64,000 bases of DNA from Candidatus Saccharimonadales bacterium (lineage in GTDB: Bacteria; Patescibacteriota; Saccharimonadia; QS-5-54-17), in NCBI GenBank assembly GCA_040903985.1, contig JBBDUI010000002.1, positions 671,469 to 735,468 of the forward strand, given 5' to 3'. The notes below the pieces were generated by a model, which was given only the letters and a program-made list of their open reading frames with translations, was not told the DNA's origin and did not search any database. The position numbers and the translations under genes are program-made. Position 1 is the first letter of the stretch. Each line of letters opens with the position of its first letter. Below are positions 1 through 64,000 of this stretch, piece after piece.

Positions 1-70
1 GGAGAAGATCGAGATGTTCGGTGCTAGTGGTAAGGCCGTTTTAAACTAGATACTCTTAGGCTTAAGCTCG

Positions 71-122
71 GGTCTAAATCTTCAAAAATTGTCCGATCGG
101 ACAATTTTTGAAGATTTAGACC
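71..122. terminator. 52-bp perfect palindrome with A-run/T-run flanks; probable bidirectional intrinsic terminator or protein-binding inverted repeat
   Basis: The sequence ggtctaaatcttcaaaaattgtccga|tcggacaatttttgaagatttagacc is a perfect inverted repeat. A GC core stem is flanked by AAAAA/TTTTT. Its near-twin lies at 5256-5301. Confidence 0.5.
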
Positions 123-139
123 GAAGAAAATGGGTGCTG

Positions 140-900
140 GGGCGCGCGAAAGTTAAAATAAAGGCAAAGAAAAAACTTGAGACGTACACCGTGATCGGTG
201 GCGAAGGGTGACCTTCGCGTCTCAAGTTTGGCGTAAGGGTAGGACAGGTGGGGCAGCCGACGTGCACAGCTACGGTTACGGACACCGCGCGTACTAGAAC
301 GGCCGCCCCACCGGGGCAGATGGAGCGTGGCTGGAGCACACAAAAGACCGGGCGGCCTAGTATGCGGATAGCTACGGTCACCTGCCTACCGCCCACTAGG
401 GGCGGTCCTAGCTCGTCGTCCTCAGTAGCGGACACCCGGGGTGAAGGTGTCCGCTGCATAGGAGCGCCGAGCGCCGAGCCGAGGCAGATATCACCTCAGT
501 TCGGACAGTTTACCAAGAGCTTACGCCCATACTAGAGGGGCGTACCGCTGCACAAACGGTAGACGCGTGTGGCGTCCTAGCTCCTGGTTAGGTCCGGATG
601 TTGGGTATGGAAAGTGCGGGCCGCCCCACTACCTTCCGATTCGAACCTATCCGACTCTCTGAGGGTAACGACTTTCAACAGGTCACTCGGATCACGAGCT
701 TCTGCCGTCGGTACGTCGCCCCCCTACTCAGTCGGGTGCACTTTAACTATAAAGGTACTACTAAGTAATCCCGGGCAATTGGTGGATTACTGGCTATATA
801 TAATAGATGATTTGTCGGTCGTCTGGCAAGTTCAAAATCGAGACTGTGCGAATTGGCAGTCCCCGAGAGCTGTGTGACCGGTCTACAAGGGGCAGCTGAC
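140..900 (+). ncRNA. Candidate large structured non-coding RNA of unknown identity, in an ORF-free, G-rich region
   Basis: There is no credible ORF; only short ORFs with non-protein-like composition occur. GC is locally elevated, and multiple perfect hairpins are present: cttgagacg...cgtctcaag enclosing cgaagg-GTGA-ccttcg (GNRA loop), and gcggacacc-cggggtgaa-ggtgtccgc. A terminator-like palindrome lies immediately upstream. The identity is not established. Confidence 0.2.
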
Positions 901-917
901 GTGCTATCATAAGCATA

Positions 918-1922
918 ATGCAGCTAGCAAAAACCGTGAAAATCACTACGATCGGAGCCGCCGTCCAGGATGTATTCCTTATGGGTGAGGTGTTACGCGC
1001 CCGGCGGGACGTCAGGACCCATGATTTTGTCGAACAGTTTCCCTTGGGGGCCAAGCTAGAACTGGATAAGGTCATCTTTGACACCGGGGGTGGGGCCACA
1101 AATGCAGCCGTCACATTCGCCCGACATGGTTTTGAGACTCAATTTTTAGGTAAGATTGGCGATGACCCGGCTGGAGCGCACATTCTTCAGGACTTGCAGC
1201 GGGAGGGGGTGAAGACCGGTCGGATAAAGTGTGACTTAGATGGCACGACCGGCTACTCGACGTTACTATTGGCCCCGCGCGGAGAACGGACAGTGTTGGT
1301 TTACCGCGGTGTATCACAAGAGCTCAGTGCGGATGATTTCGATAACTTCGCTCGACTGAAGACCGATTGGCTATACGTCTCATCACTGAGCGGTAACTTC
1401 CCACTACTAGAGGCAATCGTGGCCTTTGCACAGAAGAGTGATGTCAAGCTAGCTATTAACCCAGGTTCAGCCGAATTAAAGCAGGCTGCGCGGCTGAAGA
1501 AGCTACTACCGAACTTCGCCGTAGTGAGTCTGAACAAGGAAGAGGCCGGTGAGTTGAGTGAGGCAAAGACGAGCGCACAACGGGCAGCAGATATCGCTCG
1601 TCTTGCCGACATAGCAGTGGTGACCGACGGAGCTAAGGGCTCGGCTGCTAGTGACGGGACGTCGATCTATCAAGCCGGACTGTACGAGGACACTCCAGTG
1701 TTAGATCGGACCGGAGCGGGGGACGCCTTTACCTCCGGTTTTGTGGCTAGCATCGCTCGTGGTACTGACATTCCGACCGCCCTCACCTTTGCCAGTGCTA
1801 ACTCTACCTCTGTCGTCGGGCAGATCGGAGCGAAAGCTGGAATTCTGACGGCTACGGCCAAGTACAAGAAGATGGAGATTAGAGAAACCAAGATTAATAC
1901 TCAGAAGGCCCCCGATGCTTAG
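918..1922 (+). CDS. pfkB-family carbohydrate/ribokinase-like kinase
   Basis: 334-aa ORF with a pfkB signature near the C-terminus (DRTGAGDAFTSGFV) and an N-terminal glycine-rich sugar-binding region. Confidence 0.8.
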   Translation: MQLAKTVKITTIGAAVQDVFLMGEVLRARRDVRTHDFVEQFPLGAKLELDKVIFDTGGGATNAAVTFARHGFETQFLGKIGDDPAGAHILQDLQREGVKTGRIKCDLDGTTGYSTLLLAPRGERTVLVYRGVSQELSADDFDNFARLKTDWLYVSSLSGNFPLLEAIVAFAQKSDVKLAINPGSAELKQAARLKKLLPNFAVVSLNKEEAGELSEAKTSAQRAADIARLADIAVVTDGAKGSAASDGTSIYQAGLYEDTPVLDRTGAGDAFTSGFVASIARGTDIPTALTFASANSTSVVGQIGAKAGILTATAKYKKMEIRETKINTQKAPDA

Positions 1923-3156
1923 TCGTCTCTTACTCGCTAAACAGCCGATGTTCGATCGTACCATCACTCAACTGGAGGCTCAGACTCATAACCGTTCGAT
2001 CGATGCGGCGCTAGTAGCCGAGCTGCTGCATACGGCACATGCTAAGATGCGCGTCCTGAAGCTGGATCCGGCCGATACCACCGGACCTGAGCTATATCGC
2101 ACTTTAGTTAACACCGTAGCTACTCATGACGAACATCTGGCGCGGGAGCTGGGCGGTGTAAATACTAGTGATATCCGCGAGATGGTGCCCTTAATAGTTA
2201 AGCGCATCGAGCAGCTTGATATACCACGGGATGGCTGGTTCTTAAAGCATGAAGTAGCGGAGCAGATGCTACTTCGTATGCCGCCTAAGACAATCATGGC
2301 TAAGCTAGGCTATACCAGCGCTAAGCAGATGATGAAGGAGGAGAATCTGTATGAGATTTACGGTGCTTTGCGATTTGCTGAGAAGGCCGATTGGCTGAAT
2401 GAGTACAACCAACAGTATGAGACCTTAACGGCGTCTGACTTCGAACCACGCCGGATCGAGGTGGTGCAGTTCGATGCGGATAAGTGGGGAGATATAGCCT
2501 CCCATTTCATCGAGAAAAAACTGCACAACATCACTCATCTTAAAGAACTGGGAGTGATCATGACCATGCCGGTACTCGGTTCACAGCCGATGCCAGGCAT
2601 TACGCTCAAGGTAATGCCCCTTATTCTACACTACTTTAATGAGATTCGACTCTATTCAGCTTTCTTCAAATTAATGCGCGAAAAGAAAAATTTCGGCGAG
2701 ATCTTCGTCAACACACTGATAGCAGACCCTTCGCCGGTTGAGGTTACTCAAGGTGAATTTATCCACTGGCGGGTAATCCAACGCTATTTCGGTAAGCTCA
2801 AAGACGAGTATCATCCAGAGATGTTCGAGCCACACGTTCAGCCCGAGGATCTGCACTGGCGAAAAGCCGAGGATATTCTCTATGAGGTCGACCCCGAGCT
2901 CGAGTTTTGGCGAGAGCTCGACTACGTCGGGTTGTTTATGAATGATGACGAGCCGGTAACCTTCAACCTAATGGATGTCTCACTCAGCTATTCAAATCAG
3001 TTAGAGTTTGAAGACCGCTACCTGTATCACTTCCGGGAGTCGTTGTGGAACGAGGTGTTTGTGCGTTATCTAGGGCAGAAGAATCTCGAAGATCGTATCC
3101 TTAAACGCCTCGACAACGCCCTGATCGCGCCAGAGACGATTACCGACTTCAAGTAA
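1915..3156 (+). CDS. hypothetical protein (413 aa), translationally coupled to the upstream kinase
   Basis: Long intact ORF that overlaps the kinase stop by 8 nt. I recognise no domain in it. Confidence 0.55.
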   Translation: MLSRLLLAKQPMFDRTITQLEAQTHNRSIDAALVAELLHTAHAKMRVLKLDPADTTGPELYRTLVNTVATHDEHLARELGGVNTSDIREMVPLIVKRIEQLDIPRDGWFLKHEVAEQMLLRMPPKTIMAKLGYTSAKQMMKEENLYEIYGALRFAEKADWLNEYNQQYETLTASDFEPRRIEVVQFDADKWGDIASHFIEKKLHNITHLKELGVIMTMPVLGSQPMPGITLKVMPLILHYFNEIRLYSAFFKLMREKKNFGEIFVNTLIADPSPVEVTQGEFIHWRVIQRYFGKLKDEYHPEMFEPHVQPEDLHWRKAEDILYEVDPELEFWRELDYVGLFMNDDEPVTFNLMDVSLSYSNQLEFEDRYLYHFRESLWNEVFVRYLGQKNLEDRILKRLDNALIAPETITDFK

Positions 3157-3251
3157 AATTAAAGGCGGAAAGTTGCTGGCGCGTCTCGACTTAGATCGAC
3201 TTGATAGTAGGTGCCTTACTGGCTGCGGCCAACTGATATACTGGTTTAAGT

Positions 3252-5213
3252 ATGCAGAAATTTAAGCTAGCTTCGGACTATCAACCGACCGGGGATCAAC
3301 CGGCGGCTATAGAACAGCTCAACACCGGCGTATCCCGCGGTGATACTGAGCAGACCCTGCTTGGTGTAACCGGTAGCGGTAAGACCTTTACCATGGCCAA
3401 CATCATTGCCGAGCAGCAACGTCCGACGTTGGTATTGAGTCACAACAAAACCTTAGCCGCCCAACTGTACGGTGAGTTTAAGCGCTTCTTCCCTGATAAT
3501 GCGGTGCACTATTTCATCAGTTACTTCGACTACTACCAGCCAGAGGCCTATATACCGCAGTCCGACACTTATGTCGAGAAAGATTCACAGATCAATGAGG
3601 AGATCGATCGACTGCGCCATGCTTCGACCAAGGCCTTGCTAGAGCGCAAGGATGTCATCATCATCGCTAGTGTCAGTTGTATCTACGGACTGGGGGCGGT
3701 CGATGATTACGCTTCACTAGCGATAAAACTGAAGCGGGGTGAGCTGCGCAAACGAGATAAGTTCTTACGTCATTTGACCGACATCCAGTATGAGCGAAAC
3801 GATATCGATTTCAAACGTGGCACCTTCCGCGCTAAAGGTGATATCGTCGATGTTTTTCCGATTGGTGACGAATCGGCCTTTCGGTTCGAGTTCTTCGGGG
3901 ACGAGATCGAGAACATTCGCCGCATCGACCCCTTAACTGGGGAGCTGGGCCAGAGTCTGGATACGGTGACGATCTTTCCGGGAAGTCACTTTGTCACACC
4001 GGAAAAGAAACTGAAAGCGGCGATGGGTAAGATCCGGACTGAGCTAAGTGAGCGCTTGCAACAACTGCAGGCCGACGGTAAGTTGCTCGAGGCCCAGCGG
4101 TTGGAACAGCGAACTAATTATGATCTAGAGATGATGGAAGAGACCGGTTTCGTTAAAGGAATCGAGAACTACTCTCGCTATTTAACTAATCGTGAGCCAG
4201 GTGAACAGCCAGCTACACTCATGGACTATTTTCCGGACGATTATTTAATGTTTATCGATGAGTCGCACATGACAGTGCCCCAAGTGAGGGGTATGTATAA
4301 TGGCGATCGGGCCCGGAAGGAGACGCTAGTTGAACACGGTTTTCGTCTGCCCAGTGCACTGGATAATCGACCGCTGACCTTTACGGAATTCGAACGCCAC
4401 ATGAACCAGACTATCTATGTTTCCGCTACGCCGGCCGAATTTGAACTGTCGCGCTCACAGCAGGTAGTGGAGCAGATCATTCGCCCTACCGGACTGATCG
4501 ATCCAGCCATCTCGATTCGACCTACGACGGGTCAGATCGATGATTTGATTGCCGAGGTGAGAGATACGGTGACTCAAGGACATCGGGTGCTGATTACGAC
4601 CCTGACTAAACGTATGGCGGAAGATTTAACCGAGTACCTGGCCGAGCTGGATATAAAGGTGCAGTATCTGCACTCCGAAGTCGATACGTTTGAGCGTAGT
4701 GATATCTTGCGCGATCTGCGGCTCGGCACTTACGACGTCTTAGTTGGCATTAATCTGTTACGTGAGGGACTCGATCTACCGGAAGTCGGTCTGGTAGCTA
4801 TCCTTGATGCCGATAAAGAAGGGTTTCTGCGTAGCGCTCAGGCACTGATTCAGACTGTCGGTCGCGCAGCTCGTCACGTCGAAGGTCGGGTAGTTATGTA
4901 TGCCGATAGGGTGACCGATTCGATGCAGCGTGCTATCGATGAGACCGACCGGCGGCGTGAGATCCAAGTAGCACATAATAAGCAGCATGGTATTACGCCC
5001 CAGGGTATCAAACGGGCGATCGAAGCTCGCATGCATGAAGAGGAGGCGGAGAGTGCGACCCCGAAAGTCGATGTTAAGAAGATTCCTAAGGGCGAGCATG
5101 CCCATGTGATCCGGGATCTTTCGGCTCAGATGAAGCTAGCCGCCGCTAACCTACAGTTTGAGGAAGCGGCCGAACTGCGAGACCTGATAGAGCAGATTAA
5201 AACCGCTCAGTAA
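3252..5213 (+). CDS. uvrB: excinuclease ABC subunit B (UvrB)
   Basis: 653-aa ORF with a Walker A motif (GVTGSGKTF), a helicase-like domain and a C-terminal UVR motif. The N-terminus ([10 protein letters not shown]) is typical of UvrB. Confidence 0.95.
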
Positions 5214-5255
5214 TCTCCATTTGAGCTGATCGCTGAGGTACTATCGAGAACCGAG

Positions 5256-5301
5256 CATTATCTTCAAAAAGTGTCCGATCGGACACTTTTTGAAGATAAT
5301 G
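5256..5301. terminator. 46-bp perfect palindrome downstream of uvrB; probable bidirectional intrinsic terminator, a variant of the palindrome at 71-122
   Basis: The sequence cattatcttcaaaaagtgtccga|tcggacactttttgaagataatg has the same core as the first palindrome. The substitutions are compensatory (t/a becomes g/c), which preserves pairing. Confidence 0.55.
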
Positions 5302-5374
5302 AGATAGTAGGTGGTGTGGGCTGGGCGGTAAATTGGTTTGGCCGTGTTGTCGAGTAAGCGCTATACTAATTGAT

Positions 5375-5668
5375 ATGTCACAAATCAACCCCGAAGCTAT
5401 TTTGAAACTTGGCCTGCTGGCGCGTCTCGGCATAGATGATGAGTTAGCTGCCGAGCTAGCCCCCCAGCTAAAGGAGATACTCGACTACGTAGCCCAGCTT
5501 GATTCTGTCGACACCACTGACACCCCCACTACCAATCAAGTCACCGGTCTTAGTGATATCTGGCGGGTAGACGAGGTGCAGCCGTCTTTACTGACTCGGG
5601 AACAGTTGTTACAAAATGCCCCCCAAACGCAGGACGGTTATATCAAGGTAAAGCGGGTGATACAGTGA
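5375..5668 (+). CDS. gatC: Asp-tRNA(Asn)/Glu-tRNA(Gln) amidotransferase subunit C
   Basis: The product (MSQINPEAILKLGLLARLGIDDE...) matches GatC. The start is taken at the internal Met rather than the ORF-track start at 5333. The stop overlaps the gatA start. Confidence 0.85.
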   Translation: MSQINPEAILKLGLLARLGIDDELAAELAPQLKEILDYVAQLDSVDTTDTPTTNQVTGLSDIWRVDEVQPSLLTREQLLQNAPQTQDGYIKVKRVIQ

Positions 5669-7077
5669 GCTGGCCAACTTTAAGTGAACTGGTAGCTGAG
5701 CTTAAAGCCGGCCAACGAAGTGTGGAGGCTGTAGTGAGCGAGAGCTTAAAGCGAGCCGAGGCAGCTGTTGATTTCCACGCCTTACTGGAGCTTAATCCCG
5801 CTGCGCTGGAGCGAGCGAAGAGTCTTGATGCGGATTTGGCCGCCGGGGTTGTGCCGGGACCACTGTTCGGTGTGCCCTGCATTGTTAAAGACAACTTCTT
5901 AACTTCTGATACTAAGACGACGGCGGCCAGTAAGATACTAGAAACTTTTCAGGCGCCATATCAGGCTACCGCGGTCGAGCGATTAGAAGCAGCCGGAGCT
6001 ATCGTTATCGCGAAGGCAAACTTGGATGAGTTTGCCCAGGGCTCTTCGACCGAGAATAGCGCCTTCGGTCCGTCGAAAAATCCCCACGATAAGAGTCGAG
6101 TGCCGGGTGGCTCTTCTGGCGGTTCAGCTGCAGTAGTAGCTCTCGGTATTGTGCCTTTCGCGCTAGGCACCGATACTGGTGGTTCGATTCGACAGCCGGC
6201 CAGCTTTTGCGGAGTGGTCGGTTACAAGCCGACCTATGGACTAGTGTCACGTTATGGCGTGGTAGCGATGGCTTCCTCCTGTGACGTGGTAGGTCCTATC
6301 ACTAATTCGGTGAGTGATGCAGCCTATGTGCTAGACGTTCTGGCTGGCCCTGATCCGCGAGATTCTACCACTATTGAGCGCGAGGTCGATTACACTGTGA
6401 CGCGACCGGCCGATTTGCGAGGATTAAGGGTCGGTGTCATCGCCGAGCATTTATCTGAAACGGTCGAGCCCGGGGTCAAGCAAGAGTTAGGCAAAGCCGT
6501 TGATAAGCTAAAGGCTAACGGTGCAGTAGTGAGCGATATCAAACTACCGTTGGACAAGCTGGCGTTAGCGGTCTATTACATTATCGTGCCGGCCGAGATT
6601 AGTTCTAACTTAGCCCGTTATGATGGGGTGAAGTACGGCCTATCGGTCGATAGTGCTAACGATCTGCTTGAGACTTACCTACAGACGCGTGGGGCTGGTT
6701 TCGGGGCTGAGCCTTTGCGCCGAATTCTGACCGGGACTTACGTTCTCTCCAGCGGTTATCAGGAAGCTTACTACCAGCAGGCGCAGAAGGTACGAACATT
6801 AATCCGTGAAGATTACGCGCGCATATTCTCCGATTATGATGTTATTCTCGGTCCGACGGTGGCGACTACGGCGTTTGAGTTGGGGGCTAAACAGGATCCG
6901 TTGAGTATGTATCTAAGTGACAGTATGACGATTGCTACTAACTTAGCCGGAATTCCGGCGATTAGCTTACCGGCTGGTGAATCGGACGGTTTACCAGTTG
7001 GTCTGCAGTTGCAGGCGGCCCAGCGTCAGGATAAGCGGTTACTTGAAGTTGCGGCGGCGCTGGAGGACATCTTATGA
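5665..7077 (+). CDS. gatA: Asp-tRNA(Asn)/Glu-tRNA(Gln) amidotransferase subunit A
   Basis: The ORF carries the amidase signature GGSSGGSAAVVA and the catalytic Ser/Lys region. The operon context with gatC and gatB supports the call. Confidence 0.95.
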   Translation: MSWPTLSELVAELKAGQRSVEAVVSESLKRAEAAVDFHALLELNPAALERAKSLDADLAAGVVPGPLFGVPCIVKDNFLTSDTKTTAASKILETFQAPYQATAVERLEAAGAIVIAKANLDEFAQGSSTENSAFGPSKNPHDKSRVPGGSSGGSAAVVALGIVPFALGTDTGGSIRQPASFCGVVGYKPTYGLVSRYGVVAMASSCDVVGPITNSVSDAAYVLDVLAGPDPRDSTTIEREVDYTVTRPADLRGLRVGVIAEHLSETVEPGVKQELGKAVDKLKANGAVVSDIKLPLDKLALAVYYIIVPAEISSNLARYDGVKYGLSVDSANDLLETYLQTRGAGFGAEPLRRILTGTYVLSSGYQEAYYQQAQKVRTLIREDYARIFSDYDVILGPTVATTAFELGAKQDPLSMYLSDSMTIATNLAGIPAISLPAGESDGLPVGLQLQAAQRQDKRLLEVAAALEDIL

Positions 7078-7490
7078 TGGAGACAGTACCGATAGTATTA
7101 GGCGCAGCACTACTGTTTGGTTTAATGCTCTTAGCCGTACCTCGAGCTAGGGGTCATTCAATCAAGTCTATCGATAAAGCTCTTGTTAGACGGCGTTGGG
7201 ATGAGATTACTACTATTGCGGCTAAGCCTGATCAGTCAGCACGGTACGCTATTATCGAGGCCGATAAGCTACTCGATTACGTTTTGAAAAACCGTGGTTA
7301 TAGTGGTGAGACGATGGGAGAGCGGATGCGCTCGGCCGCCACTGATTTCAGTTATACCGATGATGTTTGGGAGGCGCATAAGCTACGTAATAAGCTAGTG
7401 CATGAGGCACAGTACGAACTTGAGAGTCATTTGATCAATCGCTCAATCACGCAGTTCGAGCGCGCCCTAAAAGACATGGGGGCACTGTAA
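7074..7490 (+). CDS. hypothetical membrane-anchored protein (138 aa) inserted between gatA and gatB
   Basis: ATGA start/stop overlap with gatA, and its stop directly abuts the gatB ATG. It has an N-terminal TM helix and no recognisable domain. Confidence 0.6.
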   Translation: MMETVPIVLGAALLFGLMLLAVPRARGHSIKSIDKALVRRRWDEITTIAAKPDQSARYAIIEADKLLDYVLKNRGYSGETMGERMRSAATDFSYTDDVWEAHKLRNKLVHEAQYELESHLINRSITQFERALKDMGAL

Positions 7491-8960
7491 ATGGCTCGGC
7501 ATGACTGGCAGGTAGATATCGGTATCGAGTGTCACGTGCAGCTGAAAACAGCCAGTAAGCTGTTCTGTGGCTGCAGTAATGATGCTCGTCTGGCCGAGCC
7601 CAACACCTTAGTCTGTCCGGTCTGCCTCGGACTGCCTGGTACCTTGCCAGTCCTGAACCGACGCGCGGTTGAATTGGCGATTATTGCCGGTCAGGCACTG
7701 AATGCTGAGATCGCTACGGAGACTAAGTTTGATCGTAAAAACTATTTTTATCCCGATTTGCCGAAAGGTTATCAGATTACTCAGTTTGATCAGCCAATTA
7801 TCGGTAGGGGTGAAATCGAGGTTAGTGATAGTGATCGTAGTTCCTTCACGGTCGGTCTGACTCGAGCTCACCTCGAAGAAGATGCCGGTAAACTAGCCCA
7901 TCCCGAGGGAGCAGATTATTCATTGGTTGATCTTAATCGTGCCGGTACCCCACTACTGGAGATAGTCTCTGAGCCGGATATACATAGCCCAGCTCAAGCC
8001 AAGGCCTATGCTCAGGAGCTATACTTACGCATGCTTTACGCCGGTGTCAGCGATGTCGATCTCTACCATGGCAACATGCGTTTTGATGTTAACGTTAGCG
8101 TGCGTAAGACCGGCACCACCACCTTGGGTACTCGGAGCGAAACGAAAAATCTAAACTCTTTCCGTAGTATCGAGCGAGCCTGTGAATATGAGATCAAGCG
8201 ACAGACTGAACTGCTAGAACAGGGCGGGTCGGTAGTACAAGAGACGCGCGGTTTTGATGAGACGAGCGGTACTACTATCTCGCAGCGGAGTAAGGAAGAG
8301 GCGATGGATTACCGCTACTTTCCGGAGCCAGATTTGCCGCCACTAGTAATCACCCCGGTGATGAAGCAGGAGATCATCGATACCGCCCCCCCACTCCTTG
8401 GTACGATTCGTCAACAATTAGCCAAACTAGGTGTATCGGCTAGTGTAGTTAACGGTCTCCTAAACTATCCGACATTGGTAACTAAACTGTTTGTTGAGCG
8501 GGATGAGGCGCAGGCAGCTAGTGAGCATCTAGCGCGGATCGCCAACTGGTTAGCTAATGTAGTAATCGCTGAATTAGGCGAGCAACCCGGCGAGTTTATC
8601 GCGGAGCCGACTAACTATTTCATGTATCCGGGTGAGTTGACTAAACTTTCCGAGATGGTGGAGTCAGGCCAGATCAGCTCTACTGGGGCTAGGCGCCTAT
8701 TAGCTGACTACTATACCGATTTTAAAGATCTAACGCAGAAAGCTGAGGAGCTAGGTCTGCTTCAGGTGTCGGATTCAGCCGAACTGGAGAAGATAGTCGA
8801 TGCGGTTATAGCCGACAATCCCCAAGCTGCCGCGGATGTAGAATCGGGTGAGGAGAAGGCGATCGGGTTTCTGGTTGGACAGATTATGCAAGCTAGCCGC
8901 GGTCAGGCTAATCCACAGAAAGTACAGCAGATTATCCGAGAGCGGCTCGGCCGTGCGTAG
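7491..8960 (+). CDS. gatB: Asp-tRNA(Asn)/Glu-tRNA(Gln) amidotransferase subunit B
   Basis: 489-aa ORF with a typical GatB N-terminus (IGIECHVQLKT...KLFCGC) and a C-terminal GatB/YqeY domain. Confidence 0.95.
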   Translation: MARHDWQVDIGIECHVQLKTASKLFCGCSNDARLAEPNTLVCPVCLGLPGTLPVLNRRAVELAIIAGQALNAEIATETKFDRKNYFYPDLPKGYQITQFDQPIIGRGEIEVSDSDRSSFTVGLTRAHLEEDAGKLAHPEGADYSLVDLNRAGTPLLEIVSEPDIHSPAQAKAYAQELYLRMLYAGVSDVDLYHGNMRFDVNVSVRKTGTTTLGTRSETKNLNSFRSIERACEYEIKRQTELLEQGGSVVQETRGFDETSGTTISQRSKEEAMDYRYFPEPDLPPLVITPVMKQEIIDTAPPLLGTIRQQLAKLGVSASVVNGLLNYPTLVTKLFVERDEAQAASEHLARIANWLANVVIAELGEQPGEFIAEPTNYFMYPGELTKLSEMVESGQISSTGARRLLADYYTDFKDLTQKAEELGLLQVSDSAELEKIVDAVIADNPQAAADVESGEEKAIGFLVGQIMQASRGQANPQKVQQIIRERLGRA

Positions 8961-9179
8961 ACCGGCCGGCACATAGGTCATCACAACGGCTATCGGTTCA
9001 GGGAGACACAATCTGCTACGGCAGCGGTAATAGGTCGGGCTACATTCAAGCGGTAGTTGAGATGGCTTTAAGTTTAACCCTGACCCTTAGCTCGATTTGA
9101 TGAATTTATACTTACTAAACAGCCTAAAATCGATAACTTATGGCTTGAAAAAGGAGGAGAATTTGCTATTATATAAGAT

Positions 9180-9449
9180 ATGGAAGCATTCGAAATATTA
9201 GTTGTAGTCCTCAGTATCTTGCTAGCCGTTTTTTTGATTTTGGCCATAGTACTATTAGTATTAGTTCTGAAGGTTGCTCGTAAGGCACAAGAGATTACTG
9301 AACGCATCGATAAGCTGAGCAGTAACTTCGGTAGCAGTATCGTTAAGGGGCTACGCAACAATCTCGATATGTCGGCCGTTTTCTCAGCGATGATTGCCGC
9401 CGGCCGTAAGGTTTACCGTAAGCGTGAACAAAATAAAGATGATAATTAA
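9180..9449 (+). CDS. DUF948-like small membrane protein
   Basis: 89 aa. It has an N-terminal TM helix followed by a charged helical tail, as in DUF948. Confidence 0.55.
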   Translation: MEAFEILVVVLSILLAVFLILAIVLLVLVLKVARKAQEITERIDKLSSNFGSSIVKGLRNNLDMSAVFSAMIAAGRKVYRKREQNKDDN

Positions 9450-9457
9450 GGAGGTGC

Positions 9458-9853
9458 ATGATGAGTAAAGACGACACCACTAAGAAAAAAGGAGGGTTCG
9501 CCCTGGGTGCCCTGTTTGGCGCTGCCGCTGGAGCGATTACCGGCTTACTGTTTGCCCCTAAGCGCGGCGATGAAACCCGAGCCGAGCTGAAGCAGAAGGC
9601 CCGTCAGGCCGAAGGCGAAATTAAGGAGCGGAGTACCACCGCCCGCGCTAAGGTGCAGGGCACTGCAGCAGAGGTTAAGCAGAACAGTAGTCGTTTAGGC
9701 AAAAAAGCCAAAGGCGTAGCTAGCGCCACTAAGGCAGCTATCACGGCTGAGACTAAGACCGGCTCTAAGTTGCGGCAGAAGGAAGCGGAAGCTCGAGCAA
9801 AAGACCTCAAGTCAGACGTTAAGCGTACGGTTAAAAAGACAACTAAGAAGTAG
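9458..9853 (+). CDS. YtxH-like protein
   Basis: 131 aa. It has a glycine-zipper TM segment (GALFGAAAGAITGLLFAPKRG), then a Lys/Ala/Glu-rich helical region typical of YtxH. Confidence 0.6.
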   Translation: MMSKDDTTKKKGGFALGALFGAAAGAITGLLFAPKRGDETRAELKQKARQAEGEIKERSTTARAKVQGTAAEVKQNSSRLGKKAKGVASATKAAITAETKTGSKLRQKEAEARAKDLKSDVKRTVKKTTKK

Positions 9854-9864
9854 ATTCCATACTT

Positions 9865-10146
9865 ATGGCTAACGCTAAAACTCCGAGCGAGAAAGACTAT
9901 GCCCGTCTCGGCAAGACACTTGAGAAAGTGCTCCTGCAGTATAATTTACAGGTTACGCGTCACTGGGGTAAGTTTATCGCACTTAGTTTTGTCCGGGGTC
10001 TTTTTATGGGTCTAGGTAGCATTATCGGCGCTACCTTGCTAGTAGCACTCATCGTTTGGTTACTTAATATTTTTGGTGGTCTACCGGTTTTCGGTGAGTG
10101 GTTCGATGCTCTGCGCGAATCGATCCGGCAATCTTCGACTTCCTAG
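9865..10146 (+). CDS. small membrane protein (93 aa), third gene of the DUF948/YtxH cluster
   Basis: Intact ORF with a central TM helix, in tight spacing with the two preceding genes. Confidence 0.5.
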   Translation: MANAKTPSEKDYARLGKTLEKVLLQYNLQVTRHWGKFIALSFVRGLFMGLGSIIGATLLVALIVWLLNIFGGLPVFGEWFDALRESIRQSSTS

Positions 10147-10354
10147 CTACCTCATTTTCGTTGCTAAGGTTATGTAGCTGGAACAAAGTAAATTTCTAGA
10201 CTTAGATTGAAAATCACGACTATAATCGTAGTGACACCTAGAATGACTGCGGTTTAAGAACCGGGCCGGTGAAGCTAGAGATGATACAATAGAGCGTAAG
10301 CATGTGAGGTGCCAGTTCAAATAAGACGGCACAGCGAAAATTAACAGGAGCGCT

Positions 10355-13300
10355 ATGTCTGTAAACAGTTTTAAACCGGCCGATTTTGTCCATCTACACA
10401 ACCATACCCACTACAGTTTGTTGGACGGTTTGCAGAAAGTGCCGGAGATGCTGGATCGAGTGGTGGAGTTGGGCATGGAGGCGGTCGCGATTACCGACCA
10501 CGGCACCTTAAGTGGTGTAATCGAATTTTATAAAGAGGCGAAAAAGCGGGATGTGAAGCCGATCATCGGTATCGAAACCTACGTGGCCCCACGTAAACAT
10601 ACCGATAAGGAGGGCAGGAAAGACGCCAGTCCTTACCACCTTATCCTGCTAGCTATGAACAATCAGGGTTACGAGAATCTAATGCGCCTCTCTACCGTAG
10701 CCCACCTAGATGGTTTTTACTATAAGCCGCGCATCGATCGGGAGTTACTAGAGAAATACAGTGCGGGAATCATCGTGCTCTCCGGCTGCATTGGTGGTGA
10801 GGTCGGGGAGGCCCTGCGCAACGATCGCGATACAGAGGCGGAAGAGACGGCCAAGTGGTACCAGTCGGTTTTTGGTGATCGCTACTATCTCGAGCTGCAG
10901 GATCACGGCCACGAATGGTCGGAACAGGCACGGGTGAATGACAAGTTGCTTAAATTGGGTAGTCGGCTTGGTATCGAGCTGGTGGTGACAGCCGACGCCC
11001 ACTATTGTTTGCCAGAGGATCAGGCAGCTCATGAGGTGCTGCTCTGTGTGCAGACCGCCTCGCAACTAAGCGATACTAGTCGGATGAGTCTCAAAGACAT
11101 GCATCTCTATGTTACGGAACCGGAGCAGGTCGCCGTGCGTTGGAGCGATAATCTGGCGGTGCTTACTAATACTCGAGCTATCGCTGATCGGTGTGAGGTT
11201 GAGATCGAGCTGGGCGGGATTTTAATTCCGCGCTTTGACACGCCAGAGGGTGAGAGTGAGAAGGACTATCTGGCTAAACTGGCTTATCAGGGGCTGGTTT
11301 GGCGCTACAGTGAGCGGACAATTAAAGAGGCGGCACAGTTGACGATTGAAGAGATTAAACAGTTACTGGAACCAGACATCATCGAGCGCTTCGAGTATGA
11401 ACTGGGTGTAATTAACAGCATGGGCTTTGCCGGCTATTTCTTAATCGTTTCCGATTTTATCCAGTGGGGTAAGTCGGAGGGCATTATTTTTGGTCCAGGT
11501 CGGGGATCGGCTGCCGGTTCAATCGTCTCCTATGCGTTGAATATCACTGACCTCGATCCTTTGAAGTACGATCTACTATTTGAACGATTTCTCAACCCAG
11601 ACCGGATTTCGATGCCGGATATCGATATTGACATTCAGGACACGCGGCGAAACGAAGTAATCGATTATACGATTGCTAAGTATGGCGCCGACCGGGTGGC
11701 CAATATCGTTACGTTCGGTACGATGGCAGCGCGAAATGCTATTAGAGATACGGCCCGAGTCTTAGGTGTACCGTACGGTGATGCCGATCGGCTCGCGAAG
11801 ATGATTCCGCCTCCGGTTCAAGGTCGTCACATACCGCTCAAGCGAAGTCTAGTAGATGTCGATGAATTGAAGGCGGAGTACGCCGGTAATCCGCAGTCGA
11901 AGAAAGTTTTCGATCTGGCGGTGAGGCTGGAGGGAACTATCCGTTCTCATGGTGTCCATGCTGCCGGAGTCGTGATTGCACCGGATGAGATAGTTAAATA
12001 CACTCCACTCGAGATGGCCCAAAAGGGGGTAGTCTCGACCCAATATCCGATGAATCCGATAGAAGAGCTAGGACTTTTAAAGATGGACTTTCTCGGTCTG
12101 TCTAACTTAACGATTATTAAAAACGCACTGCGGATCATCCGTAAGGTGCATGAGGTCGAGATCGATATCTCAAGTATTCCCATGGATGATACGAAGACAT
12201 TCGAACTGTTCAGTCGGGGTGATACTACCGGCGTTTTCCAGTTAGAGTCGGCCGGTATGAAGCGTTATCTTAAACAGCTGGGCCCGAACCAGTTTGAGGA
12301 TATTATCGCGATGGTCGCACTATATCGTCCCGGTCCGATGGCCGAACTACCTCGCTATATCGAAGGAAAGAACAAACCGGATAAGGTCACCTACCCACAT
12401 AAGTCACTAGAGCCTATCCTGGAAGATACTTATGGGGTGATGGTCTACCAAGAGCAGATTATCGCTATGTTGCAGTTGATCGCCGGCTATACAGCTGGCG
12501 AGGCCGACCTGGTCCGTAAAGCGATTGGTAAGAAAAAGCGTGAGATCATGGAGGCCGAAGAGCCCAAGTTTATCCAGGGCTGTATTAAGCAAGGGCTAAG
12601 TGAAGAACAGGCCAATGGTCTCTGGGCTTTAATCCAACCTTTCGCTGACTATTCCTTTAATAAGTCCCATGCCGCATGCTATGCACTGATTGCATATCAA
12701 ACGGCTTATCTCAAGGCTCATTATCCATCCGCATTCATGGCGGCGTTGATGACCAGCGATTTCGATGACGCCGATCGGATTGCTATCGAGATTGCCGAGT
12801 GCCGTCATATGGGAATCGACGTACTCCCACCAGATGTGAACGAGAGCTTCGTCGAGTTTGCCGTGCGTCCGCATGAAGATAATTCTGGCCGGAGGGCTAT
12901 CCGGTTTGGCCTTAGTGCAGTTAAGAACGTCGGTATTGGGGCAGTAGAAGAGATTTTACGAGCGCGGGAGGAAGGTAAGTTTAATTCGGTCGAGGACTTT
13001 GCTAAACGGGTCTCGGTCCGGAGTGTTAATCGTAAGGCGTGGGAATCATTGATTAAGGCGGGCGCATTCGATACTTTAGGCGATCGAGCTATTTTCCTTC
13101 TTAATCTCGATAAGATCGTGGCCTTTGCTCAGCGACTACAGAAAGATGCGGCCAACGGCCAGACCGACCTATTTGGTGACTCAGTGGTCGATACTTCATT
13201 GCAGCCACGACTCGACCTCGATACGCCCCAAGAGAAGCTAAACGAACGGGAGTACTTGCAGTGGGAGCGGGAGCTACTGGGTGTTTACTTATCTTCGCAT

Positions 13301-13996
13301 CCCTTAGATGGGTTTAGCGACTATCTGGCTGAGAAGGCGATGCCGATCGAACGGATTACGAAGGACAAGGATGGTAATAATGTTCAGATCGGTGGCTTAG
13401 TGACAGCGGTTCGCGAGATTACAACTCGTAACGGCGCCCAGATGGCTTTCGTCAAGATGGAAGATAAGAGTGGAGAGCTGGAGATAATCGTTTTCCCGAA
13501 GACCTATGAGGGATCGCATGGTCTCTGGGAGGTTGATAAAGTGTTGTTAGTACAGGGTAAGGTTAATACTAAAGACCGGGACGGTAAACGGGGCGAAGAG
13601 ATTAAGATCATGGCCGATAAAGTACGAGAGATTAACGAGCGCGAGCGACAGAACGGTGACGCTAAACCTGCCCTCTCACCATCCGCAGAACCGGAGCCAC
13701 CTGCTCCCAGTGTAGCGGTAGAACAGCTTGATAATGATGACTCCGAGCCGACCGAGGCGCCGAGCGTATCAACTGGAGCCACCTCGATCGAGATTAATTT
13801 ACCGGTTGCCGGAGGACGGGATCAGGCGACGCTGCAAGCTATCAAACGGATACTCGACAGGTACTCCGGTGAGGGTTCCGCTTTTATTGCGGTAGCTGGT
13901 CAGCGCATTAAACTGCCGTTTGCAGTGCAGGTTTGCGACGAGTTGATTCGGGCAATAGAGGGGCTAGAGTTGGTCGATAGTGTGAGTTCCATCTAG
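10355..13996 (+). CDS. dnaE: DNA polymerase III alpha subunit
   Basis: 1213 aa. It has an N-terminal PHP domain (HLHNHTHYSLLDG), a polymerase core and OB-fold regions. A C-terminal Ala/Pro/Glu-rich linker and an extra roughly 70-aa C-terminal module are present. Confidence 0.95.
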   Translation: MSVNSFKPADFVHLHNHTHYSLLDGLQKVPEMLDRVVELGMEAVAITDHGTLSGVIEFYKEAKKRDVKPIIGIETYVAPRKHTDKEGRKDASPYHLILLAMNNQGYENLMRLSTVAHLDGFYYKPRIDRELLEKYSAGIIVLSGCIGGEVGEALRNDRDTEAEETAKWYQSVFGDRYYLELQDHGHEWSEQARVNDKLLKLGSRLGIELVVTADAHYCLPEDQAAHEVLLCVQTASQLSDTSRMSLKDMHLYVTEPEQVAVRWSDNLAVLTNTRAIADRCEVEIELGGILIPRFDTPEGESEKDYLAKLAYQGLVWRYSERTIKEAAQLTIEEIKQLLEPDIIERFEYELGVINSMGFAGYFLIVSDFIQWGKSEGIIFGPGRGSAAGSIVSYALNITDLDPLKYDLLFERFLNPDRISMPDIDIDIQDTRRNEVIDYTIAKYGADRVANIVTFGTMAARNAIRDTARVLGVPYGDADRLAKMIPPPVQGRHIPLKRSLVDVDELKAEYAGNPQSKKVFDLAVRLEGTIRSHGVHAAGVVIAPDEIVKYTPLEMAQKGVVSTQYPMNPIEELGLLKMDFLGLSNLTIIKNALRIIRKVHEVEIDISSIPMDDTKTFELFSRGDTTGVFQLESAGMKRYLKQLGPNQFEDIIAMVALYRPGPMAELPRYIEGKNKPDKVTYPHKSLEPILEDTYGVMVYQEQIIAMLQLIAGYTAGEADLVRKAIGKKKREIMEAEEPKFIQGCIKQGLSEEQANGLWALIQPFADYSFNKSHAACYALIAYQTAYLKAHYPSAFMAALMTSDFDDADRIAIEIAECRHMGIDVLPPDVNESFVEFAVRPHEDNSGRRAIRFGLSAVKNVGIGAVEEILRAREEGKFNSVEDFAKRVSVRSVNRKAWESLIKAGAFDTLGDRAIFLLNLDKIVAFAQRLQKDAANGQTDLFGDSVVDTSLQPRLDLDTPQEKLNEREYLQWERELLGVYLSSHPLDGFSDYLAEKAMPIERITKDKDGNNVQIGGLVTAVREITTRNGAQMAFVKMEDKSGELEIIVFPKTYEGSHGLWEVDKVLLVQGKVNTKDRDGKRGEEIKIMADKVREINERERQNGDAKPALSPSAEPEPPAPSVAVEQLDNDDSEPTEAPSVSTGATSIEINLPVAGGRDQATLQAIKRILDRYSGEGSAFIAVAGQRIKLPFAVQVCDELIRAIEGLELVDSVSSI

Positions 13997-14011
13997 GAAG
14001 ACCCCGATAGT

Positions 14012-14332
14012 TTAGCGAGGCAGGAGGTCACGCAAGGGGCCGAGTACCGGTTTCTGAGCCACAATCTTATATAGATTCTCGAGAGCGTCACCACCAGCAT
14101 AACCGATGATGAAGGCGATGCCCGGGTTAATTCCTAGCCCTTCAGCGAAGCTAATACCGGCACTATCGATGGCCCAGATAACCACCAACCCCATAGCAGC
14201 CGAGATACCGACTGTCATTGAGAAGTATGACCAGCTGAAGACCACTCCCTTGTAGGAGAGGAAGTATTTGACGTAACCAACTAATCCCCTAGCGATACCG
14301 CCGAGGGCGCCGAAGATAAGCAAGCTTTCCAT
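14012..14332 (-). CDS. small multi-pass membrane protein (106 aa)
   Basis: A strong RBS (AAGGAG) sits 7 nt upstream of the ATG on the minus strand. The product is hydrophobic. Confidence 0.6.
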   Translation of the reverse strand: MESLLIFGALGGIARGLVGYVKYFLSYKGVVFSWSYFSMTVGISAAMGLVVIWAIDSAGISFAEGLGINPGIAFIIGYAGGDALENLYKIVAQKPVLGPLRDLLPR

Positions 14333-14456
14333 GTCTACTCCTTAGTAGTTTTATTATGCCGTTATAGTAGCAATCAGACCCAAGCATAAGCAAGTCAGGC
14401 GGTGAGGTAGGAGTATAGGTTACATATATCGATAATTATTTTATATAATATGATTA

Positions 14457-14891
14457 ATGGAGAATCGATCTCAAGACCAACCCCGAGACTTATCGCGTAT
14501 CGGCGGCTATGATCCGACTCGGATTGATTACCGTCGTGAGGACAATGAACTCGCAGATATAGGGGAGCGGTTCGCTGATTTACCGAACCGACGTGAAGCA
14601 GTCTGGGGTCGGGATGCCGAAGGCGGGTCGGTCTATTTGCGACATGCTATAGCCCGCAAACGGTATCGCTGTCCGAGCTGTCAGGATGACATTCCAATCG
14701 GTAGCGAGCATGCCATACTTGGCCGAGTCCAGTCAGCTCAAAGTTATGATCACCATCACCTCGACTTTAACTGCGTACAAAGCGTAATCCTGCCCAGCCT
14801 ATCCAGACTTACTGTGGTGTCGCCCAAAGCCGCTTCAGCTACTGCCGTTAATAAGCGCTCTCGGCAAAAACGCAACCGCTCTCGCTCGTAA
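14457..14891 (+). CDS. hypothetical protein (144 aa) with a CPSC motif and a basic C-terminal tail
   Basis: Intact ORF with a TATAAT-like element upstream. I recognise no domain. Confidence 0.4.
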   Translation: MENRSQDQPRDLSRIGGYDPTRIDYRREDNELADIGERFADLPNRREAVWGRDAEGGSVYLRHAIARKRYRCPSCQDDIPIGSEHAILGRVQSAQSYDHHHLDFNCVQSVILPSLSRLTVVSPKAASATAVNKRSRQKRNRSRS

Positions 14892-14915
14892 CTAACTTAT
14901 TATTTAGCTAAGAGG

Positions 14916-16883
14916 CTAGTGGTTTACCATCTGCCACATAGCCGAGCGGTGGTAGTAAAATTCACTGCCGCTATAGGTGCTTAGTTCTATCAGGAGGCTG
15001 GGTAGACCATATTTGTCGTGCAGCCAACTCTCCAGTGAGCCGGTAGTGTCATAGGCAAAGGTGTCCCCTTGGTCGTAGCCACCCAGGCTGTGGTAGCCGA
15101 CGGCTTGACCGTACTGGCTGGCCAGTTGGCGAGAGTTGCCGGATTCATTGGCTATTACGAGTGAGGCAACAGCATGGTAGGACAGCACGAGTTTAGGGTT
15201 CTGGTTTAAGATGAAATTAGCTAAGGCGCTGGTCTCTGGCTCAGAAAGTGGAGATTTTCCACCACCCTCTTCAACTAGTTGGCCACCAGGCACAGTAACG
15301 TCTGACTTCCAGTCGTTAGCGGGAAAGTTACGGTTGAGGTCGACACCACGAGAGTTAGTGCGCCGACCAGCGGCGATACCATCGGGATTAACTTGCGGCA
15401 CTACGATGATGGTTCGGTTGGCCGGTATCTGAGAGTAGTTGGCCTCAAGTTCGGCTATCCAAGCGTCGAGGATGTACTTTGAACTGGCCTCATTACCGTG
15501 CAGGGCGCCGACGTAGATAATCTTCTCCGCTCCATTACCAAAGCTGTAGGCTGGAATCGCTCGACCGGCGATAGAGCTACCGATATTTGTGACCTGCTGA
15601 CAGACGGTGTGTGATTTGTATTCGTAGGCGGTACTACCGCTGACACCATGACGGTTTTCTAGGTTATCTGAAACTTTGATTGTGATTGGGCTACAGTGCG
15701 GCAAGAGGGCGGCGGGAATAAGGGTGACGCGGGCACCGTTAACGACTACGGAGTGCAGCGGCAGGTTCTTGCCGCCCACCTCAATAGTGAGGTGCTGCTT
15801 TAGATCTTGCTCCTCAGACAGAGGGTAGTCGAAGCTGATGAGAGGGTCGGCGTTACGAGAGACGGCGTAGCGACTAATGTTAACGTTCTCCACTTGGGGA
15901 CCACCCGAGGTGGTGAACTGTAGTTTTAGGGGTGAGATCAAGAAACCCTTATCGGTAGCCGTAATATCACTGGCATTTAACTCATAGGTGGCTTCACGGG
16001 CTAATGGCGCACTTAGAGCTATAGTTATCTTCTTATCGGCAGCACTGATATCCAGCGGAATAGATTCCGGCTCGGTCTGATCGGTGCGCCGGAGTTCGAA
16101 CTGACCAACTGAGGCGACTGATTTATTCATAGTTATAGTAATAGCATCGATTATTTGATGGACAGTTGACTTATGTTCTACCGATGCATTCTCCACTGCT
16201 ATAGGTGTAACCGTTTCTACCTCAGTGCTAAGCAGGATAGCTGCTATTTGGTCCTGGACCGATCGAGTAATTGAAATACTATAGCGACTAGCCTGCTTAA
16301 GTTTCAGCTGTTCTACCGGACAGATAAGTTCGGTCATAACCGTAGTACAGGTGACCTCATCCTCACCCACCTGCAAGGTATAGTCAGATACAGTGTCGGC
16401 TTGATCTAGTTCCAGTACCAAAGGATCGATGACGGAAATTTGCTTTAAGTAGTCTGTAGCGGTGGTTAGCTGCGGGGCTGTTTCTGCCTTAAGCTGAATT
16501 GATTTATGTAGGATGGGTAAATGCAGGAAGTGTAGCTTGACCGTTTCGGTCTGTAGGGGTGGCGGTGCGAGGGCTGTGGCGCAGCTGTCGAGTGACAGTA
16601 GTGGATAAGAGCCGATTGAGATTAAGGGGGTATGGGTGAGCTCATAAGCTGCGCTGGCCGTAGTACGATGGAGGTTTGGAAGTAGTAGCGGGTTAGTAAT
16701 GCAGCTGGGTTGGGCGTAGGTGAAGGTGAGCTGGCGAGGGAAGTAGCTCAGTGCTATCAGTAAGCCGATCGGTGCCAGCAGTAGGGCCAGTACCAAACGT
16801 GGTCGCTGTCGGGTGAAACTACGCAGGGTCTGCGGGGCTGAACGTAGTAGTGTGGTTACTAGTTTAAGTTTTTGTTTAAGCAC
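14916..16883 (-). CDS. secreted/membrane-anchored M14-family zinc carboxypeptidase with a large N-terminal domain
   Basis: The C-terminal domain carries M14 motifs (GALHGNEASS is the HxxE zinc site; also NPDG and NRNF). An N-terminal signal anchor is present. Confidence 0.75.
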   Translation of the reverse strand: MLKQKLKLVTTLLRSAPQTLRSFTRQRPRLVLALLLAPIGLLIALSYFPRQLTFTYAQPSCITNPLLLPNLHRTTASAAYELTHTPLISIGSYPLLSLDSCATALAPPPLQTETVKLHFLHLPILHKSIQLKAETAPQLTTATDYLKQISVIDPLVLELDQADTVSDYTLQVGEDEVTCTTVMTELICPVEQLKLKQASRYSISITRSVQDQIAAILLSTEVETVTPIAVENASVEHKSTVHQIIDAITITMNKSVASVGQFELRRTDQTEPESIPLDISAADKKITIALSAPLAREATYELNASDITATDKGFLISPLKLQFTTSGGPQVENVNISRYAVSRNADPLISFDYPLSEEQDLKQHLTIEVGGKNLPLHSVVVNGARVTLIPAALLPHCSPITIKVSDNLENRHGVSGSTAYEYKSHTVCQQVTNIGSSIAGRAIPAYSFGNGAEKIIYVGALHGNEASSKYILDAWIAELEANYSQIPANRTIIVVPQVNPDGIAAGRRTNSRGVDLNRNFPANDWKSDVTVPGGQLVEEGGGKSPLSEPETSALANFILNQNPKLVLSYHAVASLVIANESGNSRQLASQYGQAVGYHSLGGYDQGDTFAYDTTGSLESWLHDKYGLPSLLIELSTYSGSEFYYHRSAMWQMVNH

Positions 16884-17077
16884 GGCTACCTTCCCACCAT
16901 AATCATCAGTAATCTAATAAGCATTATACGTTAAACCGAGAATTATATAAGCTAGGGGGCGCTATTTAAGCAACTCCTGAAACGGCAGTTATCTTACCGG
17001 TTCAGGAGTTGTCCCGACGGGGTGACGTTAGGTGGCCGAAGCCACCCTGTCGTCATCCCCGTCGGGCTAGTCCTCTG

Positions 17078-17632
17078 TTAGCCGGTGAGCCGAACCAGGC
17101 GGAGATCCGGCAGGATCTCTTCTCCGATCAGTTCAAACAGTCGAACGTGGTAGGGGCAGCAGTCTTCGCCACTGGCTGTGAGGTTCTTGCAGGTGGGTTC
17201 ACCACAGCTGTTGAAGCACTTCTCGCCGCAGATGCCCGCGCCGCCACAGCAACTGAGGCAGCCGTTGAGCAGGACCAGTTGTGGACGGGGCTCAACCGGT
17301 TCGTCGAGCTCGGGTGGTTCCCACTCCATTCCTTCGAACGGATCGAAGTTCAGGAGCTCCCACGGCTCGAGGTCCGGATCGATCGGACTGCCGTCGTGTG
17401 GTTCGTCCGCATCGGCGGTGGCGCCGTAGGGCGCGAACAGGATCTCGACGTAGGTCGGTCTGGGGTCAGTCACCTGAATCCAGTCGCCGTCCTGGTCGTA
17501 CCGTTCGAAGGCGATCTCTCCCAGATCATCCTCGCTACTGATGCCACTGGTCACTTCTGCGAGTGAACCGAGGTATAGTACCTCGCTCATCCCGCTTTCG
17601 AGTTCTACCACTCGGTAAAGCGTTTCCGACAT
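17078..17632 (-). CDS. acidic Cys-rich hypothetical protein (184 aa) in a GC-rich islet
   Basis: The start was chosen at the Met preceded by the RBS GGGGAG, which gives MSETLYRV... The product is D/E-rich with a C-terminal cluster of 9 Cys (CLSCCGGAGICGEKCFNSCGEPTCK...DCCPYH). Local GC is about 60%, against about 50% in the flanks. Tandem hairpins lie downstream. Confidence 0.5.
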   Translation of the reverse strand: MSETLYRVVELESGMSEVLYLGSLAEVTSGISSEDDLGEIAFERYDQDGDWIQVTDPRPTYVEILFAPYGATADADEPHDGSPIDPDLEPWELLNFDPFEGMEWEPPELDEPVEPRPQLVLLNGCLSCCGGAGICGEKCFNSCGEPTCKNLTASGEDCCPYHVRLFELIGEEILPDLRLVRLTG

Positions 17633-17672
17633 CGTATGCTCCCCATACTGAATCCGGGACTCTCCCGGACGC

Positions 17673-17729
17673 GCTATCACTAGCCTTAAACCGGCGCCCT
17701 TAAAGGGTCAACTTAAGGCTAGTGATAGC
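17673..17729. promoter_or_regulatory. 17-bp perfect inverted repeat with a 23-bp spacer containing an inner palindrome cccttaaaggg; candidate operator in the divergent intergenic region
   Basis: The arms are gctatcactagccttaa and ttaaggctagtgatagc. The site lies between the Cys-rich gene and the ABC transporter, next to an AT-rich promoter region containing ggtataat. Confidence 0.45.
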
Positions 17730-17871
17730 AGTAGCTTAACAGAGGGCTGTAAAAGGGCTACCAGGTATAATCCTGATTATATGTTTATATCATATATATC
17801 ATATAAATCAAGGGTGTAGGTATTTCTGATACGTTTGGCAGGCTGGAGGAGGAGCGATATAATGATCGTTA

Positions 17872-18798
17872 ATGTTAATCGCTAACGGGCTTACCAAGCG
17901 CTATAAGAAGAAACTGGCTGTCGATGATGTCAGTTTTAAGGTCCGACCTGGTGTTGTGACCGGTTTCCTGGGTCCTAACGGCGCTGGTAAGACTACTACT
18001 ATGCGTCTAATATTAGGGCTAGATAAAGGGCTAGGAGAGACGCGTTATGATGGTCAGCTTCTGCGTGAGTATGCGTCACCGGTACACGTCGTGGGTTTAC
18101 TGCTCGATGCCAAGGCATTTCATCCTAAACGTACGGCCCGCAACCACCTGCGTGTTTTAGCCGCGGCCGGCGGCATAGATGATACTCGAGTAGATGAGGT
18201 GTTGAGTATTGTCGGTCTTACGGATGTGGCCGATAAACGTCCAGGGAGTTTCTCGATGGGCATGGGTCAGCGTCTAGGGATAGCGGCCGCAATTCTAGGT
18301 AAGCCGAAGTATTTGCTGTTGGACGAGCCTGGTAATGGCCTCGATCCGGAGGGTATATCCTGGCTGCGACGTTTCATGCAGGACTATGCTGCTGCGGGTA
18401 ATGTAGTGTTCGTCTCCAGCCACTTACTAAGTGAGATGGCACAGATGGCTACCGATGTCATAGTGATCGGTAAGGGTAAGTTGCTAGCTGATACGTCGAT
18501 CGAGGCGTTAATTAGTGGTAGCGGCGCTACCACTACGTTTGTACGAGTTAAGGCACCCAAGCGGTTAGAGCGAGCGTTAATTCAGGCCGGAGCTGAGGTG
18601 GAAAACAGCAATTCCGGTTTGTTAGTTCGTGGTTTAGACATCGATGCGGTCGGTCAGCTAGCCTTTAAGTTAGCTACCCCCGTGTTGGAGCTGAGTCAAA
18701 AAGCCGCTTCACTGGAAGAAGTGTTTCTAGAGATTACGGCTGGATCAGAGGAGTATAAGGCCAAGGTGGGCGCCGACAGTGAGGATAGTGATGTTTAA
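17872..18798 (+). CDS. ABC transporter ATP-binding protein (ABC-2 type)
   Basis: It has Walker A (GPNGAGKTT), an ABC signature region and Walker B (LLLDEPGNGLD). The RBS GGAGGAGG lies upstream. Confidence 0.9.
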   Translation: MLIANGLTKRYKKKLAVDDVSFKVRPGVVTGFLGPNGAGKTTTMRLILGLDKGLGETRYDGQLLREYASPVHVVGLLLDAKAFHPKRTARNHLRVLAAAGGIDDTRVDEVLSIVGLTDVADKRPGSFSMGMGQRLGIAAAILGKPKYLLLDEPGNGLDPEGISWLRRFMQDYAAAGNVVFVSSHLLSEMAQMATDVIVIGKGKLLADTSIEALISGSGATTTFVRVKAPKRLERALIQAGAEVENSNSGLLVRGLDIDAVGQLAFKLATPVLELSQKAASLEEVFLEITAGSEEYKAKVGADSEDSDV

Positions 18799-19099
18799 GT
18801 CCGAATTACGTAAGCTGCTTACCATACGTGCGAGCTACGTCATTGTGCTACTGGTCATACTATTAGCCGGATTAGATGTTGTAATGACGGCTCGCAATGC
18901 CGCTCTAGCGACCGAATCGATCGGAGCTGGTCTACTCGAGGGCTTGATTAGGTCGGCCTTAAACGCAGCAGCTATGTTTGCTGCGATCTATGCCGCACTT
19001 GTCCTTTCACATGAGTACCGCTATAACTTGATCTATCACACCTTGACCGTAGCGAAGACCCGATCACAAGTGCTAGTGGCTAAGATCGGTACGAGATAA
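18791..19099 (+). CDS. ABC-2 family permease, N-terminal fragment (frame interrupted)
   Basis: ATGTTTAA start/stop coupling with the ATPase gene. The product is hydrophobic with an ABC-2 style N-terminus (MFKSELRKLLT). It ends at a TAA at 19097-19099, while the downstream fragment continues in the -1 frame. Confidence 0.55.
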   Translation: MFKSELRKLLTIRASYVIVLLVILLAGLDVVMTARNAALATESIGAGLLEGLIRSALNAAAMFAAIYAALVLSHEYRYNLIYHTLTVAKTRSQVLVAKIGTR

Positions 19100-19116
19100 C
19101 TGGCTACAGCTTAGTA

Positions 19117-19530
19117 TTGACTGGTGTAGCGATCGGAGTAGCCTATGTCGGTATGTACCTTGGGATTGAACTGGGTGGCGGCGGTGCGGTCCCCCTCCAG
19201 AATACAGCTTGGTTAGCCGTGTCCGCTCAAGGGGCTATCTATGTGGTCGGCTATGCCTTGATCGGGCTTCTACTAGCTGTGCTTTTTCGTAATCTAGTCG
19301 TTCCTTTAGTGATAGTGCTCGTGGTCGGCTCCCCCTTAGAGGCTCTGCTGGCTAATCTTATCTCCAACCTCGAGCCACACTACTTACCGTTTAGCGCTTT
19401 AGGACAGGTGATTATGGTAGAAGGCAGTCTCAGTCCTTGGGTTGCGGCCGGAGTGTTTGCCATCTACTTGGTAGTCGGCTGGTTAATTACATGGTTTACT
19501 TTTCTGCGTCGCGATGCCGCCAGCACCTAG
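19117..19530 (+). CDS. ABC-2 family permease, C-terminal fragment (likely the same gene after a -1 frameshift; possible pseudogene or sequencing error)
   Basis: Its reading frame stays open back to 19084, which overlaps the end of the N-terminal fragment. The combined length of about 250 aa equals a normal ABC-2 permease. It has several TM helices. Confidence 0.5.
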   Translation: MTGVAIGVAYVGMYLGIELGGGGAVPLQNTAWLAVSAQGAIYVVGYALIGLLLAVLFRNLVVPLVIVLVVGSPLEALLANLISNLEPHYLPFSALGQVIMVEGSLSPWVAAGVFAIYLVVGWLITWFTFLRRDAAST

Positions 19531-19695
19531 TTAGGGATGATGGTGATTTGAACTGGGGAGAGCTATCCCGTATATATACTAAGGTATGAGTAAACGCGAG
19601 AAGATTAGAAATACTATTTTGATAATTGTGACGATTATCTTTATCGCCGCCACTGTTTCCCCGGTGTTCCTCTAGAGGTGTGAGGCAAGGGGCGT

Positions 19696-20868
19696 TTAGC
19701 GTGGCAGACAACGTCCGCTAGTCACCAGTTGGCTGGTAGCTGTAACCGACTCCAGAGCAGCACTTATCACTTTCGAGGTCAGGCTGTAGCTGACTTCCGC
19801 TACGCTTTCGGAGCGAGCCACAACTAGGCCAACTACGGTGCCATTCGGTAAAACAACGGGTCCGCCCGAATTACCGGAAATAACCTCTGCCTGCAGCTCA
19901 TACATCGAACGAGTAACGGCGCGCCGACCATAGATATCAAGCCCTCGTGCCTCTATCTGTCTCAAGATACCGGCCGGCGTACCTTTAAGCCGACCGCCAC
20001 CCGGATAGCCTAACACTACGGCCGTCGTGCTGCGGGGTTCAAGTTGGCTGGCAAGCGGGAGTGGTAAACCGGCCAGGCTTAAGGTTCGGACCATGGCAAT
20101 ATCCTGATCAGGGTCGAAGTAAACTATTTCACCTGATCGTGATCCGTTTGCATCGATAATGGTAGGGCTTGTGATACCGGCCACCACGTGGGCGTTAGTT
20201 ACTACTAAATTCTCCTGAGCCACGAAACCAGAGCCAGTGATGATTCCGCCACAGCCTAGCCCTTCGATCCGGACGGTGGAGGCGCCGGCCGTGGCCAAGA
20301 CGGCTTCGACTTCCGCGCTCGTCGACTGATTTACGGGCTCGACTGGGCGCGGCGCTGGACCGATGAATATCCGGGGAAATATCTGCTGATTGATTAGTCC
20401 TCCGATACGAGTCAGTATGGCCGGGGTCGGTGGGAGGGCGCGGTTCAGCTGATGTATGATGGTCGACTGCTGTAGTTGGCGGTTTAAGCCAGTAAATGGT
20501 GAACCACTTAGCAGAGAGGCACCGAGCCAGATCGTAGCGAGGGTTATCACTACGCCGAGCAGCGCACCTAAGCTGGTATCTAACCAACCGAGGCGTAAGC
20601 GATGTGTGAGCTGACCGAGTCTACGCCCCATTAGCTGTCCTAGTGATCCGCCGAGGGAGGCAACTGTAAGTATCACCACTATAGCCAGCGCCATTTGTAC
20701 CCAAGCGCCGGCAACCAATGTCATCAGCACAGGGGCCAGCAGGGTACCGATAACGAAGCCTAGCCAAAATCCGCTAAGAGAGAAAAGACTATGCATGAAA
20801 CCGGCTCGTGCCCACCAGGCCGCCTGGAGTAGCGCTAGGATGATAATGAAGATATCGAGTGAACTCAT
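19696..20868 (-). CDS. CvpA-family membrane domain fused to a trypsin-like (S1) serine protease, with MarP-like architecture
   Basis: The N-terminus has 4 TM helices typical of CvpA. The C-terminus has chymotrypsin-fold motifs (TNAHVV and GNSGGPVV). Confidence 0.75.
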   Translation of the reverse strand: MSSLDIFIIILALLQAAWWARAGFMHSLFSLSGFWLGFVIGTLLAPVLMTLVAGAWVQMALAIVVILTVASLGGSLGQLMGRRLGQLTHRLRLGWLDTSLGALLGVVITLATIWLGASLLSGSPFTGLNRQLQQSTIIHQLNRALPPTPAILTRIGGLINQQIFPRIFIGPAPRPVEPVNQSTSAEVEAVLATAGASTVRIEGLGCGGIITGSGFVAQENLVVTNAHVVAGITSPTIIDANGSRSGEIVYFDPDQDIAMVRTLSLAGLPLPLASQLEPRSTTAVVLGYPGGGRLKGTPAGILRQIEARGLDIYGRRAVTRSMYELQAEVISGNSGGPVVLPNGTVVGLVVARSESVAEVSYSLTSKVISAALESVTATSQLVTSGRCLPR

Positions 20869-20928
20869 ACTTTTATTGTAACGTCGCTAGCGTTGCGACG
20901 ACCAGAGGCATGGTATAGTAATAGCACG

Positions 20929-21591
20929 ATGAAATACTGTGGAAACTGCGGCCAATCCATAACGACCGATAGTAATTTTTGCACAAGCTGTGGCCATAAA
21001 ATAAGCGCAGCGGTCGACGGTGCTCCGACTAGAGCGGTCTTCGACTATACCGATCAGGGTCGGCACTCCCGGATCGTTAAACACACTCCTAATAGCGGCA
21101 GCTTGGTTCAGGACGCCACTATTGAGTTTGGTGATCTACACCCGAATGCGATCTGGCTGTTCTTTATCTACTATATCGGCCATTCGGTCTTCTTATTACC
21201 TTTAATCCTCATCGGTGCGTTCTTCGAGCCTTGGCTAGTCGTTTTACTCGGGGTTTATTTGGTAGTGCACTATGTAGCCGCCCGAATTACTTATAAAAAC
21301 TATCGGTTTGAGATCACCCCGGTAGCCTTTACTAAGGAGTATGGCATCATTCATAAACAAGCGGCAACGATACCACTAGAGCAGATAGAAAACGTTAACA
21401 TCAGTCGTAACTTAATCGATCGGATGCTGGGTCTCTCGCACATTGAAATTGAGACGGCCGGAACCGGGGGAGCTAAGAGCCGAATGATTTTAGGCGGTAC
21501 AACTTCAGCATCAGAGGGCTATATTCCTGGTGTGGCGGCGGCCGAAGCCGATGATTTACGGGATTTGATGCTAGCACGAGCTAAAGGCTAG
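20929..21591 (+). CDS. zinc-ribbon plus bPH_2 (YdbT-like) membrane protein
   Basis: N-terminal zinc ribbon CGNCG...CTSCG, then two TM helices and a DUF304/bPH_2-like C-terminal region. The start was chosen at MKYCGNCG. Confidence 0.6.
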   Translation: MKYCGNCGQSITTDSNFCTSCGHKISAAVDGAPTRAVFDYTDQGRHSRIVKHTPNSGSLVQDATIEFGDLHPNAIWLFFIYYIGHSVFLLPLILIGAFFEPWLVVLLGVYLVVHYVAARITYKNYRFEITPVAFTKEYGIIHKQAATIPLEQIENVNISRNLIDRMLGLSHIEIETAGTGGAKSRMILGGTTSASEGYIPGVAAAEADDLRDLMLARAKG

Positions 21592-21683
21592 CGAAGGCAT
21601 TTAGAAAGGAAGGCCGCCTGCGAGTGAGAGAGGGTTCTGGTGTGTAGGAGTGAGCGTTTCCGGGTGGAGTCGAATTTGCTACA

Positions 21684-22571
21684 ATGGTACTAAACTTATC
21701 GCAGTTATTCATGAAAATCATAAAATTTATTAAAAACAGCTTAGTCCCTAACCTGCAAAACTCATGGCATCCTTATCTAATGCGTACCCCGGCGTTGGTA
21801 ACGGTAGCAGCTAGCTTACTACTGGTTCAAGTGGTAGTAAATATTCAGGAGCACAGCGGCCGTATACTGGGTGCTAACGGCACGATCGAGAGCCAACAGC
21901 TGGTAGATATGACCAATCGCTTGCGATCTGAATCTGGCGTAAGAGAGTTAGAAGTTAACGGAAAGCTACAAGCCGCCGCTCAGGCCAAGGCCGAGGACAT
22001 GCTGGTGCGTGATTACTGGGCTCACTATGCTCCGGATGGTACCTCACCCTGGATGTTCCTGGAGCAGAATGAGTACGGTTATCGTTATGCTGGCGAGAAC
22101 CTAGCCAAACAGTTCAGTACCAGTGAGGGGGTAATTCAGGGTTGGATTCAGAGTCCGGCTCATCGAGACAACCTGCTAGACGATCGCTTTAGCGAGATCG
22201 GTATTGCCACTGCTAGCGGTCGTCTGAATGGCGCTGCTACTACAGTAGTAGTAGCACTTTATGCCGATCCGCAGCCGCTACAGCTGCATGTTGGTGAAGT
22301 TGCAGCGGCACCAGGCGAGGTGCTCCCGGCAGCTACTGCCTACTCGCTTGTGAATCCACTTATGTCGGTGGCTATTCTACCGATTGCAACCCAGCTTACC
22401 GTATTTACGACCTTTGGTTTCTCCACTTTGTATCTCTTTCAGCATCTGGTTATCCGTAAACGGCACTTGCTTTGGGATCAGCATGTGCATCCACGACCAC
22501 TGCTGCGTAGCCTAGTGCTGCTGGGACTAGCGGTGTTAGTTCTTCAGGCCGGATGGGGGGCAGTAGGATGA
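21684..22571 (+). CDS. CAP/SCP (PR-1-like, YkwD-like) domain protein with a C-terminal TM segment
   Basis: It carries the CAP motifs DYWAHYAPDG and GENLA...GWIQSPAHRDNLL. An N-terminal TM helix is present. Confidence 0.75.
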   Translation: MVLNLSQLFMKIIKFIKNSLVPNLQNSWHPYLMRTPALVTVAASLLLVQVVVNIQEHSGRILGANGTIESQQLVDMTNRLRSESGVRELEVNGKLQAAAQAKAEDMLVRDYWAHYAPDGTSPWMFLEQNEYGYRYAGENLAKQFSTSEGVIQGWIQSPAHRDNLLDDRFSEIGIATASGRLNGAATTVVVALYADPQPLQLHVGEVAAAPGEVLPAATAYSLVNPLMSVAILPIATQLTVFTTFGFSTLYLFQHLVIRKRHLLWDQHVHPRPLLRSLVLLGLAVLVLQAGWGAVG

Positions 22572-22813
22572 GTCGGCAGCAGCTTTACTTCGGCTGGTTA
22601 CTAGCCGTTTTAACCCCGGTCTTACTGTGGCTCAGTTGGCGTTATGTGCCATATCCCGGCTCGGCCTTGGCTGGAGTGGTAGTGCTAGGGATCTATTCTG
22701 GATTTATACTGTATGAACACGCCCGGGCACGGAAGCACTTACCGCCAGGAACGGTGAGCGAGCAGTTGGCACTAGCGGCACTGCTGTTGGTTGGGTTTAG
22801 TTTTATCCTCTAA
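22568..22813 (+). CDS. small membrane protein
   Basis: ATGA overlap with the CAP-domain gene stop. Two TM helices. Confidence 0.4.
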   Translation: MSRQQLYFGWLLAVLTPVLLWLSWRYVPYPGSALAGVVVLGIYSGFILYEHARARKHLPPGTVSEQLALAALLLVGFSFIL

Positions 22814-23318
22814 GTTGAGTTGAGAAGTGGTAGAGGGCGATACCGCTCGCGGTAGTGACGTTAAGAGACTCTTTGGCCTCTGTATGCGCAATTTGAATAA
22901 CTTCATCGACTGTCTTTAGCAGATCTGAGTGAATACCATCAACCTCGTTACCAAGGATAAGAGCGGCCGGTAACTCAGGCTGGAAACCGGCTAGATCGCG
23001 AGCTTGAGGCTGCAACTCCAGAGCGTAGATCGCTGCCCCCTTATTCCGGGCAGTGTGTATGGCAGTTGTGATTGCCTCGAAGTGGTGGATATGACACAAC
23101 TTTTCTGCTCCAAGAGCGGTTTTACGGATCTGCTCTGTCGCTCGGCGACTGACGTGGGGTAAACGATGGTCGCTTGTGAGTAGCGGGTAAGGAGTAATGC
23201 CAGTGCAGTAAATTTCTTGAACCCCAAAGGCCACGGCGTTGCGCAGGATGCCGCCGACATTATGGGCACTGCGGATATTGTCCAAGATAAGCGTTAGTTG
23301 TTCCATGATGGGGTTCAT
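22803..23318 (-). CDS. SpoU/TrmH-family RNA 2'-O-methyltransferase (TrmL-like)
   Basis: About 165 aa with SPOUT motifs (NVGGILRN and LILGNEVDGI). Confidence 0.75.
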   Translation of the reverse strand: MNPIMEQLTLILDNIRSAHNVGGILRNAVAFGVQEIYCTGITPYPLLTSDHRLPHVSRRATEQIRKTALGAEKLCHIHHFEAITTAIHTARNKGAAIYALELQPQARDLAGFQPELPAALILGNEVDGIHSDLLKTVDEVIQIAHTEAKESLNVTTASGIALYHFSTQLRG

Positions 23319-23357
23319 TATATAATAAACTTAACCCAGTAAGGTGGGGTAGCCCCA

Positions 23358-23870
23358 ATGGAACAGCGATCACCAGATTTAGGACCAGAGATTACAGCCG
23401 AAGATTATTCTTCGGCTGCTTCATACCTGTATGCCGCGGAATATGGAGTAACAGAGCGGGCAGAGGAGTTGCGACAGGCTTACTCGGATTTGATTAATAT
23501 ACGCAGAGTCAAAGTGCCAGATGATGGCGGTGATACAGTAAAGGAAGAGGTTCTCGGCTTAGTTGATGAGTCGTATTTTGAAACTAATCTACCGGAGAAT
23601 GGACCGAATCTGCACCATATAGTTCGGCGCATCTATAAAAATGGCGAAGATGTGGTAGAACTGGACGAGATTGTACTCTCAAACGGCGATAAGCTTGAAG
23701 CGGTGCTTTACCAGCTGGATAAGGCAACCGTAGCGGCTGAGATCGTCGGTGATAGTGCTAGGGATGAGGCAACGGTGATGCGACTGTGGCGAATTCGCCT
23801 GATGCAGCGGGCGTTAGATACTCTAATTCATGATATGGCAGCTGCAAAGAGTGAGGAAGGCTGCGCTTAA
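23358..23870 (+). CDS. acidic hypothetical protein (170 aa)
   Basis: Intact ORF upstream of rplS; I recognise no domain. Confidence 0.45.
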   Translation: MEQRSPDLGPEITAEDYSSAASYLYAAEYGVTERAEELRQAYSDLINIRRVKVPDDGGDTVKEEVLGLVDESYFETNLPENGPNLHHIVRRIYKNGEDVVELDEIVLSNGDKLEAVLYQLDKATVAAEIVGDSARDEATVMRLWRIRLMQRALDTLIHDMAAAKSEEGCA

Positions 23871-23913
23871 TCCTCTTGATGAGCGCCATTTCTCGTGGTA
23901 AGGTTGTATAGTT

Positions 23914-24330
23914 ATGTCGACATTATTAGAAAATTTTGAGAAGACCTACCAGAAGCCGCAAGTGGCCGATGTACGTTCTGGTGACACGGTACGGGTACAC
24001 CAACGAATCGTTGAGGGCAGTAAAGAACGCGTTCAGGTCTTTGAGGGCGTAGTGATCCGTACTCATCGTAAGAGCTCACTTACCGCTACTATCACGGTGC
24101 GTCGAGTGGCCAGTGGTATCGGGGTAGAGAAGACCTTTCTGACTCATGCACCTAATATCGAGAATATCGAAGTTGTGCGTCGCTCTAAGGTACGCCGTAA
24201 TTATCTGAGCTACCTCCGACGACGCTCTGGTAAATCAGCCCGTTTGCAGGAAGTCGGTTTTGATCGAGCGGCGGCCGAAGTAGATGAGATCGTAGAAGCT
24301 TCCGAGCAGCCCGGCTCGGATAAGAAGTAA
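23914..24330 (+). CDS. rplS: 50S ribosomal protein L19
   Basis: Typical L19 sequence (VRSGDTVRVH...VFEGVVI...RRNYLSYLR). Confidence 0.9.
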   Translation: MSTLLENFEKTYQKPQVADVRSGDTVRVHQRIVEGSKERVQVFEGVVIRTHRKSSLTATITVRRVASGIGVEKTFLTHAPNIENIEVVRRSKVRRNYLSYLRRRSGKSARLQEVGFDRAAAEVDEIVEASEQPGSDKK

Positions 24331-24357
24331 CTTAAGTCTTTAGGCTTAAAATTAAGT

Positions 24358-24381
24358 CCCGACTACTGTCGGGGCTTTTTT
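24358..24381 (+). terminator. rho-independent terminator after rplS
   Basis: The hairpin cccgac-tact-gtcggg is followed by a ctttttt run. Confidence 0.7.
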
Positions 24382-24413
24382 ATAGCTGTATGCGCTTTTG
24401 TTAAAGTATAAGT

Positions 24414-24995
24414 ATGATGGAGAATTTAATAGTCGGAATAGATGAGGCGGGGCGCGGTCCTTGGGCAGGCCCACTGACGGCAGCAGCAGTTTTGCTACCT
24501 GTGGAGTGTGTAATGAACGGAGTCAAAGACTCTAAGCAGTTAACTATAGATGGGCGGAGCAGGTTAGCTGCGGTCATCGCCCGTACTGCTCAGGCAGTCG
24601 GGTTAGGCTGGGCCTCCCCGTCCGAAATCGATCAGCTTGGCCTTCGTATCGCCACCACTTTGGCCATGGGCCGGGCCTACGCCCAGCTAGGTGAGTTGAG
24701 AGCGCGGATTATTATCGACGGCTCGATCAACTATCTGCCGGATATTCCTTTGACTGAGACTTTAGTGCGCGCCGATCAAACGATCCCAGCCGTGAGTGCG
24801 GCTTCGATCATCGCTAAACACTACCGCGATCAGTATATGAAGCATCTAGCTCACCTCTATCCTGAGTACGGTTTTGAGCGGCACGTTGGTTACGGCACAT
24901 CAGCACACGCGCAGGCTTTAGCGCAGTATGGCGCCTGTCTCTTGCACCGTCACTCATTTGCACCGGTGCGCCGAAGAGTAGCAGCGATAGGTTAA
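24414..24995 (+). CDS. rnhB: ribonuclease HII
   Basis: The N-terminus GIDEAGRGPWAGP is the RNase HII catalytic DEAGRG motif. Confidence 0.9.
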   Translation: MMENLIVGIDEAGRGPWAGPLTAAAVLLPVECVMNGVKDSKQLTIDGRSRLAAVIARTAQAVGLGWASPSEIDQLGLRIATTLAMGRAYAQLGELRARIIIDGSINYLPDIPLTETLVRADQTIPAVSAASIIAKHYRDQYMKHLAHLYPEYGFERHVGYGTSAHAQALAQYGACLLHRHSFAPVRRRVAAIG

Positions 24996-24999
24996 AGGT

Positions 25000-25344
25000 A
25001 TGGCTAGTGCGGGGGAGCGAGCCGAGGCTGAAGTTGCAACCTACCTTCAGGAGCGTAGATATAAGATATTAGATCGGAACTGGCGAAATAAGTACAGTGA
25101 GATCGACATCGTAGCCCGTCAGGGACAGCGGATATATATAGTGGAAGTGAAGTACCGCCGCAACTTAGAGTATGGTGATGGCTTCGACTACATTACGACC
25201 GAGAAGAAACGGCGTTTGCGTCGAGCGGCTGCAGCCTGGGCGCTAGATAACGATTGGACTGGGGATATGCAAATAGATGTGGCGGCAGTGACGGGCGCTG
25301 AGTTTAAGATCGACTATCGCGCTAACGTTATCGAGCCGGAATAA
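25000..25344 (+). CDS. YraN-family (UPF0102) endonuclease
   Basis: 114 aa with the motif EIDIVAR...IVEVKYRR. It typically sits next to rnhB. Confidence 0.8.
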   Translation: MASAGERAEAEVATYLQERRYKILDRNWRNKYSEIDIVARQGQRIYIVEVKYRRNLEYGDGFDYITTEKKRRLRRAAAAWALDNDWTGDMQIDVAAVTGAEFKIDYRANVIEPE

Positions 25345-25353
25345 CGGTTTGAT

Positions 25354-27477
25354 TTGCCGATGTCCAGCTGTATAGTAGGAGCTGTTATTTATGCTAGAGA
25401 GGTTACCTTGAAGAATGCATTCCTCGGTCCGGTAGACGAACTGCGTTTCGGACAGTATCGGCCGGAAATGGTAAAAGAGTCTCTGGATGCGACCGAAGCG
25501 GTCGCCTGGAAACGAGTTGAGCAGTTGCTGGCGTTCGAGACAGGCGCACGCACGATCGAGAATACCCTCCTAGCTCTATATCGGGCGGCCGAAGAGTTCA
25601 ATGCAGTCGTCAGTATTTGCTCTCATCATATGAGTGTACTGGGAAAAGAGTGGAACGCTCCGGCTCAGCTAGCCTCCCAACGTGCGGCAGCTTACAGTAA
25701 TGAGATCAGTTTTCACGAGGGTATCTATAAGGCACTGGTAGAGCTTAGGGCACGCCGAAACTATCTAGCCACAGTTTCTGCGCCTCGGCGAAAGCTACTG
25801 GATGAGACGATTCTTGACTACGAACGGAACGGGATAGCTTTAGCGCCGAAAAAGCGGAGCGAGCTAAAATCGATTCGTGCAGCTCTCGATGCGGCTACCA
25901 CTATGTTCGATCAGAACGTCGTCACCGCGACAGACGAGGCCGAGCTACGGGTAGAGACTAAGCAGGACCTGGCCGGTCTGGATGAGGAGTTTATCATTGA
26001 GTGCGCCCAGGCAGCTAGCGGCGAGGATAAAGCGAGCTACCGGATCGATTTTAATCCGCCTAATTACATCAAAGTTATGTCCGAGTGTCAGGTGCGTGCT
26101 ACCCGACAACGGATGTATCATCTATCGATTCAGCGCGCAGCGGAGTTAAACAGAGATCTAGCTAAAGAGATCTTAACTTTGCGCCGTCGCCAAGCCCAGC
26201 TGCTCGGCTATAAGCACTATGCCGATTTTGTCCTCGAAGAACGCATGGCCGACAAGGGCGTAGTAGCGTGGCGATTTATCACTGAGCTAGCGCAAAAGTA
26301 TCGCCGCCAGGCTGGGGCGGAATTTGCCGCGCTGCAGCGTTTCGCCCGCGACGATGAGGCTAATCCAGAGCTGGTACTGGACGCGGCAGATATCGATACC
26401 GGACTGAATTTCTACTATGCCCTCCGCCTCCAGAAGCAGAACTCAGGGTTGGATCAAGGCACCATTAAACAGCATTTTCCCTTGGCGGCAGTGCGGGACT
26501 ATATGTTTGCGACCCTTACTACTCTATATGGGTTAAGGTTTTCACTCGGTGATCAGTCGACTTGGCATGAGGACGTTGAGGTATATGAAATCAGTCGGGC
26601 CGACGGAAGTCATATAGCGACCGTTTGGTGCGACTGGTACGCCCGCAAAGGTAAAAAAAGCGGCGCTTGGATGAATAGCTACTATGTGGCTGACCGGGCT
26701 GGAGGGGTAGTTAGTAAGCCGCATTTAGGTTATGTAGTCACTAACTTCGACCCGCCCCGAGGAGCTAAACCGAGCCTGCTGTCACTGCAGGATGTCGAGA
26801 CGCTGTGGCACGAGTTCGGGCACTTTATCCATCTTGCGACCGGCGAGACAGAGCTGGAAGAGCAGTCGATGATGAGCTGTAAGTGGGATTTCGTCGAGGC
26901 ACCGTCGCAGATTATGGAGAACTGGGTGTGGCAGCCGGAGATTTTAGCCGGTATGTCGCGACACTACCTTACCGGCAAGCGACTATCAGACCGGCAGGTA
27001 GATACGTTGATTAGGGACAAAAACTTTATGGTGGCCTCTAAGGCGATGCGGCAGTTTGGTCTCGCCACAGTCGATTTATCCCTACATATCGATTTCGATC
27101 CTATGAAGGACGAGGATGTATTAGCCTACGCTCGGTCGGTTAAGGCTAACTTCTTGCCAGTAGAGGTCTACGCTGAAGATAGTTCGATCACCACCTTCTC
27201 CCATATCTTTGCCGGCGGTTATGCCGCCGCCTACTATTCATACAAGTGGGCCGAAGCGATCGAGGCCGATCTCTTTTCTCGGTTTAAGGAGGAGGGAGTA
27301 CTCAACCCACAGACCGGTACCGACTATAGGCGTCTGGTCTTGGCCCGGGGCGACGAGGTAAACCCTCAAATATTGATTAAAGATTTCCTGGGCCGTAGCA
27401 GTAGTAGTGCCGCTATGCTAGAGCGTGATGGTATAGGAGTATCTACGGGCACCTCGAGTGATGAGGCGGTGGATTGA
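25354..27477 (+). CDS. M3-family zinc oligoendopeptidase
   Basis: 707 aa with an HEFGH zinc motif (LWHEFGHFIHL) and a downstream Glu ligand region. Confidence 0.8.
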   Translation: MPMSSCIVGAVIYAREVTLKNAFLGPVDELRFGQYRPEMVKESLDATEAVAWKRVEQLLAFETGARTIENTLLALYRAAEEFNAVVSICSHHMSVLGKEWNAPAQLASQRAAAYSNEISFHEGIYKALVELRARRNYLATVSAPRRKLLDETILDYERNGIALAPKKRSELKSIRAALDAATTMFDQNVVTATDEAELRVETKQDLAGLDEEFIIECAQAASGEDKASYRIDFNPPNYIKVMSECQVRATRQRMYHLSIQRAAELNRDLAKEILTLRRRQAQLLGYKHYADFVLEERMADKGVVAWRFITELAQKYRRQAGAEFAALQRFARDDEANPELVLDAADIDTGLNFYYALRLQKQNSGLDQGTIKQHFPLAAVRDYMFATLTTLYGLRFSLGDQSTWHEDVEVYEISRADGSHIATVWCDWYARKGKKSGAWMNSYYVADRAGGVVSKPHLGYVVTNFDPPRGAKPSLLSLQDVETLWHEFGHFIHLATGETELEEQSMMSCKWDFVEAPSQIMENWVWQPEILAGMSRHYLTGKRLSDRQVDTLIRDKNFMVASKAMRQFGLATVDLSLHIDFDPMKDEDVLAYARSVKANFLPVEVYAEDSSITTFSHIFAGGYAAAYYSYKWAEAIEADLFSRFKEEGVLNPQTGTDYRRLVLARGDEVNPQILIKDFLGRSSSSAAMLERDGIGVSTGTSSDEAVD

Positions 27478-27582
27478 TCGACGTCCTTTTGACTTCTGCG
27501 TTAGATAGCCTACAATAGTAAGTGATAAAAGTCGGCCTCCCGGGTCGGCTTCTTTACTTGATAACCCCAAAGGAGACCTAGA

Positions 27583-28824
27583 ATGGACGGAACGATGGAC
27601 ACCAAACAATTTATTATGACGATGAAACAGATCGCCGAGGAGAAGAATCTGCCTTATGAGGTAGTTGAGGATGCTCTGCAGCAAGCGATTGCGGCGGCTT
27701 ATCGTAAGGATTATGGCGAGCGGGAACAGAACGTGCGAGCCGAGCTAAACGCTAAGACCGGTGAGTTCACTATTTTCATCGTCTATGACGTAGTCGATGA
27801 GGTAGAGGATGAGTACACTCAGCTTGATCTAAAAAGCGCTCAGCAGAAAGACAAAATGGCCGAGGTCGGAGGCGTGGTTGAGGAGCAGGTTAGCTACGAC
27901 GGCTTCGGTCGGGTAGCCGCTCAGACCGCCAAGCAAGTTATCCTACAGAAACTGCGGGAAGCTGAGCGCGACGTTGTGTTCGCTGAATACCAGGACAAAG
28001 TCGGGACCATCCTAAACGGTACCGTACAGCGGGTCGAGCCGCGGGTGGTCTATATTGATGTCGGTAAGGCCCAGGGTATCCTACCCCAATCAGAACAGAT
28101 TCAGGGTGAGCATTATCGTGCTACTCAGCGTCTCAAAGTCTACCTTCGTGAAGTAGAGAGTTCACCCCGCGGACCGCAGTTGATTCTCTCCCGGGCTACG
28201 CCAGATTTCGTCGCGTTGCTCTTTGCCCGAGAGGTGCCGGAAATGGAGAGCGGTGCGGTTGAGATTCGGGCAATTGCTCGTGAGGCCGGCGTGCGCACTA
28301 AGCTAGCGGTTGCCTCTACTGTGCCGAATGTCGATCCGGTCGGTACCTTTGTTGGTGGTCACGGTACCCGAGTGCAAGCCGTCATGAATGAAGTTGGTGA
28401 GGAAAAGATCGACATCATCATGTTTGCTGAAGACACCGCTACTTTCATCACTAATGCACTGGCGCCGACTCAGATTAAAAACGTCAAGCTAGATGAAGCC
28501 GAGCAACGTGCTATCGTCGAAGTGGCCGAAGACCAGCTCTCAATTGCGATCGGTAGAGCCGGTCAGAACGTTCGCTTAGCTTCAAAATTGACCGGCTGGC
28601 AGATCGACATCATTAGTGAAGGTGGAGAACTGCGTACGCAATCTAAACCGGCTGAGCCAATAGTTAAGCCGGAGCTAGATGCGACCGCTGCTACTAAGAA
28701 GCCGGCCAAATCGGTACCAGAGAAGACACCGGAACGGAAGAAGAAATACGTCACTAAGGCCCAGCTGGAAGCTTCATTACTGGAGTCACTCAGCAACGGC
28801 AGCGATGCCTCCGAGGAAGAGTAA
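27583..28824 (+). CDS. nusA: transcription termination/antitermination factor NusA
   Basis: N-terminal NusA domain, S1 and KH regions (GGHGTRVQAV). An AAGGAG RBS is present. Confidence 0.9.
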   Translation: MDGTMDTKQFIMTMKQIAEEKNLPYEVVEDALQQAIAAAYRKDYGEREQNVRAELNAKTGEFTIFIVYDVVDEVEDEYTQLDLKSAQQKDKMAEVGGVVEEQVSYDGFGRVAAQTAKQVILQKLREAERDVVFAEYQDKVGTILNGTVQRVEPRVVYIDVGKAQGILPQSEQIQGEHYRATQRLKVYLREVESSPRGPQLILSRATPDFVALLFAREVPEMESGAVEIRAIAREAGVRTKLAVASTVPNVDPVGTFVGGHGTRVQAVMNEVGEEKIDIIMFAEDTATFITNALAPTQIKNVKLDEAEQRAIVEVAEDQLSIAIGRAGQNVRLASKLTGWQIDIISEGGELRTQSKPAEPIVKPELDATAATKKPAKSVPEKTPERKKKYVTKAQLEASLLESLSNGSDASEEE

Positions 28825-28851
28825 ATACGGAGCCGAGGCTGCTCACCTTAA

Positions 28852-28878
28852 TTAGCACTCTTGACCATTGAGTGCTAG
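28852..28878 (+). promoter_or_regulatory. CIRCE element (HrcA operator) overlapping the -35 of the clpC promoter
   Basis: TTAGCACTC-ttgaccatt-GAGTGCTAg matches the CIRCE consensus TTAGCACTC-N9-GAGTGCTAA at 17 of 18 positions. It is followed by TATAGT. Confidence 0.7.
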
Positions 28879-28946
28879 CTGGCCTATAGTAGAAAGTGGT
28901 GACAGCCGTGACGATTCGATACAATATATAGGTATAGGGGGTCCAT

Positions 28947-31442
28947 GTGGACGAGCAATTTTTTGAAGATAATTTAACTGAAAATGCGCAAGCTAGCTTG
29001 GCTCAGGCGAATGAGATCGCTCGAGCGTTGGGTAGCACTTATATTGGCACCGAACACATTCTACTTGGTGTGTTGCGTCAGAATAGTTCTATAGGAGCTA
29101 AGGTATTAAAAAACTCCGGCGTAACCTTTGACAAGGCGCGTTTAGCGCTGAGTTTGACCCCGAAGTCACTACAGAATCTCGAGGGCCAAACCCTGACTTC
29201 TCGAGGTCTGAACGAAACAGCTAAGTTAACGTTAACGCTGTCGTGGAAAATCGCCCGAGATTTCGGACAGAAGATGTGCGGTACTGAACACATTCTATTT
29301 GCCACTCTGAGTCAGAAGAATACACGGGCTACCATCTTGCTCCGCGATATGGATATCGACTTAAGTGAGGTGCGCGAAGAGCTACAGGAATATTTGCGCA
29401 ATCAGCAGTACCACTATGAAGAACACACAAAACAGCGACGAGCTCGGAAGAAGAGTAAGACACCAACTTTGGATTATTTCGGTATAGATCTAACCGCGCA
29501 GGCCGAGGCCCGCAAATTGGATCCAGTAATCGGTCGCAGTGGTCAGATTCAGCGTATGGTGACGATCCTTAACCGGCGGACTAAGAACAATCCGGTTCTA
29601 ATCGGTGACCCCGGCGTGGGTAAGACAGCTATTGTAGAGGGTTTGGCACAGAAGATAGTGACGGAGGATGTGCCCCAAGATTTGCTAGATAAGCGTATCG
29701 TAGCGCTCGATCTCTCTAGTGTAATCGCCGGCACTAAGTATCGCGGTGAGTTTGAAGAGCGTTTGAAGCGGATATTAGAGGAACTACAAAGTGTGGATGA
29801 CATCATTCTCTTTGTGGATGAACTGCACTTAATCGTTGGAGCCGGTGCAGCTGAGGGGGCTATCGATGCCGGTAATATACTCAAACCGGCTCTAGCTCGC
29901 GGTATGATTCAGGTTATCGGGGCTACTACGACCGATGAATACCGTAAACACATTGAAAAAGATGCTGCCTTAGAGCGGCGCTTCCAAACTATTATCGTCC
30001 CGGAAACGACGACTGAAGAGACACTTCAGGTGCTACGGGGATTACGGAGTCATTATGAGAAGTATCACCGAGTGAAGATCAGTGACGATATCATCGCCGA
30101 AGCCGTTAAGTTGTCTCGGCGCTATCTACCCGACCGTTTCATGCCGGATAAGGCGATCGACCTGATTGACGAAACTGCGGCTCAGGTGCGGGTCTTACGG
30201 GGCAGCGAGACCGGTAGCGAGTCGCGCGAAATACGGGCCCAAATTCGAGAACTTCATACGGCCGTCGATGAGGCAGCCACGGATGAGAATTATGAGCAAG
30301 CTGCTCGCCTGAAGACCGAGATTAGTATGCTGGAGCAGAAACTAGAGCGGCAGGAGGCGGCCGAGGCTAGAAACGGTGAAGTACTAGAAGTGACCGATGA
30401 AGACTTGGCCGAGGTGATCTCGACCATTACCGGTGTACCGCTCAAGCGGTTAGTTAAGTCGGAAGCTCGTCAGTTAATTAACCTTGAGCGCACCTTACAG
30501 AAGTCGGTTATCGGTCAGGAAGAGGCAGTGAATGCCGTAGCTCGAGCCATTCGTCGAAATCGGTCCGGAGTGGCCGACGCGCGCCGCCCAATCGGCTCCT
30601 TCCTTTTTCTGGGGCCTAGCGGTGTTGGTAAGACTGAGTTAGCTCGGGTACTATCGCGTGAGCTCTTCCATTCTGAGGATGCTCTGATAAAGATAGATAT
30701 GAGTGAGTTTATGGAGCGCCATAATATGTCACGCCTCTTAGGCGCACCGGCCGGCTATGTCGGTTATGAAGAAGGAGGTCAGTTAACGGAGAAGGTTCGT
30801 CGTCAACCTTACTCACTAATTCTTTTCGATGAGATTGAGAAAGCCCATCCGGATGTATTTAATATGTTGTTACAAATTCTCGAAGACGGTTCCGTCAGCG
30901 ATGCCCAGGGTCGTCGGGTAGACTTTACTAATACCGTTATCATCATGACCTCTAACATCGGTGCCGAGTGGCTACAGAAAGAAGCGGTACTTGGTTTCAG
31001 GCCTGCTACCGATGATGCGCAGGATCTTGCTGGCTATCACGAGCAGGTGGCCACTCGCGTCAAGGAGGATCTAAGTAAGCAGATGCGTCCTGAGTTGTTA
31101 AATCGGATTGATAAGATTATCGTCTTCAAGGCGCTGAGTCGTCCAGAGGTAAAGCGTATTCTTAAGTTGCGTATTACCGAGCTGGAGCGTCGCTTAAGTG
31201 AGCAAGGACTAGGCATAATCTTTACCAATAGTGCTCGTCGCCACCTAGTAGAGGCCGGTTATGAGCCAAGCATGGGGGTACGACCACTACGCCGAGCCAT
31301 TGAGGAAATGGTGGAAGACCCGATTGCTACCAAGCTCTTAAGTGATGAGTTTAGTAGTGGTGATGTCATTCGGGTCAGCGCGGAAGCTGGCGAGTTGAAG
31401 TTTAGTTTAGTGACTGAGGAAGTGGTGACTAGCAAGAAGTAA
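28947..31442 (+). CDS. clpC: ATP-dependent Clp protease ATPase subunit ClpC (Clp/Hsp100 with two AAA+ modules)
   Basis: It has Clp_N repeats and two Walker A sites (GDPGVGKT and GPSGVGKT), with a UVR-like linker between the AAA domains. Confidence 0.9.
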
Positions 31443-31513
31443 CTTCATGGCTTCTACCGACGCACTGGGGTTCAGTGCGAGCTAGTCTGCGAGTTGCTAT
31501 ACTGAAATCTATG

Positions 31514-32455
31514 AAGAGACGCATATTAGTAGTTACGGTACTAACACTATTCCTAGGACTAGCCTGGAACCACCAGGCAGTAGTGGACTGGTGGTTCTTA
31601 CGTAGTTATGATCCTCCTCAAGAGGTAGAGACGCTAGCTGATAGCTCATATTTCAGTGAGACCGGGCGGCGTCTGTTCTATCTGTCCGACCCTGCCGTGA
31701 ACGACAAACAAGAGTTTAACATCAACTGTCCGATTTTTGAGAAAAGCTATGTTTTGGGTTGCTACTCTCAGCAGCGCATATATATTCTCGAGGTAGAGCG
31801 GCAAGAGCTTGAGGGCATTATGGAGGTAACGGCGGCGCACGAGATGCTACACGCCGCCTATGATCGGTTAAGTACGCGAGAACGTGATCGCGTGGTTGAG
31901 CAACTAGAAGCGGCCTATGCTGATATCGACAACGATAAGTTACGGAGCTTAATTCGCAGTTATGAGGAGACAGGGGGTGAGAGTGTTCGTCAAAACGAAT
32001 TACATTCAATTATGGCGACTCAGGTCATCGAGTTGCCAAATGAGATAGAGACTTACTACGGTCAGTATTTCAGTGATCGTCAGGCAGTAGCCGAAATCTA
32101 CGCCGAGTACGAAGGTGTATTTAGCGAATTGAATCGTGATATAGATCGCCTGCAAGCCGAAGTCACCGCAGTGCGGGATCAGTTGGCCAGTTTGGAAGAC
32201 CAGATTGTGACTACTCGAGCTGAAGTTGATGGGCTAAATCGCGAGATGAGTCGGTTGGAGGACGAAGGCGAGATTGCGGCCTACAACCAGCTCGTCCCCC
32301 GGCAAAACGCCGCGGTTGATCGTTATAACGGCTATGTCGATCAGTATCGCGGACTAGTCAGTCGGCATAACCAGTTAGTCGATGGGCTTAACCGTACCGT
32401 GTTGTTGCAAAAGGATCTAGTCAACAGCTTGGATAGCAAGTTCGAGTCGCTGTAG
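31514..32455 (+). CDS. membrane-anchored hypothetical protein with an HEMLH motif and a C-terminal coiled coil
   Basis: The start was chosen at MKRRILVV, the signal anchor; the ORF track begins at 31475. An HEXXH-like motif (AAHEMLHAAY) and a long heptad-repeat region are present. Confidence 0.5.
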   Translation, partial: KRRILVVTVLTLFLGLAWNHQAVVDWWFLRSYDPPQEVETLADSSYFSETGRRLFYLSDPAVNDKQEFNINCPIFEKSYVLGCYSQQRIYILEVERQELEGIMEVTAAHEMLHAAYDRLSTRERDRVVEQLEAAYADIDNDKLRSLIRSYEETGGESVRQNELHSIMATQVIELPNEIETYYGQYFSDRQAVAEIYAEYEGVFSELNRDIDRLQAEVTAVRDQLASLEDQIVTTRAEVDGLNREMSRLEDEGEIAAYNQLVPRQNAAVDRYNGYVDQYRGLVSRHNQLVDGLNRTVLLQKDLVNSLDSKFESL

Positions 32456-32538
32456 GAACTTAGGGGTATGGGGTAGATGCTACTCGTGGTCAGCAGCCTA
32501 CTTAATACTGTATAACAAATACTCTATACTGATCTTAT

Positions 32539-33867
32539 ATGGCTAAAACGATATTCGTCTGTCAGGAGTGCGGCACTACTGCTCCGCGGTGGAGTGGTAA
32601 GTGTAGTGGTTGCGGAAACTGGAACACTTTAATCGAGGAAGTAAAGAGTGGTGGCTCTAGGGCGGGTAGTTCCGTTAGTGCGCGCGCAACGCAGAAGTTA
32701 GCTGATATCCCGGACACACAAGCCGTCGGTCGACTCGATACTCAAGTTACAGAGTTAAACAAGGTTTTCGGTGGCGGGATTGTACCCGGCAGCATCACTT
32801 TACTGGCGGGAGAGCCGGGAGTGGGCAAGTCGACTCTGCTACTGCAGTTAGCGGCTAATCTCGCTGTCAACCATAAGGTGCTCTACGTTAGTGGTGAGGA
32901 GTCACTACAACAGATTAAGCTTCGAGCTGAACGGCTTAAGCTGCGGGAGGTTAAGCTTGAGCTACTGGCCGAGATCGATATCGATACTATCGCCGCTACA
33001 CTGAAGCACGGCCAGTATGATTTCGTTGTAATCGATTCGGTTCAGACCATGCAGACCAGTGAGTTGAGTGCTAGCGCCGGTACCGTGAGTCAGATTACGG
33101 CCAGTACCCATCGTCTACAGAGTGTGGCCAAGGCCAGTCAGACCGCTGTACTAGTAGTTGGCCACGTGACCAAAGAAGGTAACATCGCCGGCCCGAAAAT
33201 TCTCGAGCATCTGGTAGATGTAGTGCTCTATCTCGAAGGTGAACGTTTTGGTAGCTTCAAACTACTGCGGGGGGTGAAGAATCGTTACGGCTCCACCCAT
33301 GAGGTCGGTATCTTTGAGATGGAAGAAGGTGGGATGGTGCCGGTAGATAATCCTTCAGCCCGTTTTCTGCAGGAGCGTGCACCTGGAGATGGTTCAGTGG
33401 TCTTGGCTACGGTAGAAGGGACCCGGGCTTTACTGGTCGAGGTTCAGGCCTTAGTGAGTACTAGCCCTTTTGGTTACCCCAAACGTACGGCGGCTGGTTT
33501 TGATCTTAATCGACTCAATTTATTAATAGCGGTTTTAGGCCAGCGGGCCGGTATAAAACTCGCCGACAAGGATGTCTATATTAATATTGTTGGTGGTATG
33601 AAGCTGGTCGAGCCGGCCGCTGACCTAGCTGTCGCACTAGCGATTGCTTCAGCCGCTAAGCGCCAGCCGCTAGTTGATGGACTGGTGGTTTTCGGGGAGG
33701 TCGGACTTAATGGTGAGATTCGTTCAGTGAGTGACACCGCTAAACGAGTGAAAGAGGCGCGGAAATTGAAATTCAAATCTGCGCTAGCTCCATCTGGCAC
33801 CAATGCAGAGTACATAGAGGCTGTGGTTACGCTCAAAGAGGCGATTAAACGAGGGCTAGTTTCTTAA
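32539..33867 (+). CDS. radA: DNA repair protein RadA/Sms
   Basis: N-terminal zinc ribbon CQECG...CSGCG, a RecA-like Walker A (GEPGVGKST), the KNRYG motif and a Lon-like C-terminus. Confidence 0.95.
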   Translation: MAKTIFVCQECGTTAPRWSGKCSGCGNWNTLIEEVKSGGSRAGSSVSARATQKLADIPDTQAVGRLDTQVTELNKVFGGGIVPGSITLLAGEPGVGKSTLLLQLAANLAVNHKVLYVSGEESLQQIKLRAERLKLREVKLELLAEIDIDTIAATLKHGQYDFVVIDSVQTMQTSELSASAGTVSQITASTHRLQSVAKASQTAVLVVGHVTKEGNIAGPKILEHLVDVVLYLEGERFGSFKLLRGVKNRYGSTHEVGIFEMEEGGMVPVDNPSARFLQERAPGDGSVVLATVEGTRALLVEVQALVSTSPFGYPKRTAAGFDLNRLNLLIAVLGQRAGIKLADKDVYINIVGGMKLVEPAADLAVALAIASAAKRQPLVDGLVVFGEVGLNGEIRSVSDTAKRVKEARKLKFKSALAPSGTNAEYIEAVVTLKEAIKRGLVS

Positions 33868-36576
33868 GCGCCGCCACCAGCTTAGTCCACCACCACTCCC
33901 GCCATCACCTACCTCACTACAGCTACCACTCTCAGGACAGGTAATAGTAGCGGTATCGAACAAGCCATCGCGAATGACCACTGCTTCGAAGGTGTAGCTG
34001 CCGCTGCCACCTTCAGGAGTGTAACGGAAGATGTAAGCCCCACCAGAATTACCGTCGGCCGAGATGCCGGCTGTACTGCCGTTGTAGGTTAGTCTTACCT
34101 CGTCGGCCACCCCACCTTGGAGTGCGACCCGGATAGTAATCTCATCGTTATCGTATTCGGCGCTGGATTCACTCTCGTTGATTTGAGGTTGACTGTTGCA
34201 GTTATCTTCGCGTTCCGGTATCTCACCGCCACCGCGTATGTCCAGACGACTAGCTAAGGCTTGGACCGGGGGATTCCAGCGAGAGAAGGCTGGGTCTGCA
34301 GGTGGAATCTCAGCCCGTAGTCCGTAGCTGGTGATACGGGAGGTAAAATCCTCGTGCGCCGGACAGCTGTCGTTGATGCGGCGATTAGTAGCAGTGTTGA
34401 CTAGAGCCGATTCTAGATCGCTCCCACCGCGGGGGGTATACCAGCTAGGAAAGATATCGGTAACAGTAGATGAGGAGTTATCACTGGCCCGATCCCCAGT
34501 GTAGCGATCTAGGGTGACGGTCTTTATGCCTTCCGGTCGTTCGAAGGGTTGGTTCGCTTGACCCTCCAGGGCAGTAGCCATAAAACGGGAGAAGATCGGT
34601 CCGGTCATGGTATCGGTCGGAGCGTGCATGGCCTCATTATCGTTATGTCCGACCCAGATACCGGTAACTAGACTCTTAGTGTAGCCCATGATCCAGCCGT
34701 CTTTAAAGTTATCGGTGGTTCCGGTCTTAGCCGCGACGGTGTGACCAGGAATGTTGAAGTAGGGAGAGTTAGCACCGAAGGTCGGAGCCCGCGCTGAATC
34801 ATCGGAGAGGATGCTAGATATGAGGTAGGGGACCTGTGGGTCGAAGATACGTTCGCCTTCACTCTCCTCCCATTCTTCGATGATATTTCCGTCTGGGTCG
34901 GTGATCTTCAGTATCGTAACCTGCTCGTGGTGCAGACCACCGTTAGCGAACGTTTCATATGCGCTCACATGCTGATTAAGCTGCACTTCACCGGCCCCGA
35001 GAACTAAGCTGAGGCCATAGTTGCTTGGATCGCCTAAGGTGGTAATACCCATACGCTCCACTAGGTTGAGCGTATTCTCGATTCCGGCGATGTAGAGCAT
35101 CTTAACGGCCGGGATGTTACGTGAACGCGCTAGGGCGGAGCGAATAGTCATATTGCCGGCGAAACCACCATCGTAGTTGTTAGGAATGTAGCCACCGCCA
35201 AAATCGGTGCGTACGTCGTACATGATGCTGCCTGGCCCCCAGTCTTTAGTCTCAGCAAAGGCTTGAGCGTAGGCGTAGGGCTTAAAGCTGGAACCGGGCT
35301 GGCGCTTAGCAGTAGCTGCGTTGTAGGCGCCATAGCCCGGTTCGGAGAAGTCGCGAGAGCCAACCATGGCTAATACTTGCCCATTATTTGGGTCTGAGGC
35401 TACAAGAGCGGCGTTGTTACCGCCGCCGGCCTCTACGGCTGCTATACCGGCCTCTACGGCTGCTTCAGCTTTATGTTGTAGGTCGAGATCGATCGTAGTG
35501 ATGATTTGTAGTCCACCCTGGATTACTTCTTGAGCACCGTATTTTTCTTCCAACTGTTCTTGAGCCCGGATGACGAAGTGAGGTGCCTCGATATTTCGGA
35601 ATGCATCTGGAGTCTCATTTACGTTTGCAAGCGTGTCGACTTCCTTAGCGGCGGCAGCTTCCTCCTCGGTGATATAGCCTTGTTCAGCCATTAAGTCGAG
35701 CACTATGTGCATTCTAAAAACTAGATCTTCGGTGTTCTGGCCGTAGGGTGAGTAATAGGTCGGTGCTTGGGGCAGGGCTGCTAGTAGTGCAGCCTCATCT
35801 AGGCTTAATTCGGCCGTATCTTTAGAGAAGTACATTTGTGAGGCGGCCTGAACACCGTAGGCTTGCGCTCCGTAACCGATCTCATTTAGGTATAGTTCGA
35901 GAATGTCGTCTTTCTCATAGAGCTGTTCGATTTGGATAGAAAGGATGAGCTCTTTAATCTTGCGGGTAATAGTCTGCTCTTTAGTTAGAAGTGCATTCTT
36001 GACGTACTGCTGGGTGATGGTAGAGCCCCCCTGCAAGCCGCCCCGATCGATACTTAGGACGTTGTAGATGGCGGCCCGGATAATGCCTAGTGAGCTGAAG
36101 GCCCCTTGGTTACGAAAGTTCTTATCCTCTACCGCGATAGTGGCGTCGGCGACGTAGGGACCCATGTCCTCTAGATCAATATAGGTACGATTTTGGTCAC
36201 CATAGACCTCATATAGAACCTGCTCGCCGGTGCGGTCATAGAAACGAGTCGTTTGATCTAATTGTCGGGCATTAATCTGACCTGGACTGGGCAGGTCTTT
36301 AGCGAAGTAGAGGAACAGGCCGACGATAGCTAGTAAGATTATCCCAGTCGCCACCCCAGCTATCTTGAGTGCAGCCAGTGCGCCTGGTCTGGTGAACCAC
36401 CAGTCTCGAAAACGCTGCGGGTGGAGGTACCACAGCCAACGTCGCCACCACAAATCGGGCGGGGTGGCAGACTTATGCGCCGCCGTGCGCTTCCGAGGTG
36501 CAGCTTTTGCTTTTTTACCCTTCTGCTTGGTGCCGTTTGAGAATAATTGCTTTAATTTTCGATTAAGTTTAGTCAT
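33856..36576 (-). CDS. class A penicillin-binding protein (bifunctional glycosyltransferase/transpeptidase) with a Gly-rich C-terminal extension
   Basis: The GT51 motifs (GGSTITQQ), the transpeptidase SxxK (SSFKPY) and a KTGT-like motif are present. An N-terminal TM helix is present. Confidence 0.9.
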   Translation of the reverse strand: MTKLNRKLKQLFSNGTKQKGKKAKAAPRKRTAAHKSATPPDLWWRRWLWYLHPQRFRDWWFTRPGALAALKIAGVATGIILLAIVGLFLYFAKDLPSPGQINARQLDQTTRFYDRTGEQVLYEVYGDQNRTYIDLEDMGPYVADATIAVEDKNFRNQGAFSSLGIIRAAIYNVLSIDRGGLQGGSTITQQYVKNALLTKEQTITRKIKELILSIQIEQLYEKDDILELYLNEIGYGAQAYGVQAASQMYFSKDTAELSLDEAALLAALPQAPTYYSPYGQNTEDLVFRMHIVLDLMAEQGYITEEEAAAAKEVDTLANVNETPDAFRNIEAPHFVIRAQEQLEEKYGAQEVIQGGLQIITTIDLDLQHKAEAAVEAGIAAVEAGGGNNAALVASDPNNGQVLAMVGSRDFSEPGYGAYNAATAKRQPGSSFKPYAYAQAFAETKDWGPGSIMYDVRTDFGGGYIPNNYDGGFAGNMTIRSALARSRNIPAVKMLYIAGIENTLNLVERMGITTLGDPSNYGLSLVLGAGEVQLNQHVSAYETFANGGLHHEQVTILKITDPDGNIIEEWEESEGERIFDPQVPYLISSILSDDSARAPTFGANSPYFNIPGHTVAAKTGTTDNFKDGWIMGYTKSLVTGIWVGHNDNEAMHAPTDTMTGPIFSRFMATALEGQANQPFERPEGIKTVTLDRYTGDRASDNSSSTVTDIFPSWYTPRGGSDLESALVNTATNRRINDSCPAHEDFTSRITSYGLRAEIPPADPAFSRWNPPVQALASRLDIRGGGEIPEREDNCNSQPQINESESSAEYDNDEITIRVALQGGVADEVRLTYNGSTAGISADGNSGGAYIFRYTPEGGSGSYTFEAVVIRDGLFDTATITCPESGSCSEVGDGGSGGGLSWWRRLRN

Positions 36577-36679
36577 AACTAGCTGGCTTCCTCCCCATAA
36601 GAAACGTTCGTGACTTATTATAGCAAATAAGCCGAAGCATATTTAGTTAAAATTTTGCTCCGTTGCCAGTCAGTAAGCT

Positions 36680-37855
36680 ATGATGTCATATATGAATGAT
36701 TTAATATTTCGGGCCAGCAAGGAGATAGTAGTCCGTTCTGAACTGGAGGCTGCCCTGGCAGAGGGTCGAAAACTGCGGATTAAGTTTGGTATCGATCCTA
36801 CTGGAGAACGGATCCACCTCGGTCACGCCGCTACGATCCGTAAACTGAAACATTTTCAAGCCGCCGGACATCAGATCGTACTGATTGTCGGTAGTTTTAC
36901 TGGACGCATCGGAGATGCTTCTGATAAAGACAGCGAGCGACAGATTTTAACCGCTGAGGCCGTCGAACGTAATATGCAACGCTATGAGGTGCAACTGGGT
37001 CGTATCTTTGATATTTCGGCGGCAGAGATACACTATAACCATGAGTGGTTCAACCAGATGGGTTTGGATGAGTGGCTCCGGATCAATCAGCTGTTCTCGG
37101 TAGCGCAGATGATTGAGCGTGATAACTTCGCGCAACGGTTTAAGGCCGGTAGTCGGATCGGTCTGCAGGAGTTTCAGTACCCACTGTTGCAGGGCTATGA
37201 CTCGGTGGCCGTGCGCGCCGATGTCGAGATCGGTGGTACCGATCAGCTGTTTAACCTACTTGCTGGTCGACCACTGCAGAAAGCCTATAAGCAGGCTCCG
37301 CAGCATGCGATAACTTATGAGCTGCTCTTAGCTGATGACGGCCGCAAGATGAGCAAATCTTGGGCTAACTGCATCTGGATCGATGATGAGCCGGCCGAAA
37401 TGTACGGCAAGCTGATGCGGATTAACGATGAGCTCGTTATGCACTATTTCGAGCTATGTACTGACGTACCGGTGGCTGAGCTTGATGAGTTAAAAACGGC
37501 CCTCGAGTCCGGTAATCCGCGCGACGTTAAAGCCAGATTAGCCCGCGAGGTAGTAGCTATCTATCACGATGAGGCAGCGGCCGACCACGCTGCTGCGGCT
37601 TTCATGCGTCAGTTTAGCCAAGGAGAGCTTCCAGAGAATATACCTGAAGTTCAGCTGGATCACGCCAGCTGGGAGGTAGAAGCGCTACTGTTAGCTACTA
37701 AATTAGCCGACTCTAAATCGGCTGCTCGTCGATTATTGGCACAGGGCGGTGTGCGGTTAAATGGCGAAAAGTTGACGTCTACTACTGTGAACGTTACACC
37801 AGGGGATGTACTGCAAGCAGGTAAACGTCGTTTCGTGCGGCTTATCCTGAGCTAA
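36680..37855 (+). CDS. tyrS: tyrosyl-tRNA synthetase
   Basis: HIGH motif (HLGHAAT), KMSKS and a C-terminal S4 domain (LLAQGGVRLNGEK). Confidence 0.85.
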   Translation: MMSYMNDLIFRASKEIVVRSELEAALAEGRKLRIKFGIDPTGERIHLGHAATIRKLKHFQAAGHQIVLIVGSFTGRIGDASDKDSERQILTAEAVERNMQRYEVQLGRIFDISAAEIHYNHEWFNQMGLDEWLRINQLFSVAQMIERDNFAQRFKAGSRIGLQEFQYPLLQGYDSVAVRADVEIGGTDQLFNLLAGRPLQKAYKQAPQHAITYELLLADDGRKMSKSWANCIWIDDEPAEMYGKLMRINDELVMHYFELCTDVPVAELDELKTALESGNPRDVKARLAREVVAIYHDEAAADHAAAAFMRQFSQGELPENIPEVQLDHASWEVEALLLATKLADSKSAARRLLAQGGVRLNGEKLTSTTVNVTPGDVLQAGKRRFVRLILS

Positions 37856-37888
37856 TCACTTATAATCTAAGTTTGTTAGTATGAGCAT

Positions 37889-39892
37889 ATGAAAATGGAT
37901 TCATCTGTCAGTGAACTCAGTGGGGTTGGGGCGGCTGTCGCTGGCAAACTTACCCAATTGGGGATTGAAACGATTGCCGATCTATTACGACACTACCCAC
38001 GTCGCTACGACGACTACTCCCAAGTTACTCCGGTCGCCCTACTTCATCCAGGTCAGGTGACTGTAAAAGGTCGAATCAGCCAGGTCACCAATCGCCGAAC
38101 TAGAAGCTCTACTACCTTAACCGAGGCCTTGATTAGTGATGATAGCGGCGAGGTTAAGGCAGTTTGGTTTAACCAGCCCTACCTAGCTAAGCAACTACCG
38201 CACGATGGGGCCGTTTATCTCTCTGGTGAGTTGGCCTTTAAGTACCAACAGTATGCTTTGCAGAATCCGGTAGTGGAGCGAGTTAGTAATTTCACTAAGG
38301 ATACGGCCCGAATAGTACCGGTCTATCCGGAGACGGCCGGTTTGAGTTCAAAGCAGCTCCGTCGCTTACTGGCTCAAGCCCTACAGGTAGCCCTACCGGA
38401 GGTAATACCGCTTGAAATCCGGCAGCAATACCGTCTGCTGTCGATTAACCAGGCTATAGCCCAGATCCATTTTCCTAGTTCAGTAGTTCAGCTGGAGGCG
38501 GCTAAGTACCGGCTGGGGTTTGAGGAAGTTTATTTGTTACAGCTGGTCGCACGTTCGCTGCGGGATAAGTTGTCACATGAGATTGCCCCACGCATTAAGT
38601 TTGATTTAGAAGCTACCACTAACCTGCTAACACAGTTGCCTTTTAAACTAACCAATGACCAGCGCAAGGTGGCTTGGCGCATTATGCAGGACTTAGACAG
38701 CGAACGGCCCATGAACCGTTTACTACAAGGTGATGTAGGGAGTGGTAAGACGGTGGTAGCGGCCCTGGCGGCTCAGCAGGTAGCCCGAGCCGGTCGGCAA
38801 ACGGTATTGCTGGCACCGACCGAACTGCTAGCTCGTCAGCACTTCGAAACGTTATGTTCTACCCTCTCTGGAGAGGAGATTAAGGTCGACCTCTTAGTTA
38901 GTAGTATTAAAGGAGCCCAGCGCAGGGAAGTATTGCAGGGTTTAAGTGAGGGGCGTACCGCTATAGTAGTCGGCACGCACGCCCTGCTAGAGAAAGAGGT
39001 AGTGCTCGCTAATCTCGGTCTAGTAATAATCGATGAACAACATCGCTTTGGTGTTAGGCAGCGTCAAGCTATTCAACAGATGTCGCCTACAGCACCGCAT
39101 CTGCTCAGCATGTCAGCTACGCCGATCCCGCGTAGTTTAGCCCTGACGGCTTATGGTGATCTCGATATCTCCAGTATTCGTGAACTACCGATTGGGAGAA
39201 AGCCGATTAAGACTGAAGTGAGCACTAATGCCCGTCAGGTGTACGCTCATATCTATGAGCAGATTAAGTCCGGTCGACAAGTGTATGTGGTCTGCCCTTT
39301 AATTGAAGACTCTGCCAAGTCGGAAGCTACAAGTGTGGCTACGCAAATCAAACAGCTTAAGCAATACTGGCGTGATGTGCGGATTGCTCCCTTGCACGGT
39401 CGCCTGAAGGCCGAGGAGAAAGCGGCTACTATGCGTGACTTTAGTAAGGGTAAGATCGATGTTCTGGTGGCCACGACTGTGGTAGAAGTCGGAGTTGATG
39501 TCAGTAATGCTACTATCATGCTAATTGAGGGGGCCGAGCGCTTCGGATTGGCTACCTTACATCAGTTACGGGGCCGGGTTGGTCGAGGGAGGGCTCAGTC
39601 CTATTGCTATCTGAAGACTTCAGCTAGCGGTCAAGCCAGGCAGCGCTTGCAACTAATGGAACGCTATCAGGATGGTTTCATTCTCGCCGAACAAGATCTA
39701 GAGTTGCGCGGTCCTGGGGAGATCTATGGACAGCATCAACACGGCGCCTTAGATTTACGCATGGCTCGCTTGAATGACCTTGAGTTATTAACCGCGGCCA
39801 AGACGGCCGCTCAAGATACCCCCTTGCCAGTTAGAGATGCGACCCTACGACAGACATTGGCTCGCTTACAGACGAGGCTCGGCACTAACTAG
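37889..39892 (+). CDS. recG: ATP-dependent DNA helicase RecG
   Basis: N-terminal wedge domain plus helicase motifs (GDVGSGKT, DEQHRFG). Confidence 0.9.
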   Translation: MKMDSSVSELSGVGAAVAGKLTQLGIETIADLLRHYPRRYDDYSQVTPVALLHPGQVTVKGRISQVTNRRTRSSTTLTEALISDDSGEVKAVWFNQPYLAKQLPHDGAVYLSGELAFKYQQYALQNPVVERVSNFTKDTARIVPVYPETAGLSSKQLRRLLAQALQVALPEVIPLEIRQQYRLLSINQAIAQIHFPSSVVQLEAAKYRLGFEEVYLLQLVARSLRDKLSHEIAPRIKFDLEATTNLLTQLPFKLTNDQRKVAWRIMQDLDSERPMNRLLQGDVGSGKTVVAALAAQQVARAGRQTVLLAPTELLARQHFETLCSTLSGEEIKVDLLVSSIKGAQRREVLQGLSEGRTAIVVGTHALLEKEVVLANLGLVIIDEQHRFGVRQRQAIQQMSPTAPHLLSMSATPIPRSLALTAYGDLDISSIRELPIGRKPIKTEVSTNARQVYAHIYEQIKSGRQVYVVCPLIEDSAKSEATSVATQIKQLKQYWRDVRIAPLHGRLKAEEKAATMRDFSKGKIDVLVATTVVEVGVDVSNATIMLIEGAERFGLATLHQLRGRVGRGRAQSYCYLKTSASGQARQRLQLMERYQDGFILAEQDLELRGPGEIYGQHQHGALDLRMARLNDLELLTAAKTAAQDTPLPVRDATLRQTLARLQTRLGTN

Positions 39893-39997
39893 CTGCCGTT
39901 AAACTTTGCTATACTATTGAGTAATTCCCGCGTCGATAATTACTATATCGACACCAATAAATACAAACTAATAATCTAAGGAGAGCAGTCCAAATAC

Positions 39998-40804
39998 ATG
40001 TATGCTGGCTTTATCACGTCCAAATATACCGCTGATTGGTTAGGCGCCCATCAAAAGTTTAACAAGATGGCCTACCGTAAGGTTGTGCCCCATATCGAGC
40101 TGGCTAAATTTCCACCGTTAGATAAGATTCAACATTTCGAGGGCTATAACGGTCCGGACGGTATTAAAGTTAAAGCGTTACACCGGCACGAAGACCCTAG
40201 TCACTTCTACGATCCGACGCAAGAGTCCGGCCCAATAGTGGAGCACATTGATAATCACTACCACTCCTTAGTCAAGGCACTGAAAAGTGGGGCCGTAACC
40301 AGGGCGGCTTTTGAGTCTGCTTGGCTGGCACATGCCGTCGTAGATGGTCTCACTCCGGCCCATCATTATCCCTATGAGGAAGAGCTCCATGTGATGTATG
40401 CCGCCGGAAAACAGGAGTTTAGTAAGCGTAGACATAAGGTAGTTATTCAAGGTGACAACCGCCGCCAGGCCATGCGTAATAACTGGCAGATGTGGGGGAG
40501 CAAGGGTTTACTCTCAACTCACCTGCACTTTGAAGCTGGCGTAGCGGCGGCGGTTTTAACCGGTAAGTTTCCGGAGGCGATTAACCCCATGAAACTAAAA
40601 CAGGCGCGGTTGCAGGGTCCACTCGCTTTCTTTAAGGGTGAAGCTGCAGCTATCCATCGCTTGAAGCTTTACGATAAGTTCTATAGGACCAGCTGGACGA
40701 TCGGCTTGGCTCGGCTGGTGCGGCATCAGTTAGCCCCAGCCATTATTCAGACAGTAGCTATCGAGTGGATACTGGCGGCTGAAGAGGCCGGGATCGGTAA
40801 GTAG
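39998..40804 (+). CDS. hypothetical protein, possibly a zinc-dependent S1/P1-nuclease or phospholipase-C-like fold
   Basis: An N-terminal W-x-G-x-H motif (DWLGAH) and multiple conserved His/Asp. This is a weak assignment. Confidence 0.4.
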   Translation: MYAGFITSKYTADWLGAHQKFNKMAYRKVVPHIELAKFPPLDKIQHFEGYNGPDGIKVKALHRHEDPSHFYDPTQESGPIVEHIDNHYHSLVKALKSGAVTRAAFESAWLAHAVVDGLTPAHHYPYEEELHVMYAAGKQEFSKRRHKVVIQGDNRRQAMRNNWQMWGSKGLLSTHLHFEAGVAAAVLTGKFPEAINPMKLKQARLQGPLAFFKGEAAAIHRLKLYDKFYRTSWTIGLARLVRHQLAPAIIQTVAIEWILAAEEAGIGK

Positions 40805-41319
40805 TGCGGATCATCGGTGGACAATACGGCGGTTACAAGATTCAGGGTCCGAAGACCGCTGCTACGCGGCCCATCTCGGATCGAGCTAAGGAATCACTGT
40901 TTAATATGCTAGGAGATATAGCAGGGCTCAGTTTTGTCGACGCCTATGCCGGCAGCGGTAGTGTGGGTCTGGAGGCTATCAGCCGTGCTGCCGAACCAGT
41001 GGTAGCGGTTGAGAGCGGTCGAGAAGCAGTTGCAACTATTCAGGTTAACGCCCAGCACCTGGGAGTGGCTAACCAGCTAGAGGTGCGGCAACTTGCAGTT
41101 GAGTCTTGGCTAGCGGCTGACGCGCGACGGTTTGATATCGTCTTTGCCGATCCTCCCTTTCAGGCGGTCGATGAGGTGGTGTTGCTGCGACTAGCAGAAC
41201 GGGCAGAGCAACTATTTATTTATAAGCATGCCCGTCGTACTCGACCTATCGATATCCCCGAGCGTGAGTTAGTGCGTAGTCGCCGATACGGTGATAGTGT
41301 ACTCTCCTTCTACCGCTAA
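40804..41319 (+). CDS. rsmD: 16S rRNA (guanine966-N2)-methyltransferase RsmD
   Basis: N-terminus RIIGG.(Y)KG, SAM-binding DAYAGSGSVGLEA and the DPPF motif. Confidence 0.85.
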   Translation: MRIIGGQYGGYKIQGPKTAATRPISDRAKESLFNMLGDIAGLSFVDAYAGSGSVGLEAISRAAEPVVAVESGREAVATIQVNAQHLGVANQLEVRQLAVESWLAADARRFDIVFADPPFQAVDEVVLLRLAERAEQLFIYKHARRTRPIDIPERELVRSRRYGDSVLSFYR

Positions 41320-41460
41320 AGAAGTGATCGGGTATCAAGCTTCAGTTATGATTTACTCCCCAGCGTTGGTAAAATATTGGCTAGGTAGTAGAATACAGGT
41401 TGCAACTTAACTTTAAAGCAGTTCTCAATTAAGACACTGCACAGAAACTATCCAGCTGAT

Positions 41461-41547
41461 GCCGCGGTGGCGGAATTGGTAGACGCGCTAGGTTTAGGAC
41501 CTAGTGAGGTTACACTCGTGAGAGTTCGAGTCTCTCCCGCGGCACCA
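41461..41547 (+). tRNA. tRNA-Leu (anticodon TAG) with a long variable arm and encoded CCA
   Basis: The acceptor stems gccgcgg and ccgcggc pair. The D-arm GGTAGA, the anticodon loop ttTAGga and the T-arm GGTTCGAGTCT are present. A 19-nt variable stem-loop and a 3' CCA are present. Confidence 0.9.
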
Positions 41548-41612
41548 TCTGGATGGCCAATCGATGCCAGCGAAAATTCCTTACCATAGGCTCATCTGGT
41601 AATATAGAGGCA

Positions 41613-42893
41613 ATGACAGCTATATCTACTCAAAATTATAAGGGCGCCCGGGACTTTTATCCGGAAGAGATGCGCCTGCAGCACTATATTTTCACCACCT
41701 GGCGTCGGGTTAGTGAGCGCTACGGTTATGCTGAAGTGATGGCTCCGATCTTAGAGTTTACCGATCTCTATCGGGCCAAGACCGGAGAGGAGATTGTGAG
41801 TGAGCAGACTTACAGTTTTAAGGACCGGGGCGGCCGTGATGTGACGATTCGGCCCGAGATGACACCTTCAGTGGCTCGCATGGTGGCGGCCCGACAGCAG
41901 GAACTTAGCTTCCCGCTCCGTTGGTACTCAATTCCGAATCTGTGGCGTTACGAACGCCCTCAGCACGGTCGGCTCCGTGAACACTGGCAGTTGAACGCCG
42001 ATATCTTTGGATTAGATGATACGTCTGCTGAACTAGAGATAATTAGCCTAGCCCATGCTCTGTTGCTAGAGTTTGGAGCGACTGAGGATATGTTTTCGAT
42101 TAAGCTGAACAGCCGGGAACTGATGAGCTATATCTTAGGTGAGTACCTCTCTCTGCAGGTAGACGCAGCTCATCGGGTCGGTAAACTGCTCGATCGGAAG
42201 AGCAAAATGAGTGATGAGGCTTTTATCAATCAGGCCGATGCCATACTAGGTGCAAAGCTGGAACTATTTCTAGATTTAATTCAATCCAGCAAGCTACACG
42301 ACCTACCGGATGAGGTGCGTAACAGTCAGGCAGCTACTGAGCTGGCTGAACTGGCCCGGGCCCTACACCGTCGCGGAGTGAGCAACATTAGCTTTGATCT
42401 CACTATTCAGCGCGGTTTTGATTACTATACCGGGATCGTATTCGAGATATTCGACACCAGTCCAGAGAACCAGCGCTCACTTTTTGGTGGCGGTCGCTAC
42501 GATGATTTACTACAGATCTTTAAATCACCACGCGTTCCTGCCGTCGGTTTCGGGGTGGGTGATGTGACAATGGCTGATTTCCTGCAAGTGCATCAGCTAG
42601 TGCCTCAGCTTGATTCGGCTACAAAGGTAGCGATCGTTGCTCTAGAGCCGGAGCATAATGAGGATGCACTGGTTCTTGCTGATCAACTGCGTCAGGCGCA
42701 GATCGCGGTGGCAGTCGATACGACTGAACGCAAAGTGGGGACTAAGATTAAAGTGGCCGATAAGCAGGCAATTCCCTATGTGCTAGTGCTGGGTCCAGAG
42801 GAAGTGGCTAATCAGCGTTATAGTTTGAAAGAACTTAAGACAGGTGATGAGTTTAACGGTAGTTTAGAGCAGGTAATTGCCCGACTAAGTTAA
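41613..42893 (+). CDS. hisS: histidyl-tRNA synthetase
   Basis: The start was chosen at MTAISTQNYKGARDFYPEEM with an AGAGG RBS. Class II motifs and a HisRS anticodon-binding C-terminus are present. Confidence 0.9.
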   Translation: MTAISTQNYKGARDFYPEEMRLQHYIFTTWRRVSERYGYAEVMAPILEFTDLYRAKTGEEIVSEQTYSFKDRGGRDVTIRPEMTPSVARMVAARQQELSFPLRWYSIPNLWRYERPQHGRLREHWQLNADIFGLDDTSAELEIISLAHALLLEFGATEDMFSIKLNSRELMSYILGEYLSLQVDAAHRVGKLLDRKSKMSDEAFINQADAILGAKLELFLDLIQSSKLHDLPDEVRNSQAATELAELARALHRRGVSNISFDLTIQRGFDYYTGIVFEIFDTSPENQRSLFGGGRYDDLLQIFKSPRVPAVGFGVGDVTMADFLQVHQLVPQLDSATKVAIVALEPEHNEDALVLADQLRQAQIAVAVDTTERKVGTKIKVADKQAIPYVLVLGPEEVANQRYSLKELKTGDEFNGSLEQVIARLS

Positions 42894-42914
42894 GGTATGT
42901 TAGAGTAAGCAACT

Positions 42915-44237
42915 GTGAATGTTAAAGTAAATCGCACCAAAGACGAAGTTGTCATTAATATTACCGCTAACACCGATGAGTTAGCTCCGACGGTTAAATC
43001 TACCTTTAACCGACTCCGCGGCAGTGTTTCTGCTAAAGGATTTCGCCCGGGCAAGGCCCCAAATAACATCATCGAACGCGAGCTAGGCGCCGAACAGGTT
43101 CAGGCCGAAGTAATCGATGCTGCAGCGGAGAAGTTTTACCGTCAGGCTTTGGTCGAACACGATATCCGTCCCATTGCTAATCCGCATGTCGATGTGAAAA
43201 AATTTGTTCCCTACACCGAACTGGAGCTGGAAGTAAAAGTAGCTGTCATGCCTGAGGTTAAGCTAGGTGATTATAAGAGTATTTCGAAGAAACCGCCCGA
43301 GGCCGAGGTGAGTAGCGTCGAGGTTGACGAAGTTGTAACTACCATTCGCGATCGATTGGCCGAACGTCAAGAAGTCGAGCGGGCCGCCCGCGAGGGCGAT
43401 GAGGTCGTAATTGACTTTCATGGTCGTAAGGACGGAGCCGATGTAGCCGGGGCTCAGGCTCAGGATTACCCCTTGCTGCTAGGTAGTAATCGTTTTATAC
43501 CGGGTTTTGAGACCGAATTAGTTGGGCTTAAATCGGGTGAAGAGAAAGTGTTTAAGATTAAGTTTCCGGTCGAATACGGTGAAGCTTCATTAGCGGGTCA
43601 GGAAGTCGAGTTCAGTATTAAGCTACATAAGGTAACTGAACTCATAGCGCCAGAAGTTAATGACGAGCTAGCTAAAAATGCCGGTCCGTTTGAGAGCTTA
43701 GCGCAGCTTCGTGACGATGTAACTGCTCACTTGAAGAGTGAGAAGGAGCAAGGGTTGCAACGAGAGTTTGAGAACACAGTGATTGAGGCCGTGGTTGAAT
43801 CAGCCAAAGTCGAGTTACCTCAGAGCATGTTGGCTGCTGAACGCGAACGCATCGCCGCCGATTTCGACCGTAGCCTTACCGAGCAAGGTCTAACTGAGGA
43901 TGAGTACCTCAAGCAAACCAAACAGACTGAGAAGCAACATCAGTCTGCTTTGGATGAGCAAGCCGAGCGGCGGGTTAAGACTGCCCTAGTACTAACTACT
44001 GTAGCTGATGCTGAAGCTATCGAGATCACCCCGGAAGAGTTGGAGATCAGATTGCAAGTGTTAGCCGGTCAGTATCAAGACGAGAAAGTTCAAGCCGAGC
44101 TACAGAAGCCGGAAGTCCGTCGTGAGATTGCTAACCAGATGCTAGCCGAGAAGACGGTAGCTAAGCTAGTAGAATATGCTACCGGCGTACCCGAGTCTGA
44201 CCAAGCGGATAAATCTACCTCGCCTAAGACCAAGTAG
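42915..44237 (+). CDS. tig: trigger factor
   Basis: GTG start. N-terminal ribosome-binding domain with the GFRPGKAP motif, an FKBP-like middle and a C-terminal arm. Confidence 0.9.
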   Translation: MNVKVNRTKDEVVINITANTDELAPTVKSTFNRLRGSVSAKGFRPGKAPNNIIERELGAEQVQAEVIDAAAEKFYRQALVEHDIRPIANPHVDVKKFVPYTELELEVKVAVMPEVKLGDYKSISKKPPEAEVSSVEVDEVVTTIRDRLAERQEVERAAREGDEVVIDFHGRKDGADVAGAQAQDYPLLLGSNRFIPGFETELVGLKSGEEKVFKIKFPVEYGEASLAGQEVEFSIKLHKVTELIAPEVNDELAKNAGPFESLAQLRDDVTAHLKSEKEQGLQREFENTVIEAVVESAKVELPQSMLAAERERIAADFDRSLTEQGLTEDEYLKQTKQTEKQHQSALDEQAERRVKTALVLTTVADAEAIEITPEELEIRLQVLAGQYQDEKVQAELQKPEVRREIANQMLAEKTVAKLVEYATGVPESDQADKSTSPKTK

Positions 44238-44256
44238 AGGTAAGGAGTGGGTAGTT

Positions 44257-44283
44257 TTAGCACTCTTGACTCTGGAGTGCTAA
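44257..44283 (+). promoter_or_regulatory. perfect CIRCE element (HrcA operator) overlapping the -35 of the clpP promoter
   Basis: TTAGCACTC-ttgactctg-GAGTGCTAA equals the CIRCE consensus. TTGACT lies inside it and TACAAT lies 18 nt downstream. Confidence 0.75.
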
Positions 44284-44302
44284 GGTAGCTACAATTAATA
44301 CT

Positions 44303-44896
44303 ATGATTATGCCCACTAACCAGATTCTAATACCCACAGTGCTAGAGAAAACGCACAACGGCGAGCGAGCCTATGATATTTACTCGCGCCTACTAAAAGA
44401 CAGCATCATCTTTCTTGGTACTGCAATCGATGATCATGTCGCTAACCTAGTGGTAGCGCAACTGCTGCACTTATCTCATGAGAACCCGAAGAAAGACATT
44501 AAGCTTTATATTAACAGCCCGGGCGGTAGCGTCAGTGCTGGGATGGCGATTTACGACACGATGCAGTTTATTAAACCGGCCGTATCTACTATTAACGTCG
44601 GTATGGCGGCTAGTATGGCGGCGATTTTGCTAGCTGGTGGTGCGCGTGGTAAGCGCTTAGCTTTACCACACTCGCGGGTGATGATTCACCAACCTTCACA
44701 TGGTTTCGAAGGCACAGCTTCCGATATAGAGATCAGCGCTCGGGAGACTATCCGCATTAAGGAAGAGCTGATTAAGCTGTTTGCTAAGGATACTAAAAAG
44801 ACAGTAAAGACCGTTGAGCGCGATATGGATCGTGACAAATGGATGACAGCCGATGAAGCGCTTAAGTACGGGGCTATCGACACGATCATTAAATAA
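44303..44896 (+). CDS. clpP: ATP-dependent Clp protease proteolytic subunit
   Basis: The sequence [22 protein letters not shown]...[19 protein letters not shown] contains the Ser/His/Asp triad context. Confidence 0.95.
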
Positions 44897-45020
44897 CTTA
44901 GGAATGAAAGCGAAACAGCACCGATTTTGAGTGGCAGAATCAGATAGCTTAAGCTTTAAGATTAGTCCCAGTAGCTCGTATTTGCTGTCGACCGCGGCCT
45001 TAATTTAGGTGGTATGGGGG

Positions 45021-45049
45021 TTGACTCTTTGACGCTGAGCCGTGATAAT
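45021..45049 (+). promoter_or_regulatory. sigma70-like promoter upstream of rpoB (TTGACT-17-GATAAT), with a leader of about 150 nt
   Basis: Near-consensus -35 and -10 elements with a 17-nt spacer, in the 308-bp clpP-rpoB gap. Confidence 0.5.
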
Positions 45050-45204
45050 GGGATTAAATGAGGCAGAATAAGCGTTTATTCCTGCATGTAGCCGGGCCTT
45101 AGTAGTTCCTCAAGAAAACGTTCAACCATACCCAAAAAAATAAGCACTATTGCTTTATGGATTGGGAAATCAACCTAAGGATTATATAAGGAGTAGCTCT
45201 GTCT

Positions 45205-48200
45205 ATGAGTGCAAATGCCAATCGTGTCTCATTCTCGAACCAAACGCCGCTAATCGAACTGCCGAATCTACTGGAGAGTCAACACCGTTCATTCCAGTGG
45301 TTCCTTGAAGAGGGTCTGAGCGAGCTCTTTACTGAAATCAATCCTATCGATGATTACACCGGTACTAAACTGGAACTATCTTTCAAGGGTCACCGTTTTG
45401 ATGACCCGAAGGTCACAGAAGCCGAAGCTAAGGAAAACAACATCTCCTATGACGCCCCTCTGTATGCAACGGTTGAGTTGATTAACAAGGTCACCGGCGA
45501 GGTCAAGGAACAGGAGATCTACTTGGGTGACTATCCGATGATGACCGAACGGGCCACGTTTATCATTAACGGTTCTGAACGAGCGGTAGTCTCTCAACTA
45601 ATTCGCAGTCCGGGCGTAATCTTTACGGCCGACCGTGGCGGTGACCGTAATCTATATGGAGCTAAGGTCAACCCGGCTCGCGGTGCCTGGCTAGAATTTG
45701 AGACTTCGGCTAACGGTGAGATCTTCGTAAAGATTGACCGTCGGCGTAAATTACCTGCCACTACGCTTCTACGGGCACTAGGCATGAGTACTAATAAGCA
45801 GATTGAGGCAGCCTTTGCCGAGGTCGAGGCGAATGATGTCGATTACATCAAGAACACTATCGCTAAAGATACTGCTAAAAATACTTCCGACGCCTTAATT
45901 GAGGTCTACCGTCGCCTCCGCCCGGGCGATTTAGCAACTGTTGAGAACGCTAAAAGCCTGATTGATAACACCTTTTTCGACTATAAGCGTTTCGATTTTT
46001 CTAAAGTCGGCCGCTACAAACTTAACCGTCGGCTAGGAATGGACGTGCCGAACGATACTGCGCACCGTGTGATGCGGGTCGAGGATGTCGCTGCTGTAAT
46101 GAAAGAAATTATTCGTCTCAATAATACTCAGGATGATCCTGATGAGATGGACTCATTTGCTAACCGCCGCCTGAAGCAGGTCGGTGAGCTGATGCAGCGG
46201 GCCTTTCGAATCGGACTACTGCGCATGGAGCGGAACGTAAAAGATCGTATGAGTGTGTACGATATCGAGGAAGTAACTGCCCAGCAGCTACTTAATGCCC
46301 GACCAGTGGTTGCTAGTGTTCGGGAGTTCTTCGCCTCTTCCCAGCTTAGTCAGTTTATGGATCAGGTAAACCCATTGGCTGAGCTAACGCATAAGCGGCG
46401 GCTTAGCGCTACCGGACCAGGTGGACTGAGTCGTGAGCGAGCCGGTTTCGAGGTTCGTGATGTACACCGAACTCATTACGGTCGAGCTTGTGTGGTGGAG
46501 ACACCAGAAGGATCGAACATTGGTTTAGTGTTGACCCTGACCTGTTACTCGCGCGTTAACGAGTATGGCTTTATAGAAACACCGTACCGACGGGTGATTA
46601 CCGAGCTCCCTCTAGAAGAGGCGATCGGTAGTGCTGTCAGGGGCGACTTAACTGACGACAAGGGCAAGATTTTGCTAAAGAACGGTACTAAGGTCGCTAA
46701 GGCAGATGTCGCCAAATTACGAACAGCTAACGTCGAAGCCGTTCCGGTCAAGCCTCGGGCAACAACCGATGTCGTTTATCTCGACGCTCAGGATGAAGAC
46801 AATACGGTTATCGCCTCTATCGGTAATGAGCTGGATGAGAATGGGTTCTTTGTTGAAGATCGTGTCGCCGTCCGACGTAACGGACGACCCGGCGAAGACG
46901 AGGTGGAGCGAGTGACTCATATGGATATTTCGGCTCAGCAGACGATCGGTATCTCAGCCGGTTTGATTCCTTTTATGGAGAAAGACAACGTAACCCGTGC
47001 CCTAACCGGTGCAAACCAGCAGCGCCAAGCTGTTCCCCTGCTTCGTCCAGAGGCTCCGATTGTCGGAACTGGCATGGAGGCCCCGGCGGCCCATAACTCC
47101 GGTCACATGATAGTGGCCGAACACAATGGTGTAGTACGCAGTGCTACCGCTCGAGAAGTCACAGTGGACTACAAAGATAAGATTCAGAAGACCTACCCGC
47201 TACAGTCATTTGTACGTAGCAACGAAGGCACCTCACTAACACACCGGGTGATCGTTGAGTCTGGACAGAAGGTAAAGCGTGGGGACGTACTGGCCGACGG
47301 AATGAGTACTGATCATGGTGAGCTAGCGCTCGGCGCTAACCTGCTGGTCGGTTTCATGCCTTGGGGCGGATACAACTTTGAGGACGCTATTATCATCTCG
47401 CGCCGGTTAGTGCAGGACGATACGTTAACCTCGATTCATATCGAAGAGTACAGCCTTGAAGTACGGGAGACTAAATTAGGACCGGAGCAGATTACTCGAG
47501 ATATTCCTAACGTTTCCGAAGAGGCCTTAGCTAACTTGGATGAGGACGGTATCATTCAGGTTGGTGCTGAAGTTCATCCTGGCGACGTACTGGTTGGAAA
47601 GATTACTCCAAAGGGTGAACAGGAGCTGTCCAGCGAAGAGAGACTCCTCAGAGCTATCTTTGGTGAGAAGGCTAAAGACGTGCGTGATTCTTCTCGCCGG
47701 ATGCCGAACGGCAAGCACGGTAAAGTGGTCGGAGTGAAGATATTTAGCCGCGAAGGTGGTCACGATCTGAAAGCCGGTATCTTACAGCAGATCCACGTTT
47801 ATGTGGCTCAGATGCGCAAGGTTTCAGTGGGAGATAAGCTCGGTGGTCGTCACGGCAACAAGGGTGTAATCGCCCGGATACTACCGGTAGAGGACATGCC
47901 TTTCATGGCCGACGGTACTCCAGTTGACATCTTGCTTAACCCACTTGGAGTGGCACAGCGAATGAACATCGGACAGATCTTTGAAACTCACTTGGGTTGG
48001 GCGGCTCAAGCCCTTGGCTATACTGTAGCTAGCGCACCATTCGATGGTGTTTCAATCGACAAGATTAAGTCAGAACTTAAGCGGGCCGGCCTACCGGAAG
48101 ACGGCAAGACCCAGCTTTTCGACGGTCGCACCGGTGAGTCCTTCAAAGAGCGCACTACTGTCGGTTACATCTACATCAACAAACTCAAGCACATGATCGA

Positions 48201-48717
48201 TGACAAGATACATGCTCGTTCGACCGGACCTTACACGATGGTTACCCAGCAACCGCTGGGCGGAAAGGCCCAAAACGGTGGTCAGCGCTTCGGTGAGATG
48301 GAGGTCTGGGCGCTGGAAGCTTACGGTGTTGCTAATATCCTCCAAGAGATGCTGACGATTAAGTCCGACGATGTGATCGGCCGCTCTAAAGCCTATGAGT
48401 CTATCATTAAGAATGAAGAGATTCACGGTCCACGTTTGCCAGAGTCATTTAATGTGCTGGTCAAAGAACTGCAGAGCTTAGGCTTAGACGTCGACCTAGT
48501 TCAGGATGACAAATTGATCGATGCCGAGGAGATGTTGGAGCGGGAGTACAAGAATGAAGACTCGACTGCGCCTATCATTAGTGATGACCCCGGCCCAACC
48601 GTGGATGTTACCGAAGATGCCGCTGCGGCTGATGAAGAAGCGGTGCTAGATGAAGAGGAAGCGAGTGAAGAGCAGGAGTCAGTGAGCGTAAGTAGCGACG
48701 ATAAGGACGAGGAGTAG
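45205..48717 (+). CDS. rpoB: DNA-directed RNA polymerase subunit beta
   Basis: 1170 aa with conserved rpoB regions throughout and an acidic C-terminal tail. Confidence 0.97.
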   Translation: MSANANRVSFSNQTPLIELPNLLESQHRSFQWFLEEGLSELFTEINPIDDYTGTKLELSFKGHRFDDPKVTEAEAKENNISYDAPLYATVELINKVTGEVKEQEIYLGDYPMMTERATFIINGSERAVVSQLIRSPGVIFTADRGGDRNLYGAKVNPARGAWLEFETSANGEIFVKIDRRRKLPATTLLRALGMSTNKQIEAAFAEVEANDVDYIKNTIAKDTAKNTSDALIEVYRRLRPGDLATVENAKSLIDNTFFDYKRFDFSKVGRYKLNRRLGMDVPNDTAHRVMRVEDVAAVMKEIIRLNNTQDDPDEMDSFANRRLKQVGELMQRAFRIGLLRMERNVKDRMSVYDIEEVTAQQLLNARPVVASVREFFASSQLSQFMDQVNPLAELTHKRRLSATGPGGLSRERAGFEVRDVHRTHYGRACVVETPEGSNIGLVLTLTCYSRVNEYGFIETPYRRVITELPLEEAIGSAVRGDLTDDKGKILLKNGTKVAKADVAKLRTANVEAVPVKPRATTDVVYLDAQDEDNTVIASIGNELDENGFFVEDRVAVRRNGRPGEDEVERVTHMDISAQQTIGISAGLIPFMEKDNVTRALTGANQQRQAVPLLRPEAPIVGTGMEAPAAHNSGHMIVAEHNGVVRSATAREVTVDYKDKIQKTYPLQSFVRSNEGTSLTHRVIVESGQKVKRGDVLADGMSTDHGELALGANLLVGFMPWGGYNFEDAIIISRRLVQDDTLTSIHIEEYSLEVRETKLGPEQITRDIPNVSEEALANLDEDGIIQVGAEVHPGDVLVGKITPKGEQELSSEERLLRAIFGEKAKDVRDSSRRMPNGKHGKVVGVKIFSREGGHDLKAGILQQIHVYVAQMRKVSVGDKLGGRHGNKGVIARILPVEDMPFMADGTPVDILLNPLGVAQRMNIGQIFETHLGWAAQALGYTVASAPFDGVSIDKIKSELKRAGLPEDGKTQLFDGRTGESFKERTTVGYIYINKLKHMIDDKIHARSTGPYTMVTQQPLGGKAQNGGQRFGEMEVWALEAYGVANILQEMLTIKSDDVIGRSKAYESIIKNEEIHGPRLPESFNVLVKELQSLGLDVDLVQDDKLIDAEEMLEREYKNEDSTAPIISDDPGPTVDVTEDAAAADEEAVLDEEEASEEQESVSVSSDDKDEE

Positions 48718-48720
48718 AAT

Positions 48721-51700
48721 ATGAACAACAACCTATACGAGAAGACCGCTACCGACTTTGACGCTATCCGTCTCAGTGTTGCCAGCCCAGAGAACATCCT
48801 AGACTGGTCTCATGGTGAGGTTACTAAGCCGGAAACTATTAACTACCGTACCCAAAAACCGGAGAAGGATGGCTTGTTCGATGAGCGAATCTTCGGACCG
48901 AGTAAAGACTTTGAGTGCTACTGTGGTAAATACAAAGGCTCTCACTATCGTGGCGTTACCTGTGATCGTTGTGGCGTGTTGGTTGCACGTTCGATCGTCC
49001 GCCGAGAACGCATGGGCCACATCAGTCTAGCCGTACCAGTGACACACACTTGGTTCTTACGCGGTGCCCCTTCGAGTATTGGACTCATTCTTAACATGAC
49101 CGCCAAGAATTTAGAGAAGGTTGTATACTTCGCCAACTACGTTGTCACTGAAGTTAATGAGGACAAGAAGGAAGAGCTGCTGCACGAGCTGGAGTCGACT
49201 TTCGAGAACAACAGAGCGGCATTGAAACAAAAGTTTGAGGCTTTAGCCGAGCAGGAGGAGTCCGACATCAAACAGTTGGCTGCTCAGCAGACGGCTGAGA
49301 CCGATCAATTGGAGGATGAGTACACCACCAAACGGGCTCGGATCGAAGCATTAGTAGTTAAAGCTCTCCTAACTGAGGGCGAGTACCGCGATATTAAGCG
49401 CGAGCATGGCAATATATTCACCGCTATGATCGGGGCTGAGGCGGTCGAACACTTACTAAGTCAGATCGATGTCGACGCTACCGTAGCCGAGCTAAAGGTC
49501 GCTACTGAAGAATCACAAGGTCAACGACGTCGTAAGCTAATTAAGCGCTTGAAAAAGTTTGAGGGTATGCAAAAAGCCAACATCACTCCTTCTTGGATGG
49601 TGATGCGCCACATTCCAGTCATCCCACCGGAACTACGACCAATGGTGCAGTTGACCGGTGGACGTTTTGCTACTTCGGATCTCAACGATCTATATCGTCG
49701 GGTTATCAACCGTAACAACCGCTTGAAGAAGCTGGTCGACCTTAATGCGCCGGAAGTTATTCGTCGTAACGAGATGCGGATGCTCCAAGAAGCAGTCGAC
49801 GCTTTAATCGATAACTCTCATGCACGTGGCGGCCGTTCGGTCAGTGCTACCGGTGGAAGACGCAAGTTAAAAAGTCTGAGTGATCAGCTGCGCGGTAAGC
49901 AGGGTCGCTTCCGACAGAACCTGCTAGGTAAGCGGGTCGACTACTCGGGACGTAGCGTTATCGTTTCTGGCCCTACTCTGGGCTTAGACGAGTGTGGCCT
50001 ACCGAAGATGATGGCTCTCGAGCTATTCAAACCTTTCGTAATCGGTAAGCTAATTGAAGAGGAGGCGGCTCATAACGTTAAAGCTGCCGGCCAGATGATT
50101 GAGAGTGGTGAACCTGTAGTCTGGGATGCACTGGACAAAGTGATTGAAGGCAAATACGTTCTACTTAACCGTGCGCCTACCTTGCACCGTCTCGGAGTTC
50201 AGGCTTTCCGTCCGAAACTAATTGAGGGTAAGGCCATCCAGCTACACCCGTTGGTCTGTATCGGCTTTAACGCTGATTTCGATGGTGACCAGATGGCCGT
50301 TCACTTGCCGTTGGGTGATGAGGCTCAGGCTGAGGCTAAGAACATCATGGCTGCTAGTAAAAACTTACTTTACCCCTCTAGTGGTGAGGTTTACGTATAC
50401 ATCGCGCAGGATATGGTGCTGGGTGCTTACTATATGACCTACGAGAGATTAGGTATGGATAATCCAGCCTATATCTATACTGGCGCAGCCGAAGCTATGC
50501 ACGCCTATGACAATGAGACTATTACCTTACATACTCCGATTCAAGTCGAGATCGAGGGTGAGCTTACCACTACTACTATCGGGCGGATTATTTTCAATGA
50601 TATTCTACCGGTGGATCTACCATTCCAGAACATGACTTTCGATAAAGGTGAGCTAGCCGGACTATCAACTAAAATCTTTGAGCTTTACGGCATGGAGATT
50701 CTGGCTGAAGTGGCCGACGCCATTAAGACGCTAGGTTTCGAGTACGCTACAGTTTCCGGTCTTTCCACTGGAATGGACGACTACATCGTACCAAGTGAGA
50801 AAGGGGCGATTCTAGAACGCGGTGACGAACGGGTGAGTGAGATTAGTGAGCAGTACGATCAAGGTCTGATCACGGAGGAGGAGCGCTACCGCTTAACCAT
50901 CGAGTCTTGGCGTAATATTAACGAAGAACTTCAGGCAGTGGTAAAAGAACGTTTTGCTGAGCAAGATAACTCGACCACCGTTACTGTAGTCTCTGGGGCT
51001 CGAGCTAAGCTAAGTGCTGTCAGCCAGATCATAGGTATGCTAGGTAGTGTGATCGATGTTTACGGTAACACCATCGAACTACCGGTTAAGAGTAACTATA
51101 AGGAGGGCTTAAACGCTCTAGAATACTTCTCAGCTGCTCGCGGTTCACGTAAGGGTCTAGTCGACACCGCCCTGAAGACCGCCGATTCCGGTTATCTGAC
51201 GCGCCGTTTGGTTGATGTTTCCCAGGACACCTTCACGATCGAAGAGGATTGTGGTGATAACATCGGTCTGATAGTTGATCGTCATGAGAGTGAAGAGTTG
51301 GGTGTTAGTTTCGCCGATCGTCTTACCGGTCGAGTAGCGGCTGAGGCTCTAAAGGGTCAGATCAAGGTCGGTGAGCTGATTACGCGAGATAAGGCCGAGG
51401 CTATAGCAGCCGAGACTGAGATCGAACGCTTCCGGATCCGTAGCTTACTAAGCTGTCAATCGATTCGCGGTGTCTGCCAACACTGCTACGGTGTCGATCT
51501 TTCGACCGGCCGTATGGTCGACTTACGAGTTCCGGTGGGAGTTATGGCCGCTCAAGCTATCGGTGAGCCCGGTACGCAACTTACCCTCGACACCTTCCAT
51601 AAAGGTGGAGTTGCCGGCGATGACATTACTCAGGGCCTACCTCGTGTCGATGAGCTGTTTGAGGCGCGTAACCCGAAAGGACAGGCTCAACTGGCCGATG

Positions 51701-52524
51701 CTACTGGCACCATCTCTATTACCGAGGAAGAGTCGCGCTATGTAGTCCGACTCTCACCGGAAGGTAGCAATGAGAAGAGCTATCCGCTGAAAGGGCTGAA
51801 GCCGACGATCAAGACTAACCAATCTGTTAAAGCTGGTGACGTTCTCGCTACCAGTGAGGACCACAAGCACACCATTACTGCTACTTTGGACGGTACTGCT
51901 AAGGTCAATAAAACCAAGATTACTATCAAGGCCGAGAAAGTTGGCGTCCAAGAGTACACCATCCCGCGCTATCGTAATCTGTTAGTTAAGGACGGAGATC
52001 AGGTCACTGCCGGAGCGCAGCTAACGACTGGTTCGGTCAACCTGCAGGATCTGCTTAAACTGGCCGGTACCGCCGAGGTGCAACGCTACGTGATGAACGA
52101 AGTTCAACGGGTATTTAGTCTGCAGGGTGCGGGAATTGCTGACAAACACCTCGAAACCGTAGTGCAGCAGATGACCTCTCGCGTACACATCGAAGACCCC
52201 GGCGATAGTCTATTTGTAACCGGCGACGTGGTTAGCCGGGCTACCATCGTCGAAGAAAACCAGCGCTTAAGTAGCGAAGGCAAGCAGCCCATTACCTATA
52301 AGCAGCTACTGCTAGGAATCAGTAAGTCCTCGCTCAGTACCGACTCCTGGCTATCGGCTGCATCTTTCCAGGACACGACCCGGATTCTTATTGCCGCTGC
52401 TACTTCCGGTAGCGTCGATAAACTCTACGGCCTGAAAGAGAACGTGATCATCGGTCGTAAGATTCCAGTCGGAACCGGCTACACTCCCGAAGCGGATTTG
52501 ACTGACGAGAGTCAATCTGATTAA
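48721..52524 (+). CDS. rpoC: DNA-directed RNA polymerase subunit beta'
   Basis: 1267 aa with zinc-binding Cys (CYCGKYK...CDRCG) and the NADFDGD catalytic motif. Confidence 0.97.
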   Translation: MNNNLYEKTATDFDAIRLSVASPENILDWSHGEVTKPETINYRTQKPEKDGLFDERIFGPSKDFECYCGKYKGSHYRGVTCDRCGVLVARSIVRRERMGHISLAVPVTHTWFLRGAPSSIGLILNMTAKNLEKVVYFANYVVTEVNEDKKEELLHELESTFENNRAALKQKFEALAEQEESDIKQLAAQQTAETDQLEDEYTTKRARIEALVVKALLTEGEYRDIKREHGNIFTAMIGAEAVEHLLSQIDVDATVAELKVATEESQGQRRRKLIKRLKKFEGMQKANITPSWMVMRHIPVIPPELRPMVQLTGGRFATSDLNDLYRRVINRNNRLKKLVDLNAPEVIRRNEMRMLQEAVDALIDNSHARGGRSVSATGGRRKLKSLSDQLRGKQGRFRQNLLGKRVDYSGRSVIVSGPTLGLDECGLPKMMALELFKPFVIGKLIEEEAAHNVKAAGQMIESGEPVVWDALDKVIEGKYVLLNRAPTLHRLGVQAFRPKLIEGKAIQLHPLVCIGFNADFDGDQMAVHLPLGDEAQAEAKNIMAASKNLLYPSSGEVYVYIAQDMVLGAYYMTYERLGMDNPAYIYTGAAEAMHAYDNETITLHTPIQVEIEGELTTTTIGRIIFNDILPVDLPFQNMTFDKGELAGLSTKIFELYGMEILAEVADAIKTLGFEYATVSGLSTGMDDYIVPSEKGAILERGDERVSEISEQYDQGLITEEERYRLTIESWRNINEELQAVVKERFAEQDNSTTVTVVSGARAKLSAVSQIIGMLGSVIDVYGNTIELPVKSNYKEGLNALEYFSAARGSRKGLVDTALKTADSGYLTRRLVDVSQDTFTIEEDCGDNIGLIVDRHESEELGVSFADRLTGRVAAEALKGQIKVGELITRDKAEAIAAETEIERFRIRSLLSCQSIRGVCQHCYGVDLSTGRMVDLRVPVGVMAAQAIGEPGTQLTLDTFHKGGVAGDDITQGLPRVDELFEARNPKGQAQLADATGTISITEEESRYVVRLSPEGSNEKSYPLKGLKPTIKTNQSVKAGDVLATSEDHKHTITATLDGTAKVNKTKITIKAEKVGVQEYTIPRYRNLLVKDGDQVTAGAQLTTGSVNLQDLLKLAGTAEVQRYVMNEVQRVFSLQGAGIADKHLETVVQQMTSRVHIEDPGDSLFVTGDVVSRATIVEENQRLSSEGKQPITYKQLLLGISKSSLSTDSWLSAASFQDTTRILIAAATSGSVDKLYGLKENVIIGRKIPVGTGYTPEADLTDESQSD

Positions 52525-52559
52525 CTAACTACTGTTTGAATATTTGAAAGAGAGTTTCT

Positions 52560-52970
52560 GTGCCTACAATTAACCAGCTCATCACCAAGCCGCGTAAGAA
52601 GAGCAAGTCGAAATCCAAATCGGCCGCCCTGCACCATGTAAACAATCAGCTTGGTAACAAGAACTACACTAAACCATCGCCGTTTAAGCGCGGTGTGTGT
52701 TTGCGGGTGACGACTCAAACACCGAAAAAGCCTAACTCGGCTTTGCGTAAGATTGCCCGAGTTCGGTTAACTAACGGCAAGGAAATCACAGCCTATATTC
52801 CTGGTGAAGGGCATAACTTGCAGGAGCACTCCGTAGTTCTCGTTCGCGGTGGTCGGGTTAAGGACCTTCCGGGAGTGCGTTACCACATCGTGCGCGGCAC
52901 TTTCGATACTGGTGGTGTCAGCGGACGGTCTACGTCGCGCTCTAAATATGGAACTAAGAAGGAAAGCTAA
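52560..52970 (+). CDS. rpsL: 30S ribosomal protein S12
   Basis: GTG start; the sequence PTINQLI...[10 protein letters not shown]...VRGG is typical of S12. Confidence 0.95.
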
Positions 52971-53446
52971 TGCCACGCAAGAAGACTAAATCCCTCCAAC
53001 GTAATATCCAGCCGGATCGCAAGTACAATAGCGTACTGGTAGCCCGTTTGATTAACAAGGTCATGCTGGATGGCAAGAAGCTTAAAGCCGAACGAGTAGT
53101 CTATGATGCCTTAGAGGAAGTGGAGCGCCGCACTAAGCAGCCGGCACTCGAGGTTTTTGAAGCGGCTTTAAGGAACGTCTACCCTCAGGTTGAGGTTAAA
53201 TCGCGTCGCGTCGGCGGTGCTAACTATCAGATTCCTTACGAGGTTAAAGGTAGTCGCCAGATACACCTTACACTGATGTGGATGGTGCAGGCGACACGAA
53301 AGAAGAAGGGTAAGCCGATGAGCCTGCGTCTAGCCGATGAGCTGGTAGACGCCTATAACAATGCCGGTGAAACCTTCAAGAAGAAGGAAGATGCTCATAA
53401 GATGGCAGAGGCCAACCGTGCTTTCGCCCACCTTGCGCGGTTCTAG
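52970..53446 (+). CDS. rpsG: 30S ribosomal protein S7
   Basis: Typical S7 sequence (PDRKYNS...). Confidence 0.95.
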   Translation: MPRKKTKSLQRNIQPDRKYNSVLVARLINKVMLDGKKLKAERVVYDALEEVERRTKQPALEVFEAALRNVYPQVEVKSRRVGGANYQIPYEVKGSRQIHLTLMWMVQATRKKKGKPMSLRLADELVDAYNNAGETFKKKEDAHKMAEANRAFAHLARF

Positions 53447-53455
53447 GGTTCAAGC

Positions 53456-53752
53456 ATGAGTGGTATTTGCGAAGAGCGCCCCTTGCAGGCTACGCTGGAT
53501 AGCGCTCAGGAACTGGTCGAGCACTATCCAGAAGATGTGCATCCGACTCAGGAGCAGTCTCTGGGTGGTATAGCGGTTACCGCGAGTAGCTTAGAGCGGG
53601 TAGCTAAGCGATTGAACTGCCCGGGACCGATTACCAAAGATCAGCTCGACTGCCCCTTGCGGGACTCCGCCCTCGGTGCTCGTAACTACGGTTTAGGTAA
53701 ATGGGATCTGCAAGTTGACCTGAATGAAGATAGGCCGGGATATCATGGATGA
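53456..53752 (+). CDS. hypothetical small ORF (98 aa) in the unusually long rpsG-fusA spacer; coding status uncertain
   Basis: Intact ORF in a spacer of about 400 bp that is normally short. The RBS is weak, local GC is high and repeated ccccttgc(a/g)gg motifs occur, so it could instead be a structured RNA. Confidence 0.3.
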   Translation: MSGICEERPLQATLDSAQELVEHYPEDVHPTQEQSLGGIAVTASSLERVAKRLNCPGPITKDQLDCPLRDSALGARNYGLGKWDLQVDLNEDRPGYHG

Positions 53753-53843
53753 ATCAGGGTCTACTGGATCAAAATCTAGGATACCGCATCATCCAGGACA
53801 ATATTTATAAATTTAAGCTAATAGATTTGATAAGGAATTAAAT

Positions 53844-55925
53844 ATGACTAAACGTGAGCATGCATTAGAATCAACTAGAAATATCGGCACTATCGCCCAC
53901 ATCGATGCCGGGAAAACTACCGTCACTGAGGGCATACTTTATCGCACTGGTTTAACCCATAAGATCGGGGCCGTGCATGAAGGTGAAGCTACCATGGACT
54001 GGATGGAGCAGGAGCAGGAGCGAGGTATTACGATTACCTCAGCTGCAACGACCTGTTTCTGGAAGGATCATCGGATTAACATTATCGACACTCCGGGCCA
54101 CATCGACTTTACCGTCGAGGTTGAGCGCAGTTTACGTGTACTTGATGGTGCCTTGGTGATTTTCGACGGCAAGATGGGGGTTGAGCCTCAGTCAGAGACC
54201 GTCTGGCGCCAAGCTGATAAATACAAGGTGCCGCGCATCTGCTTTATCAATAAGATCAACCAGACCGGTGGCGATTTCTATTCGAGTCTAGAGACGATAC
54301 ATGAGCGTCTAGGCAAACATGCCTATCCGATTCATTTACCGATAGGCTTCGAGCAGTCGGTCTCCGGTATCGTCGATCTCATCGAGATGAAGGCTTACAC
54401 TTACGATGATTTTACCGATAAGGAACTAAAAGTTAGTGAAGTACCGGAAGATATGCTGGAGAAGGTAGAGCGCTACCGCCAGCACTTGATCGAAGGTGCA
54501 TTGGAGCACCACGACGAGCTAATGGAGAAGTACTTGGAGACCGGAGAGCTAAGTGAAGCAGAGATTAAGTCTGCCGTGCGGGAATCGGTACTAACCGGTA
54601 AGTTCTATGCCGTATCTGGCGGTGACGGTCGCGGTGTCATCATGGAGAAAGTCCTCGATGCCGTAGTTGACTACCTACCTAGCCCGTTAGATGTTCCACC
54701 TGCCAAGGGTGAATCACCGAAAACCGGTGAAGAGATTACGCGGAAGACTTCTGATGATGAGCCGTTTACGGCCCTAGCTTTTAAGGTCGCCACCGATCCG
54801 TTCGTCGGAAAACTAACTTTCTTCCGGGTTTATTCCGGTACCATGGAGGCCGGCTCCTATGTCCTAAATGCTAATACCGGCAGTAAAGAGCGTTTAGGCC
54901 GTATCGTTCGTCTGCATGCTAACACTCGCGAAGATGTAGACAAGGTTTTTGCCGGTGATATCGCAGCCGCCGTCGGCTTGAAAGGTACAACTACCGGGGA
55001 CACCCTGTCCGATGTTGATAACCCGGTAATGTTAGAGAACATTACTTTCCCAGACCCGCCGGTAGCCGTAGCGATCGAACCAAAGACTAAGGCTGATCAG
55101 GAGAAGATGTCGACCGCCTTGCAGCGCCTAGCGGAAGAGGATCCGACCTTTAGGGTCCACACCGATGAAGAGACCGGCCAGACGATTATTGAAGGTATGG
55201 GTGAATTACACCTTGAGATCATCATCGATCGAATGAAGCGTGAATTTAAAGTCGAAGCTGACGTCGGTAAGCCTCAGGTAGCTTACCGGGAGGCTATCAC
55301 TAAGCCGATAGCTAACGTCGAGACTAAATTTATTCGTCAGACGGGTGGTAGGGGTCAGTACGGGCACGTCATCATCGATGTCGAACCACGTGAACGTGGG
55401 GAGGGCTTCGACTTCGAGAACGCTATCGTCGGTGGTTCAATTCCCCGCGAGTACATCAAACCAGTGGAAGAAGGCATCAAAGAGGCCTTAGCCAGTGGTA
55501 TCATTGCGGGCTACCCAGTAGTAGACGTGGGCGTTAAGCTACATGATGGTTCATACCATGATGTCGACTCTTCGGAAGTAGCCTTTAAGATCGCCGGCTC
55601 TATGGCTATCCAAGATGCCGTGAAGCGAGCCGGACCGGTTCTGCTTGAACCGGTGATGAAGATTGAAATCATCACTCCGGAAGAGTTCATGGGAGATGTA
55701 ATGGGAGATGTGAATTCACGTCGAGGCCGGGTAGAGAAGATGGAGGACCGTGCTAAGGCCAAGATCATCGAAGCCTATGTGCCGTTAGCTGAGATGTTTG
55801 GCTACACTACGGACCTACGCTCTATGACTCAGGGGCGAGCTGCCAGCTCAATGGAGCTATCCCACTACGAGCCGGTCCCTTCCCAGGTGGCCGAGGCAGT
55901 TATCGGCGAACGCGGATCGAAGTAG
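53844..55925 (+). CDS. fusA: elongation factor G
   Basis: G domain ([21 protein letters not shown]) and EF-G domains II to V. Confidence 0.97.
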
Positions 55926-55999
55926 CGACTGAGTGGGGTGTCGTGATCTCTGATCGACACCTCGATTCGTTACCACATACATTTGCCAGTTAAGAGGGC

Positions 56000-56028
56000 T
56001 TGCCAAACAGATGTAGGATCAGTATAAT
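56000..56028 (+). promoter_or_regulatory. sigma70-like promoter upstream of tuf (TTGCCA-17-TATAAT)
   Basis: Consensus-like boxes in the fusA-tuf gap. The hairpin gtgtgcc-tag-ggcacac lies in the leader. Confidence 0.5.
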
Positions 56029-56097
56029 CAAAAGCTGATGATAATTCGGTGTGCCTAGGGCACACTTTAATATAAGTAAATTTTAAGGAGTTAGCAG

Positions 56098-57279
56098 ATG
56101 GCTGATTTTAAGCGCGATAAGCCGCACATTAATGTAGGTACTATGGGTCACGTCGACCACGGTAAAACTACTCTAACCGCTGCCATTACCACAGTTTTAG
56201 CAGAGAAAGTTCCTAGCGACATCAACAAGATGGTCGCCTATGATGCGATCGACAAGGCACCGGAAGAGCGAGAGCGGGGAATTACTATCGCTACTTCACA
56301 CCAGGAGTACGAAAGTGAAAACCGACACTATGCCCACGTCGATATGCCGGGTCACGCCGACTACGTCAAGAACATGATTACTGGAGCTGCCCAGATTGAT
56401 GGTGCCGTCCTAGTAGTATCGGCTGCTGATGGCCCAATGCCACAGACTCGAGAGCACGTTCTATTGGCTCGCCAGGTTGGTGTGCCAAGTATCGTGGTCT
56501 ACCTGAATAAGACCGATCTTGCCGACCCAGATCTTGTCGAATTAGTCGAGATGGAAGTCCGTGAACTCCTTGAGAAGTACGAATACGACGCCGACGCACC
56601 AATTGTGAAGGGGTCTGCCCTGAAGGCTATCGAAGGTGACGCTGATGCTCAAGAGTCAATCATGGAGCTGGTTAAGGCAATGGATGAATTCTTTCCCGAG
56701 CCGAAGCGCGAAATCGAGAAAGACTATTTAATGCCAGTTGAGGATGTTTTCTCAATCAAGGGCCGTGGAACTGTTGCTACCGGACGAATCGAGCAGGGAA
56801 TCGTTAACGTTGGTGACGAGATCGAGATTGTCGGTTTACGCGACACCACCAAGTCGACCGTTACTGGGGTTGAGATGTTTAATAAATCCCTTGATCAGGG
56901 ACAGGCCGGCGATAATGTCGGTATCTTGCTTCGTGGTATTGAACGCGACGATATCGAGCGGGGCCAAGTGCTGTCTAAGCCTGGTTCGATTACTCCACAC
57001 ACCGAGTTCGATGCGGAAGTCTACATTCTTAACAAAGATGAAGGCGGACGCCACACTCCATTCTTCAAAGGCTACAAGCCACAGTTTTACTTCCGTACCA
57101 CAGACGTTACTGGCGAAGTAGAGCTCCCAGAGGGCACTGAGATGGTGATGCCGGGTGACACCATTACCTTTAAGGTTAAACTGATCCAGCCGATTGCCAT
57201 GGAAGAGGGTCTCCGCTTTGCTATCCGTGAGGGTGGTAAGACGGTTGGGGCCGGTGTGGTAACGAAGATCAATAAGTAG
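56098..57279 (+). CDS. tuf: elongation factor Tu
   Basis: [17 protein letters not shown] and NKTD motifs; 393 aa. Confidence 0.97.
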
Positions 57280-57284
57280 CATCA

Positions 57285-57608
57285 ATGGCAGCTGATACAC
57301 CTAACAAACAGCGCATTCGTATTAGGCTTAAAGCCTACGATCATAAGTTGATAGATCAGTCTGCTAAGCAGATTATCGAGACGGCACTACGGACCGGTGC
57401 GACGGTAGCCGGTCCAGTACCGCTGCCGACCGATCGTAGTAGTTACACGGTGATTAAGAGCCCGCACATCTTTAAAGATTCGCGCGAACAGTTCGAGATG
57501 CGCGTTCACAAACGTTTGATCGACATCACTGACCCGACAAACAAGACTATCGATTCATTGATGAGTCTAAGTTTGCCCGGCGGGGTCGACACCGAAATCA
57601 AGATGTAG
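57285..57608 (+). CDS. rpsJ: 30S ribosomal protein S10
   Basis: The sequence [18 protein letters not shown] is typical of S10. Confidence 0.95.
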
Positions 57609-57630
57609 TCTTAAGTTGTTTAAGTAAAAA

Positions 57631-57657
57631 GGAGAGCGCTAGCTCTCCTTTTTACTT
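57631..57657 (+). terminator. rho-independent terminator immediately after rpsJ
   Basis: The hairpin ggagagc-gcta-gctctcc is followed by tttttacttttc, with an A-run upstream. Confidence 0.7.
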
Positions 57658-57710
57658 TTCTGGCTAGTCCATGCTCGCATAATCGCCAGGTCTTTGCTTA
57701 AATAGGAGTA

Positions 57711-57977
57711 ATGAAAACGCCTAGTAGAGTTCAACCAAGTGAAGCGGACAGTGTCTACTTCTTAAAATTACTACTCTTCTTTATCTTGGGGGCTATCTGG
57801 CTCTACCTACCTTTCACCTCCGTCCCGCTTCCGATCGGTTTTGTGCTGGGAGTGCTGTTTGCCCGTCATGACCACTTCCAGGTGGATCGGAAAATCGAAT
57901 ATGCCATATTATTGGTAGCTGCTATCTTAAGTCTGGTAGCTCCGATAGGGATTGTACTCGACGCTACAGCTCTATGA
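57711..57977 (+). CDS. small two-TM membrane protein (88 aa) inserted between rpsJ and rplC
   Basis: Hydrophobic ORF; its stop overlaps the start of the downstream gene (ATGA). Confidence 0.5.
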   Translation: MKTPSRVQPSEADSVYFLKLLLFFILGAIWLYLPFTSVPLPIGFVLGVLFARHDHFQVDRKIEYAILLVAAILSLVAPIGIVLDATAL

Positions 57978-59683
57978 AACGAATCGGGCGGCTGTTTACC
58001 AATTATTTAAGCCGACGATCGACTCGGCTTGTCCTAGCGGCAGTAGCTTTACTCATAGCAGCTTTAGCCTTGACATGGGTTTACTACCAACCGGTGCGAG
58101 CCGAAGTCGACTACACCGCCTGTGATATTAGCTATGGTGAGGTGGTAGGTGAATGGAGTGGTAGCGAGGATAGCGAGTGGGATCGTTCCGGTGTGCACTA
58201 TCAAGTGCGCCGTTTCTCACTCCAGGCGCATGCACCTGATGTGGCTCGGCCCAATACAATTGAGGCCGTACCGTCCCGACTTAGTACCGGAGGAGGGGAT
58301 GGCTGTATCGAGGAGTTCGACGAAACTATAGATACGACGGCCGAGTTCTATCGCTACAACGGAGCCCGCACTCAGGCTATTCGCTTCGGTGTGCCCGATC
58401 TGGGTGATACCAATACGGGTGGCAGGTTTTTCCGTCCGATCAGCCGAGCAGAGAGTAGGGCTGATTTAAGCGTTCCGGTTTATGCCACTCATCCTACAGC
58501 GGCCGCAGTTTGGGTTGATGATGGAGGGAGTGCCGAGATACTAATAGAGGCCGAGGCGACACCGCTCTGGTGCATTAATGGTTCAGACTGTCACGATATT
58601 ATCGACCATGAGGCCGCTCCGTATCCAGCGAAAGGGCAGGGCTATCAGTTTGTGACCGATAACTGTCCGGCGGCAATTAGCTGTAACGCTGAATGGTACG
58701 ATGCCACTATTCTTTCCCGCCTCACTACAGCTGAGGCTACCCCAGTAGCACCTTTCGATCTTCGACTCTCGGCTGTTTCAACCTGGGCCCCGACTATCGG
58801 GACTGAAATGTTGTTGGTCTTTGCCTACCCTACCGAAGTAGAGTTAGATGTAGCCTTGAATGCTGAGAGTGATACGTTCGATCCAGGTGCTAGTTTCGAC
58901 CTCACCGCTCATATCTCTAAGGTAGGACCTCTTGTTACGGAGGGACAGCTCCAGCTAGAGACAGCCGAACAACCTGCCGACTCCCCGGCCTCAACCCGGG
59001 TGTTAACAGCCACAGAGTTAGCGACCTTAAATCAAACCGATGTGCTTAAACTTACATTTCCGGTCACTATTGCTCCAACTGCTGAGCGCGGAGCCTGCTA
59101 CCAGCTACAGTTAGCTCTTACTGGTGTTACGGAAAATCGATCTATAACTGGATTTGACTACTGCATTACTCCGCCGGATCCTGAACCTACCTCACCAGCA
59201 TCACTCGCAACACACTTTACCTATAGTGTTAATACCCGGGGTGAGACGGAGTCTGATTTGAGCCAGTTTAAGGCTCAAGCGGCCGCTACCTTGAATGATG
59301 CACGTGGTTGGGCACAGGCCGGGGTTTCAACTACAGCTGTATCGAGCGGTGGCGATTTCATTTTATGGTTAGCTGCACCAGATACTATGACTAGCTTCTC
59401 ATCCGCCTGTTCGGCCGAATACAGCTGTCGGGTGGGGCAGAACGTGGTAATTAACGATGCACGATGGCAAAACGCTACGTCGGCTTGGAACTCGGCTGGT
59501 GGTAGTTTGCGTGACTACCGTCATATGGTAATTAACCATGAGGTGGGACATTTCTTAGGTCATGGTCATTATGGCTGCCCAGCTCCAGGTGCTCGCGCCC
59601 CTGTGATGCAACAGCAGTCGATCGATTTAGATGGCTGTAAGTTTAACCCCTGGCCGTTGCCGTTCGAACTAGCTGCAATTTAA
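57974..59683 (+). CDS. membrane-anchored/secreted protein (569 aa) with a C-terminal metzincin-type zinc-binding motif; putative metalloprotease
   Basis: N-terminal signal anchor (LVLAAVALLIAALALTW). Near the C-terminus, HMVINHEVGHFLGHGHY fits HEXXHXXGXXH, followed by a possible Met-turn (APVMQ). The rest has no recognisable domain. Confidence 0.55.
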   Translation: MKRIGRLFTNYLSRRSTRLVLAAVALLIAALALTWVYYQPVRAEVDYTACDISYGEVVGEWSGSEDSEWDRSGVHYQVRRFSLQAHAPDVARPNTIEAVPSRLSTGGGDGCIEEFDETIDTTAEFYRYNGARTQAIRFGVPDLGDTNTGGRFFRPISRAESRADLSVPVYATHPTAAAVWVDDGGSAEILIEAEATPLWCINGSDCHDIIDHEAAPYPAKGQGYQFVTDNCPAAISCNAEWYDATILSRLTTAEATPVAPFDLRLSAVSTWAPTIGTEMLLVFAYPTEVELDVALNAESDTFDPGASFDLTAHISKVGPLVTEGQLQLETAEQPADSPASTRVLTATELATLNQTDVLKLTFPVTIAPTAERGACYQLQLALTGVTENRSITGFDYCITPPDPEPTSPASLATHFTYSVNTRGETESDLSQFKAQAAATLNDARGWAQAGVSTTAVSSGGDFILWLAAPDTMTSFSSACSAEYSCRVGQNVVINDARWQNATSAWNSAGGSLRDYRHMVINHEVGHFLGHGHYGCPAPGARAPVMQQQSIDLDGCKFNPWPLPFELAAI

Positions 59684-59684
59684 G

Positions 59685-59714
59685 TTGACACCCCTTAGGG
59701 AGCGCTGGTACAAT
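59685..59714 (+). promoter_or_regulatory. sigma70-like promoter (TTGACA-18-TACAAT) upstream of rplC
   Basis: Consensus -35 and a good -10 in the 139-bp gap after the inserted genes. This implies the rplC cluster is transcribed separately from rpsJ. Confidence 0.5.
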
Positions 59715-59822
59715 TAATCGGTACGTATTCGCTATGTAATCTTGCGAAAACTGCTAGAAGATATCCTGCAGCTATTCAAGGGGTATAATTCGTAGCAGTA
59801 TTTTTATGTAAAGTGGACTTAA

Positions 59823-60548
59823 ATGAGCCCCGTAAGCAGCTTGCTTGCTGCAACTAAGGAACTATTTGCTATGGCAGACCAGTTAGACAATTCAGCTGAG
59901 ACCAAAAGCTCAACTACTACCGCCGCCCAGCCAGCAGCTAATGGGGTAAAGGCGCTACTCGGGCGTAAACTCGGTATGACGCAGATATTCACGGCTAACG
60001 GTGAGGCTAAGGCCGTGACTTTAATCCAGGCCGGCCCCTGTGTGGTAACTGCTGTTCGTGATCAACTCAAGGACGGTTATCAGGCGGTACAGATCGGCTA
60101 CGGAGAGGCCAAGCGGCTCAACCAAGCCCAGAGCGGACACTTAGCTAAAAGTGGAGCTAACTCGGCTGTCTTGCGCGAAATTCGCGGTGAGTTCGAGTGC
60201 GCTGTTGGCGACACTCTCGATGTAAATACCTTTGTACCTGGGGAGAAGCTGACAGTGAGTGGGGTCAGTAAGGGAAAAGGTTTCGCCGGCACAATAAAGC
60301 GCCATAATTTTAGCCGCGGCCCAATGAGCCACGGCTCTCGTAACAAGCGCCGTCCCGGTAGTATCGGCTCGATGTATCCGCAGAAAATCTTTAAAGGTAA
60401 GAAGATGGCTGGGCGGATGGGTAATGAAAACGTCACCCTTAAGAACCTGTCTATCGAGGTGGTGGATAGTGAAAATCATATTTTAGCTATTGCCGGCGCT
60501 GTTCCGGGTCGCCGGGGTAGCTTACTCTTAGTGAAGGGGCAGAACTAA
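59823..60548 (+). CDS. rplC: 50S ribosomal protein L3 with an N-terminal extension of about 40 aa
   Basis: The conserved L3 core starts at [15 protein letters not shown]. The upstream 40 aa are low-complexity, so the true start could be at the internal Met at 59871. Confidence 0.85.
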
Positions 60549-61186
60549 TGGCTCAGGCGATTACATTTACTAAAACCGGGGCTAAGGCGACCAAGCAGAC
60601 TACTCTGCCGAAAGAGCTATTTGACCATGAGGTGAAGAGCTATACTTTGCTACGTCAAGCCTACGAAGCTTATGAGCACAATGGCCGCAGCAGTACTGCT
60701 CGGGTTAAGACTCGCGGTGAAGTTCGGGGTGGTGGCCGTAAACCATGGCGCCAGAAAGGTACTGGTAATGCGCGGGCTGGATCGATTCGTAGCCCTATCT
60801 GGCGTGGTGGTGGTATTACGTTCGGACCTACCGGTGAGGAGAACTACACCAAGAAACTCAATACTACCGCTAAACGTCGGGCTTTAACACAGGCTTTATC
60901 GCTTAAAGCCGCGGCTAAGTCGGTATATACCATCGAGACGATCGAGCTGAAGGAGAACAAGACAAAAGAGCTAGCCCAGCTGCTGGCCAAGCTAGATATG
61001 GGTCGTCGGATCATCGTTGTCGTCGAGAACAAGACACCGGAACTAACCCGTGCTGCAAATAACTTACCAGAAGTCTCTTTGATGCAGGCTAGTTATCTTA
61101 ACGTAAAGACTGTGCTCGATGCCGACGGACTGTTATTTGTTGGTAAGGCTATGGAAGTTTTAGCTACACAGATGGAGAAGAAGTAA
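60548..61186 (+). CDS. rplD: 50S ribosomal protein L4
   Basis: L4 family sequence; operon position. Confidence 0.9.
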
Positions 61187-61479
61187 TGATTTTACGCCCA
61201 GTAATCTCTGAGAAAGCAATCACCTTAACTGATAACGACAATACTTATGCTTTCTTCGTGCCCAAGACAGCTAACAAAATCACTATTAAGCAGGCTATCG
61301 AGGAGCGTTACGGCGTTGGAGTTGAGCTAGTGCGTACCAGTGTAGTTAAGGGCAAGTCGAAACAGATGCCGGTGAAAAGGGGACGACTCGTCATTACCGG
61401 TCGTCGCAGTGACCAGAAGAAGGCCTATGTCACACTGAAGGAAGGCGACAGTATCACTATATTTGAGGGGAGTGAATAA
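61186..61479 (+). CDS. rplW: 50S ribosomal protein L23
   Basis: L23 family; operon position. Confidence 0.9.
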   Translation: MILRPVISEKAITLTDNDNTYAFFVPKTANKITIKQAIEERYGVGVELVRTSVVKGKSKQMPVKRGRLVITGRRSDQKKAYVTLKEGDSITIFEGSE

Positions 61480-62309
61480 TGGCTATTAAGAGTTATAAAC
61501 CCACCTCGCCAGCCCGACGCGGCATGACTACGCACGATACCGCCGCCGTTACGGCGCAGCGGCCCAAGAAGTCACTGACCGTGGCCAAGAAACAGCAGTC
61601 AGGGCGGAATAACACCGGAAAGATTACTACCCGTCACCGCGGTGGAGGTGCTAAACGGCGCTACCGCAAGCTAGATTTCAAGCTGAACGATGGTGTGGTA
61701 GCTACGGTCGAATCGATCGAGTATGACCCTAATCGTAGCGCTCACGTCGCCTTAGTGAAGAGTGCTGATGATGCCTACGCCTATGTCTTAGCCACTAGTA
61801 AGATGGGAGTCGGCGATAAGATCGAGGTTGGACCTGAAGTAGCCATTACGGCCGGCAACCGTTTACCACTTGGCAGCATCCCGCTCGGAAGTACGATTCA
61901 TAACATCGAGTTGACGATCGGTCGCGGCGGCCAGCTCGTTCGTAGTGCCGGGGCGCGAGCCCAACTAACTTCAAAGGAAGGCGACTGGGCCTACGTCCGC
62001 CTGCCCAGTGGTGAGGTGCGCTTGATTCACCAGAACTGTTACGCTACACTAGGCAGCGTTGGTAACGAGCAGCACCAAAATATAAAGATTGGTAGTGCTG
62101 GTCGTAATCGCCGTAAAGGCAAACGTCCGAGTGTACGTGGTAAAGCAATGAACCCAGCCGATCACGGTATGGGCGGTGGAGAAGGCCAGTCAAGTCCTGG
62201 TCGCCACCCTGTTACACCTTGGGGCAAGAAAGCCATTGGCCGTAAAACCCGCCGTCGTAAACGTGGCGATGATATGATTATTCGCTCACGCAGCAAGAAG
62301 AGGAGATAG
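61479..62309 (+). CDS. rplB: 50S ribosomal protein L2
   Basis: L2 motifs (GRNNTGKITTRHRGGG and the C-terminal GGGEGQ) are present. Confidence 0.95.
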   Translation: MAIKSYKPTSPARRGMTTHDTAAVTAQRPKKSLTVAKKQQSGRNNTGKITTRHRGGGAKRRYRKLDFKLNDGVVATVESIEYDPNRSAHVALVKSADDAYAYVLATSKMGVGDKIEVGPEVAITAGNRLPLGSIPLGSTIHNIELTIGRGGQLVRSAGARAQLTSKEGDWAYVRLPSGEVRLIHQNCYATLGSVGNEQHQNIKIGSAGRNRRKGKRPSVRGKAMNPADHGMGGGEGQSSPGRHPVTPWGKKAIGRKTRRRKRGDDMIIRSRSKKRR

Positions 62310-62582
62310 ATGAGTCGTTCACTGAAAAAGGGACCATATATAGATGAGCGCTTGCAGCGCAAGATTGAGGCGATGGATACGGGCGACCGTACCATTATTA
62401 AGACTTGGGCGCGAGCCAGTACCATTACGCCAGAGATGGTCGGTAAGACTATAGCCGTGCACAACGGTAAGGTCCACGTGCCGGTCTTTGTCAGTGAGAA
62501 CATGGTAGGTCACAAACTTGGTGAGTTCTCCCCTACGCGTAAATTTAAACGTCATGGCGGCAAACTCGCCAAGGGAGAGTAG
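62310..62582 (+). CDS. rpsS: 30S ribosomal protein S19
   Basis: The sequence [11 protein letters not shown]...HNGK is typical of S19. Confidence 0.95.
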
Positions 62583-62584
62583 TC

Positions 62585-62920
62585 GTGAAAGCTATTGCTA
62601 ACGGTCTCCGGGTTCCACCACGCAAGATGAATATGGTAGCTGCATTGGTGCGTAAGCGCGACGTGACGGACGCTTTAGTTATTCTGGACCATACCCCCCG
62701 TCGGGCCGCTCAGGCTTTACGTGAAGTTATCAAGAGTGCCGCCGCTAATGCCGAACACAACGATAAGGTCGACCCATCCAAGTTAGAGATCGCCGCTATA
62801 AACGTCGGTACCGGCGGTATGATTAAGCGGATGCGGCCCAATGCGCGTCTCAGCGTTCGTCCCTATCGTCACCGCCTAAGTAATGTAACCGTCTCACTGC
62901 AGACGAAAGGAGATAAGTAA
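62585..62920 (+). CDS. rplV: 50S ribosomal protein L22
   Basis: GTG start; L22 family and operon position. Confidence 0.9.
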   Translation: MKAIANGLRVPPRKMNMVAALVRKRDVTDALVILDHTPRRAAQALREVIKSAAANAEHNDKVDPSKLEIAAINVGTGGMIKRMRPNARLSVRPYRHRLSNVTVSLQTKGDK

Positions 62921-63546
62921 TGGGTCATAAAGTTAATCCCATCAGCATGCGTCTGCAAGTGAATAAGGACTGGAAGTCCAAGTGGTTTGCTAACAAACGC
63001 GATTATGCCAGTGCACTACATGAAGATATTAAGATTCGTGATCTAATTGAGCGCCAGCTTGACCGCCGCGCCGCTGTAGATCGAGTTGAGATCGAGCGTT
63101 CACCAAACGCCATAGCCGTTAATCTCTTCACTGCTCGTCCCGGGGTAGTAATTGGCCGCGGGGGCGAAAATGTCGATGCCTTAAAGCAAAAGCTGGCCAA
63201 GCTGATCGACTCTCCTATCACTCTTAACATCGAAGAGGTTAAGAAGCCGGAACTACACGCCAAACTAGTGGCTGATAATATCGCTTCCCAGCTCGAGCGG
63301 CGTATCTCTTTCCGTCGGGCGATTAAGTCTACAGCCGATGCCACTATGCGTTCCGGTGCTAAAGGGGTGAAGATTATCGTGTCTGGCCGTCTGAACGGGT
63401 CAGAGATGGCGCGCACCGAGAAAGAAGTACTCGGATCGATTCCGCTACACACTATCCGAGCTAATATCGACTACGCTAAGGTTACTGCGGTCACCACTTA
63501 CGGCGTTATCGGCGTTAAAGTATGGGTTTACCAGGGCGAGGAGTAA
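62920..63546 (+). CDS. rpsC: 30S ribosomal protein S3
   Basis: The sequence MGHKVNP..RLQV and a KH domain. Confidence 0.95.
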   Translation: MGHKVNPISMRLQVNKDWKSKWFANKRDYASALHEDIKIRDLIERQLDRRAAVDRVEIERSPNAIAVNLFTARPGVVIGRGGENVDALKQKLAKLIDSPITLNIEEVKKPELHAKLVADNIASQLERRISFRRAIKSTADATMRSGAKGVKIIVSGRLNGSEMARTEKEVLGSIPLHTIRANIDYAKVTAVTTYGVIGVKVWVYQGEE

Positions 63547-63549
63547 GTA

Positions 63550-63975
63550 ATGTTATTACCGAAGAAGACCAAATATAGAAAGGCGATGAAGGGACGGATT
63601 AATGGTGTAGCTCAGCGAGGCAATGCTATCAGTTTCGGTAGTTATGGCCTACAGTCGCTCGGCACCGACCGGGTAACCTCTCGCCAAATCGAGGCCGCCC
63701 GTCGGGCTATGACTCGCTATATTAAGCGGGGTGGTAAGATCTGGATTCGGATCTTTCCGGATCTGCCTGTCAGTCGCAAGCCGAACGAGACCGCAATGGG
63801 TAAGGGTAAGGGCGCGCCAGAGTTCTTTGTGGCTCGTGTCCGTCCCGGTACTATGCTGTTTGAAATGTCTGGTGTGACGGAAGAGATCGCGCGGGAAGCA
63901 ATGCGTCTGGCGAGCCATAAGTTACCGGTTAAGACGCGCTTTTTAGTTCGTCACGTACCTGGGGAGAGTGAATGA
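63550..63975 (+). CDS. rplP: 50S ribosomal protein L16
   Basis: The sequence [11 protein letters not shown]... is typical of L16. Confidence 0.95.
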
Positions 63976-64000
63976 TGTTGGCCGATCTACGTAAAGAATC
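63972..64000 (+). CDS. rpmC: 50S ribosomal protein L29, N-terminal fragment truncated by the window edge
   Basis: The ATG overlaps the rplP stop. The MMLADLRKE start and the operon position point to L29. Confidence 0.5.

Follow-up and report, generated by a model that had tools for sequence, protein, structure and literature searches.

Why are rpsJ and rplC, which lie 39-127 bp apart in control bacteria of other phyla (n=11), separated by two genes in the 64,000-nucleotide stretch of DNA analyzed here (the window), which comes from a metagenome-assembled Candidatus Saccharimonadales genome? A sequence-only reading had described a strong terminator behind rpsJ, a coupled pair of genes for a small membrane protein and a secreted protein, and a near-consensus promoter ahead of rplC, and had taken the pair for a lineage-specific, possibly recent insertion into an ultra-conserved linkage. 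All of these features were found in the window sequence at or near the places it had given, and the adjacency is indeed broken. Our best explanation, to which as a whole we give a probability of roughly 0.7, is that the rpsJ-rplC break is old and class-wide and that the two genes occupy this old break rather than being a recent insert. The features of the locus are as follows.

56000-56028, + strand: promoter-like site upstream of tuf (TTGCCA-17-TATAAT, 11/12 match)
56098..57279, + strand: tuf (EF-Tu), an open reading frame ending 5 nt before rpsJ
57285..57608, + strand: rpsJ (ribosomal protein S10; Pfam PF00338 and NCBIfam), last gene of the tuf-rpsJ unit
57622..57668, + strand: intrinsic-terminator-like hairpin with arms 57622-57637 and 57642-57657 and a T-rich tail
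57698..57708, + strand: −10-like TTAAAT (57698-57703) and Shine-Dalgarno AGGAG (57704-57708), as read from the sequence
57711..57977, + strand: ORF88 (O88), small membrane protein of 88 aa, Saccharibacteria-specific family
57974..59683, + strand: ORF569, membrane-anchored extracytoplasmic protein of 569 aa, overlapping ORF88 by ATGA (57974-57977)
59537..59569, + strand: zinc-binding motif HEVGHFLGHGH of ORF569 (residues 522-532; H522, E523, H526, G529, H532)
59685..59714, + strand: predicted rplC operon promoter, −35 TTGACA (59685-59690) and −10 TACAAT (59709-59714)
59871..60548, + strand: rplC, with its probable start (NCBIfam L3_bact equivalog, 238 bits; the model starts at residue 45 of the 241-aa open reading frame)

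The upstream border of the gap is formed by rpsJ, which is identified by Pfam Ribosomal_S10 (PF00338, E=8e-37) and by the NCBIfam S10 equivalog (158 bits, cut-off 85). An inverted-repeat search found two 16-nt arms 3' of it that are 100% complementary, with a 4-nt GCTA loop and a G+C-rich core (GGAGAGC/GCTCTCC), and RNAfold likewise gave a 16-bp stem in a 111-nt spacer whose z as a whole is −3.07. Given the tail that directly follows (TTTTTACTTTT as DNA, with the U-tract UUUUUACUUUU in the RNA), the hairpin has the form predicted for an intrinsic terminator, in agreement with the strong terminator claimed at this place. Terminator-like hairpins were present 3' of rpsJ in 35/72 related loci as compared with 47/880 background windows, an enrichment of about ninefold. 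A terminator scan of the window did not list this hairpin, which RNAfold and the inverted-repeat search do report. An Rfam match to sraA on the minus strand (57618-57713; 25 bits, gathering threshold 56) was rejected as merely the terminator hairpin.

At the other border, the predicted rplC promoter combines an 18-nt spacer with an extended −10 TG at 59706-59707 and matches in 11/12 positions; within 53000-64000, the only other promoter-like site of that quality is the one upstream of tuf. The arrangement TTGACx-17/18-TACAAT/TACACT/TATACT was found upstream of rplC in 9/9 relatives, almost every Saccharibacteria locus has a perfect TTGACA at 120-250 nt before rplC, and best-site promoter scores average 9.3 in these loci versus 6.5 in controls. 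By sequence, then, the rplC promoter is class-wide and of the sigma-70 type. Because the promoter is conserved in relatives and the terminator is enriched over background, both predicted elements are more than chance matches. No terminator was seen between ORF569 and the promoter, where the ORF569 stop ends at 59683 and a single base is left before the −35 box. Downstream of the promoter come rplC, as described, and the remaining operon genes, but the rplC start had been placed at 59823 and is probably the ATG at 59871. L3 proteins of relatives were called at 200-203 aa, and since their canonical start codon (MKAL...) reads GTA in the window (59946-59948), the window L3 would carry a 25-41-aa N-terminal extension.

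The distribution of this arrangement bears on its age. Among 56 Saccharibacteria species the distance from rpsJ to rplC ranged from 143 to 5238 bp (median 1.19 kb), and a gap of <250 bp was found in only 4 of the 56. Gap content is hypervariable, with 95 singleton clusters and Pfam families that extend from NUDIX and CTP synthase to VanY, CHAP and LysM, and in 28/56 species an O88 homologue is among the genes there. Of the homologues of the DUF3152 protein ORF569 with known context, 9/9 keep the order O88, DUF3152 protein, rplC, at only 37-47% identity to ORF569; across related loci, tuf is 78-91% identical to the window tuf and L3 identity is 44-68%. The break, together with an rplC promoter and leader of its own, extends over essentially the whole Saccharibacteria class, in which the S10-region gene string is broken systematically at rpsJ/rplC and often at tuf/rpsJ as well. 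Sanangelantoni and Tiboni are said to have found rpsJ apart from rplC in Spirulina platensis, and plastids reportedly show the same. The title of their 1993 article, as cited in PMC1242208, puts the EF-Tu and S10 genes of that organism together, and marine cyanobacteria have a leader for a separate rplCD operon (PMC1242208, Table 1), so that "ultra-conserved" overstates a linkage that does hold in the control phyla. In contrast to cyanobacteria, Saccharibacteria mostly keep rpsJ and rplC within 0.1-5 kb of each other, with variable genes and O88 between them.

By its sequences, O88 is a class-specific and highly conserved family. We found 335 homologues at E<=1e-3, 50-70% identical. At 50% identity, 1.84e9 representatives yielded 99 clusters, every one of small stand-alone proteins. 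The conserved motifs of the family are E-x-D-S-x-Y-F-L-K and H-D-H-F-Q-I-D-R-K-I-E-Y; three of three homologues chosen independently, by the length of their contigs, were also located inside an rpsJ-rplC gap. The AF2 model (pLDDT 85.7) has three helices, and its search against PDB folds returned nothing below E=4. No Pfam family exceeded its cut-off for ORF88 in the window scan or for 45 O88 members; Acyl_transf_3, seen in 13 of the 45 (best E=1.5e-4, below cut-off), was dismissed as a sub-threshold, composition-like match. The −10-like TTAAAT upstream of ORF88 is a possible proximal promoter of the two-gene unit, and many loci have TATAAT/TATACT-like boxes 6-12 nt ahead of the O88 start. The ATGA overlap of the two frames is present as described, and besides the window the related loci L034, L085, L087 and L088 also have an O88 stop that overlaps the DUF3152 start. 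Such frequent overlap suggests co-translation as one unit. Across loci O88 has many different downstream neighbors, so that a specific partnership with the protease is at most tentative.

ORF569 consists of a signal anchor (residues ~19-37), a cysteine-rich region of unknown fold (~40-255), an Ig-like beta-sandwich (~260-400) and a C-terminal DUF3152/metzincin-fold domain (413-569); the N-terminal 250 residues modeled poorly. The protein had been described as secreted, but because the anchor looks uncleaved, "membrane-anchored extracytoplasmic" is the safer label. Pfam PF11350 (DUF3152) matches residues 413-554 with a score of 90.0 bits (cut-off 25.1, E=2.1e-25) and is likewise carried by eight homologues, and one homologue has an S-layer-homology (SLH) domain. 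Only nine homologues of the full-length protein were found in a database of 5.8e9 proteins, and a repeat search that used the DUF3152 alignment as query yielded these nine again and no others. The 400-residue N-terminal extension of DUF3152 is confined to nine Saccharimonadales proteins, and a 260-aa DUF3152 form occupies the same gap in another Saccharibacteria lineage. In the alignments, 11 cysteines are invariant, as are the columns H522, E523, G525, H526, G529, G531, H532 and M545; H522, E523, H526, G529 and H532 are kept in all of nine sequences. ORF569 thus has the extended metzincin motif HExxHxxGxxH, with M545, 13 residues after H532, as a candidate Met-turn, and its structure model has the five-stranded sheet and three helices of the metzincin catalytic domain.

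Weak motif-level matches to Reprolysin, Matrixin and ADAMTS-5 were recorded. With the catalytic-domain profile against PDB sequences, the ADAMTS-5 matches were motif-level only (E>1), and matches to fluorescent proteins were spurious. Among known systems, snapalysin and other metzincins (MMPs, ADAMs, archaemetzincin) come closest. In snapalysin (peptidase family M7), a small secreted enzyme of ~130 aa, the third zinc ligand is an Asp (HExxHxxGxxD). By contrast, the third ligand of ORF569 is His532, identity to snapalysin is only 20%, and the protein is about four times larger, membrane-anchored and equipped with extra N-terminal and Ig-like domains, so that it does not belong to M7 proper. We know of no DUF3152 member with a tested function. 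Mycobacterium tuberculosis Rv3207c, a DUF3152 protein, is among predicted surface/adhesin candidates (PMC3726780). The putative protease would most likely cleave proteins or peptides at the envelope or the cell surface.

Between promoter and rplC lies a leader whose DNA is conserved across relatives with proteins of 40-60% identity. Its elements, from consensus and MFE folds, are these.

59720..59870, + strand: rplC leader, candidate attenuator or ribosomal-protein leader
59728-59732/59744-59748, + strand: P1 hairpin
59750-59799, + strand: P2 hairpin, long and imperfect, with an AA bulge
59800-59807, + strand: U-tract AUUUUUAU, followed by a spacer and the Shine-Dalgarno AAGGA (59856-59860)

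The consensus fold of the window-type leader contains 21 pairs, and its hairpins are kept in six relatives with few variable pairs. A class-wide covariance model, R1, matched 50 loci at E<=0.002, once in each and in every case ahead of rplC; the hairpin is followed by AUUUUUAUG in most loci. When counted in the alignment fitted to the model, 14/16 R1 pairs have double changes and 91% of cells are paired; 0/500 shuffles reached the observed values, and slid controls stayed far lower. With a conserved, covariation-supported secondary structure in the predicted 5' UTR of a ribosomal-protein operon, the class-wide motif has the features expected of a ribosomal-protein leader. The window leader (59748-59812) is the best R1 match in the whole window, but a weak one, scoring 13.1 bits with an E of 0.87 when the window is searched and of 0.0068 when 500 nt are; it is tied to the motif by its position, its architecture (stem, AA bulge and U-tract) and its flanking sequence. 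Rfam 15 gave no leader match at gathering thresholds in the window and seven loci, with chance-level matches only at E<=10. The motif CTAGAAGATA-N(3-25)-GGTATAATTCGTAG had 0 matches in a JGI metagenome scan, from which the clade appears to be absent in that set. Approximate matching of leader segments to E. coli 16S and 23S rRNA gave nothing above shuffled expectation for rRNA mimicry. Two other ideas were rejected. The leader TATAAT (59784-59789) was dismissed as a second promoter, given that relatives differ by 10 nt in how far it lies from the conserved block upstream and that this block pairs with it as a stem. A leader peptide beginning at a conserved AUG 3' of the U-tract was dismissed too, as the frames that follow lack both conservation and a common phase. 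Two observations count against an attenuator: the U-tract is missing in L034, a close relative, which makes a pure terminator model less likely, and the stability of the leader as a whole is ordinary (z=0.01). Taken together, the leader is probably a ribosomal-protein attenuator and a previously uncatalogued structured RNA.

Known systems offer precedents of similar outline. The E. coli S10 leader is also a promoter-proximal structured leader with a hairpin and U-run before the L3-L4-L23-L2 genes (PMC3616713). However, that leader, subject to L4/NusA-dependent attenuation, precedes rpsJ whereas the Saccharibacteria leader precedes rplC; the two share no sequence or structure homology, and regulation by the latter is a prediction. 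The L4-interacting leader RNA of E. coli is restricted to Gammaproteobacteria (PMC3616713). In Archaeoglobi, a structured RNA directly upstream of rplC-rplD-rplW-rplB has been proposed to bind L4 (Eckert and Weinberg 2020, PMC7247131), though this candidate is archaeal and of different structure, and the same study lists no Saccharibacteria or CPR motif. The Saccharibacteria leader is also unrelated in sequence to the cyanobacterial rplC-rplD leader. By analogy with the E. coli leader, L4 is a candidate effector.

How do other explanations fare against this evidence? The sequence-only reading had itself named, as outcomes that would refute it, the same arrangement with typical composition in relatives and an assembly error, and the first of these is what we found. 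That a two-gene cassette recently entered an otherwise intact S10 operon, by lineage-specific insertion or by horizontal transfer, would fit the adjacency in the control phyla, the clade restriction of the full-length DUF3152 protein and the GC3 of ORF569 (0.47, or 1.7 SD below the window mean). We nonetheless consider it very unlikely, since the gene order persists in relatives with diverged proteins and marks an old fixed feature, the gap, the separate promoter and the leader are class-wide, and O88 is conserved across the class. The composition of ORF569 is typical as well, with a GC of 0.525 (window mean 0.513 +/- 0.021) and an RSCU distance of 0.72 that is ordinary for its length. A repeat search at the borders of the pair found no flanking direct repeats, no integrase or transposase gene lies within 57.6-59.7 kb, and the sole tRNA of the window (41461) is away from the borders; by repeats, mobility genes, tRNA target and deviant composition alike, the pair does not qualify as a mobile element or genomic island. 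That an assembly or binning artefact joined unrelated DNA between rpsJ and rplC is a concern with a window from a metagenome-assembled genome, but nine or more assemblies, made independently in different projects and from different sequencing runs, have the same junctions, on contigs of up to 747 kb. This identical layout in NCBI MAGs and Logan contigs excludes an assembly error and leaves the artefact a practically negligible probability.

The identity of the pair invites other origins. It might be a holin-endolysin-like or prophage-derived lysis cassette in which the small membrane protein frees or activates an envelope-degrading hydrolase, as would suit a small membrane protein of several helices whose translation is coupled to that of an exported hydrolase, the VanY, CHAP and LysM genes in the same gap elsewhere, and a weak NCBIfam match of ORF88 to holin_phiLC3 (E=0.027). 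That match, however, reaches 14.7 bits against a cut-off of 39.7 and does not make ORF88 a phiLC3 holin. ORF569 carries its own membrane anchor, O88 is a single-copy gene conserved class-wide at a fixed chromosomal site with varied neighbors, no phage genes lie nearby, and neither protein matched a phage or defence family in PHROG and PADLOC, for which reason phage and defence origins were rejected; we give a lysis cassette hardly any credence. A tie of O88, and perhaps of the protease, to translation or secretion, as a Sec/YidC accessory or ribosome-associated membrane factor, would explain why O88 stays between ribosomal genes. It gains from the recurrence of O88 in the gap and from its being more conserved than L3 at the same loci, and secY is embedded in the ribosomal operons of many bacteria. 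On the other hand, O88 lies downstream of the rpsJ terminator and upstream of the rplC promoter and thus outside both ribosomal units, it has neither Pfam nor fold similarity to SecG, SecE, YajC or YidD, and in half of the species it is missing from this site, making such a tie distinctly improbable. Finally, the leader hairpin and U-tract could be no more than a constitutive terminator or insulator for the upstream genes, or an mRNA-stability element, rather than an attenuator. The hairpin does have the intrinsic-terminator form, no other terminator lies between ORF569 and rplC in the window, and the stability of the whole leader is unremarkable (z=0.01). But a constitutive terminator always placed downstream of the conserved promoter would shut off rplC, and the apical part GGUCURCC...AACAGAGGUAGAAACC, with its AA bulge, is sequence-conserved far beyond what a terminator needs. 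There are also precedents for leaders before rpsJ or rplC that are controlled by ribosomal proteins (PMC3616713, PMC7247131, PMC1242208). We therefore regard this explanation as unlikely.

In the preferred reading of an old, class-wide break, rpsJ would close a tuf-rpsJ unit throughout Saccharibacteria, often via an intrinsic terminator, and rplC would open its own operon, with a strong promoter of the sigma-70 type and then a leader of ~100-250 nt; the transcript boundaries drawn in this way are predictions from sequence. Over time the gap would have gathered variable genes, with O88 as its commonest occupant, and in the clade of the window the gene for a putative membrane-anchored extracytoplasmic metalloprotease of DUF3152/metzincin fold appears to have been added directly downstream of O88. 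The pair would most likely be transcribed from a weak proximal promoter or by read-through of the rpsJ terminator, and this transcription could continue into the rplC leader, in which hairpin and U-tract would most likely form an attenuator, a regulated terminator responding to one of the ribosomal proteins that the operon encodes, with L4 as the candidate by precedent. A more specific proposal, in which the leader is a Saccharibacteria-specific L4/L3-sensing attenuator and the gap, closed by the rpsJ terminator, is a stable home for O88 as a partner of exported hydrolases of the envelope, the DUF3152 metzincin among them, is tentative and falls clearly short of even odds.

The arrangement as such is a lineage feature of modest interest, and the RNA leader is the part with the greatest novelty. 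The str/S10 region is presumed to be a near-fixed gene string in bacteria and serves as a basis for marker-gene phylogeny and synteny anchoring, and the break matters for predicting operons, for checking bins and for every pipeline built on adjacency. O88 and the anchored metzincin are candidate envelope factors, the latter perhaps at the host interface of these epibiotic bacteria. Promoter and leader together offer a concrete candidate for ribosomal-protein regulation in a lineage of ultra-small, host-dependent bacteria whose gene control is barely known, and the leader, if it works as proposed, would be the first ribosomal leader with autoregulation to be described for the Candidate Phyla Radiation.

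The rpsJ terminator hairpin, the two open reading frames, their ATGA coupling and the promoter that a sequence-only reading had described between rpsJ (S10) and rplC (L3) are all present at the locus, in the following layout.

Features of the fusA-rplC region in the window (+ strand)
53844-55925, +, fusA ORF
56000-56028, +, promoter-like site TTGCCA-17-TATAAT (11/12) in the 172-bp fusA-tuf spacer
56098-57279, +, tuf ORF
57285-57608, +, rpsJ ORF
57622-57637 / 57642-57657, perfect 16-nt inverted repeat with a 4-nt loop, between rpsJ and O88, then TTTTTACTTTT
57711-57977, +, O88, ORF of 88 codons (membrane protein)
57974-59683, +, ORF569, ORF of 569 codons (DUF3152 protein)
59685-59690 and 59709-59714, +, rplC promoter, -35 TTGACA and -10 TACAAT (11/12 match)
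59728-59732 / 59744-59748, small hairpin
59750-59799, long imperfect hairpin, CUGCUAGAAGAUAUCC...GGGUAUAAUUCGUAGCAG
59800-59807, AUUUUUAU, 3' of the long hairpin

The reading frames of O88 and ORF569 overlap in a shared ATGA, and the rplC promoter, with an 18-nt spacer containing TG, has its -35 element starting one base past the ORF569 stop without any terminator between the two. Relatives start L3 at MKAL; here that start codon reads GTA (GTA-AAG-GCG, 59946-59948) and the canonical start is lost, so rplC most likely starts at ATG 59871, or else at 59823. The window L3 carries an added low-complexity N-terminal extension of 25-41 aa (span 59823-59951) that is absent from relatives, in which L3 has 200-203 aa.

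Loci encoding the S10 protein were collected (80 loci, one genome per GTDB species), and tuf, S10, both ORFs, L3 and L4 were placed in each by tblastn, with Chloroflexota, Limnocylindria, Clostridia and Actinomycetota as controls. The S10-to-L3 distance is 143-5238 bp in Saccharibacteria (median 1.19 kb, n=56), being below 250 bp in 4 and at least 500 bp in 50 of the 56 species, compared with 39-127 bp in the controls (n=11). Therefore, the break is a property of the whole class and not of the window genome alone. As had been claimed, the linkage is truly disrupted, an unusual state compared with most bacteria, but the disruption is not specific to this genome; the break is ancient and class-wide, has a precedent in cyanobacteria, and is now documented as systematic in Saccharibacteria. 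The tuf-rpsJ junction is likewise broken in most Saccharibacteria (spacers of the related loci L005-L070), with a median tuf-to-S10 distance of 567 bp and a maximum of 2.3 kb versus 14-126 bp in controls and 5 nt in the window; the distant Saccharibacterium L089/L090 has four opposite-strand genes between tuf and rpsJ (L089 561-2815). Further down the S10-type operon of relatives, an additional 111-aa ORF lies between rplB and rpsS in L091 (7038-7373), and the sole ORF at the expected rpsS place in L004 (4321-4491) encodes 56 aa without a Pfam match.

The two genes had been interpreted as a lineage-specific insertion. A recent insertion is contradicted both by the class-wide break and by the same O88-DUF3152-rplC order in relatives at 37-47% identity, and composition does not set the stretch apart from the window: GC is 0.468 for O88 and 0.525 for ORF569, where the window averages 0.513 +/- 0.021, and the codon-usage distance of ORF569 (0.72) is ordinary at such length. 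No direct repeats were found at the borders of the two-gene stretch and no mobility genes at it, the sole tRNA of the window being 16 kb off. Nor does an assembly error account for the arrangement, since identical junctions recur in independent assemblies (NCBI and Logan contigs of different runs). O88 and ORF569 are long-resident and inherited vertically; the earlier interpretation is only partly right, while the observation itself is confirmed.

Among the 165 ORFs found in the rpsJ-rplC gap across the class, which form one large cluster, a few small clusters and 95 singletons, the large cluster is O88, present in the gap of 28 of 56 species. Its 335 homologues (50-70% identity) fall into 99 clusters in a search of 1.84 billion representatives, all being small stand-alone proteins from Saccharibacteria where the source organism is named, and three of three homologues picked solely for their long contigs map to the rpsJ-rplC gap as well. 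O88 is a new, class-specific family tied to the rpsJ-rplC break. It has no Pfam family and no PHROG, PADLOC or PDB fold match; its predicted structure consists of three helices and is confident (pLDDT 85.7). Conservation of the (near-)invariant residues E11, D13, K19, W30, P41, G43, G47, H53, H55, F56, D59, K61 and E63 suggests a specific function. In many species, a TATAAT/TATACT-like box is located merely 6-12 nt 5' of the O88 start (L008, L020, L044, L066, L064, L001, L003, L055, L033, L063 and L070), a position suggesting that O88 transcripts may have very short leaders or be leaderless. The window differs in having TTAAAT and then a canonical AGGAG before O88 (57698-57708).

ORF569 is identical to an NCBI protein entry of a Candidatus Saccharimonadales MAG (747-kb contig). 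Only eight proteins are homologous to it over the full length (37-47% identity); a further homologue, P0009 (394 aa), is shorter and has an S-layer-homology (SLH) domain beside its DUF3152 domain (58% identical). Wherever the context was readable (L001/L002, L003, L004, L034, L085, L086, L087 and L088), the homologue is directly 3' of O88 and 5' of rplC, and the O88 stop overlaps the DUF3152 start again in L034, L085, L087 and L088. As variants, a NUDIX gene lies between rpsJ and O88 in L085, and in L001 (GCA_050486185) three added genes (7871-10672) separate the DUF3152 gene from the rplC promoter; they encode two paralogues (291 and 259 aa) and a 349-aa protein, all lacking a Pfam family. 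In L089/L090, the gap (4001-6792) contains O88 together with genes for a VanY carboxypeptidase on the opposite strand, for a short DUF3152 protein (260 aa) whose catalytic domain shares 53% identity with that of the window, and for a 310-aa protein without a Pfam family. Such content hints that the association of O88 with DUF3152 is older and that envelope functions are a theme of the gap.

ORF569 starts with a basic N-terminus and a single hydrophobic helix (residues about 19-37). Next come a poorly modelled region with many invariant cysteines, an Ig-like sandwich found by Foldseek (residues about 260-400) and, at the C-terminus, a domain that matches Pfam DUF3152 with 90 bits. The protein had been called secreted; its N-terminus resembles a signal anchor and shows no obvious cleavable signal, which makes a membrane-anchored extracytoplasmic protein the safer description. 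The C-terminal domain carries HEVGHFLGHGH with an invariant methionine 13 residues beyond, and its lower-ranked matches comprise MMP-9, MMP-20, MMP-12, archaemetzincin, atrolysin and ADAM8/17. It is classed as a metzincin-fold domain, a predicted zinc peptidase that would be exposed on the outer side of the membrane, and DUF3152 is thereby newly assigned to this fold. In peptidase family M7 the third zinc ligand is Asp; strict membership of ORF569 in this family was rejected because its third ligand is His. The SLH domain of P0009 is consistent with a cell-surface location of the protease family. Pfam families in gap ORFs include NUDIX, HAD, CTP synthase, peptidase M29, adenosine deaminase, VanY, S11 carboxypeptidase, CHAP, LysM, PGA_cap, LPG synthase C-terminal domain and reverse transcriptase, of which VanY, S11, CHAP and LysM in other species are only a hint of an envelope role for the protease.

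The intergenic DNA 5' of rplC opens with TTGACx-17/18-TACAAT, TACACT or TATACT in 9/9 relatives, and a perfect TTGACA stands 120-250 nt 5' of rplC at nearly all class loci, together with a -10 element that is TG-extended and fits TAnnnT. The best promoter score averages 9.3 in class loci versus 6.5 in controls, and the promoter is kept even at loci with an rpsJ-rplC spacing of 144-208 bp. Judged from these sequences, the rplC promoter is old. Between promoter and rplC, most loci share CUUGGU...AGGUCURCC...AACAGAGGUAGAAACC...ACCAAG-CAUUUUUAUG, which would form an outer CUUGGU/ACCAAG stem, a variable middle stem and a conserved apical GGUCURCC...AACAGAGGUAGAAACC with an AA bulge, followed by CAUUUUUAUG (L005-L070, for example L045 8404-8478, L052 2699-2772 and L040 8385-8457; corresponding window position 59748-59812). 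R1, a covariance model built from 35 leader sequences, matches exactly once per locus and always just 5' of rplC at 50 loci (E<=0.002), 15 of them outside its building set. The R1 alignment is model-fitted; in it, 91% of cells are paired and 14/16 pairs show changes on both sides. The observed values are attained by 0/500 shuffles, and pairing falls to 31-50% when the partners are slid by 1-3 columns. No Rfam 15 family matches the leader, and no paper connecting ribosomal leaders and Saccharibacteria was found. This predicted structured leader 5' of rplC is new, well supported and uncatalogued. An AUG right behind its U-tract is kept almost everywhere (GCAUUUUUAUGY; window 59800-59810), and a leader ORF from that AUG was discarded, being not conserved as an ORF. 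Being self-complementary (GCAU-UUUU-AUGC), this segment could fold into a mini-hairpin that competes with the terminator stem.

The DUF3152 clade carries a divergent version of the leader. In the window, the long hairpin has the stem, AA bulge, stem layout of the class-wide motif, and R1 scores weakly (13.1 bits; E 0.87 in the window, 0.0068 in the 500 nt 5' of rplC), yet this is its best match in the 64 kb. Therefore, we regard the window leader as equivalent to the class-wide motif in position and architecture; homology is likely, though unproven. A second promoter inside the leader was weighed against a hairpin; six genomes have invariant stems but loops that differ in length by up to 14 nt, which favors the hairpin and disfavors the promoter. 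L085, L087 and L088 have other hairpins at the leader position, and L034 lacks the U-tract.

Terminator-type hairpins occur 3' of rpsJ in 35/72 Saccharibacteria-type loci versus 5% of background windows. The evidence supports a layout in which tuf-rpsJ would be transcribed from the site at 56000, and so may be expressed apart from rpsL-rpsG-fusA, with the transcript stopping at least partly at the rpsJ hairpin. O88 and the protease would then form a small unit fed by read-through or a proximal -10-like box, their overlapping frames presumably coupling translation, while rplC and its downstream genes would be driven by their own strong promoter, with leader hairpin and U-tract acting as a putative regulated terminator. 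Precedents are the E. coli S10 leader, in which L4 causes termination with NusA (PMC3616713), an L4 leader candidate 5' of rplC in Archaeoglobi (PMC7247131) and the rplCD operon leader of marine cyanobacteria (PMC1242208); the title of a 1993 paper cited in the last places the cyanobacterial S10 gene with that of EF-Tu. A crude search for E. coli rRNA mimicry in the leader found nothing. None of the new elements, which are the documented break, the O88 family, the metzincin assignment and the leader, overturns expectations.
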